From positions 31,194-95,193 of the forward strand of contig CAZYCL010000001.1 of assembly GCA_964645795.1 (NCBI GenBank): a stretch of DNA of 64,000 nt, given 5' to 3'. This DNA is from an uncultured Planctomycetales bacterium. GTDB taxonomy: Bacteria > Omnitrophota > Gorgyraeia > Gygaellales > Profunditerraquicolaceae. The position numbers and the translations under genes were made by a program. Every line of letters begins with the position of its first letter. Position 1 is the first letter of the stretch. Under the pieces are notes generated by a model. It worked only from the letters and a program-made list of their open reading frames with translations, was not told where the DNA came from and ran no database searches. This document shows positions 1 through 64,000 of the stretch, in pieces.

Positions 1-152
1 CTACCTCTAACTAGAATTATTATAAAATATACATAATTTACGGCTTAATTTCAATGGGACTAAATGGGACGGAATAGGACATTAGAGAATACGCTCTGGG
101 GAGGAAATCTAGCAGGAATTCTTTGGGATTGATAGCGTTCAGATAGGCTTAC

Positions 153-545
153 TTATAGATAAGAGATTTGTTCTTTAGTAATATCAAAAGTATTTTTGAT
201 ACATTTTATAATCTCATTCATTCTTTCTTCACGAATACAGTATCGAAATCTGAAACGTCCTTTTTTTTCTTTTTCTGTGCCTTCTGCGTAAGTAAAAGGA
301 TATATTTGATTAAACTTAATCCAAGTTGGCAGTGGAAATCCTTCAGTATTTGGCGCGATAAAAAAATAACCATTATCAGCGTAGCACCCGGGTCTGTCGT
401 ATCTGTCTTTTTGTTTTGAAGTAGTTAGAACAGCTATGAAGGGTTTTTCTGCTGTAGCGTTGTTTAAGATTACGAAAAGCTTATCGCCTAGTTCACCGTC
501 CGCGAATTGGAAGTCTTCGCAGAAGAAAACGTCGCCACGTTTCAC
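153..545 (-). CDS. Putative toxin of a type II TA pair. The N-terminal RGDV..G.E..K.FVIL...TTS pattern resembles the MazF/PemK (Kid) fold
   Basis: 130 aa ORF overlapping the upstream ORF's stop by 4 nt. The N-terminal motif arrangement resembles MazF/PemK. It lies downstream of a Panacea-domain gene in a low-GC segment. Confidence 0.5.
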   Translation of the reverse strand: MKRGDVFFCEDFQFADGELGDKLFVILNNATAEKPFIAVLTTSKQKDRYDRPGCYADNGYFFIAPNTEGFPLPTWIKFNQIYPFTYAEGTEKEKKGRFRFRYCIREERMNEIIKCIKNTFDITKEQISYL

Positions 546-1087
546 GTAAATATTTTCTCAAAAGTGTTAATTTCTTTTCGTAGCTCTTCGTAATCAGAAG
601 TGCTGATCGAATTTTTAGAACCGTCCAAAGCTAAAGCGTAGTCTATTTGAGCGCCTTGCCCCTTAGAATCAATTGTTTTTTTCCACGGTTCATTTTTTAA
701 ATGGCTTGAATCAACCATAAGATCGGCGTCTGCTTCTCTAAAGATATACGCTACGCGTTCAATGATCTTGAGCTCGCGTTTTGTGAAGTAAATATCGTCA
801 AATTTCTTTTTTACTACGAATTTCCAATTATCTACTGCACCGCAGACATCAATCTGTGCTTTAAGATCGTCTTTAGGCTTCTTGAATTCATAATATAATT
901 CACACGGCACGGGCCCGTGTTTCCAAGCCTCATAGACTTGTCCGGTAATAGATTTGCCAGTCTCTTTAAAGTGTAGGAAATCGGCAAAATAAAGTAACTT
1001 AAACAGCTTCGTCTTATGACACTTCTTCGTGTTCTTAACGAAGTAAACTATAAGATTTAGCAGTTTTTCTCTGTCTCTGTTAATCAT
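542..1087 (-). CDS. Panacea/DUF4065 domain protein (SocA-like antitoxin)
   Basis: 181 aa. The motif YFADFLHFKETGKSITGQVYEAWKHGPVP is typical of DUF4065 phage-associated/Panacea antitoxins. It sits directly upstream of, and overlaps, a small toxin-like ORF. Confidence 0.65.
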   Translation of the reverse strand: MINRDREKLLNLIVYFVKNTKKCHKTKLFKLLYFADFLHFKETGKSITGQVYEAWKHGPVPCELYYEFKKPKDDLKAQIDVCGAVDNWKFVVKKKFDDIYFTKRELKIIERVAYIFREADADLMVDSSHLKNEPWKKTIDSKGQGAQIDYALALDGSKNSISTSDYEELRKEINTFEKIFT

Positions 1088-1374
1088 AATCTTAAATATT
1101 TAATATCAATCTTAGATAAAGTATACACTAAACTAAGCAGTTAAGAAATAGCAAAAAGGACAGCTGAGAAAGCCCTTACTACACCCTCTATTGTTATTAT
1201 CGGCAGTTGGCAAGGTTAACTTTAGCATGGCCTCCCTGTCACCATTTTGTCACTACTTTTTGTCAGATTTAACTAATTTCAACTAACTTCAGCTAAATCA
1301 ATTATCTATCTAACCTATTACTGCTCAATGAACTATCAATGATTTCAATATGTTAGAGTAAGAACAAAATCGGG

Positions 1375-1412
1375 TTGCGAACGAGGTGCTCTCCCAGCTG
1401 AGCTACAGCCCC
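1375..1412 (-). pseudogene. Truncated tRNA-like 5' half (acceptor plus D-arm plus anticodon stem 5' side, tRNA-Ala-like GGGGCUGUAGCUCAGCUGGGAGAGC)
   Basis: The minus-strand sequence GGGGCTGTAGCTCAGCTGGGAGAGCACCTCGTTCGCAA matches a canonical tRNA 5' half. No complementary anticodon stem 3' side or T-arm follows. Confidence 0.45.
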
Positions 1413-1476
1413 GAATTTTTGCTGCGCAAAAATTCGGTCCTGCTGCTACCCGAAGCTTTTGTCCAGACAGCAGGAC
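1411..1476. repeat. Two adjacent perfect palindromes: CCGAATTTTTGC-TGC-GCAAAAATTCGG (1411-1437) and GTCCTGCTG...CAGCAGGAC (1437-1476)
   Basis: Read directly from the sequence. The pair abuts the tRNA-like fragment. Neither hairpin has a canonical terminator U-tract. Confidence 0.6.
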
Positions 1477-1566
1477 CTAAGATACATTAAAAATAAGGAA
1501 AATTTATAATCCGAATCAATGAAATATACGGCTTTCTACTTTACCACAATTCAAATAACTTGGCAA

Positions 1567-2217
1567 TTAATTCGTCGAAACGGATGGCATGTAGAGGCGG
1601 GCGTGCATCGACACCGAAGGATTCCCCATGGAACCGCAGCTTCCGCTTGCTCCCGTCGCATCCCAGCAAGCGGTAATCTTGACGTCAAGGTAATTATTGA
1701 CCGAATTATAGCGCAGCTGCGTAGGCTGGTTAAAATCGCCGCTGTTAATCACGCTAAAATCCCCCAGAATGAATGAATTTGTTGAGCCCGGCCTTCCTCT
1801 GGTCAAAACCTCATAAGACCCGGAACCGACGCTATCATAGTACCAGATCTGATAATTGGCGGGATGATACCTGTAACCAAGCTCTCTATCGGAGCCGTCC
1901 CGCATGCCGTTCGGGTTCTGGTCTACCCAGACCCTAAGCGAATTCTCCCCTGCGATAGCCGTAAAGTTCAACGGCGCAGCGCCCGGATCCCCCACCGCCC
2001 CTCCCGATGAAGCGGTGCCCGTAATGTTTTTTTTCATATGCTCGATCACGAACGTTAATACATTCTGAAGCTGCGCGCGCCTTTCACTGTCCTGGGCGTG
2101 GCCCCTGGTGAACAGGTCGATGCTAAAAAAGCTTAAGACCAAGACCCCCAAAAGCATGATCGCGATGACTAATTCGACAAGCGTAAATGAAGAATGGTTG
2201 AGGCGGCGCATAATCAT
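1567..2217 (-). CDS. Prepilin-type N-terminal cleavage/methylation domain protein (minor pilin/pseudopilin)
   Basis: N-terminus HSSFTLVELVIAIMLLGVL has the class III signal with the invariant Glu. Last gene of the pilin block. Confidence 0.7.
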   Translation of the reverse strand: MIMRRLNHSSFTLVELVIAIMLLGVLVLSFFSIDLFTRGHAQDSERRAQLQNVLTFVIEHMKKNITGTASSGGAVGDPGAAPLNFTAIAGENSLRVWVDQNPNGMRDGSDRELGYRYHPANYQIWYYDSVGSGSYEVLTRGRPGSTNSFILGDFSVINSGDFNQPTQLRYNSVNNYLDVKITACWDATGASGSCGSMGNPSVSMHARLYMPSVSTN

Positions 2218-2627
2218 GGGCTGACCTCTTCCCAGTTGAGAATAAGCTCAACCTTGCGCAGATCCAGCCCGTTTGTGCTGATATTGCTGATATCGTAACG
2301 AGCGTCATACAATACATTATTGACCCTCCTGTCCATACCGGAAGGGCAACTGGGATGTTGCGTGTGGCTGCCGTCACTATCGCAGTAATATGTGCCTGCG
2401 GTAAGAGGATTGCCGGCGCCACCCCAAGTATCCTGCCTGACGCCCATCTGCAGGGGGTCCAGGAACATCCGCCCCAAAACCCCGCCAGATCCCCGGTTGC
2501 GGGAGCGAAGGATAAACCTCTTGCCGGTAATGGAGAGGTTGACGAAGCCGGCCATGACAACCGCCAGGATGGTCATGGCTATCAATATCTCTACCAGCGT
2601 TACAGAATTTCGGTTGCGAGTATTCAC
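2214..2627 (-). CDS. Prepilin-type pseudopilin (minor pilin)
   Basis: N-terminus NSVTLVEILIAMTILAVV. Overlaps the downstream pseudopilin gene by 4 nt. Confidence 0.7.
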   Translation of the reverse strand: MNTRNRNSVTLVEILIAMTILAVVMAGFVNLSITGKRFILRSRNRGSGGVLGRMFLDPLQMGVRQDTWGGAGNPLTAGTYYCDSDGSHTQHPSCPSGMDRRVNNVLYDARYDISNISTNGLDLRKVELILNWEEVSP

Positions 2628-2645
2628 GATACTAAGAAAGGAAGA

Positions 2646-3056
2646 TTATGGACATCCGCTTCCGCTGCAAGCCGGATCGTCCTGGTTGATCAGCAGCCTC
2701 CAGACCCTTCCGCCGGCTCCAACGCGGGTTGCTACGCTGTCCGCGGTGGTCGCGGTTACGTTTTGGATGTCATAGCTCCATTTTGACGAAACAGGCAGGC
2801 TTAATTTCAGGGAAGAGTTTATTTGTGCTGCGCCGGTAGCGTCGTAGTAAGCGCCCATCTCCATCTTGTAGATCTTTTCGGCGGCCTGGATAAGCTTAAG
2901 GTTTGCCTTTGCCTCGTTATCAAAGGCCCTCTCGCGCGTATTGGCGAACTGAGGCAGGGCAAAGGTAACCAATATCGCTATGATGAGGACAACGACTATT
3001 ACCTCTACCAAGCTAAAGCCTTGCAGGCGATATTGGTTACCTGGTTTTAAATTCAT
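2646..3056 (-). CDS. Type IV pilin-like protein. The probable start is the internal Met (MNLKPGNQYRLQGFSLVEV), not the ORF's first Met at 3104
   Basis: GFSLVEVIVVVLIIAIL prepilin motif. The longer ORF would overlap the upstream pilin gene. Confidence 0.75.
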   Translation of the reverse strand: MNLKPGNQYRLQGFSLVEVIVVVLIIAILVTFALPQFANTRERAFDNEAKANLKLIQAAEKIYKMEMGAYYDATGAAQINSSLKLSLPVSSKWSYDIQNVTATTADSVATRVGAGGRVWRLLINQDDPACSGSGCP

Positions 3057-3075
3057 TATTTTAAGGAATCGGGGA

Positions 3076-3489
3076 TTACGGGTTGAACGTGCCGCCCCAA
3101 GCACCGCTTTCAGTAAGGGTCAGGGTTTCATTGGCATTAGGCCCGTCTATCCTGGTAGCTGTGGCCGTAAATGTAGAGGCGGTGACACCGGCAACGGCGT
3201 AGTTCCAATCGACATCGTTTGCAACATCCGCGAGTTCGACAAAAGAAGCAAGGTTGGTATTAATGGTGGCCTTATCGGCACCTGCGATGTAGGTATCGTT
3301 TTCCGCCCTGTACATCTTTTCGCCCTGGGCGATCAAAGCGAGGGCATGACGGGCCTTGCCGCCTTTGGCTCTTTCAACTGCCCGCAGGTATTGAGGAACG
3401 GCAACGGTCGCCAGGATACCGATAACGATAACTACGATAATCAACTCGATCAACGTAAAACCTTTACCGCTCCAGATTCTCTTTAACAT
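3076..3489 (-). CDS. pilA: Type IV major pilin (PilA/GspG-like)
   Basis: N-terminus KGFTLIELIIVVIVIGILATVAVPQY is a classic prepilin leader plus N-methyl-Phe/Glu5 helix. A good SD (AAGGAGAGG) lies upstream. Confidence 0.8.
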   Translation of the reverse strand: MLKRIWSGKGFTLIELIIVVIVIGILATVAVPQYLRAVERAKGGKARHALALIAQGEKMYRAENDTYIAGADKATINTNLASFVELADVANDVDWNYAVAGVTASTFTATATRIDGPNANETLTLTESGAWGGTFNP

Positions 3490-3531
3490 CTTGCCTCTCC
3501 TTTCTAATGATTCTTGATAAATATCTTATTA

Positions 3532-3561
3532 AATATACACCTAAAAAAGGCTACTTGTCAA
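3532..3561 (-). promoter_or_regulatory. Candidate sigma70 promoter for the major pilin gene (TTGACA-18-TATATT on the minus strand)
   Basis: Minus-strand sequence TTGACAagtagccttttttaggtgTATATT sits about 45 nt upstream of the pilin ATG. Confidence 0.3.
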
Positions 3562-3567
3562 CTATAA

Positions 3568-4806
3568 TTAACCACCCCCCATTTTGGCGATCTGGAATAT
3601 GGGCAAAAACATACCCACAACCATGATGCCGATGACCGACCCCATAAATATAAGGATAAAAGGCTCAAACATCGAGACGAACCGGTTAAGGAAGGTCTCG
3701 GAATACTCCTGGTAAAAAGCGTTGATCTTCTTGAACATCTGCGAGAGCTCTCCGATCTCCTCTCCGATGCCCACCATCTGGACGACCATCGGGTCAAAGA
3801 ACCCGCTTTTTGAAAAAGGCTCGATCAGGGGCTTGCCTTCCCTTATCCCTTCCTTGATCTGGCGGATGATATCGGCCATGGCAAGATTTCCCACGCTATG
3901 CTCCGAGATCTCAAGCGAATAAAGGATAGGCACGCCGCTTTCCAGGAGCGTGGCCATCTCTGAAGAAAACCGCTCGACGGTAAGGGAGCGGAAGAACTCG
4001 CCGAATACCGGCAGCTTGAACTCCAAGCGCTCCAGCTGCTTTCTGCCTTCTTTTGTCTTGAGGAAGTTTTTCAGCAGGAACCCGAGTACTATTGCGCCGA
4101 ATATTAGCAGGATGAAGTTTTTGCGCAGAAAATCGCTGACGAATATCAAAACGACCGTGAGAGGCGGCAGTTGGATATTCATTCCCTTGAATATTTCGGC
4201 AAACGCCGGAACGATCTTGATGGTCATGAACAACATCGCGCCCAAGCTGGCTAACAACAGGATCGCCGGATATATGAGCGATGAGATTATCTTGGCCTTG
4301 AAGGCGGCGTTCCTCTCAAGATAGCCGGCCAGGCGGTTTAAGACTACCGCCAGGTTCCCGCTGGCCTCACCGCTTTCCACCAGATTAATCCAGAGCTCCG
4401 AGAAGACATCGCGGTGCCTGGCCATAGCCTCATGAAAACTAAGGCCGGTTTCCATGCCTTTCTGCAAATCCTTGACCACTAAATAGAGCTTGCGGCTGGA
4501 AACCTGCTGAGAGATTATATCCAGGCTCTTTAAGATGGTAACTCCGGCTCCCAACAGAGTGGCAAGCTGACGGCAAAAAAGGACCAGATCGTTGCCTGTG
4601 ACGCGGCTATGTCCGCGCTTATGCCTTGAGCTGAAATCCGCTGCGGCCTTAGAGGGCTTAACTTCGTCCTGGGCGGAAGTAACGCTTACCACGACCAAGT
4701 CCCTGGACTGAAGCCTGCTGATGACCTCTTCCTGGCTGGCGGCCTCTTCAGTGCCGGTGCTTTTCTCGCCTGTCTTGCTGCGGACCGTATAAAAGAACTT
4801 GGCCAT
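3568..4806 (-). CDS. pilC: Type IV pilus inner-membrane platform protein PilC (GspF family)
   Basis: 412 aa with two T2SSF-like repeats and three TM segments. It lies between pilB and the pilin genes. Confidence 0.85.
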   Translation of the reverse strand: MAKFFYTVRSKTGEKSTGTEEAASQEEVISRLQSRDLVVVSVTSAQDEVKPSKAAADFSSRHKRGHSRVTGNDLVLFCRQLATLLGAGVTILKSLDIISQQVSSRKLYLVVKDLQKGMETGLSFHEAMARHRDVFSELWINLVESGEASGNLAVVLNRLAGYLERNAAFKAKIISSLIYPAILLLASLGAMLFMTIKIVPAFAEIFKGMNIQLPPLTVVLIFVSDFLRKNFILLIFGAIVLGFLLKNFLKTKEGRKQLERLEFKLPVFGEFFRSLTVERFSSEMATLLESGVPILYSLEISEHSVGNLAMADIIRQIKEGIREGKPLIEPFSKSGFFDPMVVQMVGIGEEIGELSQMFKKINAFYQEYSETFLNRFVSMFEPFILIFMGSVIGIMVVGMFLPIFQIAKMGGG

Positions 4807-6527
4807 TACTCGACTCCCATGGTGACGGAAAATGCCTCTTCAAGCGAGGAAAGGCCTTCTTCTACCTTGCTTATCGCCGATTCATAAAGCGTCAGCATGC
4901 CAAAGCTGCGTGCGGCGTCTTTGATCTTCTGAAATGATGCCCTTTGGTTAACCAGCTCTTTAAGCTGCTCATTGACTACCAGGGTTTCGGCGATACAAAG
5001 CCTGCCCTTATAACCCATATGATTGCATTTGGGGCACCCTTTTGCCTTATAGATAAGTTCGGATTTAAGATTCAAGTTCTTGCGTTGTTCAGGAGTAGGC
5101 TCATAAGCTTCTTTGCAGTCGGGGCAGAGCTTCCTCAATAAGCGCTGCGCGACAATCATCAACAAAGACGGAGCCAGCATATATGATTCTATGCCGATAT
5201 CGATAAGCCTGCTTACCGCAGAGGCCGCGTCATTGGTATGCAGGGTGCTTAAAACAAGATGGCCGGTAAGCGCGGAACGCACGCAGATCTGCGCCGTCTC
5301 AAGGTCCCTGACTTCGCCCACGAGCATGACGTCGGGGTCCTGGCGCAGGAAACTGCGCAGGGCCGCGGCAAAAGTCAGCCCGATTTCGGGTTTTACCTGG
5401 ACCTGATTGATACCTTCCAGCTTATATTCAACCGGGTCCTCGATTGTGAGGATATTCTTTGAAGGGTTATTTATCTCGTTTAATACTGCGTATAGCGTAG
5501 TTGTCTTTCCGCTTCCGGTAGGGCCGGTGATAAAAATGAGACCATAAGGCAGGTTTATGACCTTTCTCATGCTCTCCAGCTGCTTGCCGCTAAAACCCAG
5601 CTGGTTGAGGTCCAGGACCACCGAACTCCTGTCAAGGATCCTAAGGACGATCTTTTCCCCGTAAATAGTGGGCAAGGTAGATATACGTATGTCGATAGGC
5701 CGCTCTCCTATCCTGACCATGAACGCGCCGTCCTGAGGCAGCCTCTTTTCGGCGATATCAAGCTTTGCCAGAATTTTGATGCGGGACATGATCGGCAGAT
5801 GCATATGCTTGGCAGGAGGCGGTATTTCATAGAGCCTGCCGTCGATGCGGTAGCGCAGGGATATCTTATCCTTAAACGGCTCGACATGTATATCAGATGC
5901 GTGTTCGTCTATCGCCTGGCGTATTATCAGGTCAACGAGCTTAATGACCGGCGCCTCTTCGGCCCTGGCGATCAGCTTATCGAGGCTGAGCTCCTGCTCC
6001 GAATCTTCTGTATCCTGGCTTTGCGGTTCGATCGTCGCGGCAGATTCATAACTGGCCTCAACCGCCTGCTTGAACATCGCGGATTTGCCGTAAAAATTTT
6101 CAATAGCCTTAGTGATATCGTTCTTGGTGGCGATGACCAGGTTTATTTCGCAGCCGGTAAGCTTTCTGAGGTTATCTACCAGGATCAGGTCTAAGGGATC
6201 CGACATGGCAACGGTAAGGGAGCGCATGGTCCGAGAAAGCGGCAGGACCATGTTTTTAAGCGCGAACTCCTGGGAGACAAGCCGCTCCAGGCCCTGGTCC
6301 GGGGCGGGCTTAAGCTTTCCCACCCCAAAAGAAAAATAAGGGATATTAAGCTGCTTGCCCAGGACCGCGACCATCTGGTCTTCTTTGACCATCCCCAGTT
6401 TTACCAGCACCTCTCCGAGCCTGCCGCCTTCCCTGCGCTGCGAGCTGATAGCTTCTTCCAGCTGGGCGCTGGTTATAAGCCCCTCCTTGATGAGGAGCTC
6501 TCCTAATCTAAGGTACTTTTCTTTCAT
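4806..6527 (-). CDS. pilB: Type IV pilus assembly ATPase PilB (GspE family)
   Basis: 573 aa. It has a GSPII_E N-domain, a Walker A GPTGSGKTT motif and a C-terminal tetracysteine pair (CPDC...CPKC). Confidence 0.9.
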   Translation of the reverse strand: MKEKYLRLGELLIKEGLITSAQLEEAISSQRREGGRLGEVLVKLGMVKEDQMVAVLGKQLNIPYFSFGVGKLKPAPDQGLERLVSQEFALKNMVLPLSRTMRSLTVAMSDPLDLILVDNLRKLTGCEINLVIATKNDITKAIENFYGKSAMFKQAVEASYESAATIEPQSQDTEDSEQELSLDKLIARAEEAPVIKLVDLIIRQAIDEHASDIHVEPFKDKISLRYRIDGRLYEIPPPAKHMHLPIMSRIKILAKLDIAEKRLPQDGAFMVRIGERPIDIRISTLPTIYGEKIVLRILDRSSVVLDLNQLGFSGKQLESMRKVINLPYGLIFITGPTGSGKTTTLYAVLNEINNPSKNILTIEDPVEYKLEGINQVQVKPEIGLTFAAALRSFLRQDPDVMLVGEVRDLETAQICVRSALTGHLVLSTLHTNDAASAVSRLIDIGIESYMLAPSLLMIVAQRLLRKLCPDCKEAYEPTPEQRKNLNLKSELIYKAKGCPKCNHMGYKGRLCIAETLVVNEQLKELVNQRASFQKIKDAARSFGMLTLYESAISKVEEGLSSLEEAFSVTMGVE

Positions 6528-6545
6528 TATTTTCTCTAAAAGGGA

Positions 6546-8126
6546 TCAGCGTTTTATCGCGCTTTCAAAGTTGTCCAGCGATGTCCCGATCGCGGAGCTC
6601 CGGTCAAAACCGGAAACCGTCCCCTGCTCTCTGTCAGCAAACGATATGGCGTTCTGCGCCAGCCTTGCATTCCCTTCTTTGATGATCCTGGGCGTGATAA
6701 ATACTAACAGCTCCCTCTCCTTGCCTTTATCCCTGTTCTTATGCCTGAAAAGGCTCCCAAGGATAGGCACGTCTCCCAGAAGCGGGACCTTGGTAATGAT
6801 CTCGGTAGCCTCGTTACGGATGAGGCCGCCCAAAATCACCGTTTCGCCGTCCTTGACCCTTATCACGGATTTCGTAGTCCTCTCTTCCGGGTCCTTAAAG
6901 TAGGTGCTGGTGCTGCCGGATACCAGGAATGTGCTGGTGGATGTGTCCTTTACGGTCGGCACGACAAACATGGTCACTTCCCCTGTCTCCATGTTTATCT
7001 GAGGAGTTACCCTTAAACGCACGCCTGTTTCCATTCTCTCCGGCGTAGTGGTCTCGCTGGTAGAGCCGCCGGTAACAACCTGGGTCTGCACGCCTATCGT
7101 CTCCTGAGTGGCGATCTTGATCTCGGCGGTTTCGTTATTCAAAGTCAGAATTCTGGGACGGGCTAAATATTTTGTGTCGGTTTGCGTTTTCAAAAAATCA
7201 AGTATTATCTGATAACCCGAGCTGTTAACCGAGACGCTTCCGGCCTCAAAATGCCCGGGGACATCACTAGCAGCCTTGGAAACCTGGCTGCCTCCGGGTA
7301 TAAGGCCTCCGAACGGAAACTTGGTAAAACGCGTGGCCCCGGCAAGATTCAGGGTAAGCGGGGTCTGGCCGTATTTAAAACCCAGCTTGTCCACGAGGTT
7401 CTTGCTAACATCCAACATCTCAACCTCAAGCATGACCTGAGGCGCGGCCACGTCGATAGCGGCGATAGTAGTGGCTATAACATCCATCTTTGTTGGTGAA
7501 TCCATAACAATCAGGCTGTTGGTACGGTAATCTTCGATGACTATCCCGTCTTTAGACAGAAGTCTTTTGACAACGCTGGTTATACCCGACTCTTCAGCCG
7601 TCTTCCATCTTCCTTCCGTAGTCGTAGTCCCGCTCGACTCCTCTGATTCGGAAGAGCTTGAAGACGATGAGCCGGTTCCGCCTAACTGAGTGCCGAGTTC
7701 GCTCAACAATGACGAAGTTGAAACGCTGGCATATTTTAGGTAAAAGACCCTGGTGACTACTTCCGCCTGCGGTTTTCCGAGGTCCTTGACCAAGAATATC
7801 CTGGCATTTCTATCAAGCTCATAGGTCAGGTTATTGGCCTTAAAAAGCTTGTCCATGGCGTACTCAAGGGGCACCTTGTCCATATATAGCGTGACCTTCC
7901 TGTCTTCCACGTTCTGGGAGGCAATAAAATTCAGCCCCGATTGCATGGAAAACAGCTTAAGGATATCCTTAAGGCTGGCGTCTTTGAAGTCCATGGAGAT
8001 GGTAATCTTGTCGCCGGGGCCGAGCATATCCGACTCAGGCGGGTCGGCATTTATGGGATACCCGCCTGACACAAGGGAGAAGCTCAAGAATAATGCAAAA
8101 AAACGGTATAAGATCTTCATGTTCAT
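6546..8126 (-). CDS. pilQ: Secretin PilQ/GspD family. The probable start is the internal Met (MNMKILYRFF), because the ORF's first Met at 8231 would overlap pilP
   Basis: It has a signal peptide. The C-terminal secretin signature is ILGGLIRNE...VPLLGDVPILGSLFRHK...LLVFITPRII. A Ser/Thr-rich linker is present. Confidence 0.85.
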   Translation of the reverse strand: MNMKILYRFFALFLSFSLVSGGYPINADPPESDMLGPGDKITISMDFKDASLKDILKLFSMQSGLNFIASQNVEDRKVTLYMDKVPLEYAMDKLFKANNLTYELDRNARIFLVKDLGKPQAEVVTRVFYLKYASVSTSSLLSELGTQLGGTGSSSSSSSESEESSGTTTTEGRWKTAEESGITSVVKRLLSKDGIVIEDYRTNSLIVMDSPTKMDVIATTIAAIDVAAPQVMLEVEMLDVSKNLVDKLGFKYGQTPLTLNLAGATRFTKFPFGGLIPGGSQVSKAASDVPGHFEAGSVSVNSSGYQIILDFLKTQTDTKYLARPRILTLNNETAEIKIATQETIGVQTQVVTGGSTSETTTPERMETGVRLRVTPQINMETGEVTMFVVPTVKDTSTSTFLVSGSTSTYFKDPEERTTKSVIRVKDGETVILGGLIRNEATEIITKVPLLGDVPILGSLFRHKNRDKGKERELLVFITPRIIKEGNARLAQNAISFADREQGTVSGFDRSSAIGTSLDNFESAIKR

Positions 8127-8157
8127 CCTCCTGGGAATTAATCCCTTTACCAACGAT

Positions 8158-8616
8158 CTAACGCATCCCTTCCGAAACGGATAGATCAAACTTTGACCCC
8201 CTATAAAGAAAGACGATCTTATTCTTTTCAATGCTGACTATCTTTGCCCCCTCCACCGTATCCCCTTCCATCAGGACCCCCCCGTTAATGATTGCCTGAT
8301 TGAACCTGCCGCCCCATAATACACCTTGGACCTTCATCGCGGGGAGCTCAAGCTTCGGAGTTATCTCTCCGGGCCTAGGCTTGGCTACCACAGGCTTGGT
8401 ATTGATATCGTGGAACGGGTCCCTGTAGTTATCCGCCGTGTATTCATTTATCTGCCGGTTAATAATGCGCGGCTGGCTGGCGCGCGCGCTATCCGGCTGG
8501 TCCTGAGCCCTAAGATTGGCAGCGGGCAGGACCGACAAAACAACCGCGATGCAAAAAGCTATGCCAGGCGCCTTAAAATTCGGGATTACTCTTTGATGAC
8601 CCTGATTATCGCGCAT
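8158..8616 (-). CDS. pilP: PilP-like pilus assembly lipoprotein/periplasmic protein
   Basis: 152 aa. It has an N-terminal hydrophobic segment and a C-terminal beta-domain pattern (KVQGVLWGG...AIINGGVLMEGDTVEGAKIVSIEKNKIVF), and sits between pilO and pilQ. Confidence 0.5.
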   Translation of the reverse strand: MRDNQGHQRVIPNFKAPGIAFCIAVVLSVLPAANLRAQDQPDSARASQPRIINRQINEYTADNYRDPFHDINTKPVVAKPRPGEITPKLELPAMKVQGVLWGGRFNQAIINGGVLMEGDTVEGAKIVSIEKNKIVFLYRGSKFDLSVSEGMR

Positions 8617-8617
8617 G

Positions 8618-9130
8618 TTAATCCAGTACCTCGATACTGCTTAACTTTAAACTCGCGGTTAAGCCGCTTCCGTCCGGTGCCGGGGCTATACGCAGGCTCT
8701 CCACGGAGTAAAACACTTCCCTGTTAGCTTCCAGCTTGCTTATAAATTTACCTATGGCGTGAGAACCTGCTGCCTTAAGGCTCAGCATAAAGGGGACCTT
8801 CGCGTAGTCACCCAAACGCGCTTCCTGATCCGGCTTGATGGACAGGATGCTTACGCCCGACTCCTTAGCCAGCTCATTGATGGAGCTTATCACGGCGCTG
8901 GAATCCTTTCTTGCAAGGTCTTGCCTGTATTGATTAAGCTTATTCTCCAGCTCATCGATGGCTACCAAGACCTCACGCCTGCGCAACTCATTCTTCTTGT
9001 CTTCCTGTAGCCGCTTAATCTTCTCGCTCTGTATTTTAAAAATATGGTTGGCCACTACAAGCGCCAAAATGATTATCGCTGTGTTTATCAGCTTGTTCTT
9101 GTGTTTAGCGACTAAGTTATTTATGTCCAT
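8618..9130 (-). CDS. pilO: PilO-like inner-membrane pilus assembly protein (start probably MDINN)
   Basis: It has a single N-terminal TM helix, a coiled-coil segment and a C-terminal domain, and sits between pilM-N and pilP. Confidence 0.55.
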   Translation of the reverse strand: MDINNLVAKHKNKLINTAIIILALVVANHIFKIQSEKIKRLQEDKKNELRRREVLVAIDELENKLNQYRQDLARKDSSAVISSINELAKESGVSILSIKPDQEARLGDYAKVPFMLSLKAAGSHAIGKFISKLEANREVFYSVESLRIAPAPDGSGLTASLKLSSIEVLD

Positions 9131-9134
9131 AGTA

Positions 9135-10700
9135 CTATCCACCCTTGCAGGAAACAGTGAACTTGGCCACGGTGATTTCCTGTTCTTTGACCCTATCAAA
9201 AGCCTCCAGCTTTACTTCCTTGAAGTTACCCGAAAACCCCCTGTTCTCTCTGAGGTTGGCGACAAAACGATTGACGGCATCAAACTCCTTGTCGCTGTCG
9301 GCAAGGAACGCCGTCCCGAACATCCTCAACTCCATGCGCCCCTGGCTGTCCCTGTCCAGGTTGAAATCGGAAAGCCAGACGCCTTCGGGTATCGCCTTGG
9401 GGATGGCATCAAGGGTAAGAGTGATGCCTGTCTGGGCCTTCACCATATTCTCGAGGTTCTTGATCTTGTTCGAATATGTCGACCTCTTGCCCATCAGATC
9501 ATTGTAGCTGGCGTTAATATCTACGGTCTTGACGGCAGGCGTCTGCTTTACGATATCCTTTAGCTCCTGGCCGGCCTGCTGCACCCCGTAAAGACCGTAA
9601 CCGAACACGCCGCCCAGGATCAATATTCCGGCAGCGACCGCCCTATAGTCTATCCTGACCCCTTCCAGGAGAGCGGAGAGGTCGGTAGTGAAAGTCTTTT
9701 CCTTGACCGGCCTGGGCCGGTGCTTCAAGCCGACAATGTTTACCTTTACTTTAGTATGGACTACGCCGCGCAGCGCCGCGCTGTAAGCCCGGATGAGCCC
9801 GGAGGAGTAAACTCCCTGCTTGCCGATAAGCCTTGAAAGGTCCAGCGCGTGGATCCCGATGCCGGACTCGCTCATAAAAGCCTCTAATCCGGCTTTATGT
9901 TCGCTGCTGCCGTGGAAATAGATCTTTTTAATGTTTTTAGCGGGGTATTTGCGGTGATAGTAATCAAGGGATATGCGCAATTCGGTCTTGAGCTTATCTG
10001 AAAGGTCCCCCGGGCCGGATTGCTCAGGTACGGCTACGCTTTCCAGGAGCGGGTCAGCTCCGGCTATAAGGTTTATGTCGCGGCTGAATACCGGCAGTCC
10101 GCCTTCAAGTATGGTAAAGTTTATCTCCTCTTCGCTGTGAAGGTCGCCCTCCAGGACCCCTACGACCCCGGAGTCGTTGATACCGGCAAGCTTAAAGCTG
10201 CGCAGGACGCTGAAAGCCGAAAACTCAACTGCCGGGACCTTGATATTTAGCTGCGCCAGGAAGCTGAGGTGCCTTTCCAGGGCGTCTTTTTTTATTCCTA
10301 CAAATAGCACGCAGTTGCTCTTGCTGGACTTGTTAAACTCCGCCTGATAATCGGAAACCAGCTCATCGACCCTGAAAGGTATGTATTTCTTGGCTTCGAA
10401 GAACACCGCCTCGTGCAGCTCGTTTTTAGGCATCACCGGCATATCAAAGGTCCGGATTATCAGCTCCTTGCCCGGCAGGCAAAGCGTGGCTTCGCCGCCC
10501 TCTATCTTATTCTTTCTGAGCTCGCTCTTAAAAACGGCTATGGTTTCAATAGCGCTTATCTCGGCGTCCGATGAATCCTGCAGTTCATTAGATGGGGCCG
10601 CAGAAGGGGGCGTAATAAGAAAGCTGTTGAGCAGCTTTTTTGCTTTAGTCTCAACGATATGGACCTGCTTAGAACCAAAGTAAATACCTAAATGGTTCAT
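9135..10700 (-). CDS. pilMN: Fused PilM (actin-like ATPase) and PilN (TM plus periplasmic domain) protein
   Basis: 521 aa. The first ~330 aa have a PilM/FtsA-like pattern. A TM helix (AVAAGILILGGVFGYGLYGV) and a ~180 aa PilN-like periplasmic domain follow. Confidence 0.7.
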   Translation of the reverse strand: MNHLGIYFGSKQVHIVETKAKKLLNSFLITPPSAAPSNELQDSSDAEISAIETIAVFKSELRKNKIEGGEATLCLPGKELIIRTFDMPVMPKNELHEAVFFEAKKYIPFRVDELVSDYQAEFNKSSKSNCVLFVGIKKDALERHLSFLAQLNIKVPAVEFSAFSVLRSFKLAGINDSGVVGVLEGDLHSEEEINFTILEGGLPVFSRDINLIAGADPLLESVAVPEQSGPGDLSDKLKTELRISLDYYHRKYPAKNIKKIYFHGSSEHKAGLEAFMSESGIGIHALDLSRLIGKQGVYSSGLIRAYSAALRGVVHTKVKVNIVGLKHRPRPVKEKTFTTDLSALLEGVRIDYRAVAAGILILGGVFGYGLYGVQQAGQELKDIVKQTPAVKTVDINASYNDLMGKRSTYSNKIKNLENMVKAQTGITLTLDAIPKAIPEGVWLSDFNLDRDSQGRMELRMFGTAFLADSDKEFDAVNRFVANLRENRGFSGNFKEVKLEAFDRVKEQEITVAKFTVSCKGG

Positions 10701-10888
10701 TGTTCTCCTTCTGATTTCGAAACCCGCATCCTGCTCTTAAGCCAGGCATCGACCTGGCGGGTATCAAACCTCCAGACACCACCGACTTTTATACCGGTGA
10801 TCTTGCCCTGATGCAGCCAATTGTAGATAGTCTGCTTCTGGAGCTTTAAATAATCAGCTAATTCGTCTATATCGATCAACCTTTTCAT
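10697..10888 (-). CDS. Small helix-turn-helix DNA-binding protein (excisionase/AlpA/MerR-like HTH_17)
   Basis: 63 aa. The motif LADYLKLQKQTIYNWLHQGKITGIKVGGVWRFDTRQVDAWL is typical of Xis-type HTH proteins. The stop overlaps the pilMN start by 4 nt. Confidence 0.65.
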   Translation of the reverse strand: MKRLIDIDELADYLKLQKQTIYNWLHQGKITGIKVGGVWRFDTRQVDAWLKSRMRVSKSEGEQ

Positions 10889-10919
10889 AGTGGATTTCCC
10901 GAATCTTAATTGAACTCAA

Positions 10920-10948
10920 TTAAAACATAAAACAATTAACTTGTCAAG
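10920..10948 (-). promoter_or_regulatory. Candidate sigma70 promoter for the HTH-pilMNOPQBC operon (TTGACA-17-TTTAAT)
   Basis: Minus-strand sequence TTGACAagttaattgttttatgtTTTAAT lies in the AT-rich intergenic region. Confidence 0.3.
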
Positions 10949-10973
10949 TGTTTTTTTCTAAATATTTATCTAA

Positions 10974-11068
10974 ACTTACTTAGACTTACTTATGAGGTAA
11001 AAATAAAGCTAATTTGAATATAATCAAATGTAATATTAATATAATAGACTTACTTAGATTTACTTATC
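10974..11068. repeat. Two copies of a ~20-bp direct repeat, CTTACTTAGA(C/T)TTACTTAT, spaced ~70 bp apart upstream of the pil operon promoter
   Basis: ACTTACTTAGACTTACTTAT at 10974-10993 and GACTTACTTAGATTTACTTATC at 11046-11068. Each copy contains its own internal tandem half-repeat. Confidence 0.6.
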
Positions 11069-11124
11069 AAAATTGAAAGGTTTCGTATCTCTATGGGGAT
11101 TTCAATTAAAGGCGATAACGATAA

Positions 11125-11523
11125 CTAAGGAGTGTAGGTGTAAGTAGCGGTAGTCTTTATGCAGGCGGCGCTGCCGGCAGGGGCACTGGTGCAACCAGGC
11201 TGGCCAAGGGCGATAATCTGAATTGCTACTTGTTTACCGACCACTGATGACGGAAAGCTGGCATCGGAAAGGTTGCAGTCTCCGGGGGACGGACAGCTGG
11301 CCAAGGTGTAACCGTTTGGCGAGCCGATCCTGAGCATGTCCAGGGTATAAGCAATGCCTGCCTGAGCGGCATAATACGCTTGGACCCTGCTAACCTGATG
11401 ATGAGTCAACCTTGTCTGGCTGGTCATGGTATTAAGCACGACCAGCGCAAGGACAAAAACGATCGTAACGGTGACAAGGACAAAAAAGATCGCTATGGAG
11501 CTTCTGCTCCTTATATCAATCAT
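11125..11523 (-). CDS. PilX N-terminal domain-like pilus-associated membrane protein
   Basis: 132 aa. The N-terminal TM helix is followed by TSQTRLTHHQVSRVQAYYAAQAGI, resembling the PilX_N pattern. It is adjacent to the pil operon. Confidence 0.4.
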   Translation of the reverse strand: MIDIRSRSSIAIFFVLVTVTIVFVLALVVLNTMTSQTRLTHHQVSRVQAYYAAQAGIAYTLDMLRIGSPNGYTLASCPSPGDCNLSDASFPSSVVGKQVAIQIIALGQPGCTSAPAGSAACIKTTATYTYTP

Positions 11524-11722
11524 TCTTTCTTAGGGATATCCTGTAATCACCGTTGCCTTTGACAACGATGACGTGACCTTCTCTGGCCAACCACCCCAGG
11601 CTCATAAGGACGTTATCCCGGGGCCGGTCTATGCCTCCTGTCAGCTCGCCAAGCCCTACTTCGCCTCGCTGGTCCAAAAAATGCCAGATCTCCCCTGCCA
11701 CGATACCTATCTCGGTAATCAT
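11516..11722 (-). CDS. Small winged-helix DNA-binding-like protein
   Basis: 68 aa with a wHTH-like pattern (LGELTGGIDRPRDNVLMSLGWLAREGHV). Confidence 0.4.
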   Translation of the reverse strand: MITEIGIVAGEIWHFLDQRGEVGLGELTGGIDRPRDNVLMSLGWLAREGHVIVVKGNGDYRISLRKND

Positions 11723-11790
11723 TTGACCTCCGTAATACTACTATGTTGTTATATATTATAGAGTTAAAGAAATTACAGGTCAACAGGTTT

Positions 11791-12087
11791 TTAAGCGCCG
11801 GCTTCTTTCTTGTTGTAATTCGAGCACCTTGGGCACTTCGAAATAACCTCGTCCTTGACTGAAATATAGGTATAGGCACAGATCAAGCAGTGCCATACAA
11901 ATCTCTTCTCGATCTTAAACGCAGGTTTTTTAAGGTTTTCATAATAGATAAGCGATATGAAAGCCGCCGTGACGATCAATGTGAACGCTGATATTGCCCA
12001 ATAGAAGTCCAGTTTAATCATTGCCTTCCGAGAGTTCGATCTTAACCGTCTGCCACTCTGAAGCCTTAAAAGCTTCCCTATGGGCAA
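11791..12087 (-). CDS. Small membrane protein with a C-terminal zinc-ribbon (C..C...C..C). The start is possibly the internal MIKLDF
   Basis: It has a TM helix and the motif WHCLICAYTY...CPRCSNYNKK. Confidence 0.35.
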   Translation of the reverse strand: MPIGKLLRLQSGRRLRSNSRKAMIKLDFYWAISAFTLIVTAAFISLIYYENLKKPAFKIEKRFVWHCLICAYTYISVKDEVISKCPRCSNYNKKEAGA

Positions 12088-12676
12088 AGAGGTAGTTGAG
12101 GATATAGCGCTTGCACAGCAGGTCAGCTTCCAGATTGCCGGAAGATACCTTTCTCTTTACCACAGGTAGCATCATTGATTCGGAAACCGTAAGCATATTA
12201 AAAGCCAGCTCTACGTGGGCCGTCTGCCGGTCCTTGAAGTAAAGCCTGAAGCTCGACGGAAGAATGGGGTGGAAAACAAATACCGGAGGCCTTGCCTTCT
12301 GCCTGACGAAATATTCAAGAGACTCACTAAAGGCATGATCCTGCTTGACACTACCCGTATCAACGAAATAAAGGGGCTTGAGTACATAAGCAGCCATTAT
12401 CCTGGTGTGCTCCCGGTATTTTCGGCCCGCAACGGACCGGTCCATGAGCTTCAGGCTTATTGACCGCAGGAAATCTGAAGCCGGCCCTTGCCTTGCTGTA
12501 TATGAACCGGTTCCGGCAGATTCTTTCAGTTCGAAATCAGGCAGGATCCTGCCAAGAAACCGCACGCTTAGGGCCCGGGGAAGAGGTGGCCTGACAAATG
12601 AAAAAGCCAGGAGGCTGAATACCGACAGATGGACGAACAAAGAAAAAGACAGGGCGTTCTTCAAGAAAAGCTTCAT
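12014..12676 (-). CDS. Hypothetical N-terminally anchored protein in the position of TonB/TolA, next to exbBD
   Basis: 220 aa with an N-terminal TM/signal segment. It shows no recognisable TonB C-terminal signature. It directly follows exbD. Confidence 0.45.
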   Translation of the reverse strand: MKLFLKNALSFSLFVHLSVFSLLAFSFVRPPLPRALSVRFLGRILPDFELKESAGTGSYTARQGPASDFLRSISLKLMDRSVAGRKYREHTRIMAAYVLKPLYFVDTGSVKQDHAFSESLEYFVRQKARPPVFVFHPILPSSFRLYFKDRQTAHVELAFNMLTVSESMMLPVVKRKVSSGNLEADLLCKRYILNYLFAHREAFKASEWQTVKIELSEGND

Positions 12677-12677
12677 C

Positions 12678-13082
12678 TTAACGGTTAGTAGCGATGTTTA
12701 GGTGTGTGATGCCTTTGGCTTTAGCCAGATCGCAGATCTGAGAGATCCTGCCCAGCGAAGCCTTCTTATCGGATTTGACTAACAAGGCGTACTTCCTGGC
12801 GCAGAGCTGCTCAAAAAGACGGCCAAGCTCTTCAATGCTGACCTGCCTGCTGTTTAAGTATATGTCATCCGCTGAGTTTACGGACAATACTATATTCTCG
12901 TAGATCATGCCGTCCGAGGTTACAACTCTGGGCAGGCCAAGCGAAAGACCCCCTCCTAACAGCATAAGGCCGCAGGCCATCGCCAGAAAGATCAGCAGCA
13001 GAAAGACTGTATTGATGAACGGGATAACGGACACCTGGCTTGGTCCCGGTAGGTTTTGAGCCCTGGGTCTAAACCTCATCAC
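12678..13082 (-). CDS. exbD: Biopolymer transport protein ExbD/TolR
   Basis: 134 aa with a single TM helix (VIPFINTVFLLLIFLAMA) and a periplasmic domain. It is downstream of exbB. Confidence 0.75.
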   Translation of the reverse strand: MMRFRPRAQNLPGPSQVSVIPFINTVFLLLIFLAMACGLMLLGGGLSLGLPRVVTSDGMIYENIVLSVNSADDIYLNSRQVSIEELGRLFEQLCARKYALLVKSDKKASLGRISQICDLAKAKGITHLNIATNR

Positions 13083-13091
13083 AACCCCCGA

Positions 13092-13718
13092 TCATTCCGT
13101 TATCAGGTTCAGAAAATCCGAAGACGCCATCTCTATGTCGCGCGCTATCGACTGGACGCGGCCGGAAAAATAAGCGTGGGCCACAAATACCAGGATAGCC
13201 AGAGTAAGACCGGAGATCGCCGGTATAAAAGCTTCCCATATGCCGAGGATAAGGCCTGCGGCCAGGACAACATCATTACCCTGGATACGTGCGCCTACTG
13301 CTTGAAAGCACCTGGCCAAAGCAGTCAAGCTCCCCAGAAACCCTAAAAGCGGCAAGATGTTGAAGATTATCGCCAGAATATTAAGGTTCTTTTCAAGCCC
13401 CGGGAGCTCGTAATCCGCGCTGTCTTCCATCGCCTCCCTTATCTGGGAACGCGGCTGGTCGTACCTGAGGAGCCCGGCCTTAAGGATATTGGCCAAAGGC
13501 AGCCTTGCCTTTTCGCATAGATCCAGGGCTTCTTTTATATCGTGCCTCTTGATCTTCTCGAGGACATCGCCCAGGAACCGGGGCGTATGTTTTTTCAGGT
13601 AATAAAAATATCCGAACTTGTCTATTATCGCCGCAAGCGCCAGAACCGAACAGAGCAGGATCGGCCACATAAACACCCCGCCCATAAGCATCAGCCTCCA
13701 TAGATTCACTGTCTCCAT
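13092..13718 (-). CDS. exbB: MotA/TolQ/ExbB proton-channel family protein
   Basis: 208 aa with three TM segments and the conserved C-terminal region (LTALARCFQAVGA...GIWEAFIPAISGLTLAILVFVAH). Confidence 0.75.
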   Translation of the reverse strand: METVNLWRLMLMGGVFMWPILLCSVLALAAIIDKFGYFYYLKKHTPRFLGDVLEKIKRHDIKEALDLCEKARLPLANILKAGLLRYDQPRSQIREAMEDSADYELPGLEKNLNILAIIFNILPLLGFLGSLTALARCFQAVGARIQGNDVVLAAGLILGIWEAFIPAISGLTLAILVFVAHAYFSGRVQSIARDIEMASSDFLNLITE

Positions 13719-13733
13719 GATCGCACCTCGCCT

Positions 13734-16232
13734 CTATTTATATTTGGTGTTCGCAGTTATCCAATCAACGCGCTCTTCGGCGTACTTAGACTCCTCTGCC
13801 CCGCTGGAAATCACCTTCCTGTAAACAGCCAGCGCCTCACGGAACTTCTCCCTGGACTCATGGATCTGAGCGACCCTTAGGAGCGCCTTCACATTCAGGG
13901 AATCGTCTTCCCCATGAAGATAGGTAACCTTCAAATACTCCTCTACGGCTTCATGGAACATGTTCTGCGCCTGCAGTACCTCGGCTATTTTGAACTGCAG
14001 GACCGGCATCTCCTTAAGCGGGGCCATCTCCAGACTCTTGCGATAGTAATCGAGAGCCTCTCGGTAATTTCCGAGTTTGAAGTATATATCCGCCATTTTC
14101 GGATAAATGATATGCGCAAAGTTAGGATAGGAGCTCAAGACATCTTTGTAAGAATTCAAGGCGTAGTCGGTACTGCCTTGCCTTAAATGGATGTCAGCGA
14201 TGGCAATGGAAGCCTTGGCCGCCGAGTCCGCTCCGGAGAGGCTTACAACCATATTAAGCTTCTCTATGGCCTCGCCGAACCGCCCCTCCTCTGCCAGTAT
14301 CGAACCAAGGACGTAATAAGCATCAACGAGCAGGTTACTCTGCCCAAAATCGTTTATCAAGGAGGAAAAATACCTTTTGCTTACATCTAAATCGTTATGC
14401 CTGTAATAGTATTCTCCGAGCCACCAGATGACCTCCGCGGTAAGACCAGACTGCGGATACTTGGTCCGTAAGGACTTAAAACGTTTTAAGGCTTCCTCCT
14501 CCTGCCCCATCTGATAATAGCAGTCGGCGATCTCGTATTCGGCTTTCTGCATCAGCTCGTTATCCTGGCCGAACTTCTTCATAACGTTCTCAAAGGCCGT
14601 TATCGCCTCGGGGTACTTGCCGAGGTTGAAAAAGCTCGACCCCAATAGATACAGGGCCTGAGGCTTTAAGCTGCTGTCTTTAAAATCGGCCTGAAACCCT
14701 TCGAATACTTCGCGGCTGGCATTGTAATCCTGTTTCTGGAAATAAGCCAGGCCAAGGGCATAAACGCCTTCGTCTAAAAGCTTAGACCCGGGGAAATTGT
14801 TCTTCAAGGCAAGGAACATGGTGATAGCCGCATCGTAATTTGAAGATTTAAGCATGCTTATGCCCAATTGATACTGGACATAGTCGCCGTAAAAGCTGTC
14901 GGGGTAGTCGATCAGTATGGCGTTGTAAGTTTCCCTGGCCTTCTCATAATCTCCCGAGTCCTGATAGGCATCGCCTATCTGACAAAGCGCGCTTACTTTT
15001 ATTATCTTGTCATCGGTTCCTTTGACGATCTTCTGGAACTCTTTTATCCCCTCCCTGAACTCGCCCTGCTTTAAGTAAGCCCAGGCAAGCCCGTAATGCA
15101 ATTTATCGACAAGGTCGGTCGCTATGCCCGGGCCCCATTCTTTTTTCAAGGCCTCTTTATAGGTATTTACCGCTTCTTCGTAAGAAGAGAGATTATAAAG
15201 CGCGTTGGCCTTGCCGGAGTAGGCCTCTAAAAGGATCGGCTGATCGCCCAGCCCCGCATCCAGTATCTTATCATATAGCTCCCTAGCCTCCGATGACCTG
15301 CCGGTATCCGTAAGGAGCGTCGCCTTTGCTAACATCAAAATGTACCTGCTCCTGTCGTCGAGCTGTGCGGCCTTTATTTCTTCGAGCGATCTTTGAGCGT
15401 CATCGTAACGCTTTAACTTAATATACGACCAGCCCATGCCCAGGCCGCAAAGGGCTTTAAGCTTAACGTCTTTTGTGGAAGCGATCGCCTTTGAGTAAAG
15501 ATTGACGGCCTCGTTAACATTATTGAGGTAATACTCGGCCTCAGCCAGGTAAAAGTTGACATACTCCAAACGCTGGCCATCCCTGGAATACGTCTTTAAG
15601 TGGGTCATGGCTTTTTCTCTGAGGCCCGGGTAGTCTTTTAGATTATAAAGGCATTCGATGGTCTTGAACGAAGAATCCTGGGCCTGTGACTCCTTAGGAT
15701 ACCTGTCCTCAACAATCTTGAAATAGCCGCAGGCCTCGGCGAATTTACCTTCCTGGAACAGGCACCAGCCCAGCGAATAATACGAAGCGGGGACATAGGC
15801 CGAGTTGGGGAACCTTTCGGTTATTTGCTTATAGTAATCAGCGGCTTTTTTCAGGTTATTGCCTTTAAAGTGGGTCTCCGCCAGCCAATACAGGACGGCA
15901 TCCTCCAGGCGGCCGGCATACTTTTGATCCAGCAGGCCTTCAAGCCTGCTCAGGGCTTCGCTGTATTTGTTCTGCTGGAACAGGGACCTGGCAATCAGAA
16001 GCTCGACCTCTGCCTTACGGCTTGAAGCCGGATAATTCTTAAGGAAACGCTCCAGCAGCCCTATGCTTACCTCATAAAAACCGTCCTCAAAGGCCTTTTT
16101 GGCGACGAACAGCGACTCTTCCTCTTTGGCGTTATTTACCTGGGCATAACAGGTCTTGACCGGGACCTGCTGCGCCACAGGCAGCAAAAGCATGAGCGTA
16201 AAACAACATAATATGGCTGCGAGTCGATTCAT
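13734..16232 (-). CDS. Secreted multi-TPR repeat protein (YbgF/CpoB-like context)
   Basis: 832 aa with a signal peptide and more than 15 TPR-like units throughout. It is upstream of exbBD. Confidence 0.85.
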   Translation of the reverse strand: MNRLAAILCCFTLMLLLPVAQQVPVKTCYAQVNNAKEEESLFVAKKAFEDGFYEVSIGLLERFLKNYPASSRKAEVELLIARSLFQQNKYSEALSRLEGLLDQKYAGRLEDAVLYWLAETHFKGNNLKKAADYYKQITERFPNSAYVPASYYSLGWCLFQEGKFAEACGYFKIVEDRYPKESQAQDSSFKTIECLYNLKDYPGLREKAMTHLKTYSRDGQRLEYVNFYLAEAEYYLNNVNEAVNLYSKAIASTKDVKLKALCGLGMGWSYIKLKRYDDAQRSLEEIKAAQLDDRSRYILMLAKATLLTDTGRSSEARELYDKILDAGLGDQPILLEAYSGKANALYNLSSYEEAVNTYKEALKKEWGPGIATDLVDKLHYGLAWAYLKQGEFREGIKEFQKIVKGTDDKIIKVSALCQIGDAYQDSGDYEKARETYNAILIDYPDSFYGDYVQYQLGISMLKSSNYDAAITMFLALKNNFPGSKLLDEGVYALGLAYFQKQDYNASREVFEGFQADFKDSSLKPQALYLLGSSFFNLGKYPEAITAFENVMKKFGQDNELMQKAEYEIADCYYQMGQEEEALKRFKSLRTKYPQSGLTAEVIWWLGEYYYRHNDLDVSKRYFSSLINDFGQSNLLVDAYYVLGSILAEEGRFGEAIEKLNMVVSLSGADSAAKASIAIADIHLRQGSTDYALNSYKDVLSSYPNFAHIIYPKMADIYFKLGNYREALDYYRKSLEMAPLKEMPVLQFKIAEVLQAQNMFHEAVEEYLKVTYLHGEDDSLNVKALLRVAQIHESREKFREALAVYRKVISSGAEESKYAEERVDWITANTKYK

Positions 16233-17407
16233 TATCGTATCTTTCTGGCGGGCCTATTTCTCGAAATAGATTTCTGCAGACCAAGGACCTGGCCGTGCCG
16301 CCATTCTTTTTCCTCCTTTAAAACATCATCGGCCAAACGATATGCCGCGGTATGCGGCCGGGGTGAGTATTTGAAGATAAAGGCGGCGTCGAACTTGACG
16401 CTTTCGACCAATACGCAAGTCTTGCGGAAATCATCCTGCGTCTCTCCCGGAAAACCCACGATAATATCGGTCGTCAGGACGCCTCCAGTTACAATTTTAC
16501 GATACTTATCGCATAAATCCAAGTAGATTTTTCTGCTGTATCCCCGGTTCATCGCCCTGAGAATCCTGTCAGAGCCTGATTGCACCGGCAGATGAAGGTA
16601 TTTTTTAAGGTTCGGGGTGTCGCGCATGAGCTTGAAAAGTTCCTCGGTCGTATCTTTAGGGTGGGAAGTAATGAACCCGAGCTCTTCAACCCCCGAAATC
16701 GCGCTTACTTTTCTCAAGAGGCCCGTAAAGTTAATCCTGGCCTGGCGCCAGGCGTTCACGTTCTGACCAAGGAGCGTAAATGAACTGATGCCTTTGGCTG
16801 CCCCTTCCTTTACCTCAGCGATAACATCGTTGAGCCTGCGATGACGCAGCGGCCCGCGGACATAAGGGACTATGCAATATGAACAATGGTTGGAGCAGCC
16901 TTCCGAAACCACTACAAAAGCATGGCGTTTATCTTCATGAAAACCGGTATGATATATATGATCGGGCCTAGACGCACCGTCAGTCTCCCTGATCCCGGGT
17001 CCAAGGCGCCGCCTGTTATTGCCGCCTCCAGCGGCTGCTGCGGCGGCGGACCGGCCAGGCGCATCAAAGATCCTTCTTATCAGATGCGGGATCTTATCTA
17101 TATCGGATGGGCCGCTCACAAAATCCAGGCTGCGGCAAAGCTTGAAAGCATCATCTTTATGGCTCTGCGCCATGCATCCGGCAAGGCCGATCACGGGCTT
17201 ATTCTTAAGCTTAGCAACCCTTCCAATCTCAGACCAGACCTTATCCTCGGCGTGCTGACGGACAGAACAGGTGTTAAAGATAACGGCATCCGCCCTGGCC
17301 GGATCATCGCATAACCGAAAACCTTCTTTCTTTAGCAGGCCGCGGATGACCTCCGAATCCCGCACGTTCATCTGGCAGCCGAAAGTCCGGATAAAGACTT
17401 TTTTCAT
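16232..17407 (-). CDS. MiaB/RimO-family radical SAM methylthiotransferase (start likely MKKVFIRTFGCQMN)
   Basis: It has a UPF0004 N-domain (FGCQMN, NTCSVR) and a radical SAM CSNHCSYC motif. A poly-Ala/Gly low-complexity insertion is present. The C-terminal TRAM region is short. Confidence 0.75.
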   Translation of the reverse strand: MKKVFIRTFGCQMNVRDSEVIRGLLKKEGFRLCDDPARADAVIFNTCSVRQHAEDKVWSEIGRVAKLKNKPVIGLAGCMAQSHKDDAFKLCRSLDFVSGPSDIDKIPHLIRRIFDAPGRSAAAAAAGGGNNRRRLGPGIRETDGASRPDHIYHTGFHEDKRHAFVVVSEGCSNHCSYCIVPYVRGPLRHRRLNDVIAEVKEGAAKGISSFTLLGQNVNAWRQARINFTGLLRKVSAISGVEELGFITSHPKDTTEELFKLMRDTPNLKKYLHLPVQSGSDRILRAMNRGYSRKIYLDLCDKYRKIVTGGVLTTDIIVGFPGETQDDFRKTCVLVESVKFDAAFIFKYSPRPHTAAYRLADDVLKEEKEWRHGQVLGLQKSISRNRPARKIR

Positions 17408-17444
17408 ACCTTTATGCATCCCGTTTCCTTGCGATATTACGCGG

Positions 17445-18206
17445 CTATTTTTGCGCAACGACAAGCATTTGAAAATCTTCGGGGGTCAGCTTATCGCCCC
17501 TTGAGAACGCCCCAAGCTTTGCGCCGAAGATCTCGATCTTAGCGAACCCGAGGCTTTTAAGAAGCCCGGTTATTTCGCTGGGCACGTAATAACGCTCACT
17601 GCACTTAAGCTCCCGCTTATTGCCGGAATCGTCCTCAAAAACAACGGTGTTATGATCACGGAAAGTCATCAGATCAAAGGAACAGTCCTTGCATTGGGAC
17701 TGGCCTTCTTTGTGCGCCGACTCATAGAATTCCTTGACCGAATGAAACAGCGGGAACAATCCGTTTAATGTGTTAAATATCAATTTACCGTTATCTTTTA
17801 ATGCCTTCTTAGCGCTCTTGAGAATATCAAAATTCATTTCGTCCGTTTCCATAAGAGAAAACCCGCCTTCGCATATCATAATTGCCAGATCGAATTCACC
17901 TTCAAACGCAAGATTGCGGGCATCTTGTGTTTGGAAGTCGATGGTCAAGTGCGCGTCTTTGGCTTTCTGCCTTGCCCTTCTGATCTGATTCTCGGAAAGA
18001 TCAACACCGGTAACATTATATCCCCTCTTTGTCAACTCAATCGCATGACGGCCGGTACCGCAGCCGATATCCAATATTTTTAGCGATTTATCGCGACTTA
18101 TTTCTTCTTCGATAAAATCGCATTCGCCCACAGTGCCCTGAACAAAAGGTTCTTTGTCGTATTTGTGGGCATAATTTTCAAATAATGATTCGTACCATTG
18201 CTTCAT
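17445..18206 (-). CDS. Class I SAM-dependent methyltransferase
   Basis: Motif I ILDIGCGTGRH. 253 aa. Confidence 0.7.
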   Translation of the reverse strand: MKQWYESLFENYAHKYDKEPFVQGTVGECDFIEEEISRDKSLKILDIGCGTGRHAIELTKRGYNVTGVDLSENQIRRARQKAKDAHLTIDFQTQDARNLAFEGEFDLAIMICEGGFSLMETDEMNFDILKSAKKALKDNGKLIFNTLNGLFPLFHSVKEFYESAHKEGQSQCKDCSFDLMTFRDHNTVVFEDDSGNKRELKCSERYYVPSEITGLLKSLGFAKIEIFGAKLGAFSRGDKLTPEDFQMLVVAQK

Positions 18207-18240
18207 CGCCGTCTCCCCTGTTTAAGCATATAACAGATGA

Positions 18241-19731
18241 TCATAAACCTGATTCATGCCCCTTGGGGCTTATTATGGAAAATAATCCCCGGTCTATTCT
18301 CTTCACGATAAACTTACGCTCCAATTCACTGTCCGTTATCAAAGAAAATATGGGTTTATCAGGATTTAAAACATTATTGCTTATGTATTCATGCCAGGAG
18401 AAGGACTGTATCTGATTTCCTATTTTATAGTTTCTTGGCTGGCTCGCGGCTTCGAATATCCTGATATCGGGTCTTTGTTTCAGGATCACCTGTAAACATA
18501 AAAAAGAGGAAAGCTTATCCCAGGGGCAAAACAAAACAGAATCTTGCGGCAGTTTACCCAGGACCCGCTGACATTCGCTAAAGACGGAGTCACTGCTGGG
18601 CTTCGCAGGGATCAAATCATATGCTATTTTTAATGACGCCGGATAAAACCTCATTGTCATTACCGCCACCAATGCCCCCAAACAAATATATTGGACCCCT
18701 TTGAGGCTTATTTTCTCATAATATAGCTTGTCAAGGCCCAGACTTATAAAAATAGTGAGCACCAAAAATGAAGGCTCCAGCATCATATAGGAATCAGCGA
18801 CCCGATAATAACAGGAGTAACAGAAGTTAATTGCGCCGATCGATAATAAGAGCAGCGCGTAGCCCTTTCTTAGCTTCAACTGCGAGACCATTCCCTTAAA
18901 GGCGAAGAATATGAAAATACCGGTGAGGCTGACCATGAATAGCGACGAATAAAGGCTGATCCGTTCCAATAAAAATGCCCAGCCCCGGAAATACGTTGTC
19001 CCGTATTGCCTTCCGCTCAGGTATAGCAGAAGGTTATTTAAATTATCCGGGTTGTAATAGGTCCCTATCGGCGGCAGGTGCTTAGAGCGAAAATAAATAT
19101 ACAAGACCGGGGCTGCCGCGCCAATCAATACCGACGCAAGCAAAATCAATATATTCCTACCATGCTTTATCCTTTCTCTGCGGCATTCATAGAGGACGAA
19201 AACAATTAAAGGGGCAATAAAGAGGATGTTTGCGAAATAAACACCCAGGCTCAGGCCATAAATAAGGCCGCATGCGGACAAAATCCGGGTTTGGTGTTTC
19301 TGGCTCCAGCGATAGAACAAATAGAGGGCCAAGGCTACGATGAAGATATTTACGTTATGCACCTCGGACTCCATGGCAAACCTGAAGAATACGGGAGAGA
19401 AAGAAAATACCAGGACCGAAGTGATCGCAGCCGGGGCATTAACGCCGAGCTTTCGCAAAAAGAAATACAAAAAAACCAAGGTAAATGCGGAAAAAAACAA
19501 TGAAACGATATTCATACTATTTAGCCCGTTGCTGGTCATCAATAAGGCGATCTTGCCGATCCATAGATAGACCGGATAGCCGCAGGGATGCGCAATACCC
19601 GCCTGATAAGCTTGCAGTAAATATTCATCTCCATCGCCGCCTACCAGGGAGGGCTCTAAACCCAGGATATAAATAACAACCGGGATGAGTAACAGCGACA
19701 GAATGCTAAATTCTCTTTTTTGCATCGACAA
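18241..19731 (-). CDS. Polytopic membrane protein, GT-C fold glycosyltransferase-like (DUF2723/PMT_2-like)
   Basis: 496 aa with more than 10 TM segments. A GDGDEY acidic motif lies in the first loop. Confidence 0.5.
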   Translation of the reverse strand: MSMQKREFSILSLLLIPVVIYILGLEPSLVGGDGDEYLLQAYQAGIAHPCGYPVYLWIGKIALLMTSNGLNSMNIVSLFFSAFTLVFLYFFLRKLGVNAPAAITSVLVFSFSPVFFRFAMESEVHNVNIFIVALALYLFYRWSQKHQTRILSACGLIYGLSLGVYFANILFIAPLIVFVLYECRRERIKHGRNILILLASVLIGAAAPVLYIYFRSKHLPPIGTYYNPDNLNNLLLYLSGRQYGTTYFRGWAFLLERISLYSSLFMVSLTGIFIFFAFKGMVSQLKLRKGYALLLLSIGAINFCYSCYYRVADSYMMLEPSFLVLTIFISLGLDKLYYEKISLKGVQYICLGALVAVMTMRFYPASLKIAYDLIPAKPSSDSVFSECQRVLGKLPQDSVLFCPWDKLSSFLCLQVILKQRPDIRIFEAASQPRNYKIGNQIQSFSWHEYISNNVLNPDKPIFSLITDSELERKFIVKRIDRGLFSIISPKGHESGL

Positions 19732-19736
19732 GACCT

Positions 19737-21263
19737 TTAGGGTGCCCTATTGTTTGTGAAATCAAAAAGATAGGCGGAGGCCCGAACATCATGGAAAGAA
19801 TCGATCCTGTTCCCGATCGATTCCAGATAATTAACCATGTACGCTTCTTCGGAATCCCCGTTATGAGAATAGACATGGGAAAAAATAAACCATACCCTCT
19901 TTCCCTTTTTAAACCGGGAAAGCTCTTCTTTGTATCTTTCGCGCTCAACCCTCGAAGCGACCCCCTTAACATAGGGCCTCTCCTTAAAGCCGTACGAATC
20001 CGAATAATACTCAAATGCGCCTAGCGCGCCATAGTATACATAAACCTGATCTTCCTGGCGAATATTGGTTTCCAGATACCTTAAAATCGGCTTGATCTCT
20101 TCGCGGTAGACCATTTTCCCGTCAAGAAGTCTGCCGACCGAAGCAAGCGCCGGGTATAGGATTAAAACCAGGAAAACGAATCCAAGCACCCGGGGGAAAA
20201 TTGACTTGCGTTGCAAAAGAAACGACAATCCGCAGGCAATGAACAAATATAAAAACGGTACGTAAAACAGGAGCAATCTTCCTTCGAAAGGATACTTATG
20301 AAAACCGCTGGCCAATAATGCGAGCAAGGCAGGAAGCAATAACAAATAAAATATTTTGCGCTGCCTCTTGAACATCGAATATGCGCCGATAACGAACAAG
20401 ACTGAGCCTACCAAGGCAAAATGGATCATCCCGGGATAATGAAAAATGCCTACAAATGATCTCGCAAACCATAGCTGGTCTTCAATGGTAAGCGGCGGAA
20501 ACGGCATGAAACCTTGAGCCCAATAGTTTTGCATGGACATATCCAGCGCGTAGGTTTTCAGGAAGAACATATACAATAATATGAAGCTGGCGCCCCAAAA
20601 CATGATACTTACAGTTAAATTTATTGCTTCTTGGCGCCTTTTCTCGGCAATATAGGTAAAGAACAGGACAGCCGCGGCTGCCCCCAATACAAAAACAGCA
20701 GGAAAAGAAAACCACAGCACAAAAGCTCCGGCGATCCCGAAAATAACGCCTTTTTTGAGGGTATATTCCCGGCCTAACAGGGAAATGGCGTAAAGCGCTA
20801 TGACCAAAGCCAAAAGGAGATCGCTTGAATACGGCTTAAATTCCGTGGAATAACGCAACATTTCTGCGGAAGTGGCGGCCAAAAACAAAACAAACACGGC
20901 ATAGCTTCTTGAACAGCATATAACCGATAAACGATATAATGCAAGAAACGCAACAAGGCTGCATAAAAACGGTATAAGCCTGAACGCGTACTCGCTCTTT
21001 CCTAATAGCTGAACGATCAATTTTGTCAATAAAACAAAAAAGAACGGGGCAGTGTAACGGGGCGAATATCCTTTAGAAACCAGATCAAGAAACGGCGTAT
21101 TGTGGACCTCGATCGCCATGTAAGCCTCGTCAAGCCAAATCGAACGGCTCCCAATGTATTCCGCTGTGCGCGCATAGATACCGAAAGCCAATACAAACGC
21201 CAGAGACATCCATACCAGCCACCGGGTCATTTTCCTTGCTTTCGAAAATTTTAATCTATGCAT
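19737..21263 (-). CDS. Glycosyltransferase family 39/83-like (ArnT/PMT-type GT-C) membrane protein
   Basis: 508 aa, polytopic. A WLDEAY motif lies in the first periplasmic loop. Confidence 0.6.
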   Translation of the reverse strand: MHRLKFSKARKMTRWLVWMSLAFVLAFGIYARTAEYIGSRSIWLDEAYMAIEVHNTPFLDLVSKGYSPRYTAPFFFVLLTKLIVQLLGKSEYAFRLIPFLCSLVAFLALYRLSVICCSRSYAVFVLFLAATSAEMLRYSTEFKPYSSDLLLALVIALYAISLLGREYTLKKGVIFGIAGAFVLWFSFPAVFVLGAAAAVLFFTYIAEKRRQEAINLTVSIMFWGASFILLYMFFLKTYALDMSMQNYWAQGFMPFPPLTIEDQLWFARSFVGIFHYPGMIHFALVGSVLFVIGAYSMFKRQRKIFYLLLLPALLALLASGFHKYPFEGRLLLFYVPFLYLFIACGLSFLLQRKSIFPRVLGFVFLVLILYPALASVGRLLDGKMVYREEIKPILRYLETNIRQEDQVYVYYGALGAFEYYSDSYGFKERPYVKGVASRVERERYKEELSRFKKGKRVWFIFSHVYSHNGDSEEAYMVNYLESIGNRIDSFHDVRASAYLFDFTNNRAP

Positions 21264-21270
21264 GGGCGTT

Positions 21271-21990
21271 TTAGCCGGCGATCCTAAACTGCGGGTAGAA
21301 ACTCAAGACGTCTTCGGGCGTACCGAGGACATGCACCGACTCCTCAGGTATAATGCTGGTATATACGCTAAAGCGCGGGTCCCTTATCAGGACATTGTAG
21401 AGAGGCGCAGTATACTGCTCTTTATAAGCGCTAAAATCAAAGTTCTTATAACAGTGCTTGTAGAGCTCAAACGATTTAAAATAATACAGGCCGACCGTGC
21501 CGAACTCGCTTATCCTGACCTTCTCTTCTGCCTCGAGCACCCTGAAATCATTATTGAACCTGATAAAGCTCCATCTGTCTCCCTGCGCCTTGAACGCAGG
21601 CAGCCAACCGTCGCCTTTAATATATTCAGGCTTTAGGAAATCGCGCTCGACGTAAGTATCGATATTGTATACCAGGATCTCCTCGCCGGGTTCCGTAATC
21701 ATGTCTGCGGCCAACAAAACGGTGGCCGCCTGCCCCTTGGTCAAGTAATCAACCTCGATGACTCTGATACTTTCTATGCCCAGCTTAGCGGTTTTATTGA
21801 AGATAAAACTCTCGGTATTGTCGGATTTCCTGCAGATAAAAATAAAATCGTTTGCGAAAAAATGGGTCAGGCTCGTTACGGCCCACTCAAAAAGCGTCAT
21901 CCCTTTTACTTCGATCTCATGCTTAGGACAGGAAAATCCCGCGTCCCTGAACCTGCTGCCAGCGCCAGCCATCGTGATTATGACTTTCAT
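21271..21990 (-). CDS. Sugar-phosphate nucleotidyltransferase-like protein
   Basis: The N-terminus ITMAGAGSRF resembles the GxGTR(L/F) nucleotidyltransferase loop. 239 aa. Confidence 0.45.
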   Translation of the reverse strand: MKVIITMAGAGSRFRDAGFSCPKHEIEVKGMTLFEWAVTSLTHFFANDFIFICRKSDNTESFIFNKTAKLGIESIRVIEVDYLTKGQAATVLLAADMITEPGEEILVYNIDTYVERDFLKPEYIKGDGWLPAFKAQGDRWSFIRFNNDFRVLEAEEKVRISEFGTVGLYYFKSFELYKHCYKNFDFSAYKEQYTAPLYNVLIRDPRFSVYTSIIPEESVHVLGTPEDVLSFYPQFRIAG

Positions 21991-22043
21991 GTGACCTTTT
22001 CGGTAAGCATAAATAGCCTATACCTTACGCCAAAATAGCCAGC

Positions 22044-22080
22044 ATAAAAAAGCCCCGCACCTATTGAGTAAATGCGGGGC
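22044..22080 (-). terminator. Rho-independent terminator (GCCCCGCA ... TGCGGGGC plus U-tract on the minus strand)
   Basis: A run of six A precedes the hairpin on the plus strand, which gives a U-tract after it on the minus strand. It lies immediately downstream of the gene ending at 22099. Confidence 0.7.
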
Positions 22081-22098
22081 GGAAAACGTCAATGCTGG

Positions 22099-22776
22099 CT
22101 ACTTCTTCTTGAACTTCTCTATCAACTCGCTGACAAACCTTCCGGCAATATCCTTGCAGCCTAACCCAAAGGCAAGCGCCAGCCCCAGGCCTAAGGCGCC
22201 AAGGAGTATGGAGAGGGTAAGTTCCGTTATTCTTATTCCGATCTGCAGCTGCTCAAGGGCCACAAATATCGCGAAAGCTATGACCACGGTTTCGACGATG
22301 CTGCTAAGGAGCTTGCTCTGAGAAACTCCCGCGTTATTGGCCGCGGTAAAAACAATATTCTTGAGCAATGTGGCGATGAACATCCCGATGATCAGGATGA
22401 AAATAGCGGCGATTATATTGGGGATATACAGCACAACTCTGTTCAAAAGGTCGGCCGCTACGGTCAGCCCAATGGCGTTGATAGCCACCATAAAGGTGAC
22501 CAAAAGCAGAAGCCAGTAACAAAGCACGCCGATCAGCTCCGAGAATGAATAACCGATCCCGCCTTTTTCAAGCATGCCGTCCAGGCCGATACGGTCGGAA
22601 AGATCATCGAGCTTAAGGCTCCTTAAGCCCTTGGTAACTATGGAGCGGGCGACTTTCGCGATAATCCAGCCGATGATGAGTATCAAAACCACCAGAAGTA
22701 TGTTAATAAAGAACTGTCCTACCTGGGAAAGGGCCTGCCTTGCGGGTTCTAATAATACGATCTGCCAATTGCTCAT
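22099..22776 (-). CDS. Membrane protein with repeated conserved TM-helix motifs (MscS N-terminal-like TM_helix repeats)
   Basis: 225 aa with 4-5 TM helices and a repeating VxxxIxxIIxAIxIL pattern. Confidence 0.45.
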   Translation of the reverse strand: MSNWQIVLLEPARQALSQVGQFFINILLVVLILIIGWIIAKVARSIVTKGLRSLKLDDLSDRIGLDGMLEKGGIGYSFSELIGVLCYWLLLLVTFMVAINAIGLTVAADLLNRVVLYIPNIIAAIFILIIGMFIATLLKNIVFTAANNAGVSQSKLLSSIVETVVIAFAIFVALEQLQIGIRITELTLSILLGALGLGLALAFGLGCKDIAGRFVSELIEKFKKK

Positions 22777-22834
22777 CAGCGCCTCCTTGTTAGTTTATAA
22801 CTCTAACATATAACAAGAGTTGTGTCAAGCCACT

Positions 22835-23620
22835 TTAAAAACTTATGGTCATGCCGTCGGCTGCCGCAATGACTTCGCAATCAAAGGCCTTGCTTAAGCG
22901 GCGAGCCTGCAGATGTGGCGCAGCCTTGAGCATGTTCATGCCGAAGTGCGTCAGCACGGTCTTCTCAGGCTTTAAATCCCTTATAAGCAGCTCGGCTTCA
23001 GAGAGGCTCAGGTGATCAATGCCCTGCCTGGGCTCAGGGAAGACGACCGGCAGTATCAGAGTATCGCTTTTATAAAAATCCTCCAACTCCTTAAAATACC
23101 TGGTATCAGCCAGTAACGCTACGGACTTTACTCCGATATTGAATTTGATACCGTAAGTCTCTACGGGATGAATATGCCTCATGGAAGTGATAAAAGCGAA
23201 ATTGCCAACACTGTAGCGGCTGTTAGGCTGGAGCGTTTCTATCCGCTCGGGGAATCCGCGCAAATACCTGAATATTACGGGGTCTTCGCCGATGGCGTCA
23301 GAAGGACAGAAGACTGCCCCTCTCTTTTTAAACCCCCCTTCTGTCATTGCCTCGATCATCACGTTAATATCTCCGGAATGATCGAGGTGGCGGTGCGTCA
23401 GTATCAACGCATCAAGGCTGGAAGGGTCAAGCCTTGGCCGGCTTGAGGCACAGCGGACAATACTTCCCGGTCCGGGATCAATGAGCACGTTGGTCCCCGC
23501 GCAAGATATCCATATCCCACCCGAAGCGCGCAGCTGCCTGATCATCACAAAACGCGCCCCTGATGTCCCAAGGAACTTAATAAAACCGGCTTCGGGCGGT
23601 GTATTTACGGCTTTAGCCAT
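22835..23620 (-). CDS. MBL-fold metallo-hydrolase
   Basis: HRHLDHSGD motif. 261 aa. Confidence 0.75.
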   Translation of the reverse strand: MAKAVNTPPEAGFIKFLGTSGARFVMIRQLRASGGIWISCAGTNVLIDPGPGSIVRCASSRPRLDPSSLDALILTHRHLDHSGDINVMIEAMTEGGFKKRGAVFCPSDAIGEDPVIFRYLRGFPERIETLQPNSRYSVGNFAFITSMRHIHPVETYGIKFNIGVKSVALLADTRYFKELEDFYKSDTLILPVVFPEPRQGIDHLSLSEAELLIRDLKPEKTVLTHFGMNMLKAAPHLQARRLSKAFDCEVIAAADGMTISF

Positions 23621-24111
23621 AATCTAATCAACTCCTGGTTTATAGCCTGCTTCTGAGAGTAGCTGAGCGCTTCTGCGTCCCCTTCGCGGGCAAGCTTATC
23701 CGGCGCGCGCCCGGTCCTGGCGGGCCGCGACAGAAAATCCTCAACGCTCATCCACCTGCCCAGATGTGAGCGCACAAGGAACTTTATCTCTTTATCGTCC
23801 GATACCACTACGGTATTCCTGTTATTTGCGCCTGACTCAAGGATATCCCTTATCTTTTCGTCGGCGCTGCCCTTACCGGAAAATATTATATTTATCTGCC
23901 GGCGCTCTTTGAGCATATCCGCAACCATATCTTTAGAGGGAAAACCGTCAAAAACCACCACTACCATGTTTTTGGGGCTGCCGGTAAGACCGTTATCGTT
24001 GATATACTCTAGGAGTAATAAACGCTTATCTTGGGGACTGGCGCTTCTTTTCCGGCTGAAGATGGGGTTGTGGATTATGTTGCAGCCGTCGATGATGAAC
24101 CGTAAGGACAT
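23605..24111 (-). CDS. NYN/YacP-like predicted RNase domain protein
   Basis: N-terminus [11 protein letters not shown]...VVVFDG matches the YacP/NYN pattern. Confidence 0.55.
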   Translation of the reverse strand: MSLRFIIDGCNIIHNPIFSRKRSASPQDKRLLLLEYINDNGLTGSPKNMVVVVFDGFPSKDMVADMLKERRQINIIFSGKGSADEKIRDILESGANNRNTVVVSDDKEIKFLVRSHLGRWMSVEDFLSRPARTGRAPDKLAREGDAEALSYSQKQAINQELIRLWLKP

Positions 24112-25042
24112 AGATGAGTCCTCCTATGGCTCCGTATAGCACTATAAAAGAGAAGTTCAAGAGCGACATGGCGAAGGCCGGGTCGCGCGCCACGCCTACC
24201 TTAGCAAAAAAGTAGACTACTGTCGCATCCCTTAGGCCCAGGCCGCCTATGGAGATCGGTAGCAGCGTAATAGCGCCGATGATGGGCAGGAATATGAAGA
24301 AATAAAGGATGTCGATCTTCAACCCCAAAGACAAAGAGATCAGATAAAAAGTAACCGGAGTGACCATCTGGATTATCACGGATATGATGATATTAACGGT
24401 AAGGGTGGGGATCTTGTCCCTGAAAATGTGTATCTCGTGATGCAGGTTGGTAATAAGCTCCCGCAGCCTGCCGGCGGTCGGGGAGTCAAGCATCTTGTTT
24501 ATCCTTTTGTAGCTGGCCTTGTCAAAGAACACTAACAGCACCAGGATCAGCAATAAAGTAATGATCGCCACCGGCAAAAGGATGCCCGGATCAGCCAACA
24601 GTCTCCAGCCGCACAATAAGGCCGCGATGGTCAGGATTACCAGGCCTATATAACCGCTTAGCCTGTCCACGAATACCGTGGCCAGGACCTCCTTGGTCTT
24701 TTTGGTATGCGCTGCCATGTCTACGCTGCGCATGACATCTCCGCCGATGGTTGAAGGCAGAAAAAGGCTGAAAAATACCCCTCCGGAGTAAGAGATGATG
24801 ATCCTGGTGATGGGGATGCGGATCCCTACGGCACCCAACAGCATCGACCAGCGGTATATACAGAGTGCGTATGTCAACAGATATACGGCAAGAGAACTGA
24901 ACAAGAGAGGCTTATCCGCGCTTTTTACGATCTCAAACAAGCTCTTCTCGTCAACCTGCCTGAATACCAGCAATAGGAGGACCGCGCTTATTCCGAAACG
25001 CAGGAATACAAAAAGAAGCTTCTTGGCGAAAGCCTTTATCAT
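24026..25042 (-). CDS. UPF0104/lysylphosphatidylglycerol-synthase-TM-region-like flippase-like membrane protein
   Basis: 338 aa with ~8 TM segments. The N-terminal pattern is [16 protein letters not shown]...YRWSMLL. Confidence 0.5.
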
Positions 25043-25932
25043 AAGAGATCCTTGCCGACCAGCCTTTTATAGGCTTCGCGGTATTTGGCGCTGGTCTTCT
25101 CGATAATCTCGGCAGGCAGCTTTGGGGCAGGCGGCGTCTTGTCCCACTTAAGCGTCTCCAGGTAATCCCTGACGAACTGTTTATCAAAGCTAGGCTGAGG
25201 GGCGCCGGGAAAATACTGGTCCTTTGGCCAAAACCGGGAAGAATCCGGGGTAAGCACCTCGTCAATGAGGATCAACGACCGGCCGTCCAGCCCGAATTCG
25301 AACTTCGTATCCGCGATAATGATCCCCCTGGAAAGGGCATGCTCGCTTGCCTTGCGGTAAATATTGATGCTTAACCCTGCGACTTCGTCAGCCAGATCCT
25401 TACCGATGAGCTTCTTCACGTGGTCGTTAGTGACGTTTATATCGTGGCCGACATCGGCTTTGGTGGAAGGGGTGAATATTATCTGGGGCAGCTTATCGGA
25501 CTCCGCCAACCCCGCGGGCAGCTTAATACCGCATACCGACTGATACTTTAAATACTCTTTCCATCCCGAGCCGGAAAGGTAGCCCCGCACTATACATTCT
25601 ACCGGCAGCGGCTTGGTCTTTAAAACCAGCATCGACCTTCCTTTCAGCTGGTCATTATACTTGTGCAGCTTCTGGGGGTAAGCCTCTACGTCATCGGTAA
25701 TAAAATGGTGGGAGGCGATATCTTTTATATGTTCGAACCAGAAACGGGAAAGCCCTGTCAGGACCCTGCCCTTATGCGGGATCCCGCAGGGCAGCACCAC
25801 GTCAAAACAGGATATCCTGTCGGTCGAAACGATAAGCAGCTTATCACCCAGATCATAAACATCCCTGACTTTGCCCCTGCGGAAAAGCTTCAGATCCGGA
25901 AATTCGGTCTTCAGCAGAACAGGCTCAACCAT
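25039..25932 (-). CDS. purC: Phosphoribosylaminoimidazole-succinocarboxamide synthase
   Basis: GKVRDVYDL...[17 protein letters not shown] signature. 297 aa long form. Confidence 0.9.
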
Positions 25933-27718
25933 CGTTATTCACTCGGTTTGAAAGCATCTTAAGCTCCTGCCTCATCTCTTTGGGGAGATCGCTGCCGAAC
26001 TGCTTGAAAAACTGCTCTATATCCTTTACCTCTTCGAACCACTCTTCTTTATTGACTTCCAGGAGCTTTTCAAGAGTGCCCTCCACCAGGTACAACCCGG
26101 TCATGTCTATATCCTGGACGCGCGGCACATAACCGATGGGAGTCTTGTTGGCATCAACCTTATTATTACACCTGTCAAGTATCCATTCAAGGACCCTGAG
26201 ATTCTCCCTGAATCCCGGCCACAGGAACCTGCCTTTCTCGTCGATCCTGAACCAGTTTACGTGAAAGATCTTTGGGGCCCTGGACATACGCTTGCCCATA
26301 TCAAGCCAATGCCTTAAATAATAACCCATGTTGTAGCCGCAAAAAGGGAACATCGCCATCGGGTCGCGTCTTACCTGTCCGAGCTTGCCTACCTGGGCCG
26401 CGGTCAGCTCTGAGGCCATGGTGGCCCCTACAAATACGCCGTGCTGCCAATTAAATGATTCATAGACTAAAGGGGCCAGATGCGCCCTGCGCCCTCCAAA
26501 GACAATGGCCGAAATAGGAACACCGTGATGCTGCTCAAGCCTGAAGGATGCCGATGGACAGTTGGAGATCGGGGCGGTAAAACGGCTGTTGGGATGCGCC
26601 CCTAAAACAGGATTTCCTTGGGCGTCAAGCATCCCGGGTTTCCAGGGCCTGCCCTGCCAGTCAATACCCTCGCTGGGGACCGCTCCGTCCGCGCCCTCCC
26701 ACCAAACAGTACGATCGGGCTTTTGCAGGACATTGGTAAAAATCGTATTCTTCTTCACCGTTTCTACCATGCTGGGATTAGTGTGAGAGTTGGTGCCGGG
26801 CGCAACGCCGAAAAACCCTGTCTCCGGATTGATCGCCCAAAGCGCGCCGTCGGAATCAACGCGCATCCAGGCGATATCGTCGCCTACCGTCCAGATGCGA
26901 TAGCCCTTGATCTTGAGCCCGTCGGGCGGGACAAGCATGGCAAGGTTGGTCTTGCCGCAGGCGCTGGGGAAGGCCGCGGCGATATATTCGATGTGACCGT
27001 TAGGTTCCTCGATCCCCATAATCAACATGTGCTCCGCAAACCACTTCTCTTTTTTACCCAGATAACTGGCAATCCGAAGGGAAAGGCATTTCTTGCCCAA
27101 AAGGACGTTGCCTCCGTAACCCGAGCCCACGCTCCAAATGGTATTATCTTCCGGAAAATGAAGGATCAGCCGGTTGTTGATATCAAGCTTGGCCTTCGAG
27201 TGCAGGCATTTGGTAAAACCATCTCTCTTCTCGAGCTCCCGCAGCACGGCCGTGCCCACCCGGGTCATGATCATCATGTTAAGCACCACATAACGCGAAT
27301 CCGTCAGCTCCACTCCGATCTTGCTGAACTCAGAGCCTACCGGCCCCATGGAAAACGGGATCACATACATCGTCCTGCCGCACATGGCCCCCTTAAAAAT
27401 AGCCGCGGCTTTCCTGTAAGCGACACCGGGAGACATCCAGTTGTTAAAAGGCCCGGCGTCGCGCTTCTTGCGCGTGCAGATAAAAGTAAGATGCTCGGTC
27501 CTGGCCACATCATCGATCGCCGTCCTGTGGAGGACGCAGCCCGGAAGCTTTTCTTTATCCAGTTCGATCAGCTCACCCGTAGAAAAAGCCTCTTTTTGAA
27601 GAGCGGCCTTTTGTTCGTTTGAACCGTCTATCCAGACGATATCATCCGGCTGGCACATCTTTGCCATCTTGCCGACCCAATCTTTCAATTTTTTATTGGT
27701 TGTTGGCGCCTTTTTCAC
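25925..27718 (-). CDS. pckG: Phosphoenolpyruvate carboxykinase (GTP)
   Basis: 597 aa with PEPCK-GTP motifs (FPSACGKTN kinase-1a, WMSPG region). Confidence 0.9.
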
Positions 27719-28632
27719 TTAACGCTCCTGGCTGTTACGTACTTATACGCCGCTTCGGCGGCAACCGCCCCTTCGGAACAGGCGGTGATCACCTGATACA
27801 GGCTTTTCTTCCTGCAGTCGCCGCAGACAAAGACTCCCGGCGCCGAAGTAGACATGTCTTCGCCGGCCTCTACAAACCCCGCGTCATCAAGGACAACCTC
27901 GCCTTTGAAGATGGCGGTATCGGGATCATAGCCTATAAAGACGAATATACCGTTGCAGGCGATAATGCTTTCTTTGGCCGTAAGGAGGTTCTTGACCCTG
28001 ACCGACTCGACCCTGCCGGTGCCGTTTATCTCTTCGACCACGCTGTTCAGGATAAAATCTATCTTGTCGCTTTTCTCCTGTAGTCTTTTTTGAAGAAGAT
28101 GGGAAGCGCGCATCTCGCCCCTTCGGTGGATGATGCCCACAGAAGAAGCGAACCGCGCCAGATACAAGGCTTCTTCGGCCACGGTGTTACCGCCTCCGAC
28201 TACCATTACTTTTTTATTCTTAAAGAACGGCGCGTCGCATACGGCGCAGTAAGAAACCCCCTTGCCGGTAAGCCTGTCTTCGCCGGCTACGCCCAGCTTT
28301 CGCGATACTGCCCCGGTAGCGATGATCACGGCCTTGGCCTGATAGGTACCGGAGCCGGTCTTTACTTTCAGGCCGCCGGCATCCAATCCCACGACTTCTT
28401 CATTGACGATTTTGACTGGCAGCCCCTCAAGCTGATCCTGCATGCGCTTCATAAGCTCCTGGGTCGTTATGCCTGCGGGAAATCCGGGATAATTCTCAAT
28501 GATATCGCTGGCGAGGATCCTGCCTCCGACAAGCATCTTCTCCAATAACAATGTATCCAGGCCTGCCCTGCCGGCATAGAGGGCCGCCGTCAGGCCGGCC
28601 GGTCCCGCACCTATGATGACTAGATCCTGCAT
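27715..28632 (-). CDS. trxB: Thioredoxin-disulfide reductase
   Basis: FAD motif IIGAGPAG. The redox-active site is CAVCDA. Confidence 0.9.
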   Translation of the reverse strand: MQDLVIIGAGPAGLTAALYAGRAGLDTLLLEKMLVGGRILASDIIENYPGFPAGITTQELMKRMQDQLEGLPVKIVNEEVVGLDAGGLKVKTGSGTYQAKAVIIATGAVSRKLGVAGEDRLTGKGVSYCAVCDAPFFKNKKVMVVGGGNTVAEEALYLARFASSVGIIHRRGEMRASHLLQKRLQEKSDKIDFILNSVVEEINGTGRVESVRVKNLLTAKESIIACNGIFVFIGYDPDTAIFKGEVVLDDAGFVEAGEDMSTSAPGVFVCGDCRKKSLYQVITACSEGAVAAEAAYKYVTARSVK

Positions 28633-28649
28633 CGATGACTCCGAAAATA

Positions 28650-28853
28650 TTAAAACTTCTTTTTAGACCTTATAAAAGCGGCTACGCTACGATCATAGCT
28701 TTTTTCCGCTTCGGGAGAGAAGAAACATCCGGGGATTTCGCCGCGATCGCGGTGATAGGCGACGCACTCACAGCAGATCCCTTTGCGCGAACAAGGCTCG
28801 TAACTACAGGTGCACTCTGCAAGTCTTTGTTTCTGATTCGGACAGCTTGCCAT
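28650..28853 (-). CDS. Small Cys-rich protein (CxC...C...CCxC)
   Basis: 67 aa with 8 Cys. It overlaps the def 3' end. Confidence 0.35.
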
Positions 28854-29352
28854 CTATTGACTTTTTCCTTAATTCCTGCAGCTTCTGCTTGTACTTTACC
28901 TTATCGAGAAACCCGGCATAATCTATGATAAGCTTTCCGCGTAAATGGTCCATCTCATGCTGTATGACGCAGGCAAACAGTTCTTCAGCCTCTACCTCTA
29001 TTTCTTTGCCCCTCTCATCCAGGGCCTCTACCAGGATCTTCCTGGAACGCGGCACCTTGATGCAGACACCCGGGACGCTCAGGCACCCCTCTTCGATGGA
29101 ATAATCGCCCTCCCTGCGCCTGATCGCCGGGTTGATGAGCTTATAAAGCCCGCCGCCTATATCCACAACGATCATATTAAGGTTCACCCCCACCTGCGGG
29201 GCAGCCAGGCCTATGCCCTGGTCCGCGTACATCAGCTGCGCCATCGAGCTTAACAGGGCGCGGTGCTCATCGGTAACCTTCTTTACGGCAACGGACTTTT
29301 TTCTCAATACGGGGTCGCCGTACCACCTAATTTTTAATCCGGTTTTTTCCAT
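28804..29352 (-). CDS. def: Peptide deformylase
   Basis: [18 protein letters not shown] and QHEMDHL motifs. Confidence 0.9.
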
Positions 29353-29677
29353 TAACTTTTACTATCCTGGGCTTAAGGCCGGCATACTCATTCTCGTCCA
29401 AAAGGACATAGGAGAGGATTATCACCTCGTCCCCCACGCATGCGCCTCTGGCCGCGGCTCCGTTAAGACATATGATACCGCTGGAGGCCTTGCCTTTTAT
29501 GGCATAGGTCTCGATGCGGCTGCCGTTGTTAAGATTGAGGACCTCCACCTTTTCAAACTCTTTGATGTCGGCGGCCTTCATCAGCCTCTCATCTATGGTT
29601 ATGCTGCCTTCGTATCGCAGGTTGGCATCGGTAACAAAGGCCCTGTGTATCTTTGACTTCAGGATTATCCTCAACAT
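29327..29677 (-). CDS. panD: Aspartate 1-decarboxylase
   Basis: MLRIILKSKIHRA...YEGSITID is the PanD proenzyme signature. Confidence 0.9.
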   Translation of the reverse strand: MLRIILKSKIHRAFVTDANLRYEGSITIDERLMKAADIKEFEKVEVLNLNNGSRIETYAIKGKASSGIICLNGAAARGACVGDEVIILSYVLLDENEYAGLKPRIVKVNGKNRIKN

Positions 29678-29678
29678 C

Positions 29679-30749
29679 TTACTTCTCCTTGCGCGATTTT
29701 ACCACCCGGTAGCTCTGGCGGGCGATCATCAGCTCTTCGTTGGTAGGGATCACCAGTATCCTTGGGCGCTTTTTAAGGTGCTCGAAAGCCCCCTTGCAGA
29801 TCCTGTCCCTGATGCTCTGCTGATTTTCTCCGATACCGGCGGTAAAGACCAGCGCATCGCAGCCTCCCATCACCGCGATGTAGGCGCCGATATACTTCTT
29901 GATCCTGTAGGCGAAGATATCGCGGGCAAGCTTTGCACGGCCGTTGCCGGAGCGCTCTTTAGACTCCAGCACCCTCATATCGTTGCTTATCCCGGAGACG
30001 CCTTTTAGCCCGCTGGACTTGTTAAGCACGCTGTCTATATGATGGGCGTCGATGCGCTTCCTGTGCATAATATAGGTGACCAGCGCCGGGTCGATATCCC
30101 CGCAGCGCGTGCCCATCACCAGGCCTTCCAGGGGGGTAAAGCCCATGCTGGTATCTACGGACCTGCCTTTATCTACGGCAGTGATACTGCAGCCATTGCC
30201 CAGATGGCAGGTTATCAGCTTTAATTTATTTAGGGGCCTTGCGAGTATCCTGGAAGCGTCATGCGCAACAAACTCGTGGCTGGTCCCGTGGAAACCGTAC
30301 TTCCTTATCCCGTATTTCTTATAATACTCGTAAGGCAGGCCGTAAATAAAAGCCCGCTCGGGGATGGTCTGGTGGAAGGCCGTATCGAAGACCGCGACCT
30401 GCCTGACATGAGGCAGGAGCTTCTTGCAGGCCATGATACCGGCAAGGTTTGCGGGATTATGCAGTGGGGCGATAGAAAAACAGTGCCGTATATCCCTGAT
30501 GACCTCCTTATTTACCAGCACCGGCTTCTTGAACTTCTCCGCGCCGTGCACTACCCTGTGGCCGACGCAAGAAACCCCGTCTACCTTTTCCATTATCATC
30601 TTCAGGCCCGTGTAATGGTCGCGGATGGCCGAGCCCTCTTCGCCGATATGCTCGATAAGGCCTTTGGAGATGAGCTGCTCGCCGGGCATCTCAAAAAGCT
30701 TATACTTGATAGAAGAGCTGCCGCTGTTGATTACCAGGATCCTCATCAT
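29679..30749 (-). CDS. ackA: Acetate kinase
   Basis: ILVINSGSSSIKYKLF N-terminus. 356 aa. Confidence 0.9.
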   Translation of the reverse strand: MMRILVINSGSSSIKYKLFEMPGEQLISKGLIEHIGEEGSAIRDHYTGLKMIMEKVDGVSCVGHRVVHGAEKFKKPVLVNKEVIRDIRHCFSIAPLHNPANLAGIMACKKLLPHVRQVAVFDTAFHQTIPERAFIYGLPYEYYKKYGIRKYGFHGTSHEFVAHDASRILARPLNKLKLITCHLGNGCSITAVDKGRSVDTSMGFTPLEGLVMGTRCGDIDPALVTYIMHRKRIDAHHIDSVLNKSSGLKGVSGISNDMRVLESKERSGNGRAKLARDIFAYRIKKYIGAYIAVMGGCDALVFTAGIGENQQSIRDRICKGAFEHLKKRPRILVIPTNEELMIARQSYRVVKSRKEK

Positions 30750-31678
30750 TGCGCCCTTATAGCCGTGACTGCCGCACAGTCAACGATATCTTCTACGCTG
30801 CATCCGCGGGAGAGGTCGCTGGCCGGCTTCTTTAGGCCCAACATCAGCGGCCCTAAAGCCCTGGCCTTTGCCAGGCGTTCCGTAAGTTTATATCCTATGT
30901 TGCCGGCTTCCAGGTTTGGAAAGATCAAAACGTTGGCTTTACCGCCAACGGGGCTGTCAGGGAATTTTATTTGCGCCACCTCCGGCACGATCGCCGCATC
31001 CACCTGCAACTCGCCGTCTACCAGTATGCCGGAGGACATCTCCTTCAGGGAAACGATCGCCTCATGGATCTTTTCGGCTGACTTGGTCCTTGCCGAGCCT
31101 TTCGTGGAGTAACTTAAGAAGGCGACTCTCGGCACAAGGTCAAGGACCTTCCCGGCCAGCTCCGAAGCCGCCAGGGCAATACAGGACAACTGCCTGGAGT
31201 TGGGCTCAGGTATGACCCCGCAATCGGCAAAGATAAATGTGCCGTTGTCTCCGTGGGGGCAGTCGGGAACGGTCATGATAAAACAGCTGGAAACCAGCGT
31301 AATGTGTTCATCTACTCCGATGCAGCGGATCGCGGCCCTTACCATATCGGGGGTGGTGTGGCTGGCCCCGGCGACCAATCCGTCGAACTTGCCGTGGCGG
31401 GTCATCATCGCCGCATAATATAGCGTATCCTGGTCAAAGAGCTTTTTTACCGTCTCCAGGTCCATGTCCTTGCTGCCGTGCATCTCGAAGAACTGGCGGA
31501 CGAACTCCTCCTTCTGGGATTTATCGACCATCTCCGGAGTGACCACAACAGGCCGGGCTATACCTTCCTTCTCGATTATGTGGCCGGCCTCGATCGTGCG
31601 CTTGTCCTCGAACTCCGGCAGAGCGATGGTCTTTAAGCTCCTCTTTGCCCTATCCCTTATCTTCGAAATGGTATCCAT
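30746..31678 (-). CDS. pta: Phosphate acetyltransferase (catalytic PTA_PTB domain only)
   Basis: 310 aa Pta-like. Its stop overlaps the ackA start. Confidence 0.85.
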   Translation of the reverse strand: MDTISKIRDRAKRSLKTIALPEFEDKRTIEAGHIIEKEGIARPVVVTPEMVDKSQKEEFVRQFFEMHGSKDMDLETVKKLFDQDTLYYAAMMTRHGKFDGLVAGASHTTPDMVRAAIRCIGVDEHITLVSSCFIMTVPDCPHGDNGTFIFADCGVIPEPNSRQLSCIALAASELAGKVLDLVPRVAFLSYSTKGSARTKSAEKIHEAIVSLKEMSSGILVDGELQVDAAIVPEVAQIKFPDSPVGGKANVLIFPNLEAGNIGYKLTERLAKARALGPLMLGLKKPASDLSRGCSVEDIVDCAAVTAIRAQ

Positions 31679-31683
31679 TGATA

Positions 31684-32772
31684 TTACATTCCTTTCAGTA
31701 TCGCATTCAAGTCAGTATAATCCTTAACGAGATTGACCACCGCTTCGATCTTGTCCTTATCGCAGGGGCGGATCTTGACCGTCATGTCGTGGATCCTGGT
31801 GGCCACGTCATAAGTATCCGATTTGGCCAGGAGCACCGGCACGCCCGATTTCTTCAGCAGATTCATGATCGGCTGGTCCGGCATGATGCCGCCGGAGAGG
31901 ATTATGCCGCAGACCTTGAGCCTCTTTTCGTCAACTTCGCGAAAACATCCCAGGGCCGTCATGATCATGTCTTCCCTGTCGCCGGGGGTGATCATAAGGC
32001 TGTCGTCGCTGATATACTTGATGGCATCGTGGGGCTCCATCGCGCCCACGATCACCTGGGAAACCTGGCACTCCAGGCACTCTTTGCCGCTCAAAAACTC
32101 AAAATCCCTTTCTTCCAGGATCTGTTCGATCGTCGGCCTTGAAAGCATGGGGTTGTAAGGGATAACACCCAGGACTTTGATCCCCTTCCTCTCAAGCCCC
32201 TTCCTCACAAGGCTGTTTACCTTATCAAACTTATCCGGCAGGACCTTGTTGATTATCACGCCGAGGAGCTTGACGCCCTCTCTCTCGAAGAGCGCCTTAT
32301 TCAGGACTATCTCATCGATAGGGCGGCCCACTCCGCCGGAAGAAATGATGATGACCTTGGAACCCAGGAGCTTGGCTACCCTGGCATTGGAGTGGTCAAA
32401 CACCGAACCGACTCCGGCGTGCCCCGTCCCCTCGATTATAAGCAGGTCGCTGGCCCTGGAGACCCTGCGAAAGGACTCCATGATCTGCTTGGTTATCGCC
32501 TCTTTATCCGGACGCGAGACGTATTTTTCGGTGAACCCCTTCTCCACCGCTATGGGGCTCATGTCTTTGAGCCCGCACCTTATCCCGCAGATCTTCTCGA
32601 TAAGGATGGAATCCTCGTCGATCTTCAGCCCCTCTTCTTCAAGGTAGCGCTGGCCTATGGGCTTAATGAAGGTAACTTTCTCAAACTTCTGCTGGAAATT
32701 GCGCAAAAGACCGAGGGAAACGGTTGTCTTGCCGTCATTTTGCTTGGTGGCGGCAATAAAGATCTTCTTCAT
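31684..32772 (-). CDS. Pta N-terminal-domain-like protein (BioD/CobQ-like P-loop domain plus DRTGG domain), encoded separately
   Basis: 362 aa. N-terminus IFIAATKQNDGKTTVSLGL is a P-loop of the AAA_26/BioD type. A C-terminal DRTGG-like region is present. It lies directly upstream of pta. Confidence 0.55.
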   Translation of the reverse strand: MKKIFIAATKQNDGKTTVSLGLLRNFQQKFEKVTFIKPIGQRYLEEEGLKIDEDSILIEKICGIRCGLKDMSPIAVEKGFTEKYVSRPDKEAITKQIMESFRRVSRASDLLIIEGTGHAGVGSVFDHSNARVAKLLGSKVIIISSGGVGRPIDEIVLNKALFEREGVKLLGVIINKVLPDKFDKVNSLVRKGLERKGIKVLGVIPYNPMLSRPTIEQILEERDFEFLSGKECLECQVSQVIVGAMEPHDAIKYISDDSLMITPGDREDMIMTALGCFREVDEKRLKVCGIILSGGIMPDQPIMNLLKKSGVPVLLAKSDTYDVATRIHDMTVKIRPCDKDKIEAVVNLVKDYTDLNAILKGM

Positions 32773-32778
32773 TGACCT

Positions 32779-33099
32779 TTAAAGGTTCTCTTCGATCTTG
32801 CGCTTAAGCTCCTCACGGCTCAAGGCCCCCACCGCCTGATCCATGACCTTGCCGTTCTTAAAGAACATAAGCGTAGGGATAGACATAATCCCGTAATCGG
32901 TAGCGGTCTGAGGGTTGTTATCCACGTCGATCTTGCCGATCTTCACCTTGCCGGCATACTCATTGGCCAGCTCCTCTACTATCGGGGCGATCATCTTGCA
33001 CGGCCCGCACCAGGCAGCCCAGAAATCTACGACTACCGGTTGCTTGGAGACAATGACCTCCTCTTTAAAATTTGCATCGCTAAAATGTTGTAAGCTCAT
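32779..33099 (-). CDS. trxA: Thioredoxin (start likely MSLQHF)
   Basis: WAAWCGPCK active site. Confidence 0.9.
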
Positions 33100-33216
33100 A
33101 CTCCCTTCCTTATTTGGATTAAATTTGGGTAGGCAATTTTCTAAAATATCATAAAGAAGCGCGAATTGCAAGGGATTTCACTCTTTCGGGCGCATGCCGC
33201 GGGAAAACAGGAAGGT

Positions 33217-33624
33217 TTACTTCTTATTGGTATTTGAGGAGACCTCAAAAGACAGCTTTGTGAAATCTCCTTTATTATTGGCTATCTTAAAGGAGTTCTT
33301 GGAGAAGGTCCCGTCTTTATTGGCGATGGTGAAGGAGTTCTTGGAGAAGGTCCCGTCGTTATTGACTATGGAAAAGGAGTTCCGGGAAAACTCTCCTTTG
33401 GTATCGGCTATGGTAAACGAATTCTTGGAAAACTCGTTGGTGCCGGATTTAACCGAAAAGGAAGGCTTTAGCGATATCGAAGGCTTGACTGAAAAGGAAG
33501 GCTTGACCGAAAAAGATAATTCGGTAAACTCTCCCGTGGCAAAAGCCGCTGCCCCTGATAGCCATAAAATCAGCGCTGTGAATATGAGAAAAGAGAGGAA
33601 TTTGCCCATAGTTAAAGATATCAC
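33217..33624 (-). CDS. Secreted tandem-repeat protein (signal peptide, PSFSVK x3, then a 14-aa unit G-x-FSKNSFxIAN-x-D x4)
   Basis: Signal peptide with an AFA-TGE cleavage site. There is a 42-bp DNA-level tandem repeat. The antisense ORF lacks a signal peptide and would be the lone plus-strand gene here. Confidence 0.5.
   Translation of the reverse strand: MISLTMGKFLSFLIFTALILWLSGAAAFATGEFTELSFSVKPSFSVKPSISLKPSFSVKSGTNEFSKNSFTIADTKGEFSRNSFSIVNNDGTFSKNSFTIANKDGTFSKNSFKIANNKGDFTKLSFEVSSNTNKK
33245..33420. repeat. 42-bp tandem repeat array (about 4 units) encoding the 14-aa protein repeat
   Basis: Units at 33290-33331 and 33332-33373 are near-identical. Flanking units are degenerate. Confidence 0.7.
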
Positions 33625-33658
33625 GCCAAGACAAAAATTGCAACATTCTTTGAGGATT

Positions 33659-33695
33659 GGGGACGGTTCTGGGACCTGTCCCCGGAACCGTCCCC
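33659..33695. repeat. GC-rich 11-bp perfect inverted repeat (GGGGACGGTTC ... GAACCGTCCCC) with a nested sub-hairpin
   Basis: It lies between the propeller-protein stop and the repeat-protein start. No U-tract follows it. Confidence 0.5.
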
Positions 33696-33699
33696 GATC

Positions 33700-35292
33700 C
33701 TAATTCTTGATGGAGCTGGAGAAGTAGCCGCCGGTCATGGCGTCAAGCAGGGCGGTCAGCTCCCGTATCCCCAACTCCTTATCAAGCCGTTTTTTCCTAT
33801 CCTCTATCGGCAGATTCAAAAGTTCGATCTTACGCCTGATCCTTTCAAAATATATCTTGGTCACTTCATCAAGGATGTCCTCGCGTAACTGCACCATGAG
33901 CCGCGACCGTGTATCTATTGAGGTCTGGTCGTTATTCCAGATGATATCTCCCAACTCCCAACTTATGGCTATATCCCAATCGACGCTTTCTTTTCCGCGC
34001 CTTAGCAGATCGTCTTCGCCCTTGGTAGTCGATCCCGTCTCCCAATGCCAAAGGTCCGTTGTGTTTCGGTCCAACCCGACACTTAAACGCGGCAGCAATG
34101 CTTTTCGGCAAGCCTGCCTCCTCCATTTAGCGATCTTCTCCGGCTCAACTTCCGCATATTTCATGGCGGCCCTGTGCACCTCATTTATAGACGGCTCTCC
34201 CTGACAATAAAACTCCAGCGCCGAATATTCGTGCATCGTATCAGCAAAGCTGCGGCTTGCGAAAAACAACCCTTGATCCGTAGCCAGATATATACCTGAG
34301 GCCTCATCAAAAGCTATCGCGTTATACTTCTTAGACATCACTTCGATTGATAACTCCTGCCACCGGTCAGATATGAACATGAATACACCGGATCCCGAAA
34401 GGCTGTAAAGGACACCCTGTTTGGATATTGCAAGAGCCTTAATATCCCGCGAAAGCAATCCTCTCATTGTCAAGCCTTCCCAGCTTTCTGCGCCGTTCTG
34501 AGTAAAATACAGTCCCCTGTTCGTGGCTAAATATAAAAACCCGGGCAAGAACGGATGTTGCGATATCGCAGTTATGCCGAAAGAACCGTCTTTTTCCATA
34601 TCGATATCGCCGTCGTAGTTGTCCTCGATCTCTACAGCGTCATTTTCAGCTGCAGATGATGCAAAGAATACCTTTATGGGCCCAAAGCCTGCTTCCTGAG
34701 AAATGCTGAAAACCCCTTCACGGCTTGCCACAAACACTTGTTTTCGCAAACGGGAAGAAACGCATATATCGATTATCGGGGATTCTCCAAGGGCTCCTTC
34801 GATCCTCCTCCAATGCCTGCCTTCATTCAAGCTCACGAACAATCCTGCCCGCGTGCCTAAATAAAGCCTGCCTTCGCAAGAAGCGAATGCGGTCGCGCTC
34901 TGCCGGGGGGTCCAGCCGCCCCTGAATATCCTCTTCCATGAATCTCCCCGGTCAGAGGTAACGAATATGCCTTTTTCGCTGGCCGCGTAAATTTTTTCTG
35001 CGCCGGGTCCGGGTTCGACCAGCAACCTGATAAACCCGCCAGGCGATCTGCTGCGCAAAGAGATATCCCATGTTTTTCCCCGGTCTATGCTCTTATATAC
35101 TCCGTCTTCGCAGCCGATATAAAGGTCATCTTGACCGGTCAAAAGCACTGATTTTACCCCGTTTTTTACGGTGAATACCCTCTTCCACTCAATCTCCTCA
35201 GACAACCCGCTTTTTACAGAAAAAATACCCGATGATATCAAAAACGCAACAAACGTCAAAACCCCGGATAAACGCATATTTCCTCCTTTCAA
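33700..35292 (-). CDS. Secreted BNR/Asp-box-like beta-propeller protein with a C-terminal helical domain
   Basis: It has a signal peptide and repeated S-x-D-x-G-x-(T/S)-W-like motifs (SIDRGKTWD, TSDRGDSW, SLNEGRHW, TQNGAESW). Confidence 0.55.
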   Translation of the reverse strand: MKGGNMRLSGVLTFVAFLISSGIFSVKSGLSEEIEWKRVFTVKNGVKSVLLTGQDDLYIGCEDGVYKSIDRGKTWDISLRSRSPGGFIRLLVEPGPGAEKIYAASEKGIFVTSDRGDSWKRIFRGGWTPRQSATAFASCEGRLYLGTRAGLFVSLNEGRHWRRIEGALGESPIIDICVSSRLRKQVFVASREGVFSISQEAGFGPIKVFFASSAAENDAVEIEDNYDGDIDMEKDGSFGITAISQHPFLPGFLYLATNRGLYFTQNGAESWEGLTMRGLLSRDIKALAISKQGVLYSLSGSGVFMFISDRWQELSIEVMSKKYNAIAFDEASGIYLATDQGLFFASRSFADTMHEYSALEFYCQGEPSINEVHRAAMKYAEVEPEKIAKWRRQACRKALLPRLSVGLDRNTTDLWHWETGSTTKGEDDLLRRGKESVDWDIAISWELGDIIWNNDQTSIDTRSRLMVQLREDILDEVTKIYFERIRRKIELLNLPIEDRKKRLDKELGIRELTALLDAMTGGYFSSSIKN

Positions 35293-35326
35293 CGGTAATT
35301 GACGGAAATACGCGGTATTTCTAACA

Positions 35327-35355
35327 TAAAAACCTTCGTTTGCACGAAGGTTTTT
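35327..35355 (-). terminator. Bidirectional rho-independent terminator (CCTTCG-TTTGCA-CGAAGG flanked by A and T runs)
   Basis: A perfect 6-bp GC-containing stem with U-tracts on both strands. It lies directly downstream of the CHAT gene. Confidence 0.7.
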
Positions 35356-35391
35356 ACGGGTCTTTTGACCTTGATACCGGCTAAAAAGCTT

Positions 35392-37593
35392 CTATTCTAA
35401 GCCGGAAATATCTCTGTTGAACTGCTCTTGGTCGTAATCTTCGTTTGCCTTGTAGATCTCATAGGCCTTGCGCAGAAAATCAAGAGCCTTTGGTTTATCC
35501 AAAATCTTTTTATATAACAGCCCGAGGTTTCGATAGGCAACTGCCAACTCCGGTTGCGCGCCTATCTCTTTACTGATATTAACACTGGTAATAAACGAGC
35601 TTTGCGCATCTTCATGCCTGTCCATTTCGACATAAAGCTCGCCCAGCATGTTATAGTCGCTTGCCAGGCTTAATCTGTTGTTATGCAACAGATCGGTTTG
35701 CAGGCCCTTTTTATAGTAATCCAGGGCTTTTTGATACTGCTTCTCAAACAAGTAAATCTCTCCGATGTTAAAATAGCAATCGCTCAGCTCTGCCTTAAGG
35801 TTGGTCTTCTCAAAAATATCGAGGCTTTTCAAATAGAAGTGTTTGGCCGCTTCAAAATCTTCCTTGTTGGAGAACAAAAGACCCATATCGAAATAGTCAC
35901 AGGCGAGATTATACCTGTGCTCGTAGATCCTCTGCCTTTCGCGATTTATTTCAGAGCTTTTAGTAAGCAACTCGATGGCCCCGGCATAATCCTTCTTATC
36001 TATGTATAAAACGGCCGTCTTCCTTAGCGCTATTGCCTCGCCAAGCTTATCGCTTATCTGCCGGCTTAGTTTTAGGGCCTTCTCATAAAACTCGAGCGCT
36101 TTTTTAAGCTGCCCTTCGCCGTGGTAGAACCATCCGATAGAGGCATAGGCTCTTGAAAGGTCGGTGATGCTGTTCTCTTTTTCACTTTGCAGCGCGTAGC
36201 GGTAGTAATTTTGTATCGCCTCCTGCTTATTCCCAACCCTCCTGTAAGCCTGGGCCAAAACTGGATAAACCGCCAGGTATCCGGGGTCAGAAGTTGAGGC
36301 TCTTTTTAATACTTCAATCGCCGCCTGATTATCCCCCCGTAAATATGAAGCCTTGCCTTTAAGAAAGAAATAATAACTTGTCGGCTTCAAAGTGGGCGTC
36401 TTGACAAAAATATACGAGCCCAGGGCAATTATGCACATCGAAACAAAGATCGCCGCCATAATCTTAGGCTTAAGATGCATTTTCTTCTTTTCGGGGAAAG
36501 CCACACGCTTGTTCCTGACCTTAAGCAGTATGAAATTCGGGTCTCCGTATAGAACATAACTTGCCCAGGCGATATTGGATAAGCCATACTCCCGGCATAG
36601 CTTCAGGCGGGCCAAACGCATGCTCTCGCCTACGGACCTGCCGATGACCAAATGGTGATAAAACTCCCTGGCAAAGCTTAAGCTCGACTCATCGTCAAGC
36701 CTGCGTATTGAACCGATATAGTGCCTGACTCCGGAAAATAAGAATGCCGAAGCCAGGCTGTAATTTTTCTCCCTGAAGCTTGCCCGCGTCAGGTCAAGTT
36801 CGTTTTTAGCGGAATAACAGGCGTTTGAAAAAACAAGGCTGGGCAGCGGCGCGCTTTGGCCGAGTAGCGTTATGTCGTGCGAGGTAAACCTTCCATCCTT
36901 TAATAACCATCCGGTATTATCGGGCTTATTGAAATCATATTCGCAATGTCCGGCGAAATGCACGACATCGTAATCGCATATGGCTTTTTTGACAAACAGC
37001 CTGTCTACCGAAGACGATTTTAAATCGATATGGATGTTTGATCGTTTTGCGTCAAACTGGTCGCGGATATCTACTCCTTCCAGGTAAGATGATTTGAGGT
37101 CGCCGGTAGGGTCGGCCAATATCAGCATCCTCATCACATCCGAGAAACTCCTGACCCCCGAAGAATAGACCTGCTGCGTGGTCCTTATTGACCTGCCCAG
37201 GTTATACTTTAAACAGATGAAATTGTCACCGTCATAAAGCAGCTCCCAGGGCAGGTTTACCAGCCCCTCATCCACCAAAAGCACCAGATTCTGGTTTAAC
37301 TGTCCGGCCAATTTTTCCTTGATCGAGCGCGGTAACAGATGCTCCCAAAGAAACTGGCCGCTTTTTTTCAGCCCTTTGAGGAATACCGGATCGGGGTCTT
37401 TGCTGCGGTTGACCTTATTTACTAAAGCCGAAATTTCGCGGCAGACTATATCCAGCTCGACAAATGATACCTTGTGACGGTTGTAGTATCTGACGGTAGA
37501 AACGGCCTTTTCTTCACCGTACAATCCGACCGAAAGACAATCCTCCTGCCTGGCAATCTCGAGAAACTGCGTCTTCTCTGCTCTATCCTGCAT
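35392..37593 (-). CDS. CHAT-domain (caspase-like) protease with a central TM helix and C-terminal TPR repeats
   Basis: 733 aa. VVHFAGHCEY and LVFSNACYSA are the CHAT His/Cys dyad motifs. A TM helix (IMAAIFVSMCIIALGSYIFV) and ~8 TPR units follow. Confidence 0.8.
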   Translation of the reverse strand: MQDRAEKTQFLEIARQEDCLSVGLYGEEKAVSTVRYYNRHKVSFVELDIVCREISALVNKVNRSKDPDPVFLKGLKKSGQFLWEHLLPRSIKEKLAGQLNQNLVLLVDEGLVNLPWELLYDGDNFICLKYNLGRSIRTTQQVYSSGVRSFSDVMRMLILADPTGDLKSSYLEGVDIRDQFDAKRSNIHIDLKSSSVDRLFVKKAICDYDVVHFAGHCEYDFNKPDNTGWLLKDGRFTSHDITLLGQSAPLPSLVFSNACYSAKNELDLTRASFREKNYSLASAFLFSGVRHYIGSIRRLDDESSLSFAREFYHHLVIGRSVGESMRLARLKLCREYGLSNIAWASYVLYGDPNFILLKVRNKRVAFPEKKKMHLKPKIMAAIFVSMCIIALGSYIFVKTPTLKPTSYYFFLKGKASYLRGDNQAAIEVLKRASTSDPGYLAVYPVLAQAYRRVGNKQEAIQNYYRYALQSEKENSITDLSRAYASIGWFYHGEGQLKKALEFYEKALKLSRQISDKLGEAIALRKTAVLYIDKKDYAGAIELLTKSSEINRERQRIYEHRYNLACDYFDMGLLFSNKEDFEAAKHFYLKSLDIFEKTNLKAELSDCYFNIGEIYLFEKQYQKALDYYKKGLQTDLLHNNRLSLASDYNMLGELYVEMDRHEDAQSSFITSVNISKEIGAQPELAVAYRNLGLLYKKILDKPKALDFLRKAYEIYKANEDYDQEQFNRDISGLE

Positions 37594-37598
37594 AGACC

Positions 37599-38306
37599 TT
37601 AGGCATTGATATCCAGGGCCACAAAGGCGATCTTTTCTTTGACCTCGGATATCTCTATCCGGTACTTTCCCAGCAGCATATTCTCGAAAGTCACGATACC
37701 GGCGCTTGATACATACGACTCCAACTCCCTGTCTTCCCTGAAAAGACTGACCCTGACGTCCTTGACCGCTTTATGAGTGCCTTTTTTCTTAATTACAACC
37801 GTGCAATCGAAGCGTTTTCCGGGCTTATTCGAGATCTTGACCTCGATAACCACATCCCTGAAATCCTTTAGGATAGTGACCTCATCCTTAAAATCCTTGA
37901 TCTGCCTGGAGCGCAACAGGACAGCGGCAACCAACTCCTGACCGACAAGGACTTCTCCGGTTGTATTAATGACCTCGATCATCCTTTCTTTGACCTTCAA
38001 AAGAATCTTCAGGGCCTGGCTGATAGCCTGTGCACCAAACTTTTCTCTTAGCATCCTAAGCGCTTCATCGGGAACGCTCTCTTCAGGCCCGACAGCTCCC
38101 GCCCTAATATCAAAGGCAAGCCTTTGAGCGCAGATCCTGCAACTCAAGATGTGCCTCTCAAACACCTCCTCCTGCCTTTCATTGAGCTTCCCGTCTAAAT
38201 AGCAACAGAAGGCTTCCTCTGCGGGATGAGAATCGCCTACGCCGGATTCGCTTCCCGGAAAATCCGCCAGAAGCCTTTTGATGAAAATGTCGATTTTCTC
38301 AGTCAT
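37599..38306 (-). CDS. Putative zinc-finger (ZAS, H-x3-C-x2-C) anti-sigma factor, no TM segment
   Basis: 235 aa with the HILSCRICAQ motif. It lies immediately downstream of an ECF sigma gene. Confidence 0.55.
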   Translation of the reverse strand: MTEKIDIFIKRLLADFPGSESGVGDSHPAEEAFCCYLDGKLNERQEEVFERHILSCRICAQRLAFDIRAGAVGPEESVPDEALRMLREKFGAQAISQALKILLKVKERMIEVINTTGEVLVGQELVAAVLLRSRQIKDFKDEVTILKDFRDVVIEVKISNKPGKRFDCTVVIKKKGTHKAVKDVRVSLFREDRELESYVSSAGIVTFENMLLGKYRIEISEVKEKIAFVALDINA

Positions 38307-38338
38307 GTTTTGGCTCCTTACTAATAGACGAAATAATC

Positions 38339-38947
38339 TTAAATATCTAACATAAATCCTTTGCTTTTAAAACACTGCCTTAGCTTGTTAACAATGCGGT
38401 TTTTTTGCATATCTACGGCCCCCCTGGAGGCCTTAAATATATCTTGCAACAAAGCCAGGCTTATGCCTTGATTGATGTGCAATTCAATAAAATAGCGCTC
38501 CTGTGGAGTCAGTGACCGCAGGCAGTCTTTTAAGCCGTCAAGTAATTCAGCCCGGCTTGCGGCATCGTAAGCAGAGACGGAGCCGGCATCGGCTATCTTG
38601 TCGCCTAAAACCGAGCCCCGGCTATCCTCATGATCCAGGGAAATGCTCATTTTTCGCGCCCGGACAAAATCGACGGTAAAGTGGATAGTAACTACCCTGA
38701 GCCAGGTGGCAAGCGAAGAGCCATTTTTGGCCTTGAAAGATTTTAATTTGCGGCAACCGTCTTTAAATAACAGGCAGAATATATCGTTGAATACTTCGTT
38801 AACCAGGTCTCTTGGCACAGGAACAGCGGACTTTTGGAAAACAGTTAGAATGTAGTTATATATAAGGCGGGAGTAACGGGAAATGAATTCTTCTAAGGAG
38901 TGTTTATCGCCGTTGGAGCAGCTCTGGATTAACTCCAGATCGTCCAT
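38339..38947 (-). CDS. ECF-type RNA polymerase sigma factor (sigma-70 regions 2 and 4)
   Basis: 202 aa. A region 2 pattern is present. Region 4 is LTPQERYFIELHINQGISLALLQDIFKASRGAVDMQKNRIVNKLRQCF. Confidence 0.75.
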   Translation of the reverse strand: MDDLELIQSCSNGDKHSLEEFISRYSRLIYNYILTVFQKSAVPVPRDLVNEVFNDIFCLLFKDGCRKLKSFKAKNGSSLATWLRVVTIHFTVDFVRARKMSISLDHEDSRGSVLGDKIADAGSVSAYDAASRAELLDGLKDCLRSLTPQERYFIELHINQGISLALLQDIFKASRGAVDMQKNRIVNKLRQCFKSKGFMLDI

Positions 38948-39024
38948 AATGAGATAATTATAGCATCTTTACTGAAGAAAACTAACAAAAAACGAGGGTT
39001 AATATAAGGATAAGGCGGCAGGGC

Positions 39025-40731
39025 TTACTTGCCGAATACCTCTTTTAGGATGGTGCGGGCGGCGTTTTCGGCAATCAGCCTGTTGCCTTTATCCGTGCAG
39101 TGGCCGAAGACGCCTGCGAACATATCCCTAAAGTATTCTTTTGAAGGGCTTTCCCTAAGGGCATCTTTAAATACCTGTTCGTTGTCCACAAAGACAACCC
39201 CGTCTTCCCTGCCCCGAAAGATGCTCTTTAGGGGGACCAAACTGCGCACAGGATACTGCATACACACCAGCCTGATCCCCCTCTCATCGCAGGCCCGCTT
39301 AAGGCTAAGGTAATTATCGGAGGTCATTTTATCGTAATACATCGTTGTTTTACGGGCTGACCTCTTCTCATATTGTTCGGCCAGCTCAGGCTTTTTCATA
39401 TCTCTATAGAGCCCGGATATCAAAAGCAGCAGCCACCTGTCGTTCGAATTCAGCCCCAATGCTTTCTGCAAAAATAACTCTGCCTCAAGGAACCTGCCTT
39501 GAAACCTGAGGACCTCCCCCATCCTCATATGCCCTTCATACCTTTCGGGGTCCATTGCTATCAGCTTCCTGAACAAGGTTTCGGCTTGCGCCGGATCCCC
39601 CCTGGACAAATAACAGCATCCCATATCCAAATTTCCTTGATAGTCCCCGGGGTTCAACCACGCTGCTTTCGCCAGTGCAGCATCGGCTTCACTGCGTTTA
39701 ATTAAAGATTTCGTATAAAGACTCTTGGCTTTTGCTAAATTACCCGCATCCTTCTCAAGCAAATGCTCATCATCCAGGATAATAGCCTGTTCGTTGCAGG
39801 CCAACGTGAGATTAATGAATGCGAGATAATTATCCGGCTCTAACTCCGCAGCCTTTCTATAGGCTTGCTCTGCCTGGCCAAAATCTCCGTATCGTATATA
39901 AAATTCACCCAATTTCATATATGAATCAAAAACCGGCTCTGACTCTATTGGTTTCTTCAATTCGGCTTCAGCCTCGCGGATCCTGTTCATCAGGCAATAC
40001 AGATTCCCTAGTTCGGCATATCCTTCATAACGATTGGGCCATACTTCTATGGCCTTCTTCAATGCGGCTTCGGCGGAAGAAAAATCCCCGCGATCGCGAT
40101 GGCCTCTGCATTCTTCCAGGTATTCATCGAAGCCCTTATCAGGAGCTTGCGGGCGACTTTCATCGTTGTGTTTACCGGGTTTCCTGCTTGACGAATAGGC
40201 ATATTGCGCATCTCTGAACTTGGCGGCAATGTGCATCTTAAGAAAGTTTAAGAGCCGGTATAGCTTAAGCGACATGTAAAAATGGCGGTCCCGGGAAGCA
40301 TCCGACAGATTAACGGGTATGTGCGGACCAAAGTCGTTTATCCCCATCATGACAACGATCATGTCCGGCTCATAATGGTCGAGGCTTGATTGCAAGGATT
40401 GCACTATGCGCAGGGAGTTAGCGCCACTAATGCCCTTATCGATAACGCTGAATTTTATCCCGATATTGCTCTGATTGAGTATCTCTTCCAGGGGCCCCGG
40501 CCATTGTCCCTGGGTAGTGGATTCACCCAGGCACATGATACGGTAGGAGCCTTTTTGCCTAGAAGACCGAAGGTTCTTGTATTCCTGCAGTGAGACGATG
40601 AAAAATCCGGCCAGGCGCATCCCCGCCTCTACGATAATCAGAACAAGGATCAGCCCGAAGAATGACAAATATGCTTTCTGTCTTAAAGAAGTCCTGGCTT
40701 CGGTAGCCTTAGATGCAGTCATTTGGAACAA
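39025..40731 (-). CDS. Membrane-anchored SGNH/GDSL-hydrolase-like protein with central TPR repeats
   Basis: It has an N-terminal TM helix. RIMCLGESTT (GDS-like block I) and MMGINDF (block III-like) are present. TPR units lie between aa ~190 and 440. Confidence 0.5.
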   Translation of the reverse strand: MFQMTASKATEARTSLRQKAYLSFFGLILVLIIVEAGMRLAGFFIVSLQEYKNLRSSRQKGSYRIMCLGESTTQGQWPGPLEEILNQSNIGIKFSVIDKGISGANSLRIVQSLQSSLDHYEPDMIVVMMGINDFGPHIPVNLSDASRDRHFYMSLKLYRLLNFLKMHIAAKFRDAQYAYSSSRKPGKHNDESRPQAPDKGFDEYLEECRGHRDRGDFSSAEAALKKAIEVWPNRYEGYAELGNLYCLMNRIREAEAELKKPIESEPVFDSYMKLGEFYIRYGDFGQAEQAYRKAAELEPDNYLAFINLTLACNEQAIILDDEHLLEKDAGNLAKAKSLYTKSLIKRSEADAALAKAAWLNPGDYQGNLDMGCCYLSRGDPAQAETLFRKLIAMDPERYEGHMRMGEVLRFQGRFLEAELFLQKALGLNSNDRWLLLLISGLYRDMKKPELAEQYEKRSARKTTMYYDKMTSDNYLSLKRACDERGIRLVCMQYPVRSLVPLKSIFRGREDGVVFVDNEQVFKDALRESPSKEYFRDMFAGVFGHCTDKGNRLIAENAARTILKEVFGK

Positions 40732-40752
40732 GCGAAGCGTTTTAACACAAAA

Positions 40753-41010
40753 CTACTCCATCACTTCCGCATCGGTGTCAATGGCCTCATTCGGAGCTTT
40801 AGGCTGTCCTGCCGCCATTCTCCGAATCCGCAGCTTGATGAGAAAGGACGTCAGAAAAAGCAGAATAATAAGGAACACTTCGATTACCAACCATGCAGAA
40901 AGCCTGAAGAACATCCATCCGAAAAAGGAGTTTAGGAAGATAAGCAGCGGCAGCAGGCAGCCTGCCCCGCTTAAGACCAGTATCTGGCGATGCCCGAACG
41001 CAGCCGGCAT
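40753..41010 (-). CDS. Small membrane protein (two TM helices)
   Basis: 85 aa, hydrophobic. Confidence 0.35.
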   Translation of the reverse strand: MPAAFGHRQILVLSGAGCLLPLLIFLNSFFGWMFFRLSAWLVIEVFLIILLFLTSFLIKLRIRRMAAGQPKAPNEAIDTDAEVME

Positions 41011-41360
41011 CAGGTATTGTTCCTTAACAGAACCAGGATAGCCGAGTGCGGAACGACGATGAACTTCTTCTGCTCAAACTCCAGCTCAATGCCTGCGCTG
41101 CGAAGGAATATGCAGTAATCGCCTTCCTGGGCCTGAAGGGGAAAGTATTTATTTTCGTGCCTCGGGGCCTGCCAGGGCTCGCCATCAATTGCCTGGGGGT
41201 CCGGAACCGGATACCCCGGCCCAACCTTGCTTACCCTGCCGCCCTGGACCTTCTCTTTCTCTTTTACCCCTTGCGGAAGATACAGGCCGGTATCGGTGCG
41301 GTCCCCTTCTTCGCTCGGCTCTATCAGGACCCTGTCGCCGACTACTATCAATTCTTTATC
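41010..41360 (-). CDS. GroES (Cpn10)-family co-chaperone-like protein with an insertion (start likely MDKELIVVGDRVLI)
   Basis: VGDRVLIEP...TGLYLP...QGGRVSKVGPG...GDYCIF pattern. No groEL is nearby. Confidence 0.55.
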   Translation of the reverse strand, partial: DKELIVVGDRVLIEPSEEGDRTDTGLYLPQGVKEKEKVQGGRVSKVGPGYPVPDPQAIDGEPWQAPRHENKYFPLQAQEGDYCIFLRSAGIELEFEQKKFIVVPHSAILVLLRNNT

Positions 41361-41367
41361 CATTTGG

Positions 41368-41877
41368 CTAAAACCTCTCCCAATGCAATAATTCTGCCAG
41401 CGGCTTTTTATCCTTATGCGAAGGCCCGGCTGCATCAGGGTAGCCGAGCGCGATGAGGCTTACAAGCTTAAGCCTCGCTGGCGCAGCCACAAGGGCTGAG
41501 ACCCTTGAGCAGTAATCCTTCTTATCCCCGGCTATCCAGCAGGAACCGACCCCCAGCGCCTGAGCCGCCAGCAGGATGTTCTGGGTGGCTGCCGAGCCGT
41601 CTTCCAAGTAATACTTGGTGTCATCGCAAAAAACCATGACACAGGCAGCAGCCCCGGAAACGAACCTGCCGTTCTCGGCGAGCCCGGAGATCTCTGACAT
41701 CACCTTTTTATCCGTCACCGCCACAAACTGCCAGGGCTGGACATTCCTGGCGGTAGGGGCCAAACGCCCCGCATCGCAGATCTGCTCCAGAACGTCTTTG
41801 GGGATTGGCTTATCTTTAAAACTGCGGCTGCTGCATCTTTTCCTGATCGCCTCCAAAGCATCCATTATCCCTGCCAC
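41368..41877 (-). CDS. Nitroreductase family protein
   Basis: RCSSRSF...PTARNVQPWQFV signature. Confidence 0.8.
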   Translation of the reverse strand: MAGIMDALEAIRKRCSSRSFKDKPIPKDVLEQICDAGRLAPTARNVQPWQFVAVTDKKVMSEISGLAENGRFVSGAAACVMVFCDDTKYYLEDGSAATQNILLAAQALGVGSCWIAGDKKDYCSRVSALVAAPARLKLVSLIALGYPDAAGPSHKDKKPLAELLHWERF

Positions 41878-42248
41878 CTCTCTTTCAGCTTCTCATCCAG
41901 GGCTTGAGGCTTCAAACTCCTATCTACGCAGACCATGGTAGTCTTTGCCCTGACAATAAGCTTGCCGTGCTGATTGGTTATCTCGTGCTCAAACTCTATG
42001 CGTACGCTCGTCATATTGGCTATGCGCACGCTTACCTCCAATGTATCTCCGTATAAAGCAGGCGCCTTATAATCAACCTCCTGACGCGCCACCACAAACA
42101 ACGTCCCGCTATCCGCCAACTCCTTTACCGGCGTGCCCCTTTCAGCGAAAAACTCAGTGCGCGCTTCTTCCAGGTATTTAAGATAATTGGCATAGTAAAC
42201 CACTCCCCCGCAATCGGTATCGTGGTAATAGATACTTATCTTCATCAT
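41865..42248 (-). CDS. Acyl-CoA thioesterase (YbgC/4HBT hotdog fold)
   Basis: YYHDTDCGGVVYYANYLKYLEEAR N-terminus. Confidence 0.8.
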   Translation of the reverse strand: MMKISIYYHDTDCGGVVYYANYLKYLEEARTEFFAERGTPVKELADSGTLFVVARQEVDYKAPALYGDTLEVSVRIANMTSVRIEFEHEITNQHGKLIVRAKTTMVCVDRSLKPQALDEKLKERWQG

Positions 42249-42397
42249 CCCTCCCGATGCTGTATTATATAGCTATTTGGAAAATAATCAAGCTTGGAGA
42301 AATGCAAAACTCCTCATATCTGACGGTGCAATAACGGGATGGGTTACTTAACCCCTTGATATAAAGAAAGTTGCGAACATTTTCCATATAAATCATA

Positions 42398-42425
42398 TTG
42401 ACAAAATCCGCCCGGACGCTATAAT
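42398..42425 (+). promoter_or_regulatory. Near-consensus sigma70 promoter (TTGACA-16-TATAAT)
   Basis: TTGACAaaatccgcccggacgcTATAAT lies about 165 nt upstream of the 42589 start codon. Confidence 0.55.
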
Positions 42426-42500
42426 TAGATTAACCAAATGACATAGCAATTTCGAATGGCGTGAAAATCTCATATTCGATCCCGCAATGCATTTGTTCAT

Positions 42501-42531
42501 CCCCGCTGTTAATGGCGGGGTTTTCCTTTTT
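42501..42531 (+). promoter_or_regulatory. Intrinsic terminator within a 5' leader (CCCCGC-TGTTAATG-GCGGGG plus TTTTCCTTTTT), a candidate attenuator or riboswitch expression platform
   Basis: A perfect 6-bp GC stem is followed by a plus-strand U-tract. It lies between the promoter and the SD/ATG of the 753-aa gene. No plus-strand gene lies upstream of it. Confidence 0.5.
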
Positions 42532-42588
42532 AAAAGCATTGATCCGGCAAGTTAATCGTAAAATAAACACATTCGGCAGCCAAAGGCG

Positions 42589-44850
42589 ATGAAAGAGGAT
42601 ATTTTTACATTTGCCAGGAACATAATAACGCTCCTGCCCGGTGCGCCTGATGATCCTGCCTTCCGGCAAACCGCAAACTCTTTTATCTTGCTGCTTCAAG
42701 CGGATGCGCAAATAAAGAAAAAGGTCTTTGGTTTATCGCCGGCCGCGGACGAAACAGCGTTCAAGAATAAAATCCTCCCCTTTTTCGAAGAACAAACCGG
42801 GATTAAAAAGACCCCTTTATCTGAGGAAATACTGCGGTTCCTGGCCTGTGCAGCTGCATATATCATCGTATTCTGCGACACTCAAACCTGCGCAATAGAA
42901 AGATTCCTCTTTATCGAGAATGCGGCTTTGGGCAATAAAAACAATTACTACCTGCAAAACGCCATTAAGGAGGTAACCGGCGTCCTTTCGGATATGTCTT
43001 CGAAGAATTTCATAATTAATGAATCCAGCCGCTCCGAGAAGCTCTCGCCGGTCTTAACATACCTTCCAAGGATCCATATGCGCTCCCCTATTAACGCCCA
43101 CCTTTCATATTTATCGGTAACCCGCGATGGATACCACGATTCTGTATTTTTTCCAGAGAAAATATCGGAAAAGGATGAGGTTGAATATTTAAAAGCATTT
43201 TATGATTTTGCCGACTTCTACCCAAAAATAGAGCTGTGGAAAGAATCTGCCTGCCTGGCAGCGGTTAAAGTTGCCTTTAGGATCATCAAAGATTCGCCCG
43301 GGAAGAATTTAAAGCTGCTGAAGAGGCGCATGGATATGATTTGCAAAAAAGATGCTGGCTACTTAAAGGTCTGGAGGCAGATTGAAAATATGCAACCGGA
43401 CATGATCGCCGGTAAGTTCGGCTTTGAATCATTAAAGATAAGGGAATTAAAGACCGTGCTTGATTTCTGCTTGCTGCTTATAGCTGTGGCATTGTGGTCC
43501 GCAGGCGGGCCCCGCATGCAGTCAACCGCAAGGCGCACGATAGAAAGATTCCGGCAGAAGTATAAAAACAATTCCTCGATTATCAAAAAAACGGCTTTAT
43601 GCCTGCTCTCCATGGATTTCGCTTTCATGCAAAATAACGCAATCGGGGCATTAATGCACGATGAACACCGCTCAATACTCAATGCGCTCAAAGCCATCAA
43701 CCCTGAAACTCATGTCCGGCCTCTTGTCGGACTGCAGCCGTGGGCCAGAGACAGCTTTGCGTGGCTTGATGAAGAGTTCCGCCTGTTTCTGCAACCCAGC
43801 CTCGGGAATTTGCAAAAGATCAACTACCGCGGGAATCTTACCGAAGGAGGTAATATCGTCTTCGGTACCGCGAAGGGAAAATTTATACTGGTATCAAGAG
43901 AATCGTCTAAAGATGAAATTGAGCTCATCCAGCTCTACCTGGAAACTAGAAATCGGCGAATACAGATGTACGTCTTGCCCGGCGGCTTTACCTGGACAAG
44001 AAACACGCGCACAAAAGAAGATATTATCCTGAACTCCAGCCATATAGACTCGGTGATCAATATTGTCCCCTCCGGCTGCACGATGGACAACAGAATTAAG
44101 GTTATCGTCGACCCGCATTACTATGGCATGGTAAAAGAGGAGCCAGAATTCAGCCGTTTTATCAGGGAGCAGGAAATTTGGCCTGAAGACGTGGTCATAA
44201 TTGACGAAAGGGAAAAATATCTCAACCTTGCGAATTTTAGCATTGTCATTGACCAAAAAAACCGAAAAATGGCCCTATTCAACAATGACAAGGGGTATAC
44301 CCTGCACCGCCTGAAAATTAAAAAAGAGTGCCTCTTTAAAACAGGCATTGAAATTACCAACATATCGGCGTTCAACGGCAGCATCCGCTGCGTTACTAAT
44401 GTCTTCCCTTCCTCTCAGCTCAAAAATGAAGGGCAGCTCTTAATTGCCGTAGGCGCCGGAATACCCCAGGAATCGGAAGCGCGAATACTGGCCCTTTTCG
44501 CCGATAAGAAACACCTGCTAAAACATCTCAAGCGCTCATGGATATCGTGTTTATTTATTCGCCATTATACTGGGAAAAGCTACTCTGAATTCGACGGCTT
44601 GAGCCTGACCTTATTGATCGGCCTTAACAGAAGCGACCTTGACAACCCTGAACGCGCACGTATTTTCATTGAGCGCAACATCAACCGTTACTGCTCTCAC
44701 TTAAAAAGGAAAATGGGAGTATCATCTTGCGGGGAAACCATAACCGACGCCCCATCCGCCTCCCCTGGAATCGATTGTTTTATACGGCGCGGCTCAGGGC
44801 AAACAATAAGCTATGATGAGTTCATCTCCATGCCTCAGGGAAAACCCTGA
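42589..44850 (+). CDS. Large hypothetical protein with a ~380-aa N-terminal domain of unknown function and a C-terminal agmatine deiminase/PAD_porph-like guanidino-modifying domain
   Basis: 753 aa with a good SD (AAAGAGGA). The C-terminal half carries W-A-R-D-S, TEGGNIVFG and a terminal NGSIRCVTN motif. In agmatine deiminase/PAD-type enzymes the corresponding motifs are WxRD, EGG(S/N)I..DG and GGGNIHCIT with the Cys nucleophile. Confidence 0.6.
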   Translation: MKEDIFTFARNIITLLPGAPDDPAFRQTANSFILLLQADAQIKKKVFGLSPAADETAFKNKILPFFEEQTGIKKTPLSEEILRFLACAAAYIIVFCDTQTCAIERFLFIENAALGNKNNYYLQNAIKEVTGVLSDMSSKNFIINESSRSEKLSPVLTYLPRIHMRSPINAHLSYLSVTRDGYHDSVFFPEKISEKDEVEYLKAFYDFADFYPKIELWKESACLAAVKVAFRIIKDSPGKNLKLLKRRMDMICKKDAGYLKVWRQIENMQPDMIAGKFGFESLKIRELKTVLDFCLLLIAVALWSAGGPRMQSTARRTIERFRQKYKNNSSIIKKTALCLLSMDFAFMQNNAIGALMHDEHRSILNALKAINPETHVRPLVGLQPWARDSFAWLDEEFRLFLQPSLGNLQKINYRGNLTEGGNIVFGTAKGKFILVSRESSKDEIELIQLYLETRNRRIQMYVLPGGFTWTRNTRTKEDIILNSSHIDSVINIVPSGCTMDNRIKVIVDPHYYGMVKEEPEFSRFIREQEIWPEDVVIIDEREKYLNLANFSIVIDQKNRKMALFNNDKGYTLHRLKIKKECLFKTGIEITNISAFNGSIRCVTNVFPSSQLKNEGQLLIAVGAGIPQESEARILALFADKKHLLKHLKRSWISCLFIRHYTGKSYSEFDGLSLTLLIGLNRSDLDNPERARIFIERNINRYCSHLKRKMGVSSCGETITDAPSASPGIDCFIRRGSGQTISYDEFISMPQGKP

Positions 44851-44926
44851 CGCATGAATGATCGCACATATTTCTTGAAATAAAATCCATGTCGGGATAG
44901 AATATAGGCTACGAAAGGGAGCGGAT

Positions 44927-45079
44927 ATGGAAGAAAACAATCCTGTTCTGGAAAAAAAGCTTCAGGAAATTGACCAGCGCATTGACAAAAAGTTTGAGCC
45001 TTTTAAGGAACAGCCGATCATGCAGCATATCGCTGGGCTTGCAAAAGACTATCTTAAGAAAAAGATAAAACTATCCTGA
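44927..45079 (+). CDS. Small ORF (50 aa, charged/helical), absent from the ORF track
   Basis: It has a strong SD (AAAGGGAG) 7 nt upstream of the ATG. Its stop lies 4 nt before the HDOD gene ATG, which suggests translational coupling. Confidence 0.4.
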   Translation: MEENNPVLEKKLQEIDQRIDKKFEPFKEQPIMQHIAGLAKDYLKKKIKLS

Positions 45080-45083
45080 TACG

Positions 45084-45935
45084 ATGAAGCGCGAAGAGAT
45101 AGAACATTCGCTGACGCAGGTAAAAGAGCTTCCCACGCTGTTTAAGAATTATTCGGAGCTGCGCCTGAAACTCCAGAACCCGGATGCATCGTTCGCGGAA
45201 GTAGCCAAGCTCATTTCCCTGGACCAGACGCTCACCACCAAGATCCTGCGCAGCGCCAACTCCCCCTTCTACGGCCTGATGAACAGGATCTCAACCGTCC
45301 AGCACGCAATAGTCATCATAGGACTGGAGGGAGTGCAGTATCTGGTGCTTAACACCGCGGTGCTCAATTTCTTCACCAAAGGCTTGGCGGCCGTGGAAGG
45401 CTTTGACATTACATCCCTCTGGGAACACGCGCAGGGCGCGGCGATATTCTCCAGGCTTATCGCCAAAAAAATCCGCCACCCTTCACCGGAAGAGATGTTT
45501 ACCGCAGGGCTCATCCATGACATCGGCAAACTATTTGTTTACAAGTACTTTCCCAAAGACTTCGCGCAGATAATCGTAGAGGTAAAAAAACAGAACGCCT
45601 ACATACTAGACGTGGAAAACCAGGTACTGGGGATAAACCATGCCGAAATCGGCGAAAAACTATTGAAGCAGTGGAACTTCCCCGAAAACCTGGCGCTCAT
45701 CACCGCCTTCCACCATGACCCATCCCTTGCCGGCGAACAGATGAAGAACGCCAGCATTGTGCATCTTGCCAACATAATGTGCTGCGCCTTCGAGATAGGC
45801 TCGCGCGGCGACAACAACATCCCGATCTTCCGGGAGAACGCCTGGCAGGGACTCGGTCTGAACACCCAATCACTTAACGAAATCGCCAGTGAATTTGAAC
45901 AGGAGATCAACAACTTCAATTTCATCGGCACTTAA
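45084..45935 (+). CDS. HDOD domain signal-transduction protein
   Basis: It has FAEVAKLISLDQTLTTKILRSANSPFYGL and GLIHDIGKL patterns of HDOD (HD-related output domain). Confidence 0.75.
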   Translation: MKREEIEHSLTQVKELPTLFKNYSELRLKLQNPDASFAEVAKLISLDQTLTTKILRSANSPFYGLMNRISTVQHAIVIIGLEGVQYLVLNTAVLNFFTKGLAAVEGFDITSLWEHAQGAAIFSRLIAKKIRHPSPEEMFTAGLIHDIGKLFVYKYFPKDFAQIIVEVKKQNAYILDVENQVLGINHAEIGEKLLKQWNFPENLALITAFHHDPSLAGEQMKNASIVHLANIMCCAFEIGSRGDNNIPIFRENAWQGLGLNTQSLNEIASEFEQEINNFNFIGT

Positions 45936-46817
45936 ATGCTCTCCCTTGTCGCCCCCAATATAATCAATGACACATCATTCGAATACCTGATCAACCAGCT
46001 GCCGGAGCCGGAGAAGATCCAGGAAAAAGACCTGCTTATTGACCTGGGCATAACCGAAGCCGTATACCCTTACGGGCTGCTTGGAACGCTAGAGTTAGGT
46101 ATCCACCTTAAAAATATGGGCTTGAATCCCAGGCTTAACCTCCCAAAAAATGAAAGCGTGCTGCAAAACATGAAAAGCAGCGGGTTCATAGAAATGGCAA
46201 GCCTGGCCTTCAAGGAACTTATGGGAGCGTGCACAAAACCCGCCGAAGACCCCTCGGTGCTGCTTAAGGTGACTCCGGTTGAAAGTTTCAAGGACGTGCA
46301 CAATATCGTATCCAGCGTAAGAAACAGGATAAAAGAGAACAATTATAGCGAAGACGATTACACCTGGGACAACATTATCGTAGCCATATCCGAAATCTGC
46401 CAGAACATACCCGAACACAGCAAAGACAAGGGTTTTGCGCTCATAAACATTTTATTCAACAAGGCCCACAAGAAGCATCTGGTCAATATCGTGGTAATGG
46501 ACCTGGGCGTAGGCATCAGAAGCTCGCTGGATAACAAGTTCTCTCCGATATTCAGAGATAGGTGGGGTGACCGCCTGGCCATACATAAGACGCTCTTTGA
46601 GGGCGTATCGCGTTATGATGACCCCGGAAGGGGCAACGGGATCATCAGGACGAGGGAGCTGGTAGTGGAGAAATTCAAAGGAAATATGAGCCTGCGCTCA
46701 GGGACTGCCAAGCTCTGGGGCAAGATCCCCGGCTGGGAAATAGAGAGGCTATTTAGAAAACCTTTGGTTTTCTTGCCCGGCGCCCAGGTCAATATCACCA
46801 TACCCCTTTCCCAATAG
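45936..46817 (+). CDS. GHKL (HATPase_c-like) ATP-binding protein, anti-sigma-regulatory-kinase-like, with an N-terminal domain of unknown function
   Basis: N-box-like EICQNIPEH, G1-like VVMDLGVGI and G2-like GRGNGIIRTRE motifs. Its start abuts the HDOD stop. Confidence 0.5.
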   Translation: MLSLVAPNIINDTSFEYLINQLPEPEKIQEKDLLIDLGITEAVYPYGLLGTLELGIHLKNMGLNPRLNLPKNESVLQNMKSSGFIEMASLAFKELMGACTKPAEDPSVLLKVTPVESFKDVHNIVSSVRNRIKENNYSEDDYTWDNIIVAISEICQNIPEHSKDKGFALINILFNKAHKKHLVNIVVMDLGVGIRSSLDNKFSPIFRDRWGDRLAIHKTLFEGVSRYDDPGRGNGIIRTRELVVEKFKGNMSLRSGTAKLWGKIPGWEIERLFRKPLVFLPGAQVNITIPLSQ

Positions 46818-46820
46818 GAC

Positions 46821-46880
46821 AGGCAGCTTAAAAAAATACGCAGATTTACGCGCGACGGTTCGGTTGTTGCGTTAAATCTG
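46821..46880. terminator. Bidirectional terminator hairpin (14/15-bp stem ACGCAGATTTACGC...GCGTTAAATCTGCGT) between convergent genes
   Basis: An A7 run precedes the hairpin and a T-rich run follows it. It separates the plus-strand island from the minus-strand giant gene. Confidence 0.65.
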
Positions 46881-46890
46881 CGTTTATTCT

Positions 46891-49800
46891 TTACTGAAGG
46901 GGTTTTTCCCAGGCCGCGATATAACGCTTGGCCTGCTCTACATCCGGATCGTTCGGGGCAAGGGTTATATACTTCCTTAGGTGCATCAGCGCCCTGGTGC
47001 GGTCCTGCATCTGCTCGCCGTATAAAACTCCCAGGTTATAAAGCGCCTCGGCATCTTCCGGGTTAGCCAATAGCACCTTCTCAAACTCCGCAACTGCCTT
47101 CATGTAATCCCGGTTCTGGCTATAAAGGACGCCGAGGTTATAGTGAAGAGTGGCATTCTCCTTAAGGGCGCTGGTCTCCTTCATCAGCTTATACTCGTGC
47201 TCCAACAACCTATAAGCTTTATGCAACTGCTCGTAATCCGTCCTCATCTTCTTAATGGTATCGGAGAGCACCCTGTTCTGGCTTTCTGATTCCCTGGCCA
47301 GCTGGTTATACTCCTGCATGCGGCTATTCTTTTCCATCTGCGCGCCGTCCAACTCGCTCTTTAAGAACGCTGCCTTTTGCTGAAGGGCTTGGTTGGTCTC
47401 TTCAAGCGCCAGCCTCTTGTTCTCAAGGCTATCCTTCTGCTGATTTAACCAGCGCAGCGACTCCTGGGCGTTCTGCAGGTCCTTGCGTAACTTTTCCAGC
47501 TCGCTGCTTAAGCCAGCGGTGACCGCTTCCTTCTGGGCCTTTAACTGTATCATCTGGGTGTTCAGCGCTACATTCGACTCTTCTTTCTCCACCCGCAGCT
47601 TGGCTAACTCAGCGTTCAGGCGGTTTATCTCGGAATCTTTCTGGAGGAGGTTCTCGTCCTTCTGGGCCTGCAGTTCGTCAAGCTCCTGTGCGCGCATAGC
47701 CTTGAATTGCGAAAGGGTCTCCTTAGCCTGTGCGGCCTCCCTCTGGAGAGCGGCGACCTGCTGATTCAGGCTCAATAGCTGGTTATTGGAGTCCTGCTTC
47801 TGACGGGTCATCTCGACTATTTGCGCCTGAAGGGCGACCACCTGATCGGATAACTTAGCATACTCCTTGCGCAGCGACTCTTCCTGTATGGCCGTAGTCT
47901 GGAACCTGCGTTCGGCATCGCTTGAGCGCTTCTCCAGCTCTATGAACTTATCCATCAGCTCTTTCTTTTCCCTTGCCCAGCCCTCGCCTGTCCTTGATAA
48001 ACCCGAAAGCTTGTCTTCCGCGGTCTTTGCTGCATACTGCAGGACCTGGGCCTGAGTTTCCAGGGCAAGCTTCTGATTCTCTAAATCCTTGATCGTTGCC
48101 AGCAGGTCGCGCTTCTCTCCTTCAACATCGTCTTTCTGCCGGCTGTATTGAAGCATGGAATCCTGCATATCCTGGACCGCTTTCTGATAACGCGCGATCT
48201 CCGAAGTAAATCCGGCGGCCTCCGCATCTCTCTGCTGCTTTAGTTGATTGAGCTGGGTGAGGAGATTGGTAACATCCTCTTGCCTCTTTGCCTTAATCTC
48301 ATCGCGCTGCTGCCGCAGCTGCGCCAGTTCGTCCTCACGCTGCTGTAGCCTGCCTGCCAGCCTCTCCAGCTCCTGATCCTTCTGCTTCTTCGTATCGTCC
48401 AGACGGCTCTTTAGGATAGCCGACTCTTCCTTCTTCTGGCCCCTAAGCTGCACAAGCTGCTCATTGAAGAACTCCTGGGTGCTCTGAAGGTCTTTCTGCA
48501 TCTGGGCGTTTTCCGCAGCCAGCGCCTTCAAATCGGCTTCTCTGCGCTCAGCCAACAGCTGCATCTGGGCTTTCAGCTGGGTTATCTCCTGTTCCTTCTC
48601 GGCGTACTGCTGGGCCTTTTCCTGCTTGGCTGCTGCCAGCTCCTGGCTTAGGATATCCAACTGCCCCTGCGTTTCCTGAAGGCTTGCGACTATGTCGCCC
48701 TTTTCTTTTTCAGCCGCTTTAAGCTGCTCGACCAATACGCTTACCTGCTGATTCAAATCCTGGCCCTGCTTATCCAGGCCCGCCTTCTGATCACACAGCT
48801 CCTGGTGTTTAACCATCAGCTGACGGTAGTTATTATCGATATCGTTCTTTTCGTTGTTAAGCTGGCTGAGTAATTCGGTCTTCTCCTTGACGTCTTTGCG
48901 CAGCTTGAATATCTCCTCGTTGAGGTCCCTGAGCATTGTTTCTTTCTGGCTGTTGAACTGTGCCAGCTCGGCGTCACGCTGCTTCTCTAATGCTGCGATA
49001 TCGCCGTCCCTCTTTTCTCGCGCAAGGCTTACCTGTTCCTTAAGCTCTGTGATCAGGGCCTCGCTCTGAAGGCGCAAGTTTGCCAGGTCCTGCTCGATCC
49101 TTGCCTTGGCGTCGCCGGTCCTTACCATCTCCTGATTAAGCTTCTCTATCTGCTTCTGCCTGTCGTTCAATAGAGTCTGGAACTCCTGCTCTTTCTGGCT
49201 GCCGGAACGCGAAAGCTGCTCATTACGTTTAGTGATATCCGCGAAATCCTTTTCCAGCTGCGCGAGCCTGGTTTTCAAGGCCAGGTTTTCCTGCTGCACT
49301 GAGTCTTTTGACGAAGAAACGGTGTTGACCTTGGTTTCCGCGGCTATGAGCGCATCACGCAGGTCTTTGACCTGCTTCTCAAGCGTAGCTTTCTCGGGGA
49401 CAAGCTGCGCTATCCTGTTGTGCAGGGAAAGCTTCTCCTGTTGGCCGGATTCGTAGTTCGCGGAAACCGTCTTTATCTTCTCATCCGAAAGCTTAACCGC
49501 TTCCTGAAGCCCCTTGATTTGTTTTTCCAGAAGAGACTTCTCCTGTGCGAGGTTAGCTGCCTGGAGCCTGGTATCATCGAGCTCTTTCTGCTGCCTGATA
49601 AGCGAATCCCTTAAAGCCCTGGTATCGGACTCCTGACGGCTCTTTAGCTGCGCCAGCTCTTGGTCTTTCTGGGATTTGAGCTTAGCAAGCTCGAGCCCGA
49701 GCCTGGTCAAGTCCTGTTCTTTTTGCGCTCCTGACTGGACAAGCTGGTCGTGCCGCTTAAGGGCCTCGGAGAGCTGCCTATTCAGCTGCGACACCTTATC

Positions 49801-52596
49801 CTCTAACCCCAACTTCTCCTTAAGCGCTGATTCGTTGGCTTTGGAGATAGCGGTGAGCTTTGCCTGGCCTTCCTTCAGGGAGCTGCGGGTTTCCATTATC
49901 TGTTTCTCAAGGTCCGCCTTTTCGCGCTCCAGCCTTGCTGTCGTTTCCCGGCTGTCATTAAGTTGCCTGCGCGCCTTTGACAGGTCATCCTTTATTCCTT
50001 TTACTCCGGCTTCCATACCCTTCTTTAACCGCAGTAACTCATCGTCATGGGCAGATTTTAATCTTGCTATCTGATCAAGCAGGCGTGAAGCCTCGGTCTC
50101 CTTCTGATTCTTTAACTGCGCCAGCTCATTGCCCACTTTACCCAGCTCATTGGAAAGGGCTTCAATCTTCTTAGAACGCACTGCCAGTTCATCGGCCAGC
50201 TCTTTTTCGCTATTGCGGCTTAAAATCTTAAGATTCTCCTGGTCCCGGCGCAGCCCTTCGATGGTCGTCTTCTGCACTTCAAGCAGCAAATTAAGCTCTT
50301 GTTCTTTCTTGGCGGCCCTGGATACCAGGTCTTCATTGCGCTTTAGCGCATCGGCAAGATTGCTTTCTGCCTGCGTAAGCTTGCCTTGCAAGGCGGATTT
50401 CTCCTGGTTGGCGGCCTCTTTGGCATTAGAAAGCATGCCCGCGTTGTCTTCGGACTCCTTTAGCGCGCCCTTAAGGTCGCCGATAGCCTTCTCTGCCCTG
50501 CCCTTTTCCTGCGTAAGCTGCGCGTTTGCCTGCCGCAGCTGGTTTATATCATTGCGTAAACCGGCGATCTCGTCTTTGAGCTTAGCGGACTGGGCATCAA
50601 AGCCGGAATTAAGCTTAAGCAGATCCTCGTCCCTCTTGGACTTAAGCTTGGCTATCTGATCAAGCAGCCCCGATACCTCGGAGTCCTTCTGGATCTTTAG
50701 CTGTGAATAATCTTTCTGGGAACGCTGCAACGACTCCCTGGTATTGGCCAACTCGCGGCGCAGCTCGTCAAACTCTTTGCCGGACTTCTGCGATTCCAGA
50801 GCCAGCGAGTCCTTCTGCCGGATAAGCTCGTTAAACCTGGACTGGGAATCGGCTAATTGGGTAGATACCTTCCTGAGGTCATCCTGTAAAGACTGGCGTT
50901 CCCGGGAAGATGTTTCAGACTGTTTCTGGGCTTGCTGCAGCTTATTGTTTAGATCGGCTATTTCCCTGCGCAGTGATGAATTCTCCTGGCTGAGGGCATC
51001 GTTGGTCCTATTGAAACCGGCCATTTTCTCTTCCAAGGGTTTCATCGAAGATTTCAATGACTGGACTTGTTTTTCCAAAGAAGACTTCTGGCCTTCAAGC
51101 TCCCTGATACTGGCGTTAAGCTGCGACTGCAGTTTCTCAGAAACGTCACGCTGCTGCACGGCCTTGACCAGGGCGTCCTTAGCTGAATCCAGATCTCTCT
51201 TTACAGCCGACAGCTCTGCACCCATATTTTTGGATTCTGAGGCGAGCCTATTCTTTAACGAATCGATCTCCTGTCGAAGCTGGCTGGCAAGTGATTCTTT
51301 TTGCGCGCTAAGACTGGCGTTTTCCTCTCTTGCCCTGGCCAGATCTTCCTTATATTGGGATTCTAACTGGGAGTACTTGCGGCCAGAATCCTGGTCCTGT
51401 TTCTCAAGCCTGGCCTTTTGCTCGGAAAGGTCCTTTAGCCGCAGCGTCAACTCTCTCTGCTGCACATCCTGATACTCCTTATCTTTTTTAATCCGGGCAA
51501 GCTCATCCTGCGCATCCCTTAAGCCCTTACGCAGGGCCAATACCTCTTCCTCTGATTTCTGAAGCTGGCTTGATCTTTGTTCCCTGATTTTAACCTGCTC
51601 CCGTTCATGCTGCTGCTTTAACTGCTGCACTTCCTGCTCTTTTTGGCCCTTCAGCTGGGTAAACAACGCAGTTAACTCATCCAACTGCTTCTTCGTCTTT
51701 AAAAGCTCTTCTTTAGACTGGGAGCCGGATTTATTAGCCGCATCCAGCTGTTGCCTAAGCTCGGCTATTTGATTGCGAAGCTCCTGAGAAAGCTGTCCGG
51801 ACTCCTGGTCCTTCTGGCTTTTTATCTTGGCGATCTCATCAAGAAGGCGGCCAGACTCATCCTCCTTCTCTTTTGCCAGCTGGTCATTGCGGTCTCTCAA
51901 CCGCCCTATCTCCTGGCTAAGAAGCTCTACTTGATTGCGCGCCTGCATCAAGGAAGAGTTAAGCGCATCGTTATCCCTTAAGGCAGCCAGCCCCCTGCTT
52001 TCCTTGGCGTCGATATCCTGTTTTAAGGCGCTGTTCTGGTCCTCAAGGCTGCGCGCTCTCTGGGCCAGCTCCTGGAGCTGGCCATTGAGGCCGGAGACCT
52101 CATTCTGCAGGAGATTGACGCTATCCTGGAGCTGGCGCTTCTCCTGGCTGCCGGCTTCGATGATCTTGTTTAATTCGGGAAGCTTCTGCTCAAACTCATT
52201 TAACGCGTCTTTTAAATTCTTGTTTTGCTGGGAGAGACTTTCGTTCTTTTGCTCAAGGCTGCGCATGGAAACTGCCAGGTCCCGATTTTCAGAGACGGCT
52301 GAGCCGGTATAGCGCATGATCTGCGCCAAGGTATCTAACGCCCCTTCCAGCCCCTGCCTGATCCGGGACAGCTCTACACCGAGGCTTTGCAAAAGCACGC
52401 TGTCAGAGCCTCCGCTCGACTTCAAGGTCTGCTCAAGCAGGCTTATATCTTGGGCAACGGCTTTTAACTGGATAGCAAGCTTGGATTCATTTTTGGATGA
52501 TGAGGGTTGAGCGCAGCAATGACGGGGACAGACAAATACGGCGGGAATAAAAAATAGAGCAAAAAGAATAAAGTAGGGGGATTTCTTCATCAACAT
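46891..52596 (-). CDS. Giant secreted coiled-coil protein (1901 aa) with internal ~150-200 aa repeat modules and C-terminal TPR repeats
   Basis: It has an N-terminal hydrophobic signal and ~1750 aa of Q/E/K/L-rich heptads with a recurring LLDQIAKLKSQKDQE motif. The C-terminal TPR region is NATLHYNLGVLYSQ...AEALYNLGVLYGEQ. Confidence 0.8.
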   Translation of the reverse strand: MLMKKSPYFILFALFFIPAVFVCPRHCCAQPSSSKNESKLAIQLKAVAQDISLLEQTLKSSGGSDSVLLQSLGVELSRIRQGLEGALDTLAQIMRYTGSAVSENRDLAVSMRSLEQKNESLSQQNKNLKDALNEFEQKLPELNKIIEAGSQEKRQLQDSVNLLQNEVSGLNGQLQELAQRARSLEDQNSALKQDIDAKESRGLAALRDNDALNSSLMQARNQVELLSQEIGRLRDRNDQLAKEKEDESGRLLDEIAKIKSQKDQESGQLSQELRNQIAELRQQLDAANKSGSQSKEELLKTKKQLDELTALFTQLKGQKEQEVQQLKQQHEREQVKIREQRSSQLQKSEEEVLALRKGLRDAQDELARIKKDKEYQDVQQRELTLRLKDLSEQKARLEKQDQDSGRKYSQLESQYKEDLARAREENASLSAQKESLASQLRQEIDSLKNRLASESKNMGAELSAVKRDLDSAKDALVKAVQQRDVSEKLQSQLNASIRELEGQKSSLEKQVQSLKSSMKPLEEKMAGFNRTNDALSQENSSLRREIADLNNKLQQAQKQSETSSRERQSLQDDLRKVSTQLADSQSRFNELIRQKDSLALESQKSGKEFDELRRELANTRESLQRSQKDYSQLKIQKDSEVSGLLDQIAKLKSKRDEDLLKLNSGFDAQSAKLKDEIAGLRNDINQLRQANAQLTQEKGRAEKAIGDLKGALKESEDNAGMLSNAKEAANQEKSALQGKLTQAESNLADALKRNEDLVSRAAKKEQELNLLLEVQKTTIEGLRRDQENLKILSRNSEKELADELAVRSKKIEALSNELGKVGNELAQLKNQKETEASRLLDQIARLKSAHDDELLRLKKGMEAGVKGIKDDLSKARRQLNDSRETTARLEREKADLEKQIMETRSSLKEGQAKLTAISKANESALKEKLGLEDKVSQLNRQLSEALKRHDQLVQSGAQKEQDLTRLGLELAKLKSQKDQELAQLKSRQESDTRALRDSLIRQQKELDDTRLQAANLAQEKSLLEKQIKGLQEAVKLSDEKIKTVSANYESGQQEKLSLHNRIAQLVPEKATLEKQVKDLRDALIAAETKVNTVSSSKDSVQQENLALKTRLAQLEKDFADITKRNEQLSRSGSQKEQEFQTLLNDRQKQIEKLNQEMVRTGDAKARIEQDLANLRLQSEALITELKEQVSLAREKRDGDIAALEKQRDAELAQFNSQKETMLRDLNEEIFKLRKDVKEKTELLSQLNNEKNDIDNNYRQLMVKHQELCDQKAGLDKQGQDLNQQVSVLVEQLKAAEKEKGDIVASLQETQGQLDILSQELAAAKQEKAQQYAEKEQEITQLKAQMQLLAERREADLKALAAENAQMQKDLQSTQEFFNEQLVQLRGQKKEESAILKSRLDDTKKQKDQELERLAGRLQQREDELAQLRQQRDEIKAKRQEDVTNLLTQLNQLKQQRDAEAAGFTSEIARYQKAVQDMQDSMLQYSRQKDDVEGEKRDLLATIKDLENQKLALETQAQVLQYAAKTAEDKLSGLSRTGEGWAREKKELMDKFIELEKRSSDAERRFQTTAIQEESLRKEYAKLSDQVVALQAQIVEMTRQKQDSNNQLLSLNQQVAALQREAAQAKETLSQFKAMRAQELDELQAQKDENLLQKDSEINRLNAELAKLRVEKEESNVALNTQMIQLKAQKEAVTAGLSSELEKLRKDLQNAQESLRWLNQQKDSLENKRLALEETNQALQQKAAFLKSELDGAQMEKNSRMQEYNQLARESESQNRVLSDTIKKMRTDYEQLHKAYRLLEHEYKLMKETSALKENATLHYNLGVLYSQNRDYMKAVAEFEKVLLANPEDAEALYNLGVLYGEQMQDRTRALMHLRKYITLAPNDPDVEQAKRYIAAWEKPLQ

Positions 52597-52654
52597 TTAA
52601 GGGCCGCGAAGCTGCCGAGTAAAATATAAGCTTATTTCAAATGTTTCAATTGAA

Positions 52655-52682
52655 ATTATATCACTCAAGCCTTCCCTGTCAA
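52655..52682 (-). promoter_or_regulatory. Consensus sigma70 promoter (TTGACA-16-TATAAT) driving the giant coiled-coil gene
   Basis: Minus-strand sequence TTGACAgggaaggcttgagtgaTATAAT lies about 58 nt upstream of the ATG at 52596. Confidence 0.6.
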
Positions 52683-52699
52683 GCAATTTCTTGCTTTTT

Positions 52700-54223
52700 T
52701 TAGCGAAGTTTGGACTTCACAGCAGGCGCAGGTGGCTCGCTTACCGATGCAGCAGGAGCATCTGCGGCCGGGACAGAAGGCTCTGTTGACAAAACAGGGG
52801 TCCCGCCTACTGGTGCAGGGGGTTCGCTAGCGGCTAAGGCGGGGTCCTTTGGCAAATCTACGGCAATAGCCGGGACCGTAACCACGGTGCCGGTATCTCT
52901 GGATATCAAGATCGCTGAAGCAGCCTGATCACCCTCAACAACCGCAGGCTTTACTTCAGGCCAAGGCTTGACCTCGGCTAAAGGCTTTATTTCGGGGGAG
53001 GGCTTGATTTCAGGCAGCGGCTTTATTTCGGGCGAGAAGGCGGAGGCGGCTGCCGGAGGTATATCTTTGGCTGCCTTCTTTAGCTTACTCTTTATCTGTA
53101 TCTCGGCTACGGCAGGCGGGCCTTTTAAATCCGTTATTGCCCGCTCAAGCCTCGTCTTTATCTCAAGCAGATAAAATTTGGCCTGTGTGTTATAAGGGTC
53201 GAGCTCCAGCACATACTTGAATTCGCCGGTAGCCTCTAAGAACCTGTTTTCTCGGAAAAACTCAATCCCTTTATCAAAGTGCGACTGAATATCACGCAGC
53301 CTTTTTTCTTCGGCGGCCTTGGCCATATCTTCCTGGCGCTTTCTCTCCTTCTCGGCAGCCAGCCTTGCATCCTCTTCCCGCTTCTTGGCCAGATACTTGT
53401 CCCGCTCGATCTTTTTGTTGGCCTGGTCGATCACGTCCCTGGCCTTAGGATTGCCTTTATCGATGACAAATACCTTCTCGGCCTGTCTGATGGCCGCCGG
53501 GTAATCGCCGTTCTTGATCATCTCGCGGGCCAGATATAGAAGGCTGTCGATCTCCATCTGTTTCTTGGCAAACTCAAGCTTTTTAATCTCAAGCTCTGCG
53601 TCTATTATTACTTTCTTGGCCGCGATCTCGGACTCAAGCGCCGCCCTTCTTTTAGCCAGCTGCGGATCAAGTTCTGTGATCTGCGGCTGGACAGACTCCT
53701 GGACAAGCTCCTTAGCAGGTTGTTTTGCTGGCGCTGCGGACCGAGGAGCAGCTGCCTTATCGGCTGGCGCCGGTACTACAGGCTTAGGACGAATAAGAGA
53801 AGACAGTATCCTCTGTGACCCCCTTTTCCTCCTGTCAATGCTTTGTTTGAGGAGCCCGCCGAGTTCATGCTTGATATCCTCGTTGAGCTTCTCGTCTATC
53901 TCGCTAATGAGCTTTTTGGCTTCATTGGTGAAAGTCTTCTCTTTCATTCCGGATTCCAAGTTTACGATATCACGAAAGCAGACGATAGCCGCGGCGTAAT
54001 CATTATTAACCATATAATTCCTGCCCATCTCCATGTATATCTGGACGTCCTGCTTGGCAGCTTCCTCCCTAGCCTTGGCATCCTGCTCCTTAATGTAGGA
54101 CTTTTCGGTCTTGAACCATAAGGAACGGAAATCTTTTTCAGAGTGGACCTGGGCAAAGCAAAGTAAAGGAAAAGTAACCAAAACTAAGAATATGGTGGCC
54201 GCTAAGGACCTTGCTGTATTCAT
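52700..54223 (-). CDS. Secreted TPR/coiled-coil protein with a C-terminal Pro/Ala-rich (EIKP)n repeat region
   Basis: It has a signal peptide, TPR-like units and a coiled coil. The C-terminus is PEIKPLPEIKPSPEIKPLAEVKPWPEVKP followed by a PA-rich tail. 15-bp DNA repeats lie at ~52955-53045. Confidence 0.7.
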   Translation of the reverse strand: MNTARSLAATIFLVLVTFPLLCFAQVHSEKDFRSLWFKTEKSYIKEQDAKAREEAAKQDVQIYMEMGRNYMVNNDYAAAIVCFRDIVNLESGMKEKTFTNEAKKLISEIDEKLNEDIKHELGGLLKQSIDRRKRGSQRILSSLIRPKPVVPAPADKAAAPRSAAPAKQPAKELVQESVQPQITELDPQLAKRRAALESEIAAKKVIIDAELEIKKLEFAKKQMEIDSLLYLAREMIKNGDYPAAIRQAEKVFVIDKGNPKARDVIDQANKKIERDKYLAKKREEDARLAAEKERKRQEDMAKAAEEKRLRDIQSHFDKGIEFFRENRFLEATGEFKYVLELDPYNTQAKFYLLEIKTRLERAITDLKGPPAVAEIQIKSKLKKAAKDIPPAAASAFSPEIKPLPEIKPSPEIKPLAEVKPWPEVKPAVVEGDQAASAILISRDTGTVVTVPAIAVDLPKDPALAASEPPAPVGGTPVLSTEPSVPAADAPAASVSEPPAPAVKSKLR

Positions 54224-54237
54224 CTCTTCCTCGCTCT

Positions 54238-54678
54238 TTAGTAACGCGGGATGTCCAAGATCGTTTCCGGGTATATCTTGTTAGGATCCGTTATCTGGCG
54301 GATGTTGGCCTTGAAGATCCAGCGCCATTTAAAAGGATCGTTGTAATACTTCCTGGCTATCTTCCAAAGTGACTCTTTCTTCTGCACGCGATGCACGGGC
54401 ATCTTCGCACCCTTAGCCCCGAGCTGTGCGGCGCGGTACCTTTCCCTTTCAAGCTCTGCCTGGGCCATCTTTGTTTCGGTCTGCGACCTGATCAATTCAT
54501 CCTGCATCTTAAGCAGGTCCTGGTTGAGCTTTATCCAGGCCGCCTCTTCAACCTCGATCATCCGGGGCTTTGCGCTTCCGCCCCGTATCTGGGCATAGGC
54601 GATCGCGCTTGAAAATACCAGCCCCAGGCATATGCATAAGACCAGAAATCCCGACCCGCTTAAAACATTCTTCTTCAT
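54238..54678 (-). CDS. LysM domain protein with a signal peptide and coiled-coil
   Basis: The C-terminus HRVQKKESLWKIARKYYNDPFKWRWIFKANIRQITDPNKIYPETILDIP is a LysM-like pattern. Confidence 0.65.
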   Translation of the reverse strand: MKKNVLSGSGFLVLCICLGLVFSSAIAYAQIRGGSAKPRMIEVEEAAWIKLNQDLLKMQDELIRSQTETKMAQAELERERYRAAQLGAKGAKMPVHRVQKKESLWKIARKYYNDPFKWRWIFKANIRQITDPNKIYPETILDIPRY

Positions 54679-54680
54679 CT

Positions 54681-55463
54681 CTACCCCCCTAATATAAGTG
54701 TAGCGCTTTCAACGGATTTACCCTTATTCTGCTTCATCTCTTCTTTTTGCCTCACCCTCTCAATACGCTCTTGTCCCAGCGCCTGAAATTCGGCATCCCT
54801 GGCCTTCTTCTCTTCCAGCCGCTCGGCCCTGAGCTGCTCTTCCATCTCTTTCTGGTCCAAAATCATCTTTTCTTTTATCGCGGCTTCAAGGGTATCCACG
54901 ACCGTGCTCAGGGCGTATTCCGTGAACTTATTTATCGAGATCAGATAAAGCTTGTGCCCCATAATGGGATTTCTCTTATCAACCTGGCCGCGGTAATAAT
55001 AGTTAACGCTCTCCGTCAGCTTGACGCTGGCTGCATCAAAGACCTCCTGGGCGCTCCAGATGGTCTCTTTGGTATTGATATCCAAAAGGGCCAGCTTAAC
55101 TCCCAGCTTCAACGGCTCAACATCCCGGTAATCGAATACGCTGCCCTTAAGGACCGCGTCTATATTGGAAAGCTTCTCGGGAGAAGCAAGGTCGCTTTCG
55201 TTGATCATGTGTATGACGTACCAGCCGCGCTTATTTAACTCCGTAGCCAACTGCTTAGTAACCTGCGCAGCAATATCCTTTCTAAATGCAGTATCGTTCT
55301 TAAGGGGGACCAGGCCTATGTCGTGAAGCTCAAATCTCCTGAATTCGGGGTGGGAGTATTTATTGGAGAGTTTGTAACTTTTTAAAAAAGAGTTGATTTC
55401 TGCGCAACCGCAAAGGCCCAACAGGAGCGTTATGGCTGTGGCAAAATTTAGGATTTTTTTCAT
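54681..55463 (-). CDS. Putative lipoprotein with a C-terminal E/K-rich coiled-coil
   Basis: Signal peptide ending LLGLCGC (lipobox-like). 260 aa. Confidence 0.55.
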   Translation of the reverse strand: MKKILNFATAITLLLGLCGCAEINSFLKSYKLSNKYSHPEFRRFELHDIGLVPLKNDTAFRKDIAAQVTKQLATELNKRGWYVIHMINESDLASPEKLSNIDAVLKGSVFDYRDVEPLKLGVKLALLDINTKETIWSAQEVFDAASVKLTESVNYYYRGQVDKRNPIMGHKLYLISINKFTEYALSTVVDTLEAAIKEKMILDQKEMEEQLRAERLEEKKARDAEFQALGQERIERVRQKEEMKQNKGKSVESATLILGG

Positions 55464-55504
55464 GGCTCTTGACTTTTCACTCCGTCTAGTGTAACTTATT
55501 CTTA

Positions 55505-55969
55505 ATGAGAATACGCCGCCCGGAAAACAGAGTTACGCTCGAGAAACCCGCCGCCCTTGAAAGAAAGAGCATCGCCATAAAAGGGGCGCTTAGAAAAGAA
55601 ACCAGCCTTTTCCAACAGGAGCTGCAAGCCTCGCAGAAGCAACAGCTTACGGAAAAATTAAAGGCCGTAGTCATCGAGATCGATGAGCTAGGCCAAAAGC
55701 TTGTCAAGACGCGCACCGTAGATATCTTAACCCAATACAAAGAACTTATCAAGAACTTTCTGAAAGAAGTCGTCCAGAACCTGTATTTATTGAAGGAAGA
55801 AATGCACTTTGACACCAAGGGCAAGCATAAGGCCATGATCCTGGTCAAATCCGTCAATAAAAACCTTGAGGAGCTTGTTAAAATGGTCCTGGATAAAGAA
55901 ATCAGTAATCTTAAGCTTCTGGAAAAGGTCGGTGAGATCAAAGGCATGCTCATTGATCTATACTCCTAA
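55505..55969 (+). CDS. Hypothetical helical protein (possibly DUF327/YaaR-like)
   Basis: 154 aa, K/E/L-rich and helical. The opposite-strand ORF is low-complexity Ser/Leu-rich, which is typical of an antisense artefact. No clear SD is present. Confidence 0.35.
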   Translation: MRIRRPENRVTLEKPAALERKSIAIKGALRKETSLFQQELQASQKQQLTEKLKAVVIEIDELGQKLVKTRTVDILTQYKELIKNFLKEVVQNLYLLKEEMHFDTKGKHKAMILVKSVNKNLEELVKMVLDKEISNLKLLEKVGEIKGMLIDLYS

Positions 55970-56858
55970 ACTCCAGTAACTCCTGCGCCCTCTGACGGAC
56001 CTTCTCTGAAGAGTCATCCCTGGCTAACGATTCGATAAAATCAGCCTCGCTCCTGCCGCCCAAGGAATCCAAAACCGACAAGGCCGTAAGACGCACGTCT
56101 TCGTCGGGATCCACCATTAGTGCGGTTTTTACCACCGCGATGGCCTCGTGTTTTGCGCTGTAAAACAGCCCGAGTATAGCGTTTATCCTGATTTTCGGAT
56201 TATTATAGTTATTGACGATCTCGTCTTTTAATAAAGCGATGGCGCTGTCACCGTTCTTCTCAATACCCATCACGGCATAGCTTATATCTCCTTCATTTCC
56301 GCCGGCAACCGCTTCCTTCAGTATCTTGGCAAGCGAATCTGTATCCGTAGGCCTCTTAGGTGCCCTCTTTCTCGCAGGCCGGATATAGGGCGCCGGCTCT
56401 TCAACTGCCGCAGTCACGGCTGCCGCTTCCTTCTCAAGCTCTTCGGTCGTGATCTCATCAGACGGCTTCCGGGCCTGATCTGCAGGCTTAAGGGGTTCTC
56501 CTACCATCTCTTCTTCGCGCTTGAGCACATCCGCAGGCTTGGTAGGCTTTGTCGAATCGGCAAGCAACTCCACCTGCTTCTTCTCCTCCTGCGCTTCTTT
56601 AAGCATGGCCTCTTTATGCTTTTTTGAGGCCTTAAGAGATGAGGAGATCACCTTTATAACGCCAAAGATAAGGGCGAGCCCCACCACACCTGCGGCTACC
56701 ATCATAATCAGCTTATTCTGCAAAATAGCTTGTAATGGGTTTGGTTTTGGCGCGGGCTTGGGACGAGTTTTGGCAAAAACGACGTTTCCTGCCACTTCTT
56801 TTTCCTTGCCCTGACCGGCGCCCGGCCCTTGCGGATTCTGCTGTTCTATAGCCGCCAT
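55950..56858 (-). CDS. Membrane-anchored HEAT/PBS-lyase-like repeat protein
   Basis: It has a TM helix (LIMMVAAGVVGLALIFGVI), a charged linker and C-terminal HEAT-like repeats (DEDVRLTALSVLDSLG, DSSEKVRQRAQELL). Confidence 0.5.
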   Translation of the reverse strand: MAAIEQQNPQGPGAGQGKEKEVAGNVVFAKTRPKPAPKPNPLQAILQNKLIMMVAAGVVGLALIFGVIKVISSSLKASKKHKEAMLKEAQEEKKQVELLADSTKPTKPADVLKREEEMVGEPLKPADQARKPSDEITTEELEKEAAAVTAAVEEPAPYIRPARKRAPKRPTDTDSLAKILKEAVAGGNEGDISYAVMGIEKNGDSAIALLKDEIVNNYNNPKIRINAILGLFYSAKHEAIAVVKTALMVDPDEDVRLTALSVLDSLGGRSEADFIESLARDDSSEKVRQRAQELLEFRSIDQ

Positions 56859-57979
56859 GATCGCCTCCTAATTTTGCATATATTCTTTATGGTTTGGCAA
56901 ATCGAGTGGATGTCTTTTTCTCTCATATGGGAATAAAACGGTAAGCACAGAATGTTTTCCGACAACCATTCGGTATTCTTTAACGCGCCCCCTTTATGAT
57001 ATTTGCGATAGGCTGCCTGTTTATGCACGGGAGGCGCAAAGTAGCGTTTTGCCTGTATGCCTTTCTCAAGCAGCTTCTTCAACAAAACAGCAGCGCTAAC
57101 CCCTAACCTGCCGGCGTCTATGACCAACCCGAAATAATTATGCGTGCTCAGGTCCTTTTCGTCAACATGCTGGTAACTTATCCCGGGAAGCTGGCGCAGG
57201 GAATGTTTATATAGGACGACAAACCTCTGCCTTAACCTCAAGAATTTATCAAGACCCCTAAAACAAATTATGCCCAGAGCAGCGTGTATCTCGGACAGGC
57301 GGGCATTAAAACCGATATCCCTGCAGTTATAATCAGGGGGGTTCCCGTAATTCCTGAGCAGCCTTAAACGCTTGGCCAAATGGCTGTCGTCGGTAACTAT
57401 CAGGCCGCCTTCGGCACTGGTGACTATTTTCGTAGGCGCCAGGCTAAAAACCGTAGCATCTGCGAAACAACCTACGCTCCTGCCTCGGTATCTTGAACCC
57501 AGGGCATGGGCGCCGTCAATAAGGACTTTAAGCTTATGCCTTGATGCGATACGCTGCAGCCTGGCCATATCAATGGGGTTGCCGAAAACATGTACGGCCA
57601 CTATGGCCGATATTTGCGGAGTAATCTTCTTTTCCAGATCAGAAAAATCGATATTAAAGGTCAGTGGGTCGCAGTCGACAAAGACCGGTTTGATGTTATT
57701 CCAGATTAAAGCCCCTGCAGTAGCATTAAACGTAAAACTGGGGACCAGTACCTTGCCTTTCAGGTTCATCGCATGCGCACAAAGCATCAGGCCGGTGGTG
57801 GCGTTGGATACCGCAACCACTTCTTTTACCCGTAAATAATCCTGAACCTCTTTCTCAAAAACCGATACAAAGCGGTTATTGGTTATAGACCTGCTGGAAA
57901 AAATCTTTTTAAGAAGTGGCGAGTATGACTTTAAGTCAGGCAGGGTAGGTTGATTAATCGGATATCTGTAAACGTTCAT
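56846..57979 (-). CDS. DegT/DnrJ/EryC1/StrS-family PLP-dependent sugar aminotransferase
   Basis: 377 aa with a family pattern that includes the SLAPTKIVTSAEGG lysine region. Confidence 0.85.
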   Translation of the reverse strand: MNVYRYPINQPTLPDLKSYSPLLKKIFSSRSITNNRFVSVFEKEVQDYLRVKEVVAVSNATTGLMLCAHAMNLKGKVLVPSFTFNATAGALIWNNIKPVFVDCDPLTFNIDFSDLEKKITPQISAIVAVHVFGNPIDMARLQRIASRHKLKVLIDGAHALGSRYRGRSVGCFADATVFSLAPTKIVTSAEGGLIVTDDSHLAKRLRLLRNYGNPPDYNCRDIGFNARLSEIHAALGIICFRGLDKFLRLRQRFVVLYKHSLRQLPGISYQHVDEKDLSTHNYFGLVIDAGRLGVSAAVLLKKLLEKGIQAKRYFAPPVHKQAAYRKYHKGGALKNTEWLSENILCLPFYSHMREKDIHSICQTIKNICKIRRRSWRL

Positions 57980-58437
57980 CCTCGGCGGTCAAAAAACTTC
58001 ACGCCGTCACCGGCGGCGTAGCTGATCTTTATCTTCTTAAGCTTAACCCGTGTATCGTCTATCTGGCCAACCTCTTTTCCAAGTGATTCCCTGGTCTTCA
58101 GTATAAACTCCCTGTCGGAGGATTCAACAGACATTATTTTCTCGATTATATCCTGGCATTCTTTCTGAAGGGATAAGGCGAACTCCTTGGCATCGGACTT
58201 ATCGGCATCCTTGCCTTCCGTTCTGATATAGTCCAATTTTTTCTGTATTTGAGCGGTGATCTCATTAATGATCTCCATCTCTTCGGATTTATCCCTGACG
58301 TAATTGTTGATTTCCTTGACGGCAGAATTTGCGACGATCTCTCTCTGCCTCCGGGAAAGAAAATACAACTGCCCAAAAGCATCGATAAGGGCTTTTTTGT
58401 CTTTGGACAAAGAAGCAAACGTCTCTTTTACGGACAC
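57976..58437 (-). CDS. Hypothetical helical protein embedded in the sugar-modification/fliS cluster
   Basis: 153 aa with no recognisable motif. Confidence 0.4.
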   Translation of the reverse strand: MSVKETFASLSKDKKALIDAFGQLYFLSRRQREIVANSAVKEINNYVRDKSEEMEIINEITAQIQKKLDYIRTEGKDADKSDAKEFALSLQKECQDIIEKIMSVESSDREFILKTRESLGKEVGQIDDTRVKLKKIKISYAAGDGVKFFDRRG

Positions 58438-59420
58438 AGCAGCCCCTCCTTTTCCAAAAGCCCTTTTATCGCCTCTTTACTCAACGTTGCCTGATTATTG
58501 GACGCGTAACGGAATGGTTTCTGGTTGTGGCCATTGTTATAGTTAATCACGTACATATCGTCAAGGTCGGTGGCGTAAACCGATTCTTCTTCCGATAGCA
58601 AATCCTCATGCACCTTCTCGCCCCTTCTCAGGTCGATCCTGCTGAACTTGATGCTTTTAGGATCGCGTCCGTATTTAGGGGCGAGCTCCTCCACCAAAAC
58701 CTCAAGCAAATCCATGATCTTCATGGTCGGCATTTTCAGAACAAAAATCTCTCCTCCCCTGGTAAGGATTCCGGCCTTAAGCACGAGGCTGACGGCTTCC
58801 TTAATGCTCATTACAAACCTGGTAGACTCCTCGTCGGTGATCGTCACCGGCCCGCCGTCTTTGATCTGCTGCTTGACCAGCGGGATAATCGAACAGCGCG
58901 ACCCCAGCACGTTTCCGAACCTTACGCAACAAAGGCGCGTATGCGGCAGGCCTTTGTAGAAATTTGCGGCTGTCACCAGCCTCTCAGCAAGAAGCTTGGA
59001 GGCCCCCAGCGTATTGGTAGGCAGGCTTGCCTTGTCGGTGCTGACAGAAACAACACGGCTGACCTTTTCGTCCATGGCCACTTCTATCACGTTCTCTGTG
59101 CCCAGGACGTTGGTCTTTACGGTCTCAAAGGGATTGTATTCGCAGGCCGGCACCTGTTTAAGGGCGGCGGCATGAAAGACAATATCCACCCTTTCCATAG
59201 CCCAGTAGAGGCGCTCTTTGTCCCTTACGTCCCCGATCAGGTATCGGACGTTTTCGTGGCCTTTTAGCTCATACTGCAGCTGGAACTGCTTGGCTTCGTC
59301 GCGGCTGTAGACCCTGACTGCGGCCGGCTGGTAATTCAAGATCTGCCGCACTATCTCGGAACCGATCGAACCCGTACCTCCCGTGACTAATATGGTTTTA
59401 CCCTGGAAGAATTCGTTCAT
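58428..59420 (-). CDS. pseB: UDP-N-acetylglucosamine 4,6-dehydratase (inverting), PseB/FlaA1-like (CapD family)
   Basis: GKTILVTGGTGSIGSEIV Rossmann motif. The LIGDVRD motif is characteristic of PseB/CapD-type dehydratases. 330 aa. Confidence 0.75.
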   Translation of the reverse strand: MNEFFQGKTILVTGGTGSIGSEIVRQILNYQPAAVRVYSRDEAKQFQLQYELKGHENVRYLIGDVRDKERLYWAMERVDIVFHAAALKQVPACEYNPFETVKTNVLGTENVIEVAMDEKVSRVVSVSTDKASLPTNTLGASKLLAERLVTAANFYKGLPHTRLCCVRFGNVLGSRCSIIPLVKQQIKDGGPVTITDEESTRFVMSIKEAVSLVLKAGILTRGGEIFVLKMPTMKIMDLLEVLVEELAPKYGRDPKSIKFSRIDLRRGEKVHEDLLSEEESVYATDLDDMYVINYNNGHNQKPFRYASNNQATLSKEAIKGLLEKEGLLCP

Positions 59421-59442
59421 AAATTCATCCTTTTATTTTGAA

Positions 59443-59877
59443 CTAAACATTGAAATCCAGCTTGTCTCTCTTGCCCGAAGCATGGGCCGGTTGTTCCGGC
59501 GGCTTATTTTTAGGAACGATGTTCTCCCATGATTCTTTTAGCTTCACAAGCAGCCCCGTTATCTCGGCGATTATTTCAGGTGCCTGCCTGACCCCGTAAC
59601 TGGCCACGGTAAGCCGGGCATTGAAATACGAGTAGAGCTCCGCTAAATTACGGGCCATCTCGCCGCCCTCTTTATAATTAAGGATGCTGCGCATTCCCAG
59701 TATGATCTTTTGGGCATGGGCTATATTGGACTTGTATTCGCTGTTTTTTTCGGCAAAGCTCTCTTTTGCCTTGTTCAATAGGTCAATGGCTTCCGTATAA
59801 AGAAGAACGACGGCCTCCAGATCGGAGGTCACCGCTAAAGAATGTTTCTTAAATTGGGTATATGCGCGCGCGTTCAT
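59443..59877 (-). CDS. fliS: Flagellar export chaperone FliS
   Basis: 144 aa, collinear with the FliS family: YTQFKKHSLAVTSDLEAVVLLYTEAIDLL, then AQKIILGMRSILNYKEGGEMARNLAELYSYFNARL, then ITGLLVKLKESWENI. Confidence 0.75.
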   Translation of the reverse strand: MNARAYTQFKKHSLAVTSDLEAVVLLYTEAIDLLNKAKESFAEKNSEYKSNIAHAQKIILGMRSILNYKEGGEMARNLAELYSYFNARLTVASYGVRQAPEIIAEITGLLVKLKESWENIVPKNKPPEQPAHASGKRDKLDFNV

Positions 59878-61103
59878 ATGTTTTTTAGAGAGTGCTTTCT
59901 GTAATAGTTAATAACTCTGGCAACCGCCCTGATGACATCCTGAGTATCCTTATCAGACATATCCGCAAAAAGCGGCAGGGATATAAGCCTGTCCGATGCG
60001 TACTCAGCGCATGGGAATATGCCTTTCTTAAAACCAAAACGTATGCGGTAAAAAGGATGCAGGTGTATGGCCCTGAAATGGACACCTAAACCTATATTCT
60101 CGTCCTGAATAGCATCCATAATCCTGTCACGGCCCACCCTTAACATCTCGGTTTTTACTATTATCGGATAAAGATGATACGCGCTCTCTATCCCTCTCTC
60201 TTTTTCATCGCATATAATCTGTATTTCCGGGATCTGCGAAAAAGCGCGGTTGTACATCTGGACAATATCTTTCCTTCTCTTCAGGAAACGATTAAGCTTC
60301 TTGAGCTGCTCCAGTCCAAGGGCTGCCTGGATATCGAACATATTATACTTATAGCCAGGATACAAAATATCCCAATGACGGTAACTTTCCTGCGAATAAC
60401 GCTTGTAGGCGTCGCGGCTTATGCCGTGCAGGCTTAAAATATCGATCTTCTCGGCGACCTTTGGGTCATTGGTAGTAAGCATCCCGCCTTCGCCTGTAGT
60501 TATATTCTTAGTGGCATAAAAACTGAATATGTTAAAATCGGATATGCTGCCGATCTTTCTTCCATTATACTTTGCGCCCAGCGCGTGACACGCATCTTCT
60601 ATTACCGCAAACCCGTGCTTCTTGGCCAGCATATTTATCTCTTTCATCTGTGCAGGGTATCCATACATATGCACCAGTATAACCGCCTTCGTCCTTTTGG
60701 TGATTCTTTTCTTTAGGTCTTGGGGGTCGATGTTCAGCGTATCCGGCCTTACGTCTGCAAATACGGGTTTTGCGCCCACATGCATTATTACATTCGCATC
60801 AGCGGCAAAACCGATCGCCGGAGTTATTACTTCATCGCCGCGGCCTATCCCCAAGGCCACCAACGCCAAATGCAGGCCCGCGGTGCCGGAATTCAACCCC
60901 ACTGAGTATTTAGCGCCGGTATACTCGCAAAACTTCGCTTCAAATCTCTTGGTAAGAGCGCCTTTGGTGATCCAGCCGGTTTCTAAAACACGGCTTACGC
61001 TGCGTATCTCTTCTCTACCGATTGTCGGCCGGTGAAAAAATAGGTACTTCTTTCTTATCGGCCTTGCCCCTGCGCAGGCCGGCCTGTCTTTGCCGATTGT
61101 CAT
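59874..61103 (-). CDS. DegT/DnrJ/EryC1/StrS-family PLP-dependent aminotransferase (PseC-like)
   Basis: 409 aa with a family pattern (LNSGTAGLHLAL, FYATKNITTGEGGML). Confidence 0.85.
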   Translation of the reverse strand: MTIGKDRPACAGARPIRKKYLFFHRPTIGREEIRSVSRVLETGWITKGALTKRFEAKFCEYTGAKYSVGLNSGTAGLHLALVALGIGRGDEVITPAIGFAADANVIMHVGAKPVFADVRPDTLNIDPQDLKKRITKRTKAVILVHMYGYPAQMKEINMLAKKHGFAVIEDACHALGAKYNGRKIGSISDFNIFSFYATKNITTGEGGMLTTNDPKVAEKIDILSLHGISRDAYKRYSQESYRHWDILYPGYKYNMFDIQAALGLEQLKKLNRFLKRRKDIVQMYNRAFSQIPEIQIICDEKERGIESAYHLYPIIVKTEMLRVGRDRIMDAIQDENIGLGVHFRAIHLHPFYRIRFGFKKGIFPCAEYASDRLISLPLFADMSDKDTQDVIRAVARVINYYRKHSLKNI

Positions 61104-62138
61104 TTAATGGTATTCCTTGTTCCCGCTTGCCGTAATGATCGGCACCGACCGCATCCAAAGCTGATTATCCCACCACTTGCGGTTATCCACATACCACTCA
61201 ATGGTCTTATCAAGCCCGGAAAAGAAATCAGTATTTGCTTGCCATCCTAAAAGCCTCTTTGATTTATCCGTAGAAGAAACGTGTTTAAACACCTGCCCCG
61301 GACGGTCGCCGATGTATTGGATCAGGGATTTCGGGGCCTTCATCCTGTCGGTGATAATATTGGCGATATCAATGATGCTGCGCGGATTTCCCGAACCGAT
61401 ATTAATAACTTCTCCGCGGATCTTTTCTATATCAATATGCATAATTTTATCGACCGCCTCACAGAAATCCTCAACATAAACCCAATCACGCATGCTTGAG
61501 CCGTCTCCGTGAACGCTAAGAGGCTCATTCAAAATACAGCTGGTTATAAAACGGGGTATAACCTTTTCCAGGTGCTGGTATGGCCCATAGTTATTAAAAG
61601 GGCGGATAATTACCGCCGGAATTCCGTATGTCTCCCAGTATGAATATACCAGCCTGTCGGCGCCGCATTTTGCCGAAGCATATGGTGAAGGCGGGCATAA
61701 AGGATGGTTCTCGTCCATAGGCTCATAGCGGGCGCTTCCGTATACCTCGGAGGTAGAAATATGGATGAACCTTTCTATGTGGTCTTTCTGGTTGGCAACC
61801 GCGTTGGAGATGGCCTGCGTGCCCAGGACATCGGTCTCAAAAAATAGCCTGTTATCAAAGATAGAGCGCGTTACATGCGTCTCGGCGGCCAAATGGATTA
61901 CAGTATCACACTGCTCAATCAGCTTAGAAACGAGTTCCGGATTACCGACATTTCCGTACCAGAAGGAAAACCTGCCGTTGGAGCGCTTCATATGCTCGGG
62001 TATATTGCTTCCGTTATTGCCGGCATAGGTCATGGAATCAAGCACCGAAATATGGTAGTCGGGATATTTTTTATACAGGTAGCGGACAATATTGCTGCCC
62101 ATGAATCCTAGCCCGCCGGTGATAAATATTTTCTTCAT
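61104..62138 (-). CDS. dTDP-glucose 4,6-dehydratase-like NAD-dependent sugar dehydratase (start likely MKKIFITGG)
   Basis: GGLGFMGSN, DSMTYAGN and YASAKCGAD (YxxxK) motifs. Confidence 0.8.
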   Translation of the reverse strand: MKKIFITGGLGFMGSNIVRYLYKKYPDYHISVLDSMTYAGNNGSNIPEHMKRSNGRFSFWYGNVGNPELVSKLIEQCDTVIHLAAETHVTRSIFDNRLFFETDVLGTQAISNAVANQKDHIERFIHISTSEVYGSARYEPMDENHPLCPPSPYASAKCGADRLVYSYWETYGIPAVIIRPFNNYGPYQHLEKVIPRFITSCILNEPLSVHGDGSSMRDWVYVEDFCEAVDKIMHIDIEKIRGEVINIGSGNPRSIIDIANIITDRMKAPKSLIQYIGDRPGQVFKHVSSTDKSKRLLGWQANTDFFSGLDKTIEWYVDNRKWWDNQLWMRSVPIITASGNKEYH

Positions 62139-62139
62139 C

Positions 62140-62835
62140 TCAATTGCCTCTCCCCGAATCCAACAAGATATCGAGGCTCTCCTTGCCGCAATTAAATAAT
62201 AAATCGACGATTGACATATACGGCAGAAAATCACCGTACAGCTGCCGGTACTGCGGATGACGGTAATTCTGGTATTCCAGTTTTATGGAATTTTTAGCGA
62301 ACATATCTTCCTGAAGATAATCCTTTGCCGCATCCCCGGTCAAATAGCAGTCGGCGCCCAAATGCTTGCAGATATTGACCAGCCTTTCCGTCCTTTCTCC
62401 GAATATATTAAGTCCGGAGGCAAAGAAAAATTTTCTTTTAAGCCCCATCATCCCGCATATTTCCTTGATTACATAAATACTTAATTCGACCAGGTAATGC
62501 CAATCTCGAGCATACAAATCGGTGAAAAAACCGTGAAAATCTTCAAAATACCGGGCCTTGGTGTAGTTGATCTCCAAGGAAGCCAAGTGTTTTCTTCTCC
62601 AATTCTGCCCATTATCTATCTCTATCTTATTTATCGGCAATTCCATGTGATTCTTTAGTTTAACCGGGACCGTCAGCCACTGCTCGCCCTTTGGCGTCTT
62701 TATCTTGTTGCGGTTGCGCCAGCCGTTTTTATCGAACTGGACGTCATCATAAAACACAAAATTATCGGCTCTGGCTATTTGGTCAAAATAGCCGAGCCAG
62801 GGCAAATAACTGGGCTGAAGCACCACTACCTTCAT
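62140..62835 (-). CDS. WbqC-family protein
   Basis: N-terminus MKVVVLQPSYLPWLGYFDQIARADNFVFYDDVQFDKNGWRNRNKI is the WbqC pattern. Confidence 0.7.
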   Translation of the reverse strand: MKVVVLQPSYLPWLGYFDQIARADNFVFYDDVQFDKNGWRNRNKIKTPKGEQWLTVPVKLKNHMELPINKIEIDNGQNWRRKHLASLEINYTKARYFEDFHGFFTDLYARDWHYLVELSIYVIKEICGMMGLKRKFFFASGLNIFGERTERLVNICKHLGADCYLTGDAAKDYLQEDMFAKNSIKLEYQNYRHPQYRQLYGDFLPYMSIVDLLFNCGKESLDILLDSGRGN

Positions 62836-62849
62836 ATCGGCCTCATCTC

Positions 62850-63968
62850 CTAAAAACGCGCCTTAACTTTTCCCTGATAAAGCTCAACAGCTAAATCCTC
62901 GAAAGCCTTAACCATACGCTGAGGAGAAAATACCGTCTCATAACGCCTGCGCATCTCCTGGCCGACCTTATTACGCAATTTTTCGTCTTTAATAAGCCGA
63001 TAGGCAAAATCCCGGTAGGCGGCAAAATCTTTTGACTTTATGGAAAATTCTTCGCCCACATGGCTGGCACCGGCAGAGGAAGTCACAATCCCACCGTAAT
63101 CCATAGCCACTACAGGCTTAGAGGCTGACATTGCCTCAAGCACCACGTGGCCTCCCCCTTCAGGAAATTCATTCAGATAGATATCGCAAATTTTTATTAA
63201 CTGCGCCGCGTCCTTGCGAAAACCGGTGAATATAACGCGATTAAGAAGTCCATGCTGAGAAAGAAGTTCTTTAAACGTCGAGAAATCGCCTTTACCGATA
63301 ACCAAATAGTAAGCGGTATGATCTGACTTAAGCAAAGCAATAACTATATCTTGAAATTCCCTACTCATCCTTTGTGGTAAAAGATTACCGCAAGTAACAA
63401 GTAGTTGGGCTTTTTGCGGGACATTTAGTTGATTCCGCAAGGGTACTGCGGTGTCATCATCACTATAATCAACACCTGAAGGCATAAATTGACTTCTGAT
63501 GCCATTTTGATCCCAATATTCTTTTTCAGTCTGCCAAGATCCTTTGGTAAAATGCGTCACGCAATCAAGGCTCTTGACAAACATAGAGGCGCCGATGTTC
63601 ATATTAATCTGAATAGGGGCGGGCTTGAGATAAGAGACGAGGCAAGAAACCGGACACATGATACTCCCGGAATAGATCAAAACATCGACATTGTCTGCGT
63701 AAATTTTATTTGCTAAATCTTTTGCTGTATCAAGTTGGGAACCTGCAAGCGAAGGCATATAATAGGGCACTTTAAACGAATCTAAAAACGACATCGTTTC
63801 TCCAGAACAGTCCTTGCTTGGGGGAAGCGGTGAAGCCAATATGAAATGCGGTTCAGGCCTAAGCACTAAATCTTCAGAATTGTACACATAGACATCAAAA
63901 TTATGGTAATCGTGATATTTTATGAATGTTCGTAAGAGTCTTGTGGGAGAATGACCTTCATCGTACAA
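62850..63968 (-). CDS. Glycosyltransferase family 4 (GT-B)
   Basis: EFPEGGGHVVLEAMSASKPVV matches the GT4 EX7E motif region. Confidence 0.7.
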   Translation of the reverse strand: MYDEGHSPTRLLRTFIKYHDYHNFDVYVYNSEDLVLRPEPHFILASPLPPSKDCSGETMSFLDSFKVPYYMPSLAGSQLDTAKDLANKIYADNVDVLIYSGSIMCPVSCLVSYLKPAPIQINMNIGASMFVKSLDCVTHFTKGSWQTEKEYWDQNGIRSQFMPSGVDYSDDDTAVPLRNQLNVPQKAQLLVTCGNLLPQRMSREFQDIVIALLKSDHTAYYLVIGKGDFSTFKELLSQHGLLNRVIFTGFRKDAAQLIKICDIYLNEFPEGGGHVVLEAMSASKPVVAMDYGGIVTSSAGASHVGEEFSIKSKDFAAYRDFAYRLIKDEKLRNKVGQEMRRRYETVFSPQRMVKAFEDLAVELYQGKVKARF

Positions 63969-64000
63969 TCTGAATATAACATGACCTATGCGTAGATTGG

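Follow-up and report, generated by a model that had tools for sequence, protein, structure and literature searches.

A divergent, predicted pentein-fold module with a conserved catalytic set in a 753-residue bacterial protein

What kind of protein is encoded by the long reading frame at positions 42589..44850 (+) of the window, the 64,000-nucleotide stretch of DNA analysed here? The frame is a complete coding sequence, a single ATG-initiated ORF of 753 aa plus stop, and an identical gene is carried by a second, independent assembly (L011 3506–5767). The initial annotation had assigned its C-terminal half to the PAD_porph/agmatine deiminase branch of the guanidino-group-modifying enzyme (GME) superfamily, quoting the motifs WARD, TEGGNIVFG and NGSIRCVTN; the frame and all three motifs are present as quoted. 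The explanation that we favour, with moderate confidence, is a four-part protein built around a divergent pentein module with a complete active site, probably directed at proteins.

Relatives of the protein are scarce. When 1.84 billion representatives were scanned exhaustively with HMMER, 49–50 relatives came back, counted as clusters. This exhaustive search was necessary because a word-indexed search of 5.8 billion proteins retrieved the query itself only and, when run with a profile, P0045 only. The 32 homologous core domains share only 23–50% identity with the query. At E ≤ 10, Pfam yielded no match for the query or for any of the 32 family domains; this covers PF04371 and PF02274, the two families against which an hmmscan had been proposed as a check, and the family had no HMM match to PF19420 either. 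An NCBIfam scan of the query was equally blank, and PDB sequences matched neither the query (phmmer) nor the HMMs of the core and full-length profiles. Literature searches found no description of the family. We regard it as rare and as a deep pentein branch that searches of Pfam, NCBIfam and PDB sequences all miss. Only exhaustive HMMER searching, with an MSA-driven structure prediction after it, recovered that relationship.

An AF2 model of residues 350–625, computed with a 32-sequence family MSA, reached a pLDDT of 89.9 and a pTM of 0.89. In a Foldseek comparison with the PDB, all credible matches for the core were pentein enzymes: DDAH-1 came first (6szq_A; E 4e-4, TM 0.47), accompanied by ArgZ (6jv1; TM 0.49–0.50), AstB (1ynh) and AgrE (6lrh). 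These matches are distant, with a best TM of ~0.5, identities of 9–14% and one match only at E < 1e-3, and those to PADI proteins are weak (PADI6, 9fmn, and PAD3, 7D4Y; E 0.027–0.23). The core is thus predicted to take up the alpha/beta-propeller fold, which the GME superfamily builds from five pseudo-repeats. With this pentein fold predicted, and with the catalytic Cys and guanidinium-binding Asp residues conserved (see below), the earlier reading of the C-terminal half as a guanidino-group-modifying domain is supported, its active-site residues being intact. The proposed AlphaFold and Foldseek check returned the fold but not the expected relatives: the 50 best PDB matches contain no AgD, AguA or PPAD chain.

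Five polar active-site residues, Asp...His-x-Asp...Asn...Cys, are described as strictly conserved in GME enzymes (PMC4893104; PMC6447857), and at the sequence level the family has all five in the same order. Asp388 lies in the motif W385-A-R-D388 (43741..43752, +), in which the Trp is found in 32/32 domains and the Asp in 31/32, one having Glu. These residues are predicted to be a cavity Trp and the first guanidinium-binding Asp, roles taken from PMC6447857 and PMC4893104; hhalign places them on W91 and D94 of MtAIH, and their PPAD equivalents are W127 and D130. The block H485-I-D487 (44041..44049, +), with both residues conserved in 32/32 domains, would provide the general acid/base His and the second guanidinium-binding Asp. 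It falls on H224 and D226 of MtAIH and on H236 and D238 of PPAD, in register with the GH[VI]D motif of AgD. Asn549 (44233..44235, +; 32/32), the fifth conserved active-site polar residue, falls on N313 of MtAIH and is in register with both AgD, as the Asn of 'VNF', and DDAH; its PPAD counterpart is N297, from which its role is taken (PMC4893104).

The predicted nucleophile, Cys601, is conserved in all 32 domains and corresponds to C366 of MtAIH, C351 of PPAD and C249 of PaDDAH. It is preceded by Arg600 (R600-C601, 44386..44391, +), which is Arg in 23/32 domains and Gly or Ala otherwise; here the earlier statement that Arg replaces the AgD His before the Cys was correct. The surrounding NGSIRCVTN motif (aa 596–604) had been called C-terminal; it does end the catalytic domain but not the protein, which continues for 152 residues after Cys601 (~149 after the motif). 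TEGGNIVFG occupies aa 418–426 and includes the block E419-G420-G421 (43843..43851, +), in register with AgD (LEGGS) and DDAH (E/D-A/G-G). Gly421 is conserved in 32/32 domains; Glu419, which likely partners His485, is retained in 25/32 only. The spacing of D388/H485/D487/N549/C601 is 97/2/62/52, against 106/2/59/54 in PPAD. The motifs are thus more than chance resemblances, and the proposed check on the Asp/His/Cys triad found it conserved across the 32 domains. The HID block at 485–487 and Asn549, both overlooked at first, are the strongest catalytic signatures.

The register with AgD given above comes from profile–profile comparison. With hhalign, the 32-domain profile aligned to four solved AgDs with a probability of 83.9% (E 7.7e-6, 223 columns), placing all five catalytic residues and the EGG block in register; this is the sole alignment with all five in register. 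Reversed and 20 column-shuffled controls gave ≤1.4%. Against DDAH, global alignment gave 64%, and local alignment as much as 70% for some subsets. Where DDAH aligns best, its His (His162) is out of register with H485, and against one single DDAH sequence the comparison was insignificant. The values vary with the members included, from 0.4 to 90% for AgD and from 0.9 to 70% for DDAH. The distant half of the family preferred DDAH (63%) over AgD (33%), one half-sample gave 0.4% and close homologs only gave 0.3–1.3%, the signal being down to 0.3% when the close-homolog profile was extended upstream to residue 290.

This instability, together with the blank Pfam, NCBIfam and PDB sequence searches and the marginal Foldseek E-values, is what would be expected if the pentein resemblance were spurious and the motifs coincidental, or if the domain were catalytically dead, with a structural or binding role such as that of eIF6. 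We consider such an explanation very improbable. Very divergent members keep the five catalytic positions with little or no variation, ordered as expected and spaced much as in PPAD; the credible fold matches all come from one superfamily; and the controls, reversed or shuffled, fall far below the real score. Moreover, AgD and DDAH, two independent references, both align end-to-end with the Cys and Asn in register. That the protein is a catalytically competent pentein guanidino-modifying enzyme is, in our judgement, highly likely.

Its place within the superfamily is less clear-cut. The signature motifs of PAD_porph are WxRDxGP, LEGGxIxxDGxGT, GH[IV]D, YxNF and GGNIHCITQQ. Their cores are present in register in the query (WARD, TEGGNI, HID, ANF and GSIRCVT), and their flanks (xGP, DGxGT, the His before the Cys, QQ) are missing. 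Judged by its motifs, the active-site layout is nearest to that of AgD/PPAD. Assignment to the PAD_porph/agmatine deiminase branch is nevertheless not supported, because PF04371 is unmatched, the profile–profile comparison favours now AgD, now DDAH, and the Foldseek ranking puts DDAH and ArgZ first.

The family shares with AgD/PPAD (PF04371; MtAIH 6NIB, AtAIH 3H7C, the S. mutans enzyme 2EWO and PPAD 4YT9) the motif order W-x-R-D, E-G-G-x-I, H-[IV]-D, N-F, G-x-I-x-C-[IV]-T and, by analogy, presumably the covalent Cys-thiouronium deiminase chemistry. However, its core is ~100 residues shorter than that of AgD, the N-terminal ~50 residues of AgD (MPAEWEPH...WxxWP) have no aligned counterpart, and the family has N-terminal helical and C-terminal domains of its own and no agmatine-pathway context. 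The DDAH, ArgZ-AgrE and AstB enzymes (PF19420, PF02274) are the best structural matches and have a similar domain size (~255–280 aa); the N-terminal helix-strand, [E/D]-[A/G]-G, the Asn and the C-terminal Cys align with the DDAH branch, whereas the His block reads H-L-K in DDAH and H-I-D in the family. The residues with which free-arginine enzymes bind the alpha-carboxylate and alpha-amino groups are not evident in the family. PADI enzymes of the vertebrate and cyanobacterial type belong to the same superfamily and are a precedent for Asp/His/Asp/Cys chemistry on protein arginine; in contrast to them, the family lacks Ig-like N-terminal domains and has a much smaller catalytic domain, and no relationship to them can be detected in the sequence.

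The protein as a whole consists of four parts (aa 1–135, 136–356, 357–612 and 613–715), followed by a poorly conserved tail (aa 716–753; 44734..44847, +) that aligns only with P0002 and P0004. The region before the core, initially described as one N-terminal domain of ~380 aa, is indeed large but is composite. Residues 1–135 (42589..42993, +) form a lineage-specific extension, common in the alignments only to P0002 and P0003 and without a Pfam or PDB match. Residues 136–356 (42994..43656, +), likewise without a Pfam or PDB match, are a family-conserved, predicted all-alpha domain, found in P0002–P0015, L001–L003 and L015–L022 and retained in the 570–600-aa family members. Within it, K324, F344 and F346 are invariant, the latter two in the stretch of an LWPxDFSF-like motif at ~338–346. 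Its helix content is read from a low-confidence model only, a single-sequence AF2 prediction of the full protein with a pLDDT of 37. A relationship to HEAT repeats was considered for this domain and rejected (0.2%); its role may be target recognition or regulation.

The helical domain also contains a conserved, very hydrophobic helix at ~287–306 (KD19 = 1.93). The protein had been called cytoplasmic and devoid of a signal peptide; the N-terminus indeed lacks a signal-like sequence, but, with this helix in the protein, a cytoplasmic location is no more than putative. The pentein-fold catalytic module follows at aa 357–612 (43657..44424, +), as assigned from AF2, Foldseek and hhalign. Behind it, family alignments reveal a conserved C-terminal accessory domain of ~100 aa (aa 613–715; 44425..44733, +) in which D669 is invariant. 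This domain has no Pfam or PDB match; hhalign relates it, at 71.5%, to the region after the core in the distant members P0017, P0018 and P0022.

The gene is preceded by a sigma-70-type promoter-like site, TTGACA-16-TATAAT (42398..42425, +), 164 nt upstream of the ATG. The site is a consensus match only (12/12), and a 12/12 site also occurs at the locus of the closest homolog (L004 7906–7933). Between it and the gene lies a terminator-like hairpin, CCCCGCTGTTAATGGCGGGG then TTTTCCTTTT (42501..42530, +), with an 8-bp GC-rich stem and a T-run. Downstream are an HDOD gene (45084–45935) and a weakly GHKL-like gene (45936–46817). The hairpin and the downstream signalling genes had been noted correctly, but regulated, non-housekeeping use, which had been deduced from the leader and the neighbours, finds no support: neither is conserved, the hairpin being missing upstream of the gene at the closest homolog's locus and the neighbours differing across 11 loci. 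Riboswitch or attenuator control is not supported either, given the same absence of the hairpin, the lack of an Rfam match to the leader at E ≤ 1 and a leader fold z-score of −0.88. The whole window contained no rRNA, tRNA or Rfam match.

A separate promoter-like site and a leading small ORF belong to the downstream signalling genes, and the 753-aa gene is probably stand-alone and monocistronic. Across the 11 family loci compared, no neighbour of any kind is conserved; this includes genes of the arginine, agmatine and polyamine pathways as well as transporters. A phage or mobile-element origin was rejected on the finding that viral contigs hold no relatives of the family.

Beyond the fold and the conserved, ordered catalytic residues, we infer a chemistry along the lines of AgD, PPAD and DDAH. 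By analogy with these enzymes, Asp388 and Asp487 would clamp both terminal nitrogens of the guanidinium group, with Trp385 lining the cavity and Asn549 helping to place the substrate. An attack of Cys601 on the guanidino carbon would then produce an S-alkylthiouronium intermediate, covalently bound to the enzyme. With His485 as general acid/base, ammonia (or an amine) would depart and water would resolve the intermediate into a ureido product, so that the net reaction would be deimination. Sequence cannot separate a hydrolase from an amidinotransferase here, as the Asp/His/Asp/Asn/Cys set serves both (PMC6447857).

As substrate, our best guess is protein-bound arginine or another macromolecule-borne guanidino group, in preference to free agmatine or arginine; for a protein substrate as such, we put the chances slightly below even. 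The helical N-terminal domain and the C-terminal domain would then provide target recognition or regulation. Modification of arginine on proteins is suggested because the family also occurs inside giant multi-enzyme bacterial proteins. The module is embedded in proteins of 2,000–7,650 aa, sometimes in 2–3 copies, which also hold Fic, Ser/Thr kinase, PP2C, SAM methyltransferase, CheR, GNAT, TPR and HEAT domains; the distant copies sit in proteins of 5,900–7,650 aa among many other enzymatic domains. In one subfamily, N-terminal HEAT repeats are fused to the module. Giant multi-enzyme proteins of uncultured bacteria have been described (bioRxiv 10.1101/2023.11.21.568195), in a report on giant genes that makes no mention of a deiminase, arginine or Fic module; compared with such proteins, the one in the window is a 753-aa stand-alone version. 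Domain co-occurrence in distant relatives, which bears on the present protein only indirectly, is the basis for proposing a protein substrate; with no metabolic neighbour conserved, a guanidino hydrolase directed at proteins is our best inference.

The same catalytic set could instead belong to a hydrolase or amidinotransferase for a free guanidino metabolite. Agmatine, arginine, its methylated or acylated forms and guanidino intermediates of natural products are examples, and the flanking domains would be used for oligomerisation or allosteric regulation. The nearest solved proteins all act on small molecules (AgDs by motif; DDAH, ArgZ, AgrE and AstB by fold), hydrolases and amidinotransferases share an identical residue set, and the C-terminal domain of ~100 aa might have a regulatory role through ligand binding. 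Several observations make this alternative rather unlikely. None of the 11 loci has a conserved metabolic or transport neighbour, and a very rare, patchy distribution (50 clusters in 1.84 billion) is unlike that of a core catabolic enzyme. The recurrent fusion to Fic, kinase, PP2C, CheR, GNAT and HEAT domains points the same way, and in the variable 393–414 loop there is no evident Arg pair or equivalent for the alpha-carboxylate.

The target might also lie in another cell, if the protein were an exported effector of the polymorphic-toxin type, paired with an immunity protein. Such an arrangement is suggested by the position of the module at the extreme C-terminus of several homologs of 450–750 aa, by the giants, which with their Fic, kinase and PP2C domains look like multi-effector proteins, and by the precedent of PPAD, a bacterial deiminase that is secreted and contributes to virulence (PMC4893104). 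Yet the 10 homologs with a C-terminal module lack PAAR, Rhs, LXG, RHS or other trafficking domains, their N-termini being HEAT repeats or unannotated, and none of the 11 loci has a conserved adjacent small ORF that could encode immunity. The query has no signal peptide, a PADLOC scan of it gave no meaningful match, and there are no viral or mobile-element copies. An exported effector is therefore improbable, and identification as a polymorphic toxin was rejected for want of trafficking domains and of a conserved immunity-like neighbour.

To our knowledge, protein citrullination in bacteria has so far been tied almost solely to PPAD, regarded as 'unique', and to a few PADI-like genes. The family described here is a candidate third lineage, invisible to standard annotation, with a full catalytic set and links to giant proteins and HEAT adaptors. 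Even with a small-molecule substrate, it would be a new deep pentein branch, outside the coverage of Pfam and NCBIfam and equipped with two uncharacterised accessory domains. If the family acts on proteins, bacterial arginine deimination would have a wider scope than is known so far, and a module that recurs without annotation in some of the largest proteins of bacteria would gain a function. More speculatively, its members may be an unrecognised class of bacterial protein-arginine deiminases, citrullinating or otherwise guanidino-modifying, some standing alone with a helical adaptor and others serving as cassettes, at times in three copies, in giant proteins next to Fic, kinase, PP2C and methyltransferase modules, although we hold this to be doubtful at present. 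Were it true, arginine deimination would be a regular bacterial post-translational modification or effector activity and not a peculiarity of Porphyromonas PPAD and PADI homologs.

The window holds a single long open reading frame with an ATG start at 42589..44850 (+), whose 753-aa product the initial annotation had read as an agmatine deiminase (AgD)/PAD-like domain fused to a novel N-terminal domain. Coordinates and length matched exactly, and the quoted motifs WARD (residues 385–388), TEGGNIVFG (418–426) and NGSIRCVTN (596–604) were recovered, with Arg600 directly before Cys601. This description was largely correct; it erred in calling the Cys motif C-terminal, as 152 residues lie beyond Cys601 (about 149 beyond the motif), and it overlooked the HID and Asn signatures.

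Searching the protein against Pfam and NCBIfam with a cut-off as loose as E ≤ 10 returned no families, so the proposed hmmscan test against PF04371 (PAD_porph) and PF02274 was negative; repeating it on 32 domains of the family, again at E ≤ 10, was negative too. PADLOC gave only noise, phmmer against all PDB chain sequences found nothing relevant, and a word-indexed search of 5.8 billion proteins returned the query alone, as a singleton cluster. When phmmer was run exhaustively over 1.84 billion cluster representatives, 50 proteins were recovered at E ≤ 1e-3. All 49 relatives from this exhaustive search had been missed by the word-indexed one, whose ‘no homologs’ outcome is not meaningful for families this divergent. 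Four groups can be distinguished: P0002 (753 aa, 37% identity) and P0003, which are related over their full length; 570–600-aa proteins aligning with query residues ~136–712; 450–1,000-aa proteins sharing only a ~265-aa core (query ~357–620); and 2,000–7,650-aa proteins with one copy of the core, two (P0021, separated by ~2,700 residues) or three. The triple-copy protein, P0019 (2,716 aa), spaces its modules in tandem (768–1037, 1256–1532 and 1753–2028) and has no Pfam match across all 2,716 residues. Genome-collection scans placed the 570–600-aa form in Fibrobacterota and Chitinivibrionales MAGs, as well as in another eleven metagenomic contigs; no member was found in the viral contigs scanned. 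Neither Pfam (2025) nor NCBIfam (2026) contains the family; it is not mentioned in the literature searched and appears to be undescribed.

Residues 1–135 of the window protein can be aligned with P0002 and P0003 only. Residues 136–356, predicted to be helical by a low-confidence model, are kept in the 570–600-aa proteins and in three large ones (P0012 to P0014), with K324, F344 and F346 invariant in the family alignment. This N-terminal helical domain includes a conserved, strongly hydrophobic helix at residues ~287–306 (nt ~43447–43506; LKTVLDFCLLLIAVALWSAGG; KD19 = 1.93), which may either lie buried in the core or anchor the protein in a membrane, so the cytoplasmic location originally assigned to it is not established. 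The pentein core (357–612) is followed by a conserved domain with an invariant D669 (613–715), which has a counterpart behind the core in distant members (hhalign 71.5%), and by a poorly conserved tail of ~38 residues. The flanking domains had no Pfam or PDB-sequence match in any of 11–18 family members, and the N-domain bears no detectable resemblance to HEAT-like repeats.

Single-sequence AF2 of the window protein reached a pLDDT of only 37, while residues 350–625 modelled with a 32-sequence alignment gave a mean pLDDT of 89.9 and a pTM of 0.89. Every credible Foldseek match of this model in the PDB was a pentein superfamily member: human DDAH-1 (6szq_A; E 4e-4, TM 0.47), the N-domain of the arginine dihydrolase ArgZ (6jv1; TM 0.49–0.50), AstB (1ynh; E 4e-3), AgrE (6lrh) and PADI6 (E 0.027).

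Across the 32 core domains, which are 23–50% identical to the query, W385, G421, H485, D487, D508, Y511, N549, N565 and C601 are invariant, and D388 is kept in all but one, which has Glu. The family was aligned by hhalign with an AgD profile built from four PDB sequences (6nib, 3h7c, 1xkn and 2ewo, collected with an approximate AgD query), giving 83.9% probability (E 7.7e-6) over 223 columns. All signatures fell in register: WARD with WFRD, EGGNI with EGGSI, HID with GHVD, DPxY with DPQY, ANF with VNF and GSIRCVT with GNIHCIT. In this register D388/H485/D487/N549/C601 correspond to D94/H224/D226/N313/C366 of MtAIH, an AgD whose catalytic triad is His224, Asp226 and Cys366 and whose residue 94 binds guanidine (6NIB paper, PMC6447857). 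The query's active-site spacing of 97/2/62/52 is nearly equal to that of PPAD (106/2/59/54).

Reversed-profile controls scored 0.1%, and twenty column-shuffled AgD profiles reached 0.0–1.4% (scores 10–22 versus 46.4 for the real profile). Fold, catalytic residues and profile–profile similarity to two reference families are three independent lines that agree, and membership of the pentein superfamily, with an intact guanidino-modifying active site as first proposed, is well supported. Placement in the PAD_porph branch, also claimed, could not be demonstrated: the HMM test was negative and the preference between AgD and DDAH shifts with the members used. Against DDAH (the PaDDAH reference is 100% identical to 3rhy_A), the family scored 4.6% in local and 64% in global mode, with the N-terminal helix, Asn and Cys in register and the His out of register; AgD and DDAH profiles gave only 1.1% against each other. 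Jackknifing spanned 0.4–90% for AgD and 0.9–70% for DDAH, the distant half of the family favoured DDAH (63% versus 33%), and close members alone gave ~1% for both. Judged from sequence, the active-site layout most resembles that of AgD/PPAD, while the assignment to one branch over the other is not robust. Our reading is that the family represents a separate deep branch and should not be filed under PAD_porph.

Upstream of the gene lies a perfect (12/12) sigma-70 consensus, TTGACA-16-TATAAT (42398–42425), and the P0002 gene, from a different organism, likewise has a 12/12 promoter (7906–7933 of its contig, L004). The terminator-bearing leader reported initially stands in so far as an 8-bp GC-rich hairpin with a T-run is present (42501–42530); this hairpin has no Rfam match and is not found upstream of P0002, the closest homolog, and the leader folds no better than shuffles (z = −0.88). 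The two loci thus have the promoter in common, not the hairpin. With a divergently oriented 4HBT thioesterase gene upstream, the gene looks monocistronic; a 4HBT gene also occurs near the homolog in contig L003. Downstream, a promoter-like site (44875–44903) precedes a 50-aa ORF (44927–45079, +; MEENNPVLEKKLQEIDQRIDKKF...) with a strong Shine-Dalgarno sequence (AAAGGGAG), called independently in four other assemblies and without a Pfam match. Ending 5 nt upstream of an HDOD/HD gene, it is probably the first gene of an operon of three (small ORF, HDOD, GHKL-like), which would have this promoter-like site to itself. The last gene (45936–46817, +) translationally abuts the HDOD gene; its 293-aa product matches HATPase_c_2 below threshold (E 0.018), shows N-box and G-box-like motifs by eye and is perhaps a partner of HDOD, either a divergent kinase of the GHKL type or an anti-sigma-type ATPase. 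Gene order and gene copy are identical in several sequencing runs holding the same organism.

In 11 loci, every ORF lying up to 5 kb from the homolog was included in a clustering. Barring local synteny of related Fibrobacteria contigs, the homolog itself was the sole cluster in more than three loci, and no arginine, agmatine or polyamine enzyme, transporter or immunity-like gene accompanied it in the 11. With no neighbour kept, the regulated use originally read from adjacent genes is unsupported. Three metagenomic or MAG loci have a desulfoferrodoxin-type gene close to the homolog (L003 8327–8896, L019 2673–3239 and L022 7785–8375), which most likely reflects synteny of related Fibrobacteria, not a functional link.

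Elsewhere in the window, a 1,901-aa protein (46891–52596, −) combines a signal-peptide-like N-terminus, a ~1,750-residue Q/E/K/L-rich coiled coil and a C-terminal TPR module, in a region of strongly negative AT skew (−0.25 to −0.34). At 37599–38947 (−), a divergent ECF-type sigma factor (202 aa; Sigma70_r2 and r4 sub-threshold, E 0.006–0.02) and a 235-aa zf-HC2 anti-sigma-like protein lie side by side. The Cpn10-like protein at 41010–41435 (−), 141 aa in our ORF call versus 117 aa in the gene call of an independent assembly (L011), covers no more than the first half of the GroES profile (positions 4–48 of 93); it is an atypical or truncated co-chaperonin, and its gene has no groEL next to it.

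In large homologs the module is accompanied by enzymes whose targets are proteins or other macromolecules: Fic, GNAT, a protein kinase and several SAM methyltransferases in P0020 (7,094 aa); methyltransferase, PP2C and PBP-type transglycosylase and transpeptidase in the two-copy P0021 (7,652 aa); CheR and HEAT in P0032; kinase, GNAT and TPR in P0044; and kinase and acyltransferase in P0013. In five homologs of intermediate size, HEAT repeats at the N-terminus are combined with a C-terminal module, and no polymorphic-toxin trafficking domain occurs among them. A small-molecule hydrolase or amidinotransferase is a serious rival, because the closest enzymes of solved structure have small-molecule substrates. 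Since the partner domains in distant relatives act on macromolecules and a metabolic context is absent, a protein-directed guanidino-modifying activity is nevertheless the most parsimonious inference. In its simplest form this would be arginine deimination, as in PPAD, with the accessory domains serving target recognition. That the family constitutes a new class of bacterial protein-arginine deiminase cassettes is a tentative proposal, rather doubtful at present, which if true would be of high interest.

Follow-up and report, generated by a model that had tools for sequence, protein, structure and literature searches.

A giant coiled-coil rod with a predicted signal peptide and a C-terminal TPR domain, the longest member found of a secretin-linked protein family

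In Lpp and other periplasmic spacers, exported coiled coils set envelope distances through their length. CpoB/YbgF combines a Sec signal peptide and an N-terminal oligomerising coiled coil with a small C-terminal TPR domain which docks on envelope partners. The pilotins PilF/PilW/Tgl, TadD, and MshN of the MSHA pilus operon are TPR proteins encoded together with secretin genes, and they help the secretin to assemble or to stay stable. FimV/HubP is very long, acidic and repeat-rich, with LysM plus TPR-like C-terminal motifs, and FimV promotes assembly of the PilQ secretin. An exported coiled coil with a TPR tip (CpoB) and TPR helpers of secretins (pilotins) are therefore already known. New, as judged from our literature searches, which found no such family described, is a family that unites a long rod with a TPR domain and whose genes show translational coupling to those of secretins.

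We analysed a 64-kb stretch of DNA (the window in the following), which carries on its minus strand a gene at 46891..52596 (-), stop codon included, for a protein of 1901 aa counted from the first ATG. This protein, here called the giant, resembles CpoB/YbgF in its order of signal peptide, coiled coil and TPR domain, docking of the giant being predicted. A weak match to TolA_bind_tri was found at aa 135-198 (E 2.7e-4), and the YbgF TPR structure 2xev appeared at rank 50 among the fold matches. However, CpoB has about 260 aa and a trimeric coil of ~60 residues, while the giant is far longer and dimer-like, and its family shows linkage to secretins rather than TolA. Membership in CpoB/YbgF was rejected: PF16331 scored 21.4 bits against a cutoff of 30.1 in the giant, TIGR02795 was unreported for the giant and reached 26.4 bits against 90.1 in its relative P0017, and the flanks of the giant are free of tolB, pal and tolA. 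The likeness to pilotins lies in the coding of TPR proteins with secretin genes and in weak NCBIfam matches of family members to Tgl, PilW and NlpI. Comparable to mshL-mshM-mshN, family loci hold a GspA/MshM-like AAA_22 ATPase gene next to the secretin genes. Pilotins, however, are lipoproteins that have ~6 TPR repeats and lack a coiled coil, whereas in the giant a lipobox is missing and a rod of 1,780 residues carries just two TPR repeats with a cap. Assignment to PilF, PilW, Tgl or TadD was likewise discarded, as Tgl and PilW matches occurred in relatives only, with 25-42 bits against cutoffs of 154-225. FimV carries its LysM on the same polypeptide, and its long TPR-bearing region is cytoplasmic, beyond a transmembrane segment; in the giant, rod and TPR follow the signal peptide, and the LysM domain belongs to a separate neighbouring protein. 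No sequence match between the giant and FimV/HubP was found. A likeness to Lpp is seen in the short paralogues of the family, with their strikingly uniform coil of 196-241 aa (~29-36 nm, around 32 nm). Lpp differs from the giant in being a trimeric, lipid-anchored protein of 58 residues that is joined covalently to peptidoglycan; the giant, at about 30 times this length, lacks a lipobox and ends in a TPR tip.

The gene is a single open reading frame without interruption. The DNA from 46801 to 52800 recurs at 100% identity in three independent Logan assemblies (L001-L003); a frameshift is thus not indicated, and the proposal of one intact frame in the earlier note holds. The contig is met again in lake samples, among them the runs ERR4524290 and ERR14964774. 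The gene has native codon usage, with an RSCU correlation of 0.82 to housekeeping genes, and the plus-strand frames over it, rich in Ser/Leu/Phe, are shadows of its coding frame, that is, the antisense artefacts they had been taken for. A putative terminator-like hairpin with a T-run, detected by a consensus scan, lies 38 nt past the stop codon at 46828..46853 (-). The true start is probably the second ATG (codon 3, 52590), which would give 1899 aa; it is preferred since it aligns with the start of the orthologue in L007, a relative with related gene order. In public gene calls an internal GTG, codon 67, serves as the start owing to a GGAGG located 10 nt upstream of it, and a Shine-Dalgarno sequence is absent before the first ATG. 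L007 conserves residues 30-66, and there a Shine-Dalgarno sequence does precede the long start. The publicly called start strips off the signal peptide and so hides the export of the giant. Exact look-ups of the 1901-aa and of an 1835-aa product found neither on record.

Upstream of the gene, a sigma-70 consensus promoter was located at 52655..52682 (-). It consists of TTGACA, a 16-nt spacer and a TG-extended TATAAT and scores 12/12, so the perfect promoter described before was found again, now with the TG extension. Two such perfect sites were observed in the window versus 0.01 expected. L007 has exactly the same -35 box and extended -10 box, with spacer and 5' UTR diverged, and the promoter was kept there although the giant proteins are only ~36-37% identical. 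This comparison supports its reading as a phylogenetic footprint, conserved against a diverged background, and supports that the giant would be transcribed from its own strong promoter. Directly after the -10 box follows the palindrome TTCAATTGAAA at 52644..52654 (-), which is identical in the window and L007 and has a single occurrence within the window. It is possibly an operator or an initial transcribed element. Scanning the whole window with Rfam at gathering thresholds gave 0 matches, hence no known RNA element in the 5' UTR of the giant.

A signal peptide was predicted at aa 1-29 (52510..52596 (-)), with cleavage, assessed by eye, between CCA and QP. The N-terminus reads MLMKKSPYFILFALFFIPAVFVCPRHCCA, followed by QPSS, and shows a positively charged n-region (KK), a hydrophobic core of 17 residues and small residues at -3/-1; a lipobox cysteine in proper context is absent from the giant. 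In the L007 orthologue the equivalent cleavage context is PRVVFS followed by QSP, and the hydrophobic leader and the residues behind it are conserved. Among complete family members, 26 of 27 short and 9 of 11 long ones carry textbook cleavable signal peptides or N-terminal anchors. The long members have cleavable signal peptides and not membrane anchors; in many short paralogues the N-terminal anchor stays uncleaved. The N-terminal export signal noted earlier is thus a Sec-type signal peptide conserved in the giant, its L007 orthologue and the family.

Hydrophobic periodicity of the giant peaked at 3.54 residues with 41 times the mean power, and a confident heptad register was assigned to 1699 of the 1780 residues of the rod. 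Position d is occupied by Leu in 51% of cases, position a by Leu, Lys, Ile or Asn. With Asn and Lys in position a, dimers are favoured by the established rules for coiled coils. Most likely, the rod is a parallel two-stranded coiled coil with few hinges, up to ~260 nm long if fully extended, where the oligomeric state is inferred from the core residues. The coiled coil had been called uninterrupted. The strong periodicity over ~1,780 residues bears this out in the main, the strict wording does not stand: five strong Pro/Gly breaks (aa 62, 140, 520, 1067 and 1538) and ~19 register shifts were counted. At ~260 nm, such a rod would be about as long as an ultra-small cell is wide.

Along the rod, four overlapping regions were distinguished. 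The N-terminal coiled-coil module (aa ~30-650; 50647..52509 (-)) is collinear with the L007 orthologue (36% identity across 646 aa, E 1e-103) and weakly collinear with the N-termini of the long family members P0017, P0030 and P0034. An expansion zone follows at aa ~550-1220 (48937..50949 (-)), where tandem units of about 175-200 aa, seen at aa 550-1150, carry an LKxQK(D/E)xE...LLDQIAKLK motif and gave 65-78 bits in self-comparison. Aligning aa 602-776 with aa 793-972 yielded 37% identity and 77 bits, while shuffled sequences stayed at or below 34 bits; the internal repeat modules are real. The recurring motif reported for them was recovered as Q[KR][DE]x[ED]xxx[LFIM], found 13 times in the giant versus 0.24 times expected. 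In a segmental duplication, visible as a dot-plot diagonal with an offset of ~870-1000 aa and up to 70 bits, aa ~250-650 were copied onto aa ~1200-1650; the second copy extends over aa ~1180-1650 (47647..49056 (-)). The C-terminal coiled-coil module (aa ~1540-1811; 47164..47979 (-)) is common to the family and collinear with its long members.

The rod ends in the family-signature TPR domain at aa 1812-1897 (46906..47163 (-)), which reads HYNLGV...YNLGVLY...RYIAAW. Pfam TPR_17, TPR_8 and TPR_1 scored above cutoff at aa 1815-1891. An AlphaFold2 model of the C-terminus (pLDDT 96) showed two TPR repeats closed by a capping helix, the rod helix passing without a break into TPR helix A; of the two to three units claimed before, the model shows two. 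Sequence and fold searches of the PDB returned generic consensus-like TPR proteins only, the nearest solved folds being consensus CTPR proteins, and no functional lead. Being near the generic consensus, the TPR domain gives no clue to its ligand.

The giant is not an orphan. A word-indexed search with the full-length protein gave 0 matches, probably due to low-complexity words, since an exhaustive search with aa 702-1901 succeeded: the C-terminal signature was present in at least 56 of its top 150 cluster representatives. Profile searching added 114 further family proteins, and at least 424 relatives were found in metagenome contigs. They form a large uncharacterised family, so the statement that no characterised homolog is known remains literally true, while the view of a protein without homologues falls. 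Members with NCBI names belong mostly to Candidatus Omnitrophota and are labelled 'tetratricopeptide repeat protein'. Scans of GTDB species genomes with the giant and with the lipoprotein family described below found nothing, so that the lineage is either unrepresented in that set or masked, and NCBIfam scans of the giant and ten relatives gave no family above cutoff. Shared by the family is a layout of signal peptide or anchor, coiled coil of variable length and, at the extreme C-terminus, a signature domain (HYNLGV...YNLGVIY...KYIxTWE; in full HYNLGV...A..EF.K.L.L.P.D...YNLG.IY.E....KA...F..YL......D.....KYI..W). The giant has this layout, with a signal peptide and then coiled coil up to the TPR domain, and the family HMM, which was built from alignment A2, matched it with 157 bits (E 7e-48); all other reading frames of the window stayed at 40 bits or below. 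In a neighbour-joining tree without bootstrap support, its C-terminal domain clustered with the long ('position 1') clade. Its last ~350-700 aa are collinear with long members (BLASTP E 1e-34 to 6e-49), and its C-terminal coil module plus TPR domain shares 28-31% identity with their last ~420 aa (E 1e-34 to 1e-41). By these sequence comparisons, the giant is a member of the long clade and the longest found in this analysis. Long paralogues at secretin loci measure 228-1,277 aa, the long clade including the giant 228-1901 aa. The coil length of the short paralogues is near the width of the periplasm.

Linkage of the family to secretins is tight and narrows its likely function. Of 84 loci, 61 have a secretin gene beside the family gene, and the gap from secretin to family gene had a median of about 1 nt over 41 pairs, with stop and start codons often overlapping. 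Typically, the order is secretin, long paralogue, secretin, short paralogue, with secretins of the PilQ/GspD type, and the loci also hold GspC-like and GspA-like genes. The giant itself does not lie downstream of a secretin gene; its upstream neighbour encodes a TPR protein. The only secretin of the window (6546-8231), followed by PilB, belongs to a type IV pilus cluster 38 kb from the giant which holds no family gene.

TPR and LysM proteins had been said to follow the giant. Their genes and that of a lipoprotein lie upstream in the direction of transcription and thus precede it, and all encode exported envelope proteins. Nearest is TPR507 (52700..54223 (-)), a 507-aa exported TPR protein with signal peptide and TPR matches and a PEIKP-repeat tail, 58% identical in L007 at the same position. 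Next to it lies an exported LysM (peptidoglycan-binding) protein of 146 aa (54238..54678 (-); Pfam LysM 26.6 bits, cutoff 20.9), whose gene is syntenic in L007 and L008, the latter a more distant relative of the operon. The third gene (54681..55463 (-)) encodes a lipoprotein of 260 aa with an invariant Cys20 and a PelC/TolB-N/HpaA/FlgT-like fold; its AlphaFold2 model (pLDDT 70) had the PelC dodecamer as top Foldseek match (E 4e-7). A minus-strand frame at 55486-55953 shadows, in antisense, a plus-strand DUF327 gene. The operon of lipoprotein, LysM and TPR genes is followed by the giant after a gap of 103 nt. In the window and in L007, the HEAT-DUF327-lipoprotein-LysM-TPR block adjoins FliS and flagellin-glycosylation genes; in L008 it adjoins flagellin, FliD, Maf and FliS, and a terminator is found there and the giant is absent. 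Compared with L007, the giant diverges fast (37% identity) and its neighbours less (48-81%). A single conserved super-locus was rejected: by BLAST, homologues of the lipoprotein, LysM, TPR507, HEAT, DUF327 and FliS genes were absent from the 84 family loci.

With somewhat better than even confidence, we read the giant as a Sec-exported structural envelope protein, a coiled-coil rod docking through its TPR tip. Periplasmic location, docking partner, scaffold role and, as above, oligomeric state are inferred. After Sec export and cleavage of the signal peptide, ~1,780 residues would form a long coiled coil ending in the TPR domain. The tip would dock on a ring-forming outer-membrane or peptidoglycan-associated assembly, with the rod as strut or tether. 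For the family at large this partner would be the secretin; in this genome it may be a complex of the adjoining lipoprotein, LysM and TPR proteins. The giant may have arisen by internal duplication of a long-clade member and then have left the secretin locus. It cannot be a simple trans-periplasmic strut, since a 260-nm rod is about ten times as long as the periplasm is wide; the idea of a ruler fits better to the short paralogues with their uniform coil.

Alternatively, the giant could be a secreted or surface fibre, an adhesin or coat filament passing through Sec and then the secretin, and the family genes would encode secretin cargo and not machine parts. The tight gene linkage is consistent with this, as are the widely varying lengths of the long clade, the cleavable signal peptides of its members and the fast evolution of the giant, a pattern common in surface proteins; moreover, Omnitrophota have been proposed to attach to host cells (PMC10066038). 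Fast divergence is, however, equally expected of any coiled coil bound only by the heptad pattern. Pfam and NCBIfam detected no adhesin, Ig-like or beta-helix domains in the giant, the C-terminal TPR domain is its most conserved part, a feature typical of docking inside the cell or in the periplasm, and many short paralogues remain anchored with a uniform coil matching the periplasm. We consider a fibre unlikely. A shade less probable appears a flagellum-associated periplasmic scaffold, an accessory motor disk or cage formed with the lipoprotein, LysM and TPR proteins. The analogues would be the H/T rings of Vibrio and the PflA/PflB/FlgP disks of Campylobacter. The flagellar genes beside the block in the window, L007 and L008, the match of the lipoprotein fold to the ring-formers FlgT, HpaA and PelC, and the short distance from block to giant point in this direction. 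Gene adjacency is, however, the sole link: the giant has its own promoter, L008 has the block and a terminator but no giant, and flagellar genes and block homologues occur in 0 of 84 family loci. A cytoplasmic SMC-like or cytoskeletal coiled coil, possibly translated from GTG-67 with the hydrophobic N-terminus untranslated or non-functional, is very improbable despite the GGAGG at that codon and weak sub-threshold SMC and Rad50 matches, as leader and residues 30-66 are conserved in L007, signal peptides occur family-wide, ATPase heads are absent, and SMC/Rad50 membership was rejected with TIGR02168 at 124.7 bits against a cutoff of 567 and matches in coiled-coil stretches only.

A wider and distinctly speculative proposal, which we hold for improbable though not as remote as the cytoplasmic one, would make the family unrecognised secretin-coupled periplasmic struts. 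The short paralogues would act as a ~32 nm ruler between inner membrane and secretin, and the long ones would lie in the plane of the envelope. The giant would then be a ~260 nm skeleton or belt linking or spacing outer-membrane machines, for example secretins and perhaps the flagellar outer ring. Independent of this proposal, the family constitutes a natural length experiment, in which one paralogue has ~217 coil residues and the other about 200 to 1,780. If the rods set envelope distances, the spacing and anchoring of secretin machines in deep-branching uncultured bacteria would become directly testable.

The giant protein, an exported coiled coil with a C-terminal TPR domain, was encoded by a single unbroken ORF of 1901 codons (46891..52596, minus strand). 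Three public contigs, each assembled independently (L001-L003; runs ERR14964774, ERR4524290, and ERR14964780), matched the DNA of 46801-52800 at 100% identity, so no frameshift or stop was found and the one-ORF claim of the earlier note held. Codon usage matched that of the housekeeping genes of the window (RSCU correlation 0.82), and the Ser/Leu/Phe-rich plus-strand ORFs across the gene were, as already proposed, shadows of the real frame. Gene calls of the public assemblies start the protein at the internal GTG codon 67 (52396-52398; 1835 aa), because GGAGG precedes this codon by 10 nt, while the first ATG lacks a Shine-Dalgarno sequence. As a result, the database entry lacks the signal peptide. 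In the relative L007, whose neighbouring genes share 48-81% identity with their counterparts in the window, the orthologue was collinear with residues 3-657 (36% identity, E 1e-103), retained a hydrophobic leader as well as the counterpart of residues 30-66, and possessed a Shine-Dalgarno sequence before the long start. The aligned start was the ATG at codon 3. From there to codon 58 no other start codon occurs, so translation has to include the leader. Assessed by eye, it consists of a KK n-region, a 17-residue hydrophobic core, and a predicted cleavage site between CCA and QP, with VFS and QSP at the equivalent position of L007, in agreement with the export signal suggested before.

The consensus promoter described earlier was found at 52682-52655 (minus strand) as TTGACA, a 16-nt spacer, and a TG-extended TATAAT. 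Two perfect TTGACA-N16-TATAAT sites were present in the window versus 0.01 expected. The -35 box, the extended -10 box, and the TTCAATTGAAA palindrome behind them were all identical in L007, while the spacer and the remaining 5' UTR had diverged. This phylogenetic footprint is good evidence that the promoter is in use. The palindrome TTCAATTGAA(A) (52644-52654, minus strand; approximately 11707-11717 in L007), located immediately behind the -10 box and identical in the two genomes, is a candidate operator or start-site element. A terminator-like hairpin was found 3' of the stop codon, and read-through into the gene from the upstream operon may occur. The second perfect site (42398-42425, plus strand) lies about 160 nt upstream of the ORF 42589-44850 (plus strand), whose 753-aa product had no Pfam or NCBIfam match.

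Core-type residues of the giant showed a periodicity of 3.54 residues (41 times mean power) together with the 7/3 harmonic, and a confident heptad register was assigned to 1699 of the approximately 1780 rod residues. Position d was 51% Leu, position a was occupied by Leu, Lys, Ile, and Asn, and positions e and g by Glu, Gln, Lys, and Arg; by established coiled-coil rules the rod looks like a parallel dimer. The coil had been called uninterrupted, which was roughly right, but 5 strong Pro/Gly breaks (aa 62, 140, 520, 1067, and 1538) and about 19 register shifts were observed. Fully extended, the computed rod length is about 264 nm. The internal repeat modules were real: residues 602-776 aligned with 793-972 at 77 bits and 37% identity, compared to at most 34 bits in shuffles. 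Dot plots revealed tandem units of about 175-200 aa within residues 550-1150 and a segmental duplication of residues ~250-650 onto ~1200-1650. The recurring motif, reported at least six times before and relaxed here to Q[KR][DE]x[ED]xxx[LFIM], was counted 13 times versus 0.24 in shuffles. At the C-terminus Pfam placed TPR repeats at residues 1815-1891. In the AlphaFold2 model (62-sequence alignment, pLDDT 96) one helix, about 145 residues long, passes directly into TPR helix A, followed by four further helices, giving two TPR repeats plus a cap where 2-3 units had been predicted. The closest solved folds were designed consensus TPR proteins (rmsd 1-1.7 Å over 85 residues), with the YbgF TPR only at rank 50; the modelled TPR fold is certain and gives no hint of the ligand.

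A word-indexed search with the whole protein yielded zero homologues. The profile approach advised earlier did recover relatives. Many generic TPR proteins came up in an exhaustive phmmer search with residues 702-1901, and among the best 150 at least 56 cluster representatives carried a specific protein-ending domain (HYNLGV...YNLGVIY...KYIxTWE), preceded by an N-terminal signal peptide or anchor and a coiled coil whose length varied widely. A profile of this domain added 114 proteins; an NCBI organism name was attached to 8 of them, 7 being Candidatus Omnitrophota or Omnitrophica. No family of Pfam or NCBIfam except generic TPR reached cut-off, and such proteins go unmentioned in two Omnitrophota genomics papers. 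In this sense the giant has no characterised homologue, but with 424 relatives in a metagenome scan it is not an orphan. It is the longest among the members found and an extreme member of an undescribed family.

ORFs were called and BLAST-labelled in 84 fetched family loci. With Pfam assignments, the recurrent locus reads: a GspA/MshM-like AAA_22 ATPase, a weak GspC-like gene, secretin 1, a family gene (position 1), secretin 2, a second family gene (position 2), small exported proteins, a second AAA_22 gene, an HD_5 gene, a membrane coiled-coil protein, and a Wza-like exporter. In 61 of these 84 a secretin adjoined the family gene; across 41 secretin-to-family gene pairs the gap had a median of about 1 nt, and many of the pairs overlapped by 4-14 nt. 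A tree built from the C-terminal domain placed positions 1 and 2 in separate clades. The position-2 coil measured 196-241 aa in 25 of 26 proteins (median 217 aa, about 32 nm); position-1 proteins ranged from 228 to 1277 aa. The giant grouped with position 1. Its last 350-700 residues aligned collinearly with these proteins (E down to 6e-49), and its N-terminus did so weakly; it grew through internal duplication. Downstream of the double-secretin locus, a few genes away, ORFs of 2239-2706 aa recurred (metagenome loci L051, L058, L065, and L078), at least one of which (2367 aa) may correspond to P0031, a 2367-aa multi-TPR match of the exhaustive search.

The giant itself has no adjacent secretin, and no other family member was found within the 64-kb window. 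Upstream, in order of transcription, lie genes for a HEAT/TM protein (same strand), a DUF327 protein (55505-55969, plus strand, opposite to the giant; Pfam E 4.5e-35), a 260-aa lipoprotein with invariant Cys20 (54681-55463, minus strand), a LysM protein (same strand), and an exported TPR protein (52700-54223, minus strand), 103 nt from the giant. Farther upstream FliS and pseudaminic-acid-type flagellin-glycosylation genes were found. Synteny of this block extended to L007, where the giant is present, and to the more distant L008 (1-13000), where flagellin, FliD, Maf, FliS, and PseB/PseC genes stand beside it and a terminator is present, with no giant; the 84 family loci contained no block homologues. 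The predicted fold of the lipoprotein (pLDDT 70) matched the ring-forming PelC, TolB-N, HpaA, and FlgT, which, together with the flagellar genes kept nearby in L008, suggests that the block is an undescribed flagellar outer-ring or PelC-like module. The DUF327/YaaR-family gene alone runs against the operon, and the gene is conserved in L007 and L008; the ORF 55486-55953 (minus strand) is its antisense shadow, and the public call in L007 is on the wrong strand. The exported TPR protein ends in about 100 Ala/Pro-rich residues with terminal proline-rich PEIKP/PEVKP repeats, similar to the rigid spacer that TonB has in the periplasm. The window is unusually rich in TPR proteins (also 13734-16232 and 39025-40731), among them a 733-aa protein (35392-37593, minus strand) that has a CHAT protease domain as well as many TPR repeats. 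The only secretin of the window (6546-8231) lies in a type IV pilus-like cluster (1567-10700, minus strand) and is followed by PilB. The cluster also contains a PilM-PilN fusion (9135-10700), PilO, a T2SSB-like gene (8158-8616), PilC, and a gene resembling a pilin gene, and just outside it are a MotA/ExbB gene and the gene of an 832-aa TPR protein.

We propose that the giant is an exported envelope rod, probably dimeric, whose conserved TPR tip would dock on a ring-forming outer-membrane or peptidoglycan-linked assembly, the rod acting as tether or scaffold. The proposal draws on the export signals found throughout the family, the translational coupling to secretins, the short paralogue with its periplasm-sized coil, and exported envelope neighbours; location, partner, and oligomeric state are inferred. 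As a rod of about 260 nm cannot be a simple trans-periplasmic strut, it would have to run parallel to the envelope, double back on itself, or extend beyond the cell. This makes a secretin-dependent surface fibre the main rival, with which the fast divergence (37% identity versus 48-81% for the neighbours) and the variable length agree. For a flagellar scaffold, gene adjacency is the sole argument. The conserved leader and scores far below cut-off both contradict a cytoplasmic SMC-like protein.

The giant resembles CpoB/YbgF in its architecture of signal peptide, coiled coil, and TPR, but falls below the CpoB domain cut-offs and lacks the CpoB gene context. Pilotins and MshN likewise accompany secretins; the giant, however, has no lipobox and carries a rod where those have a TPR array. 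Taken by itself, the gene would encode a structural protein. The family pattern of one fixed-length and one free-length paralogue, both coupled to secretins, provides a concrete testable lead.
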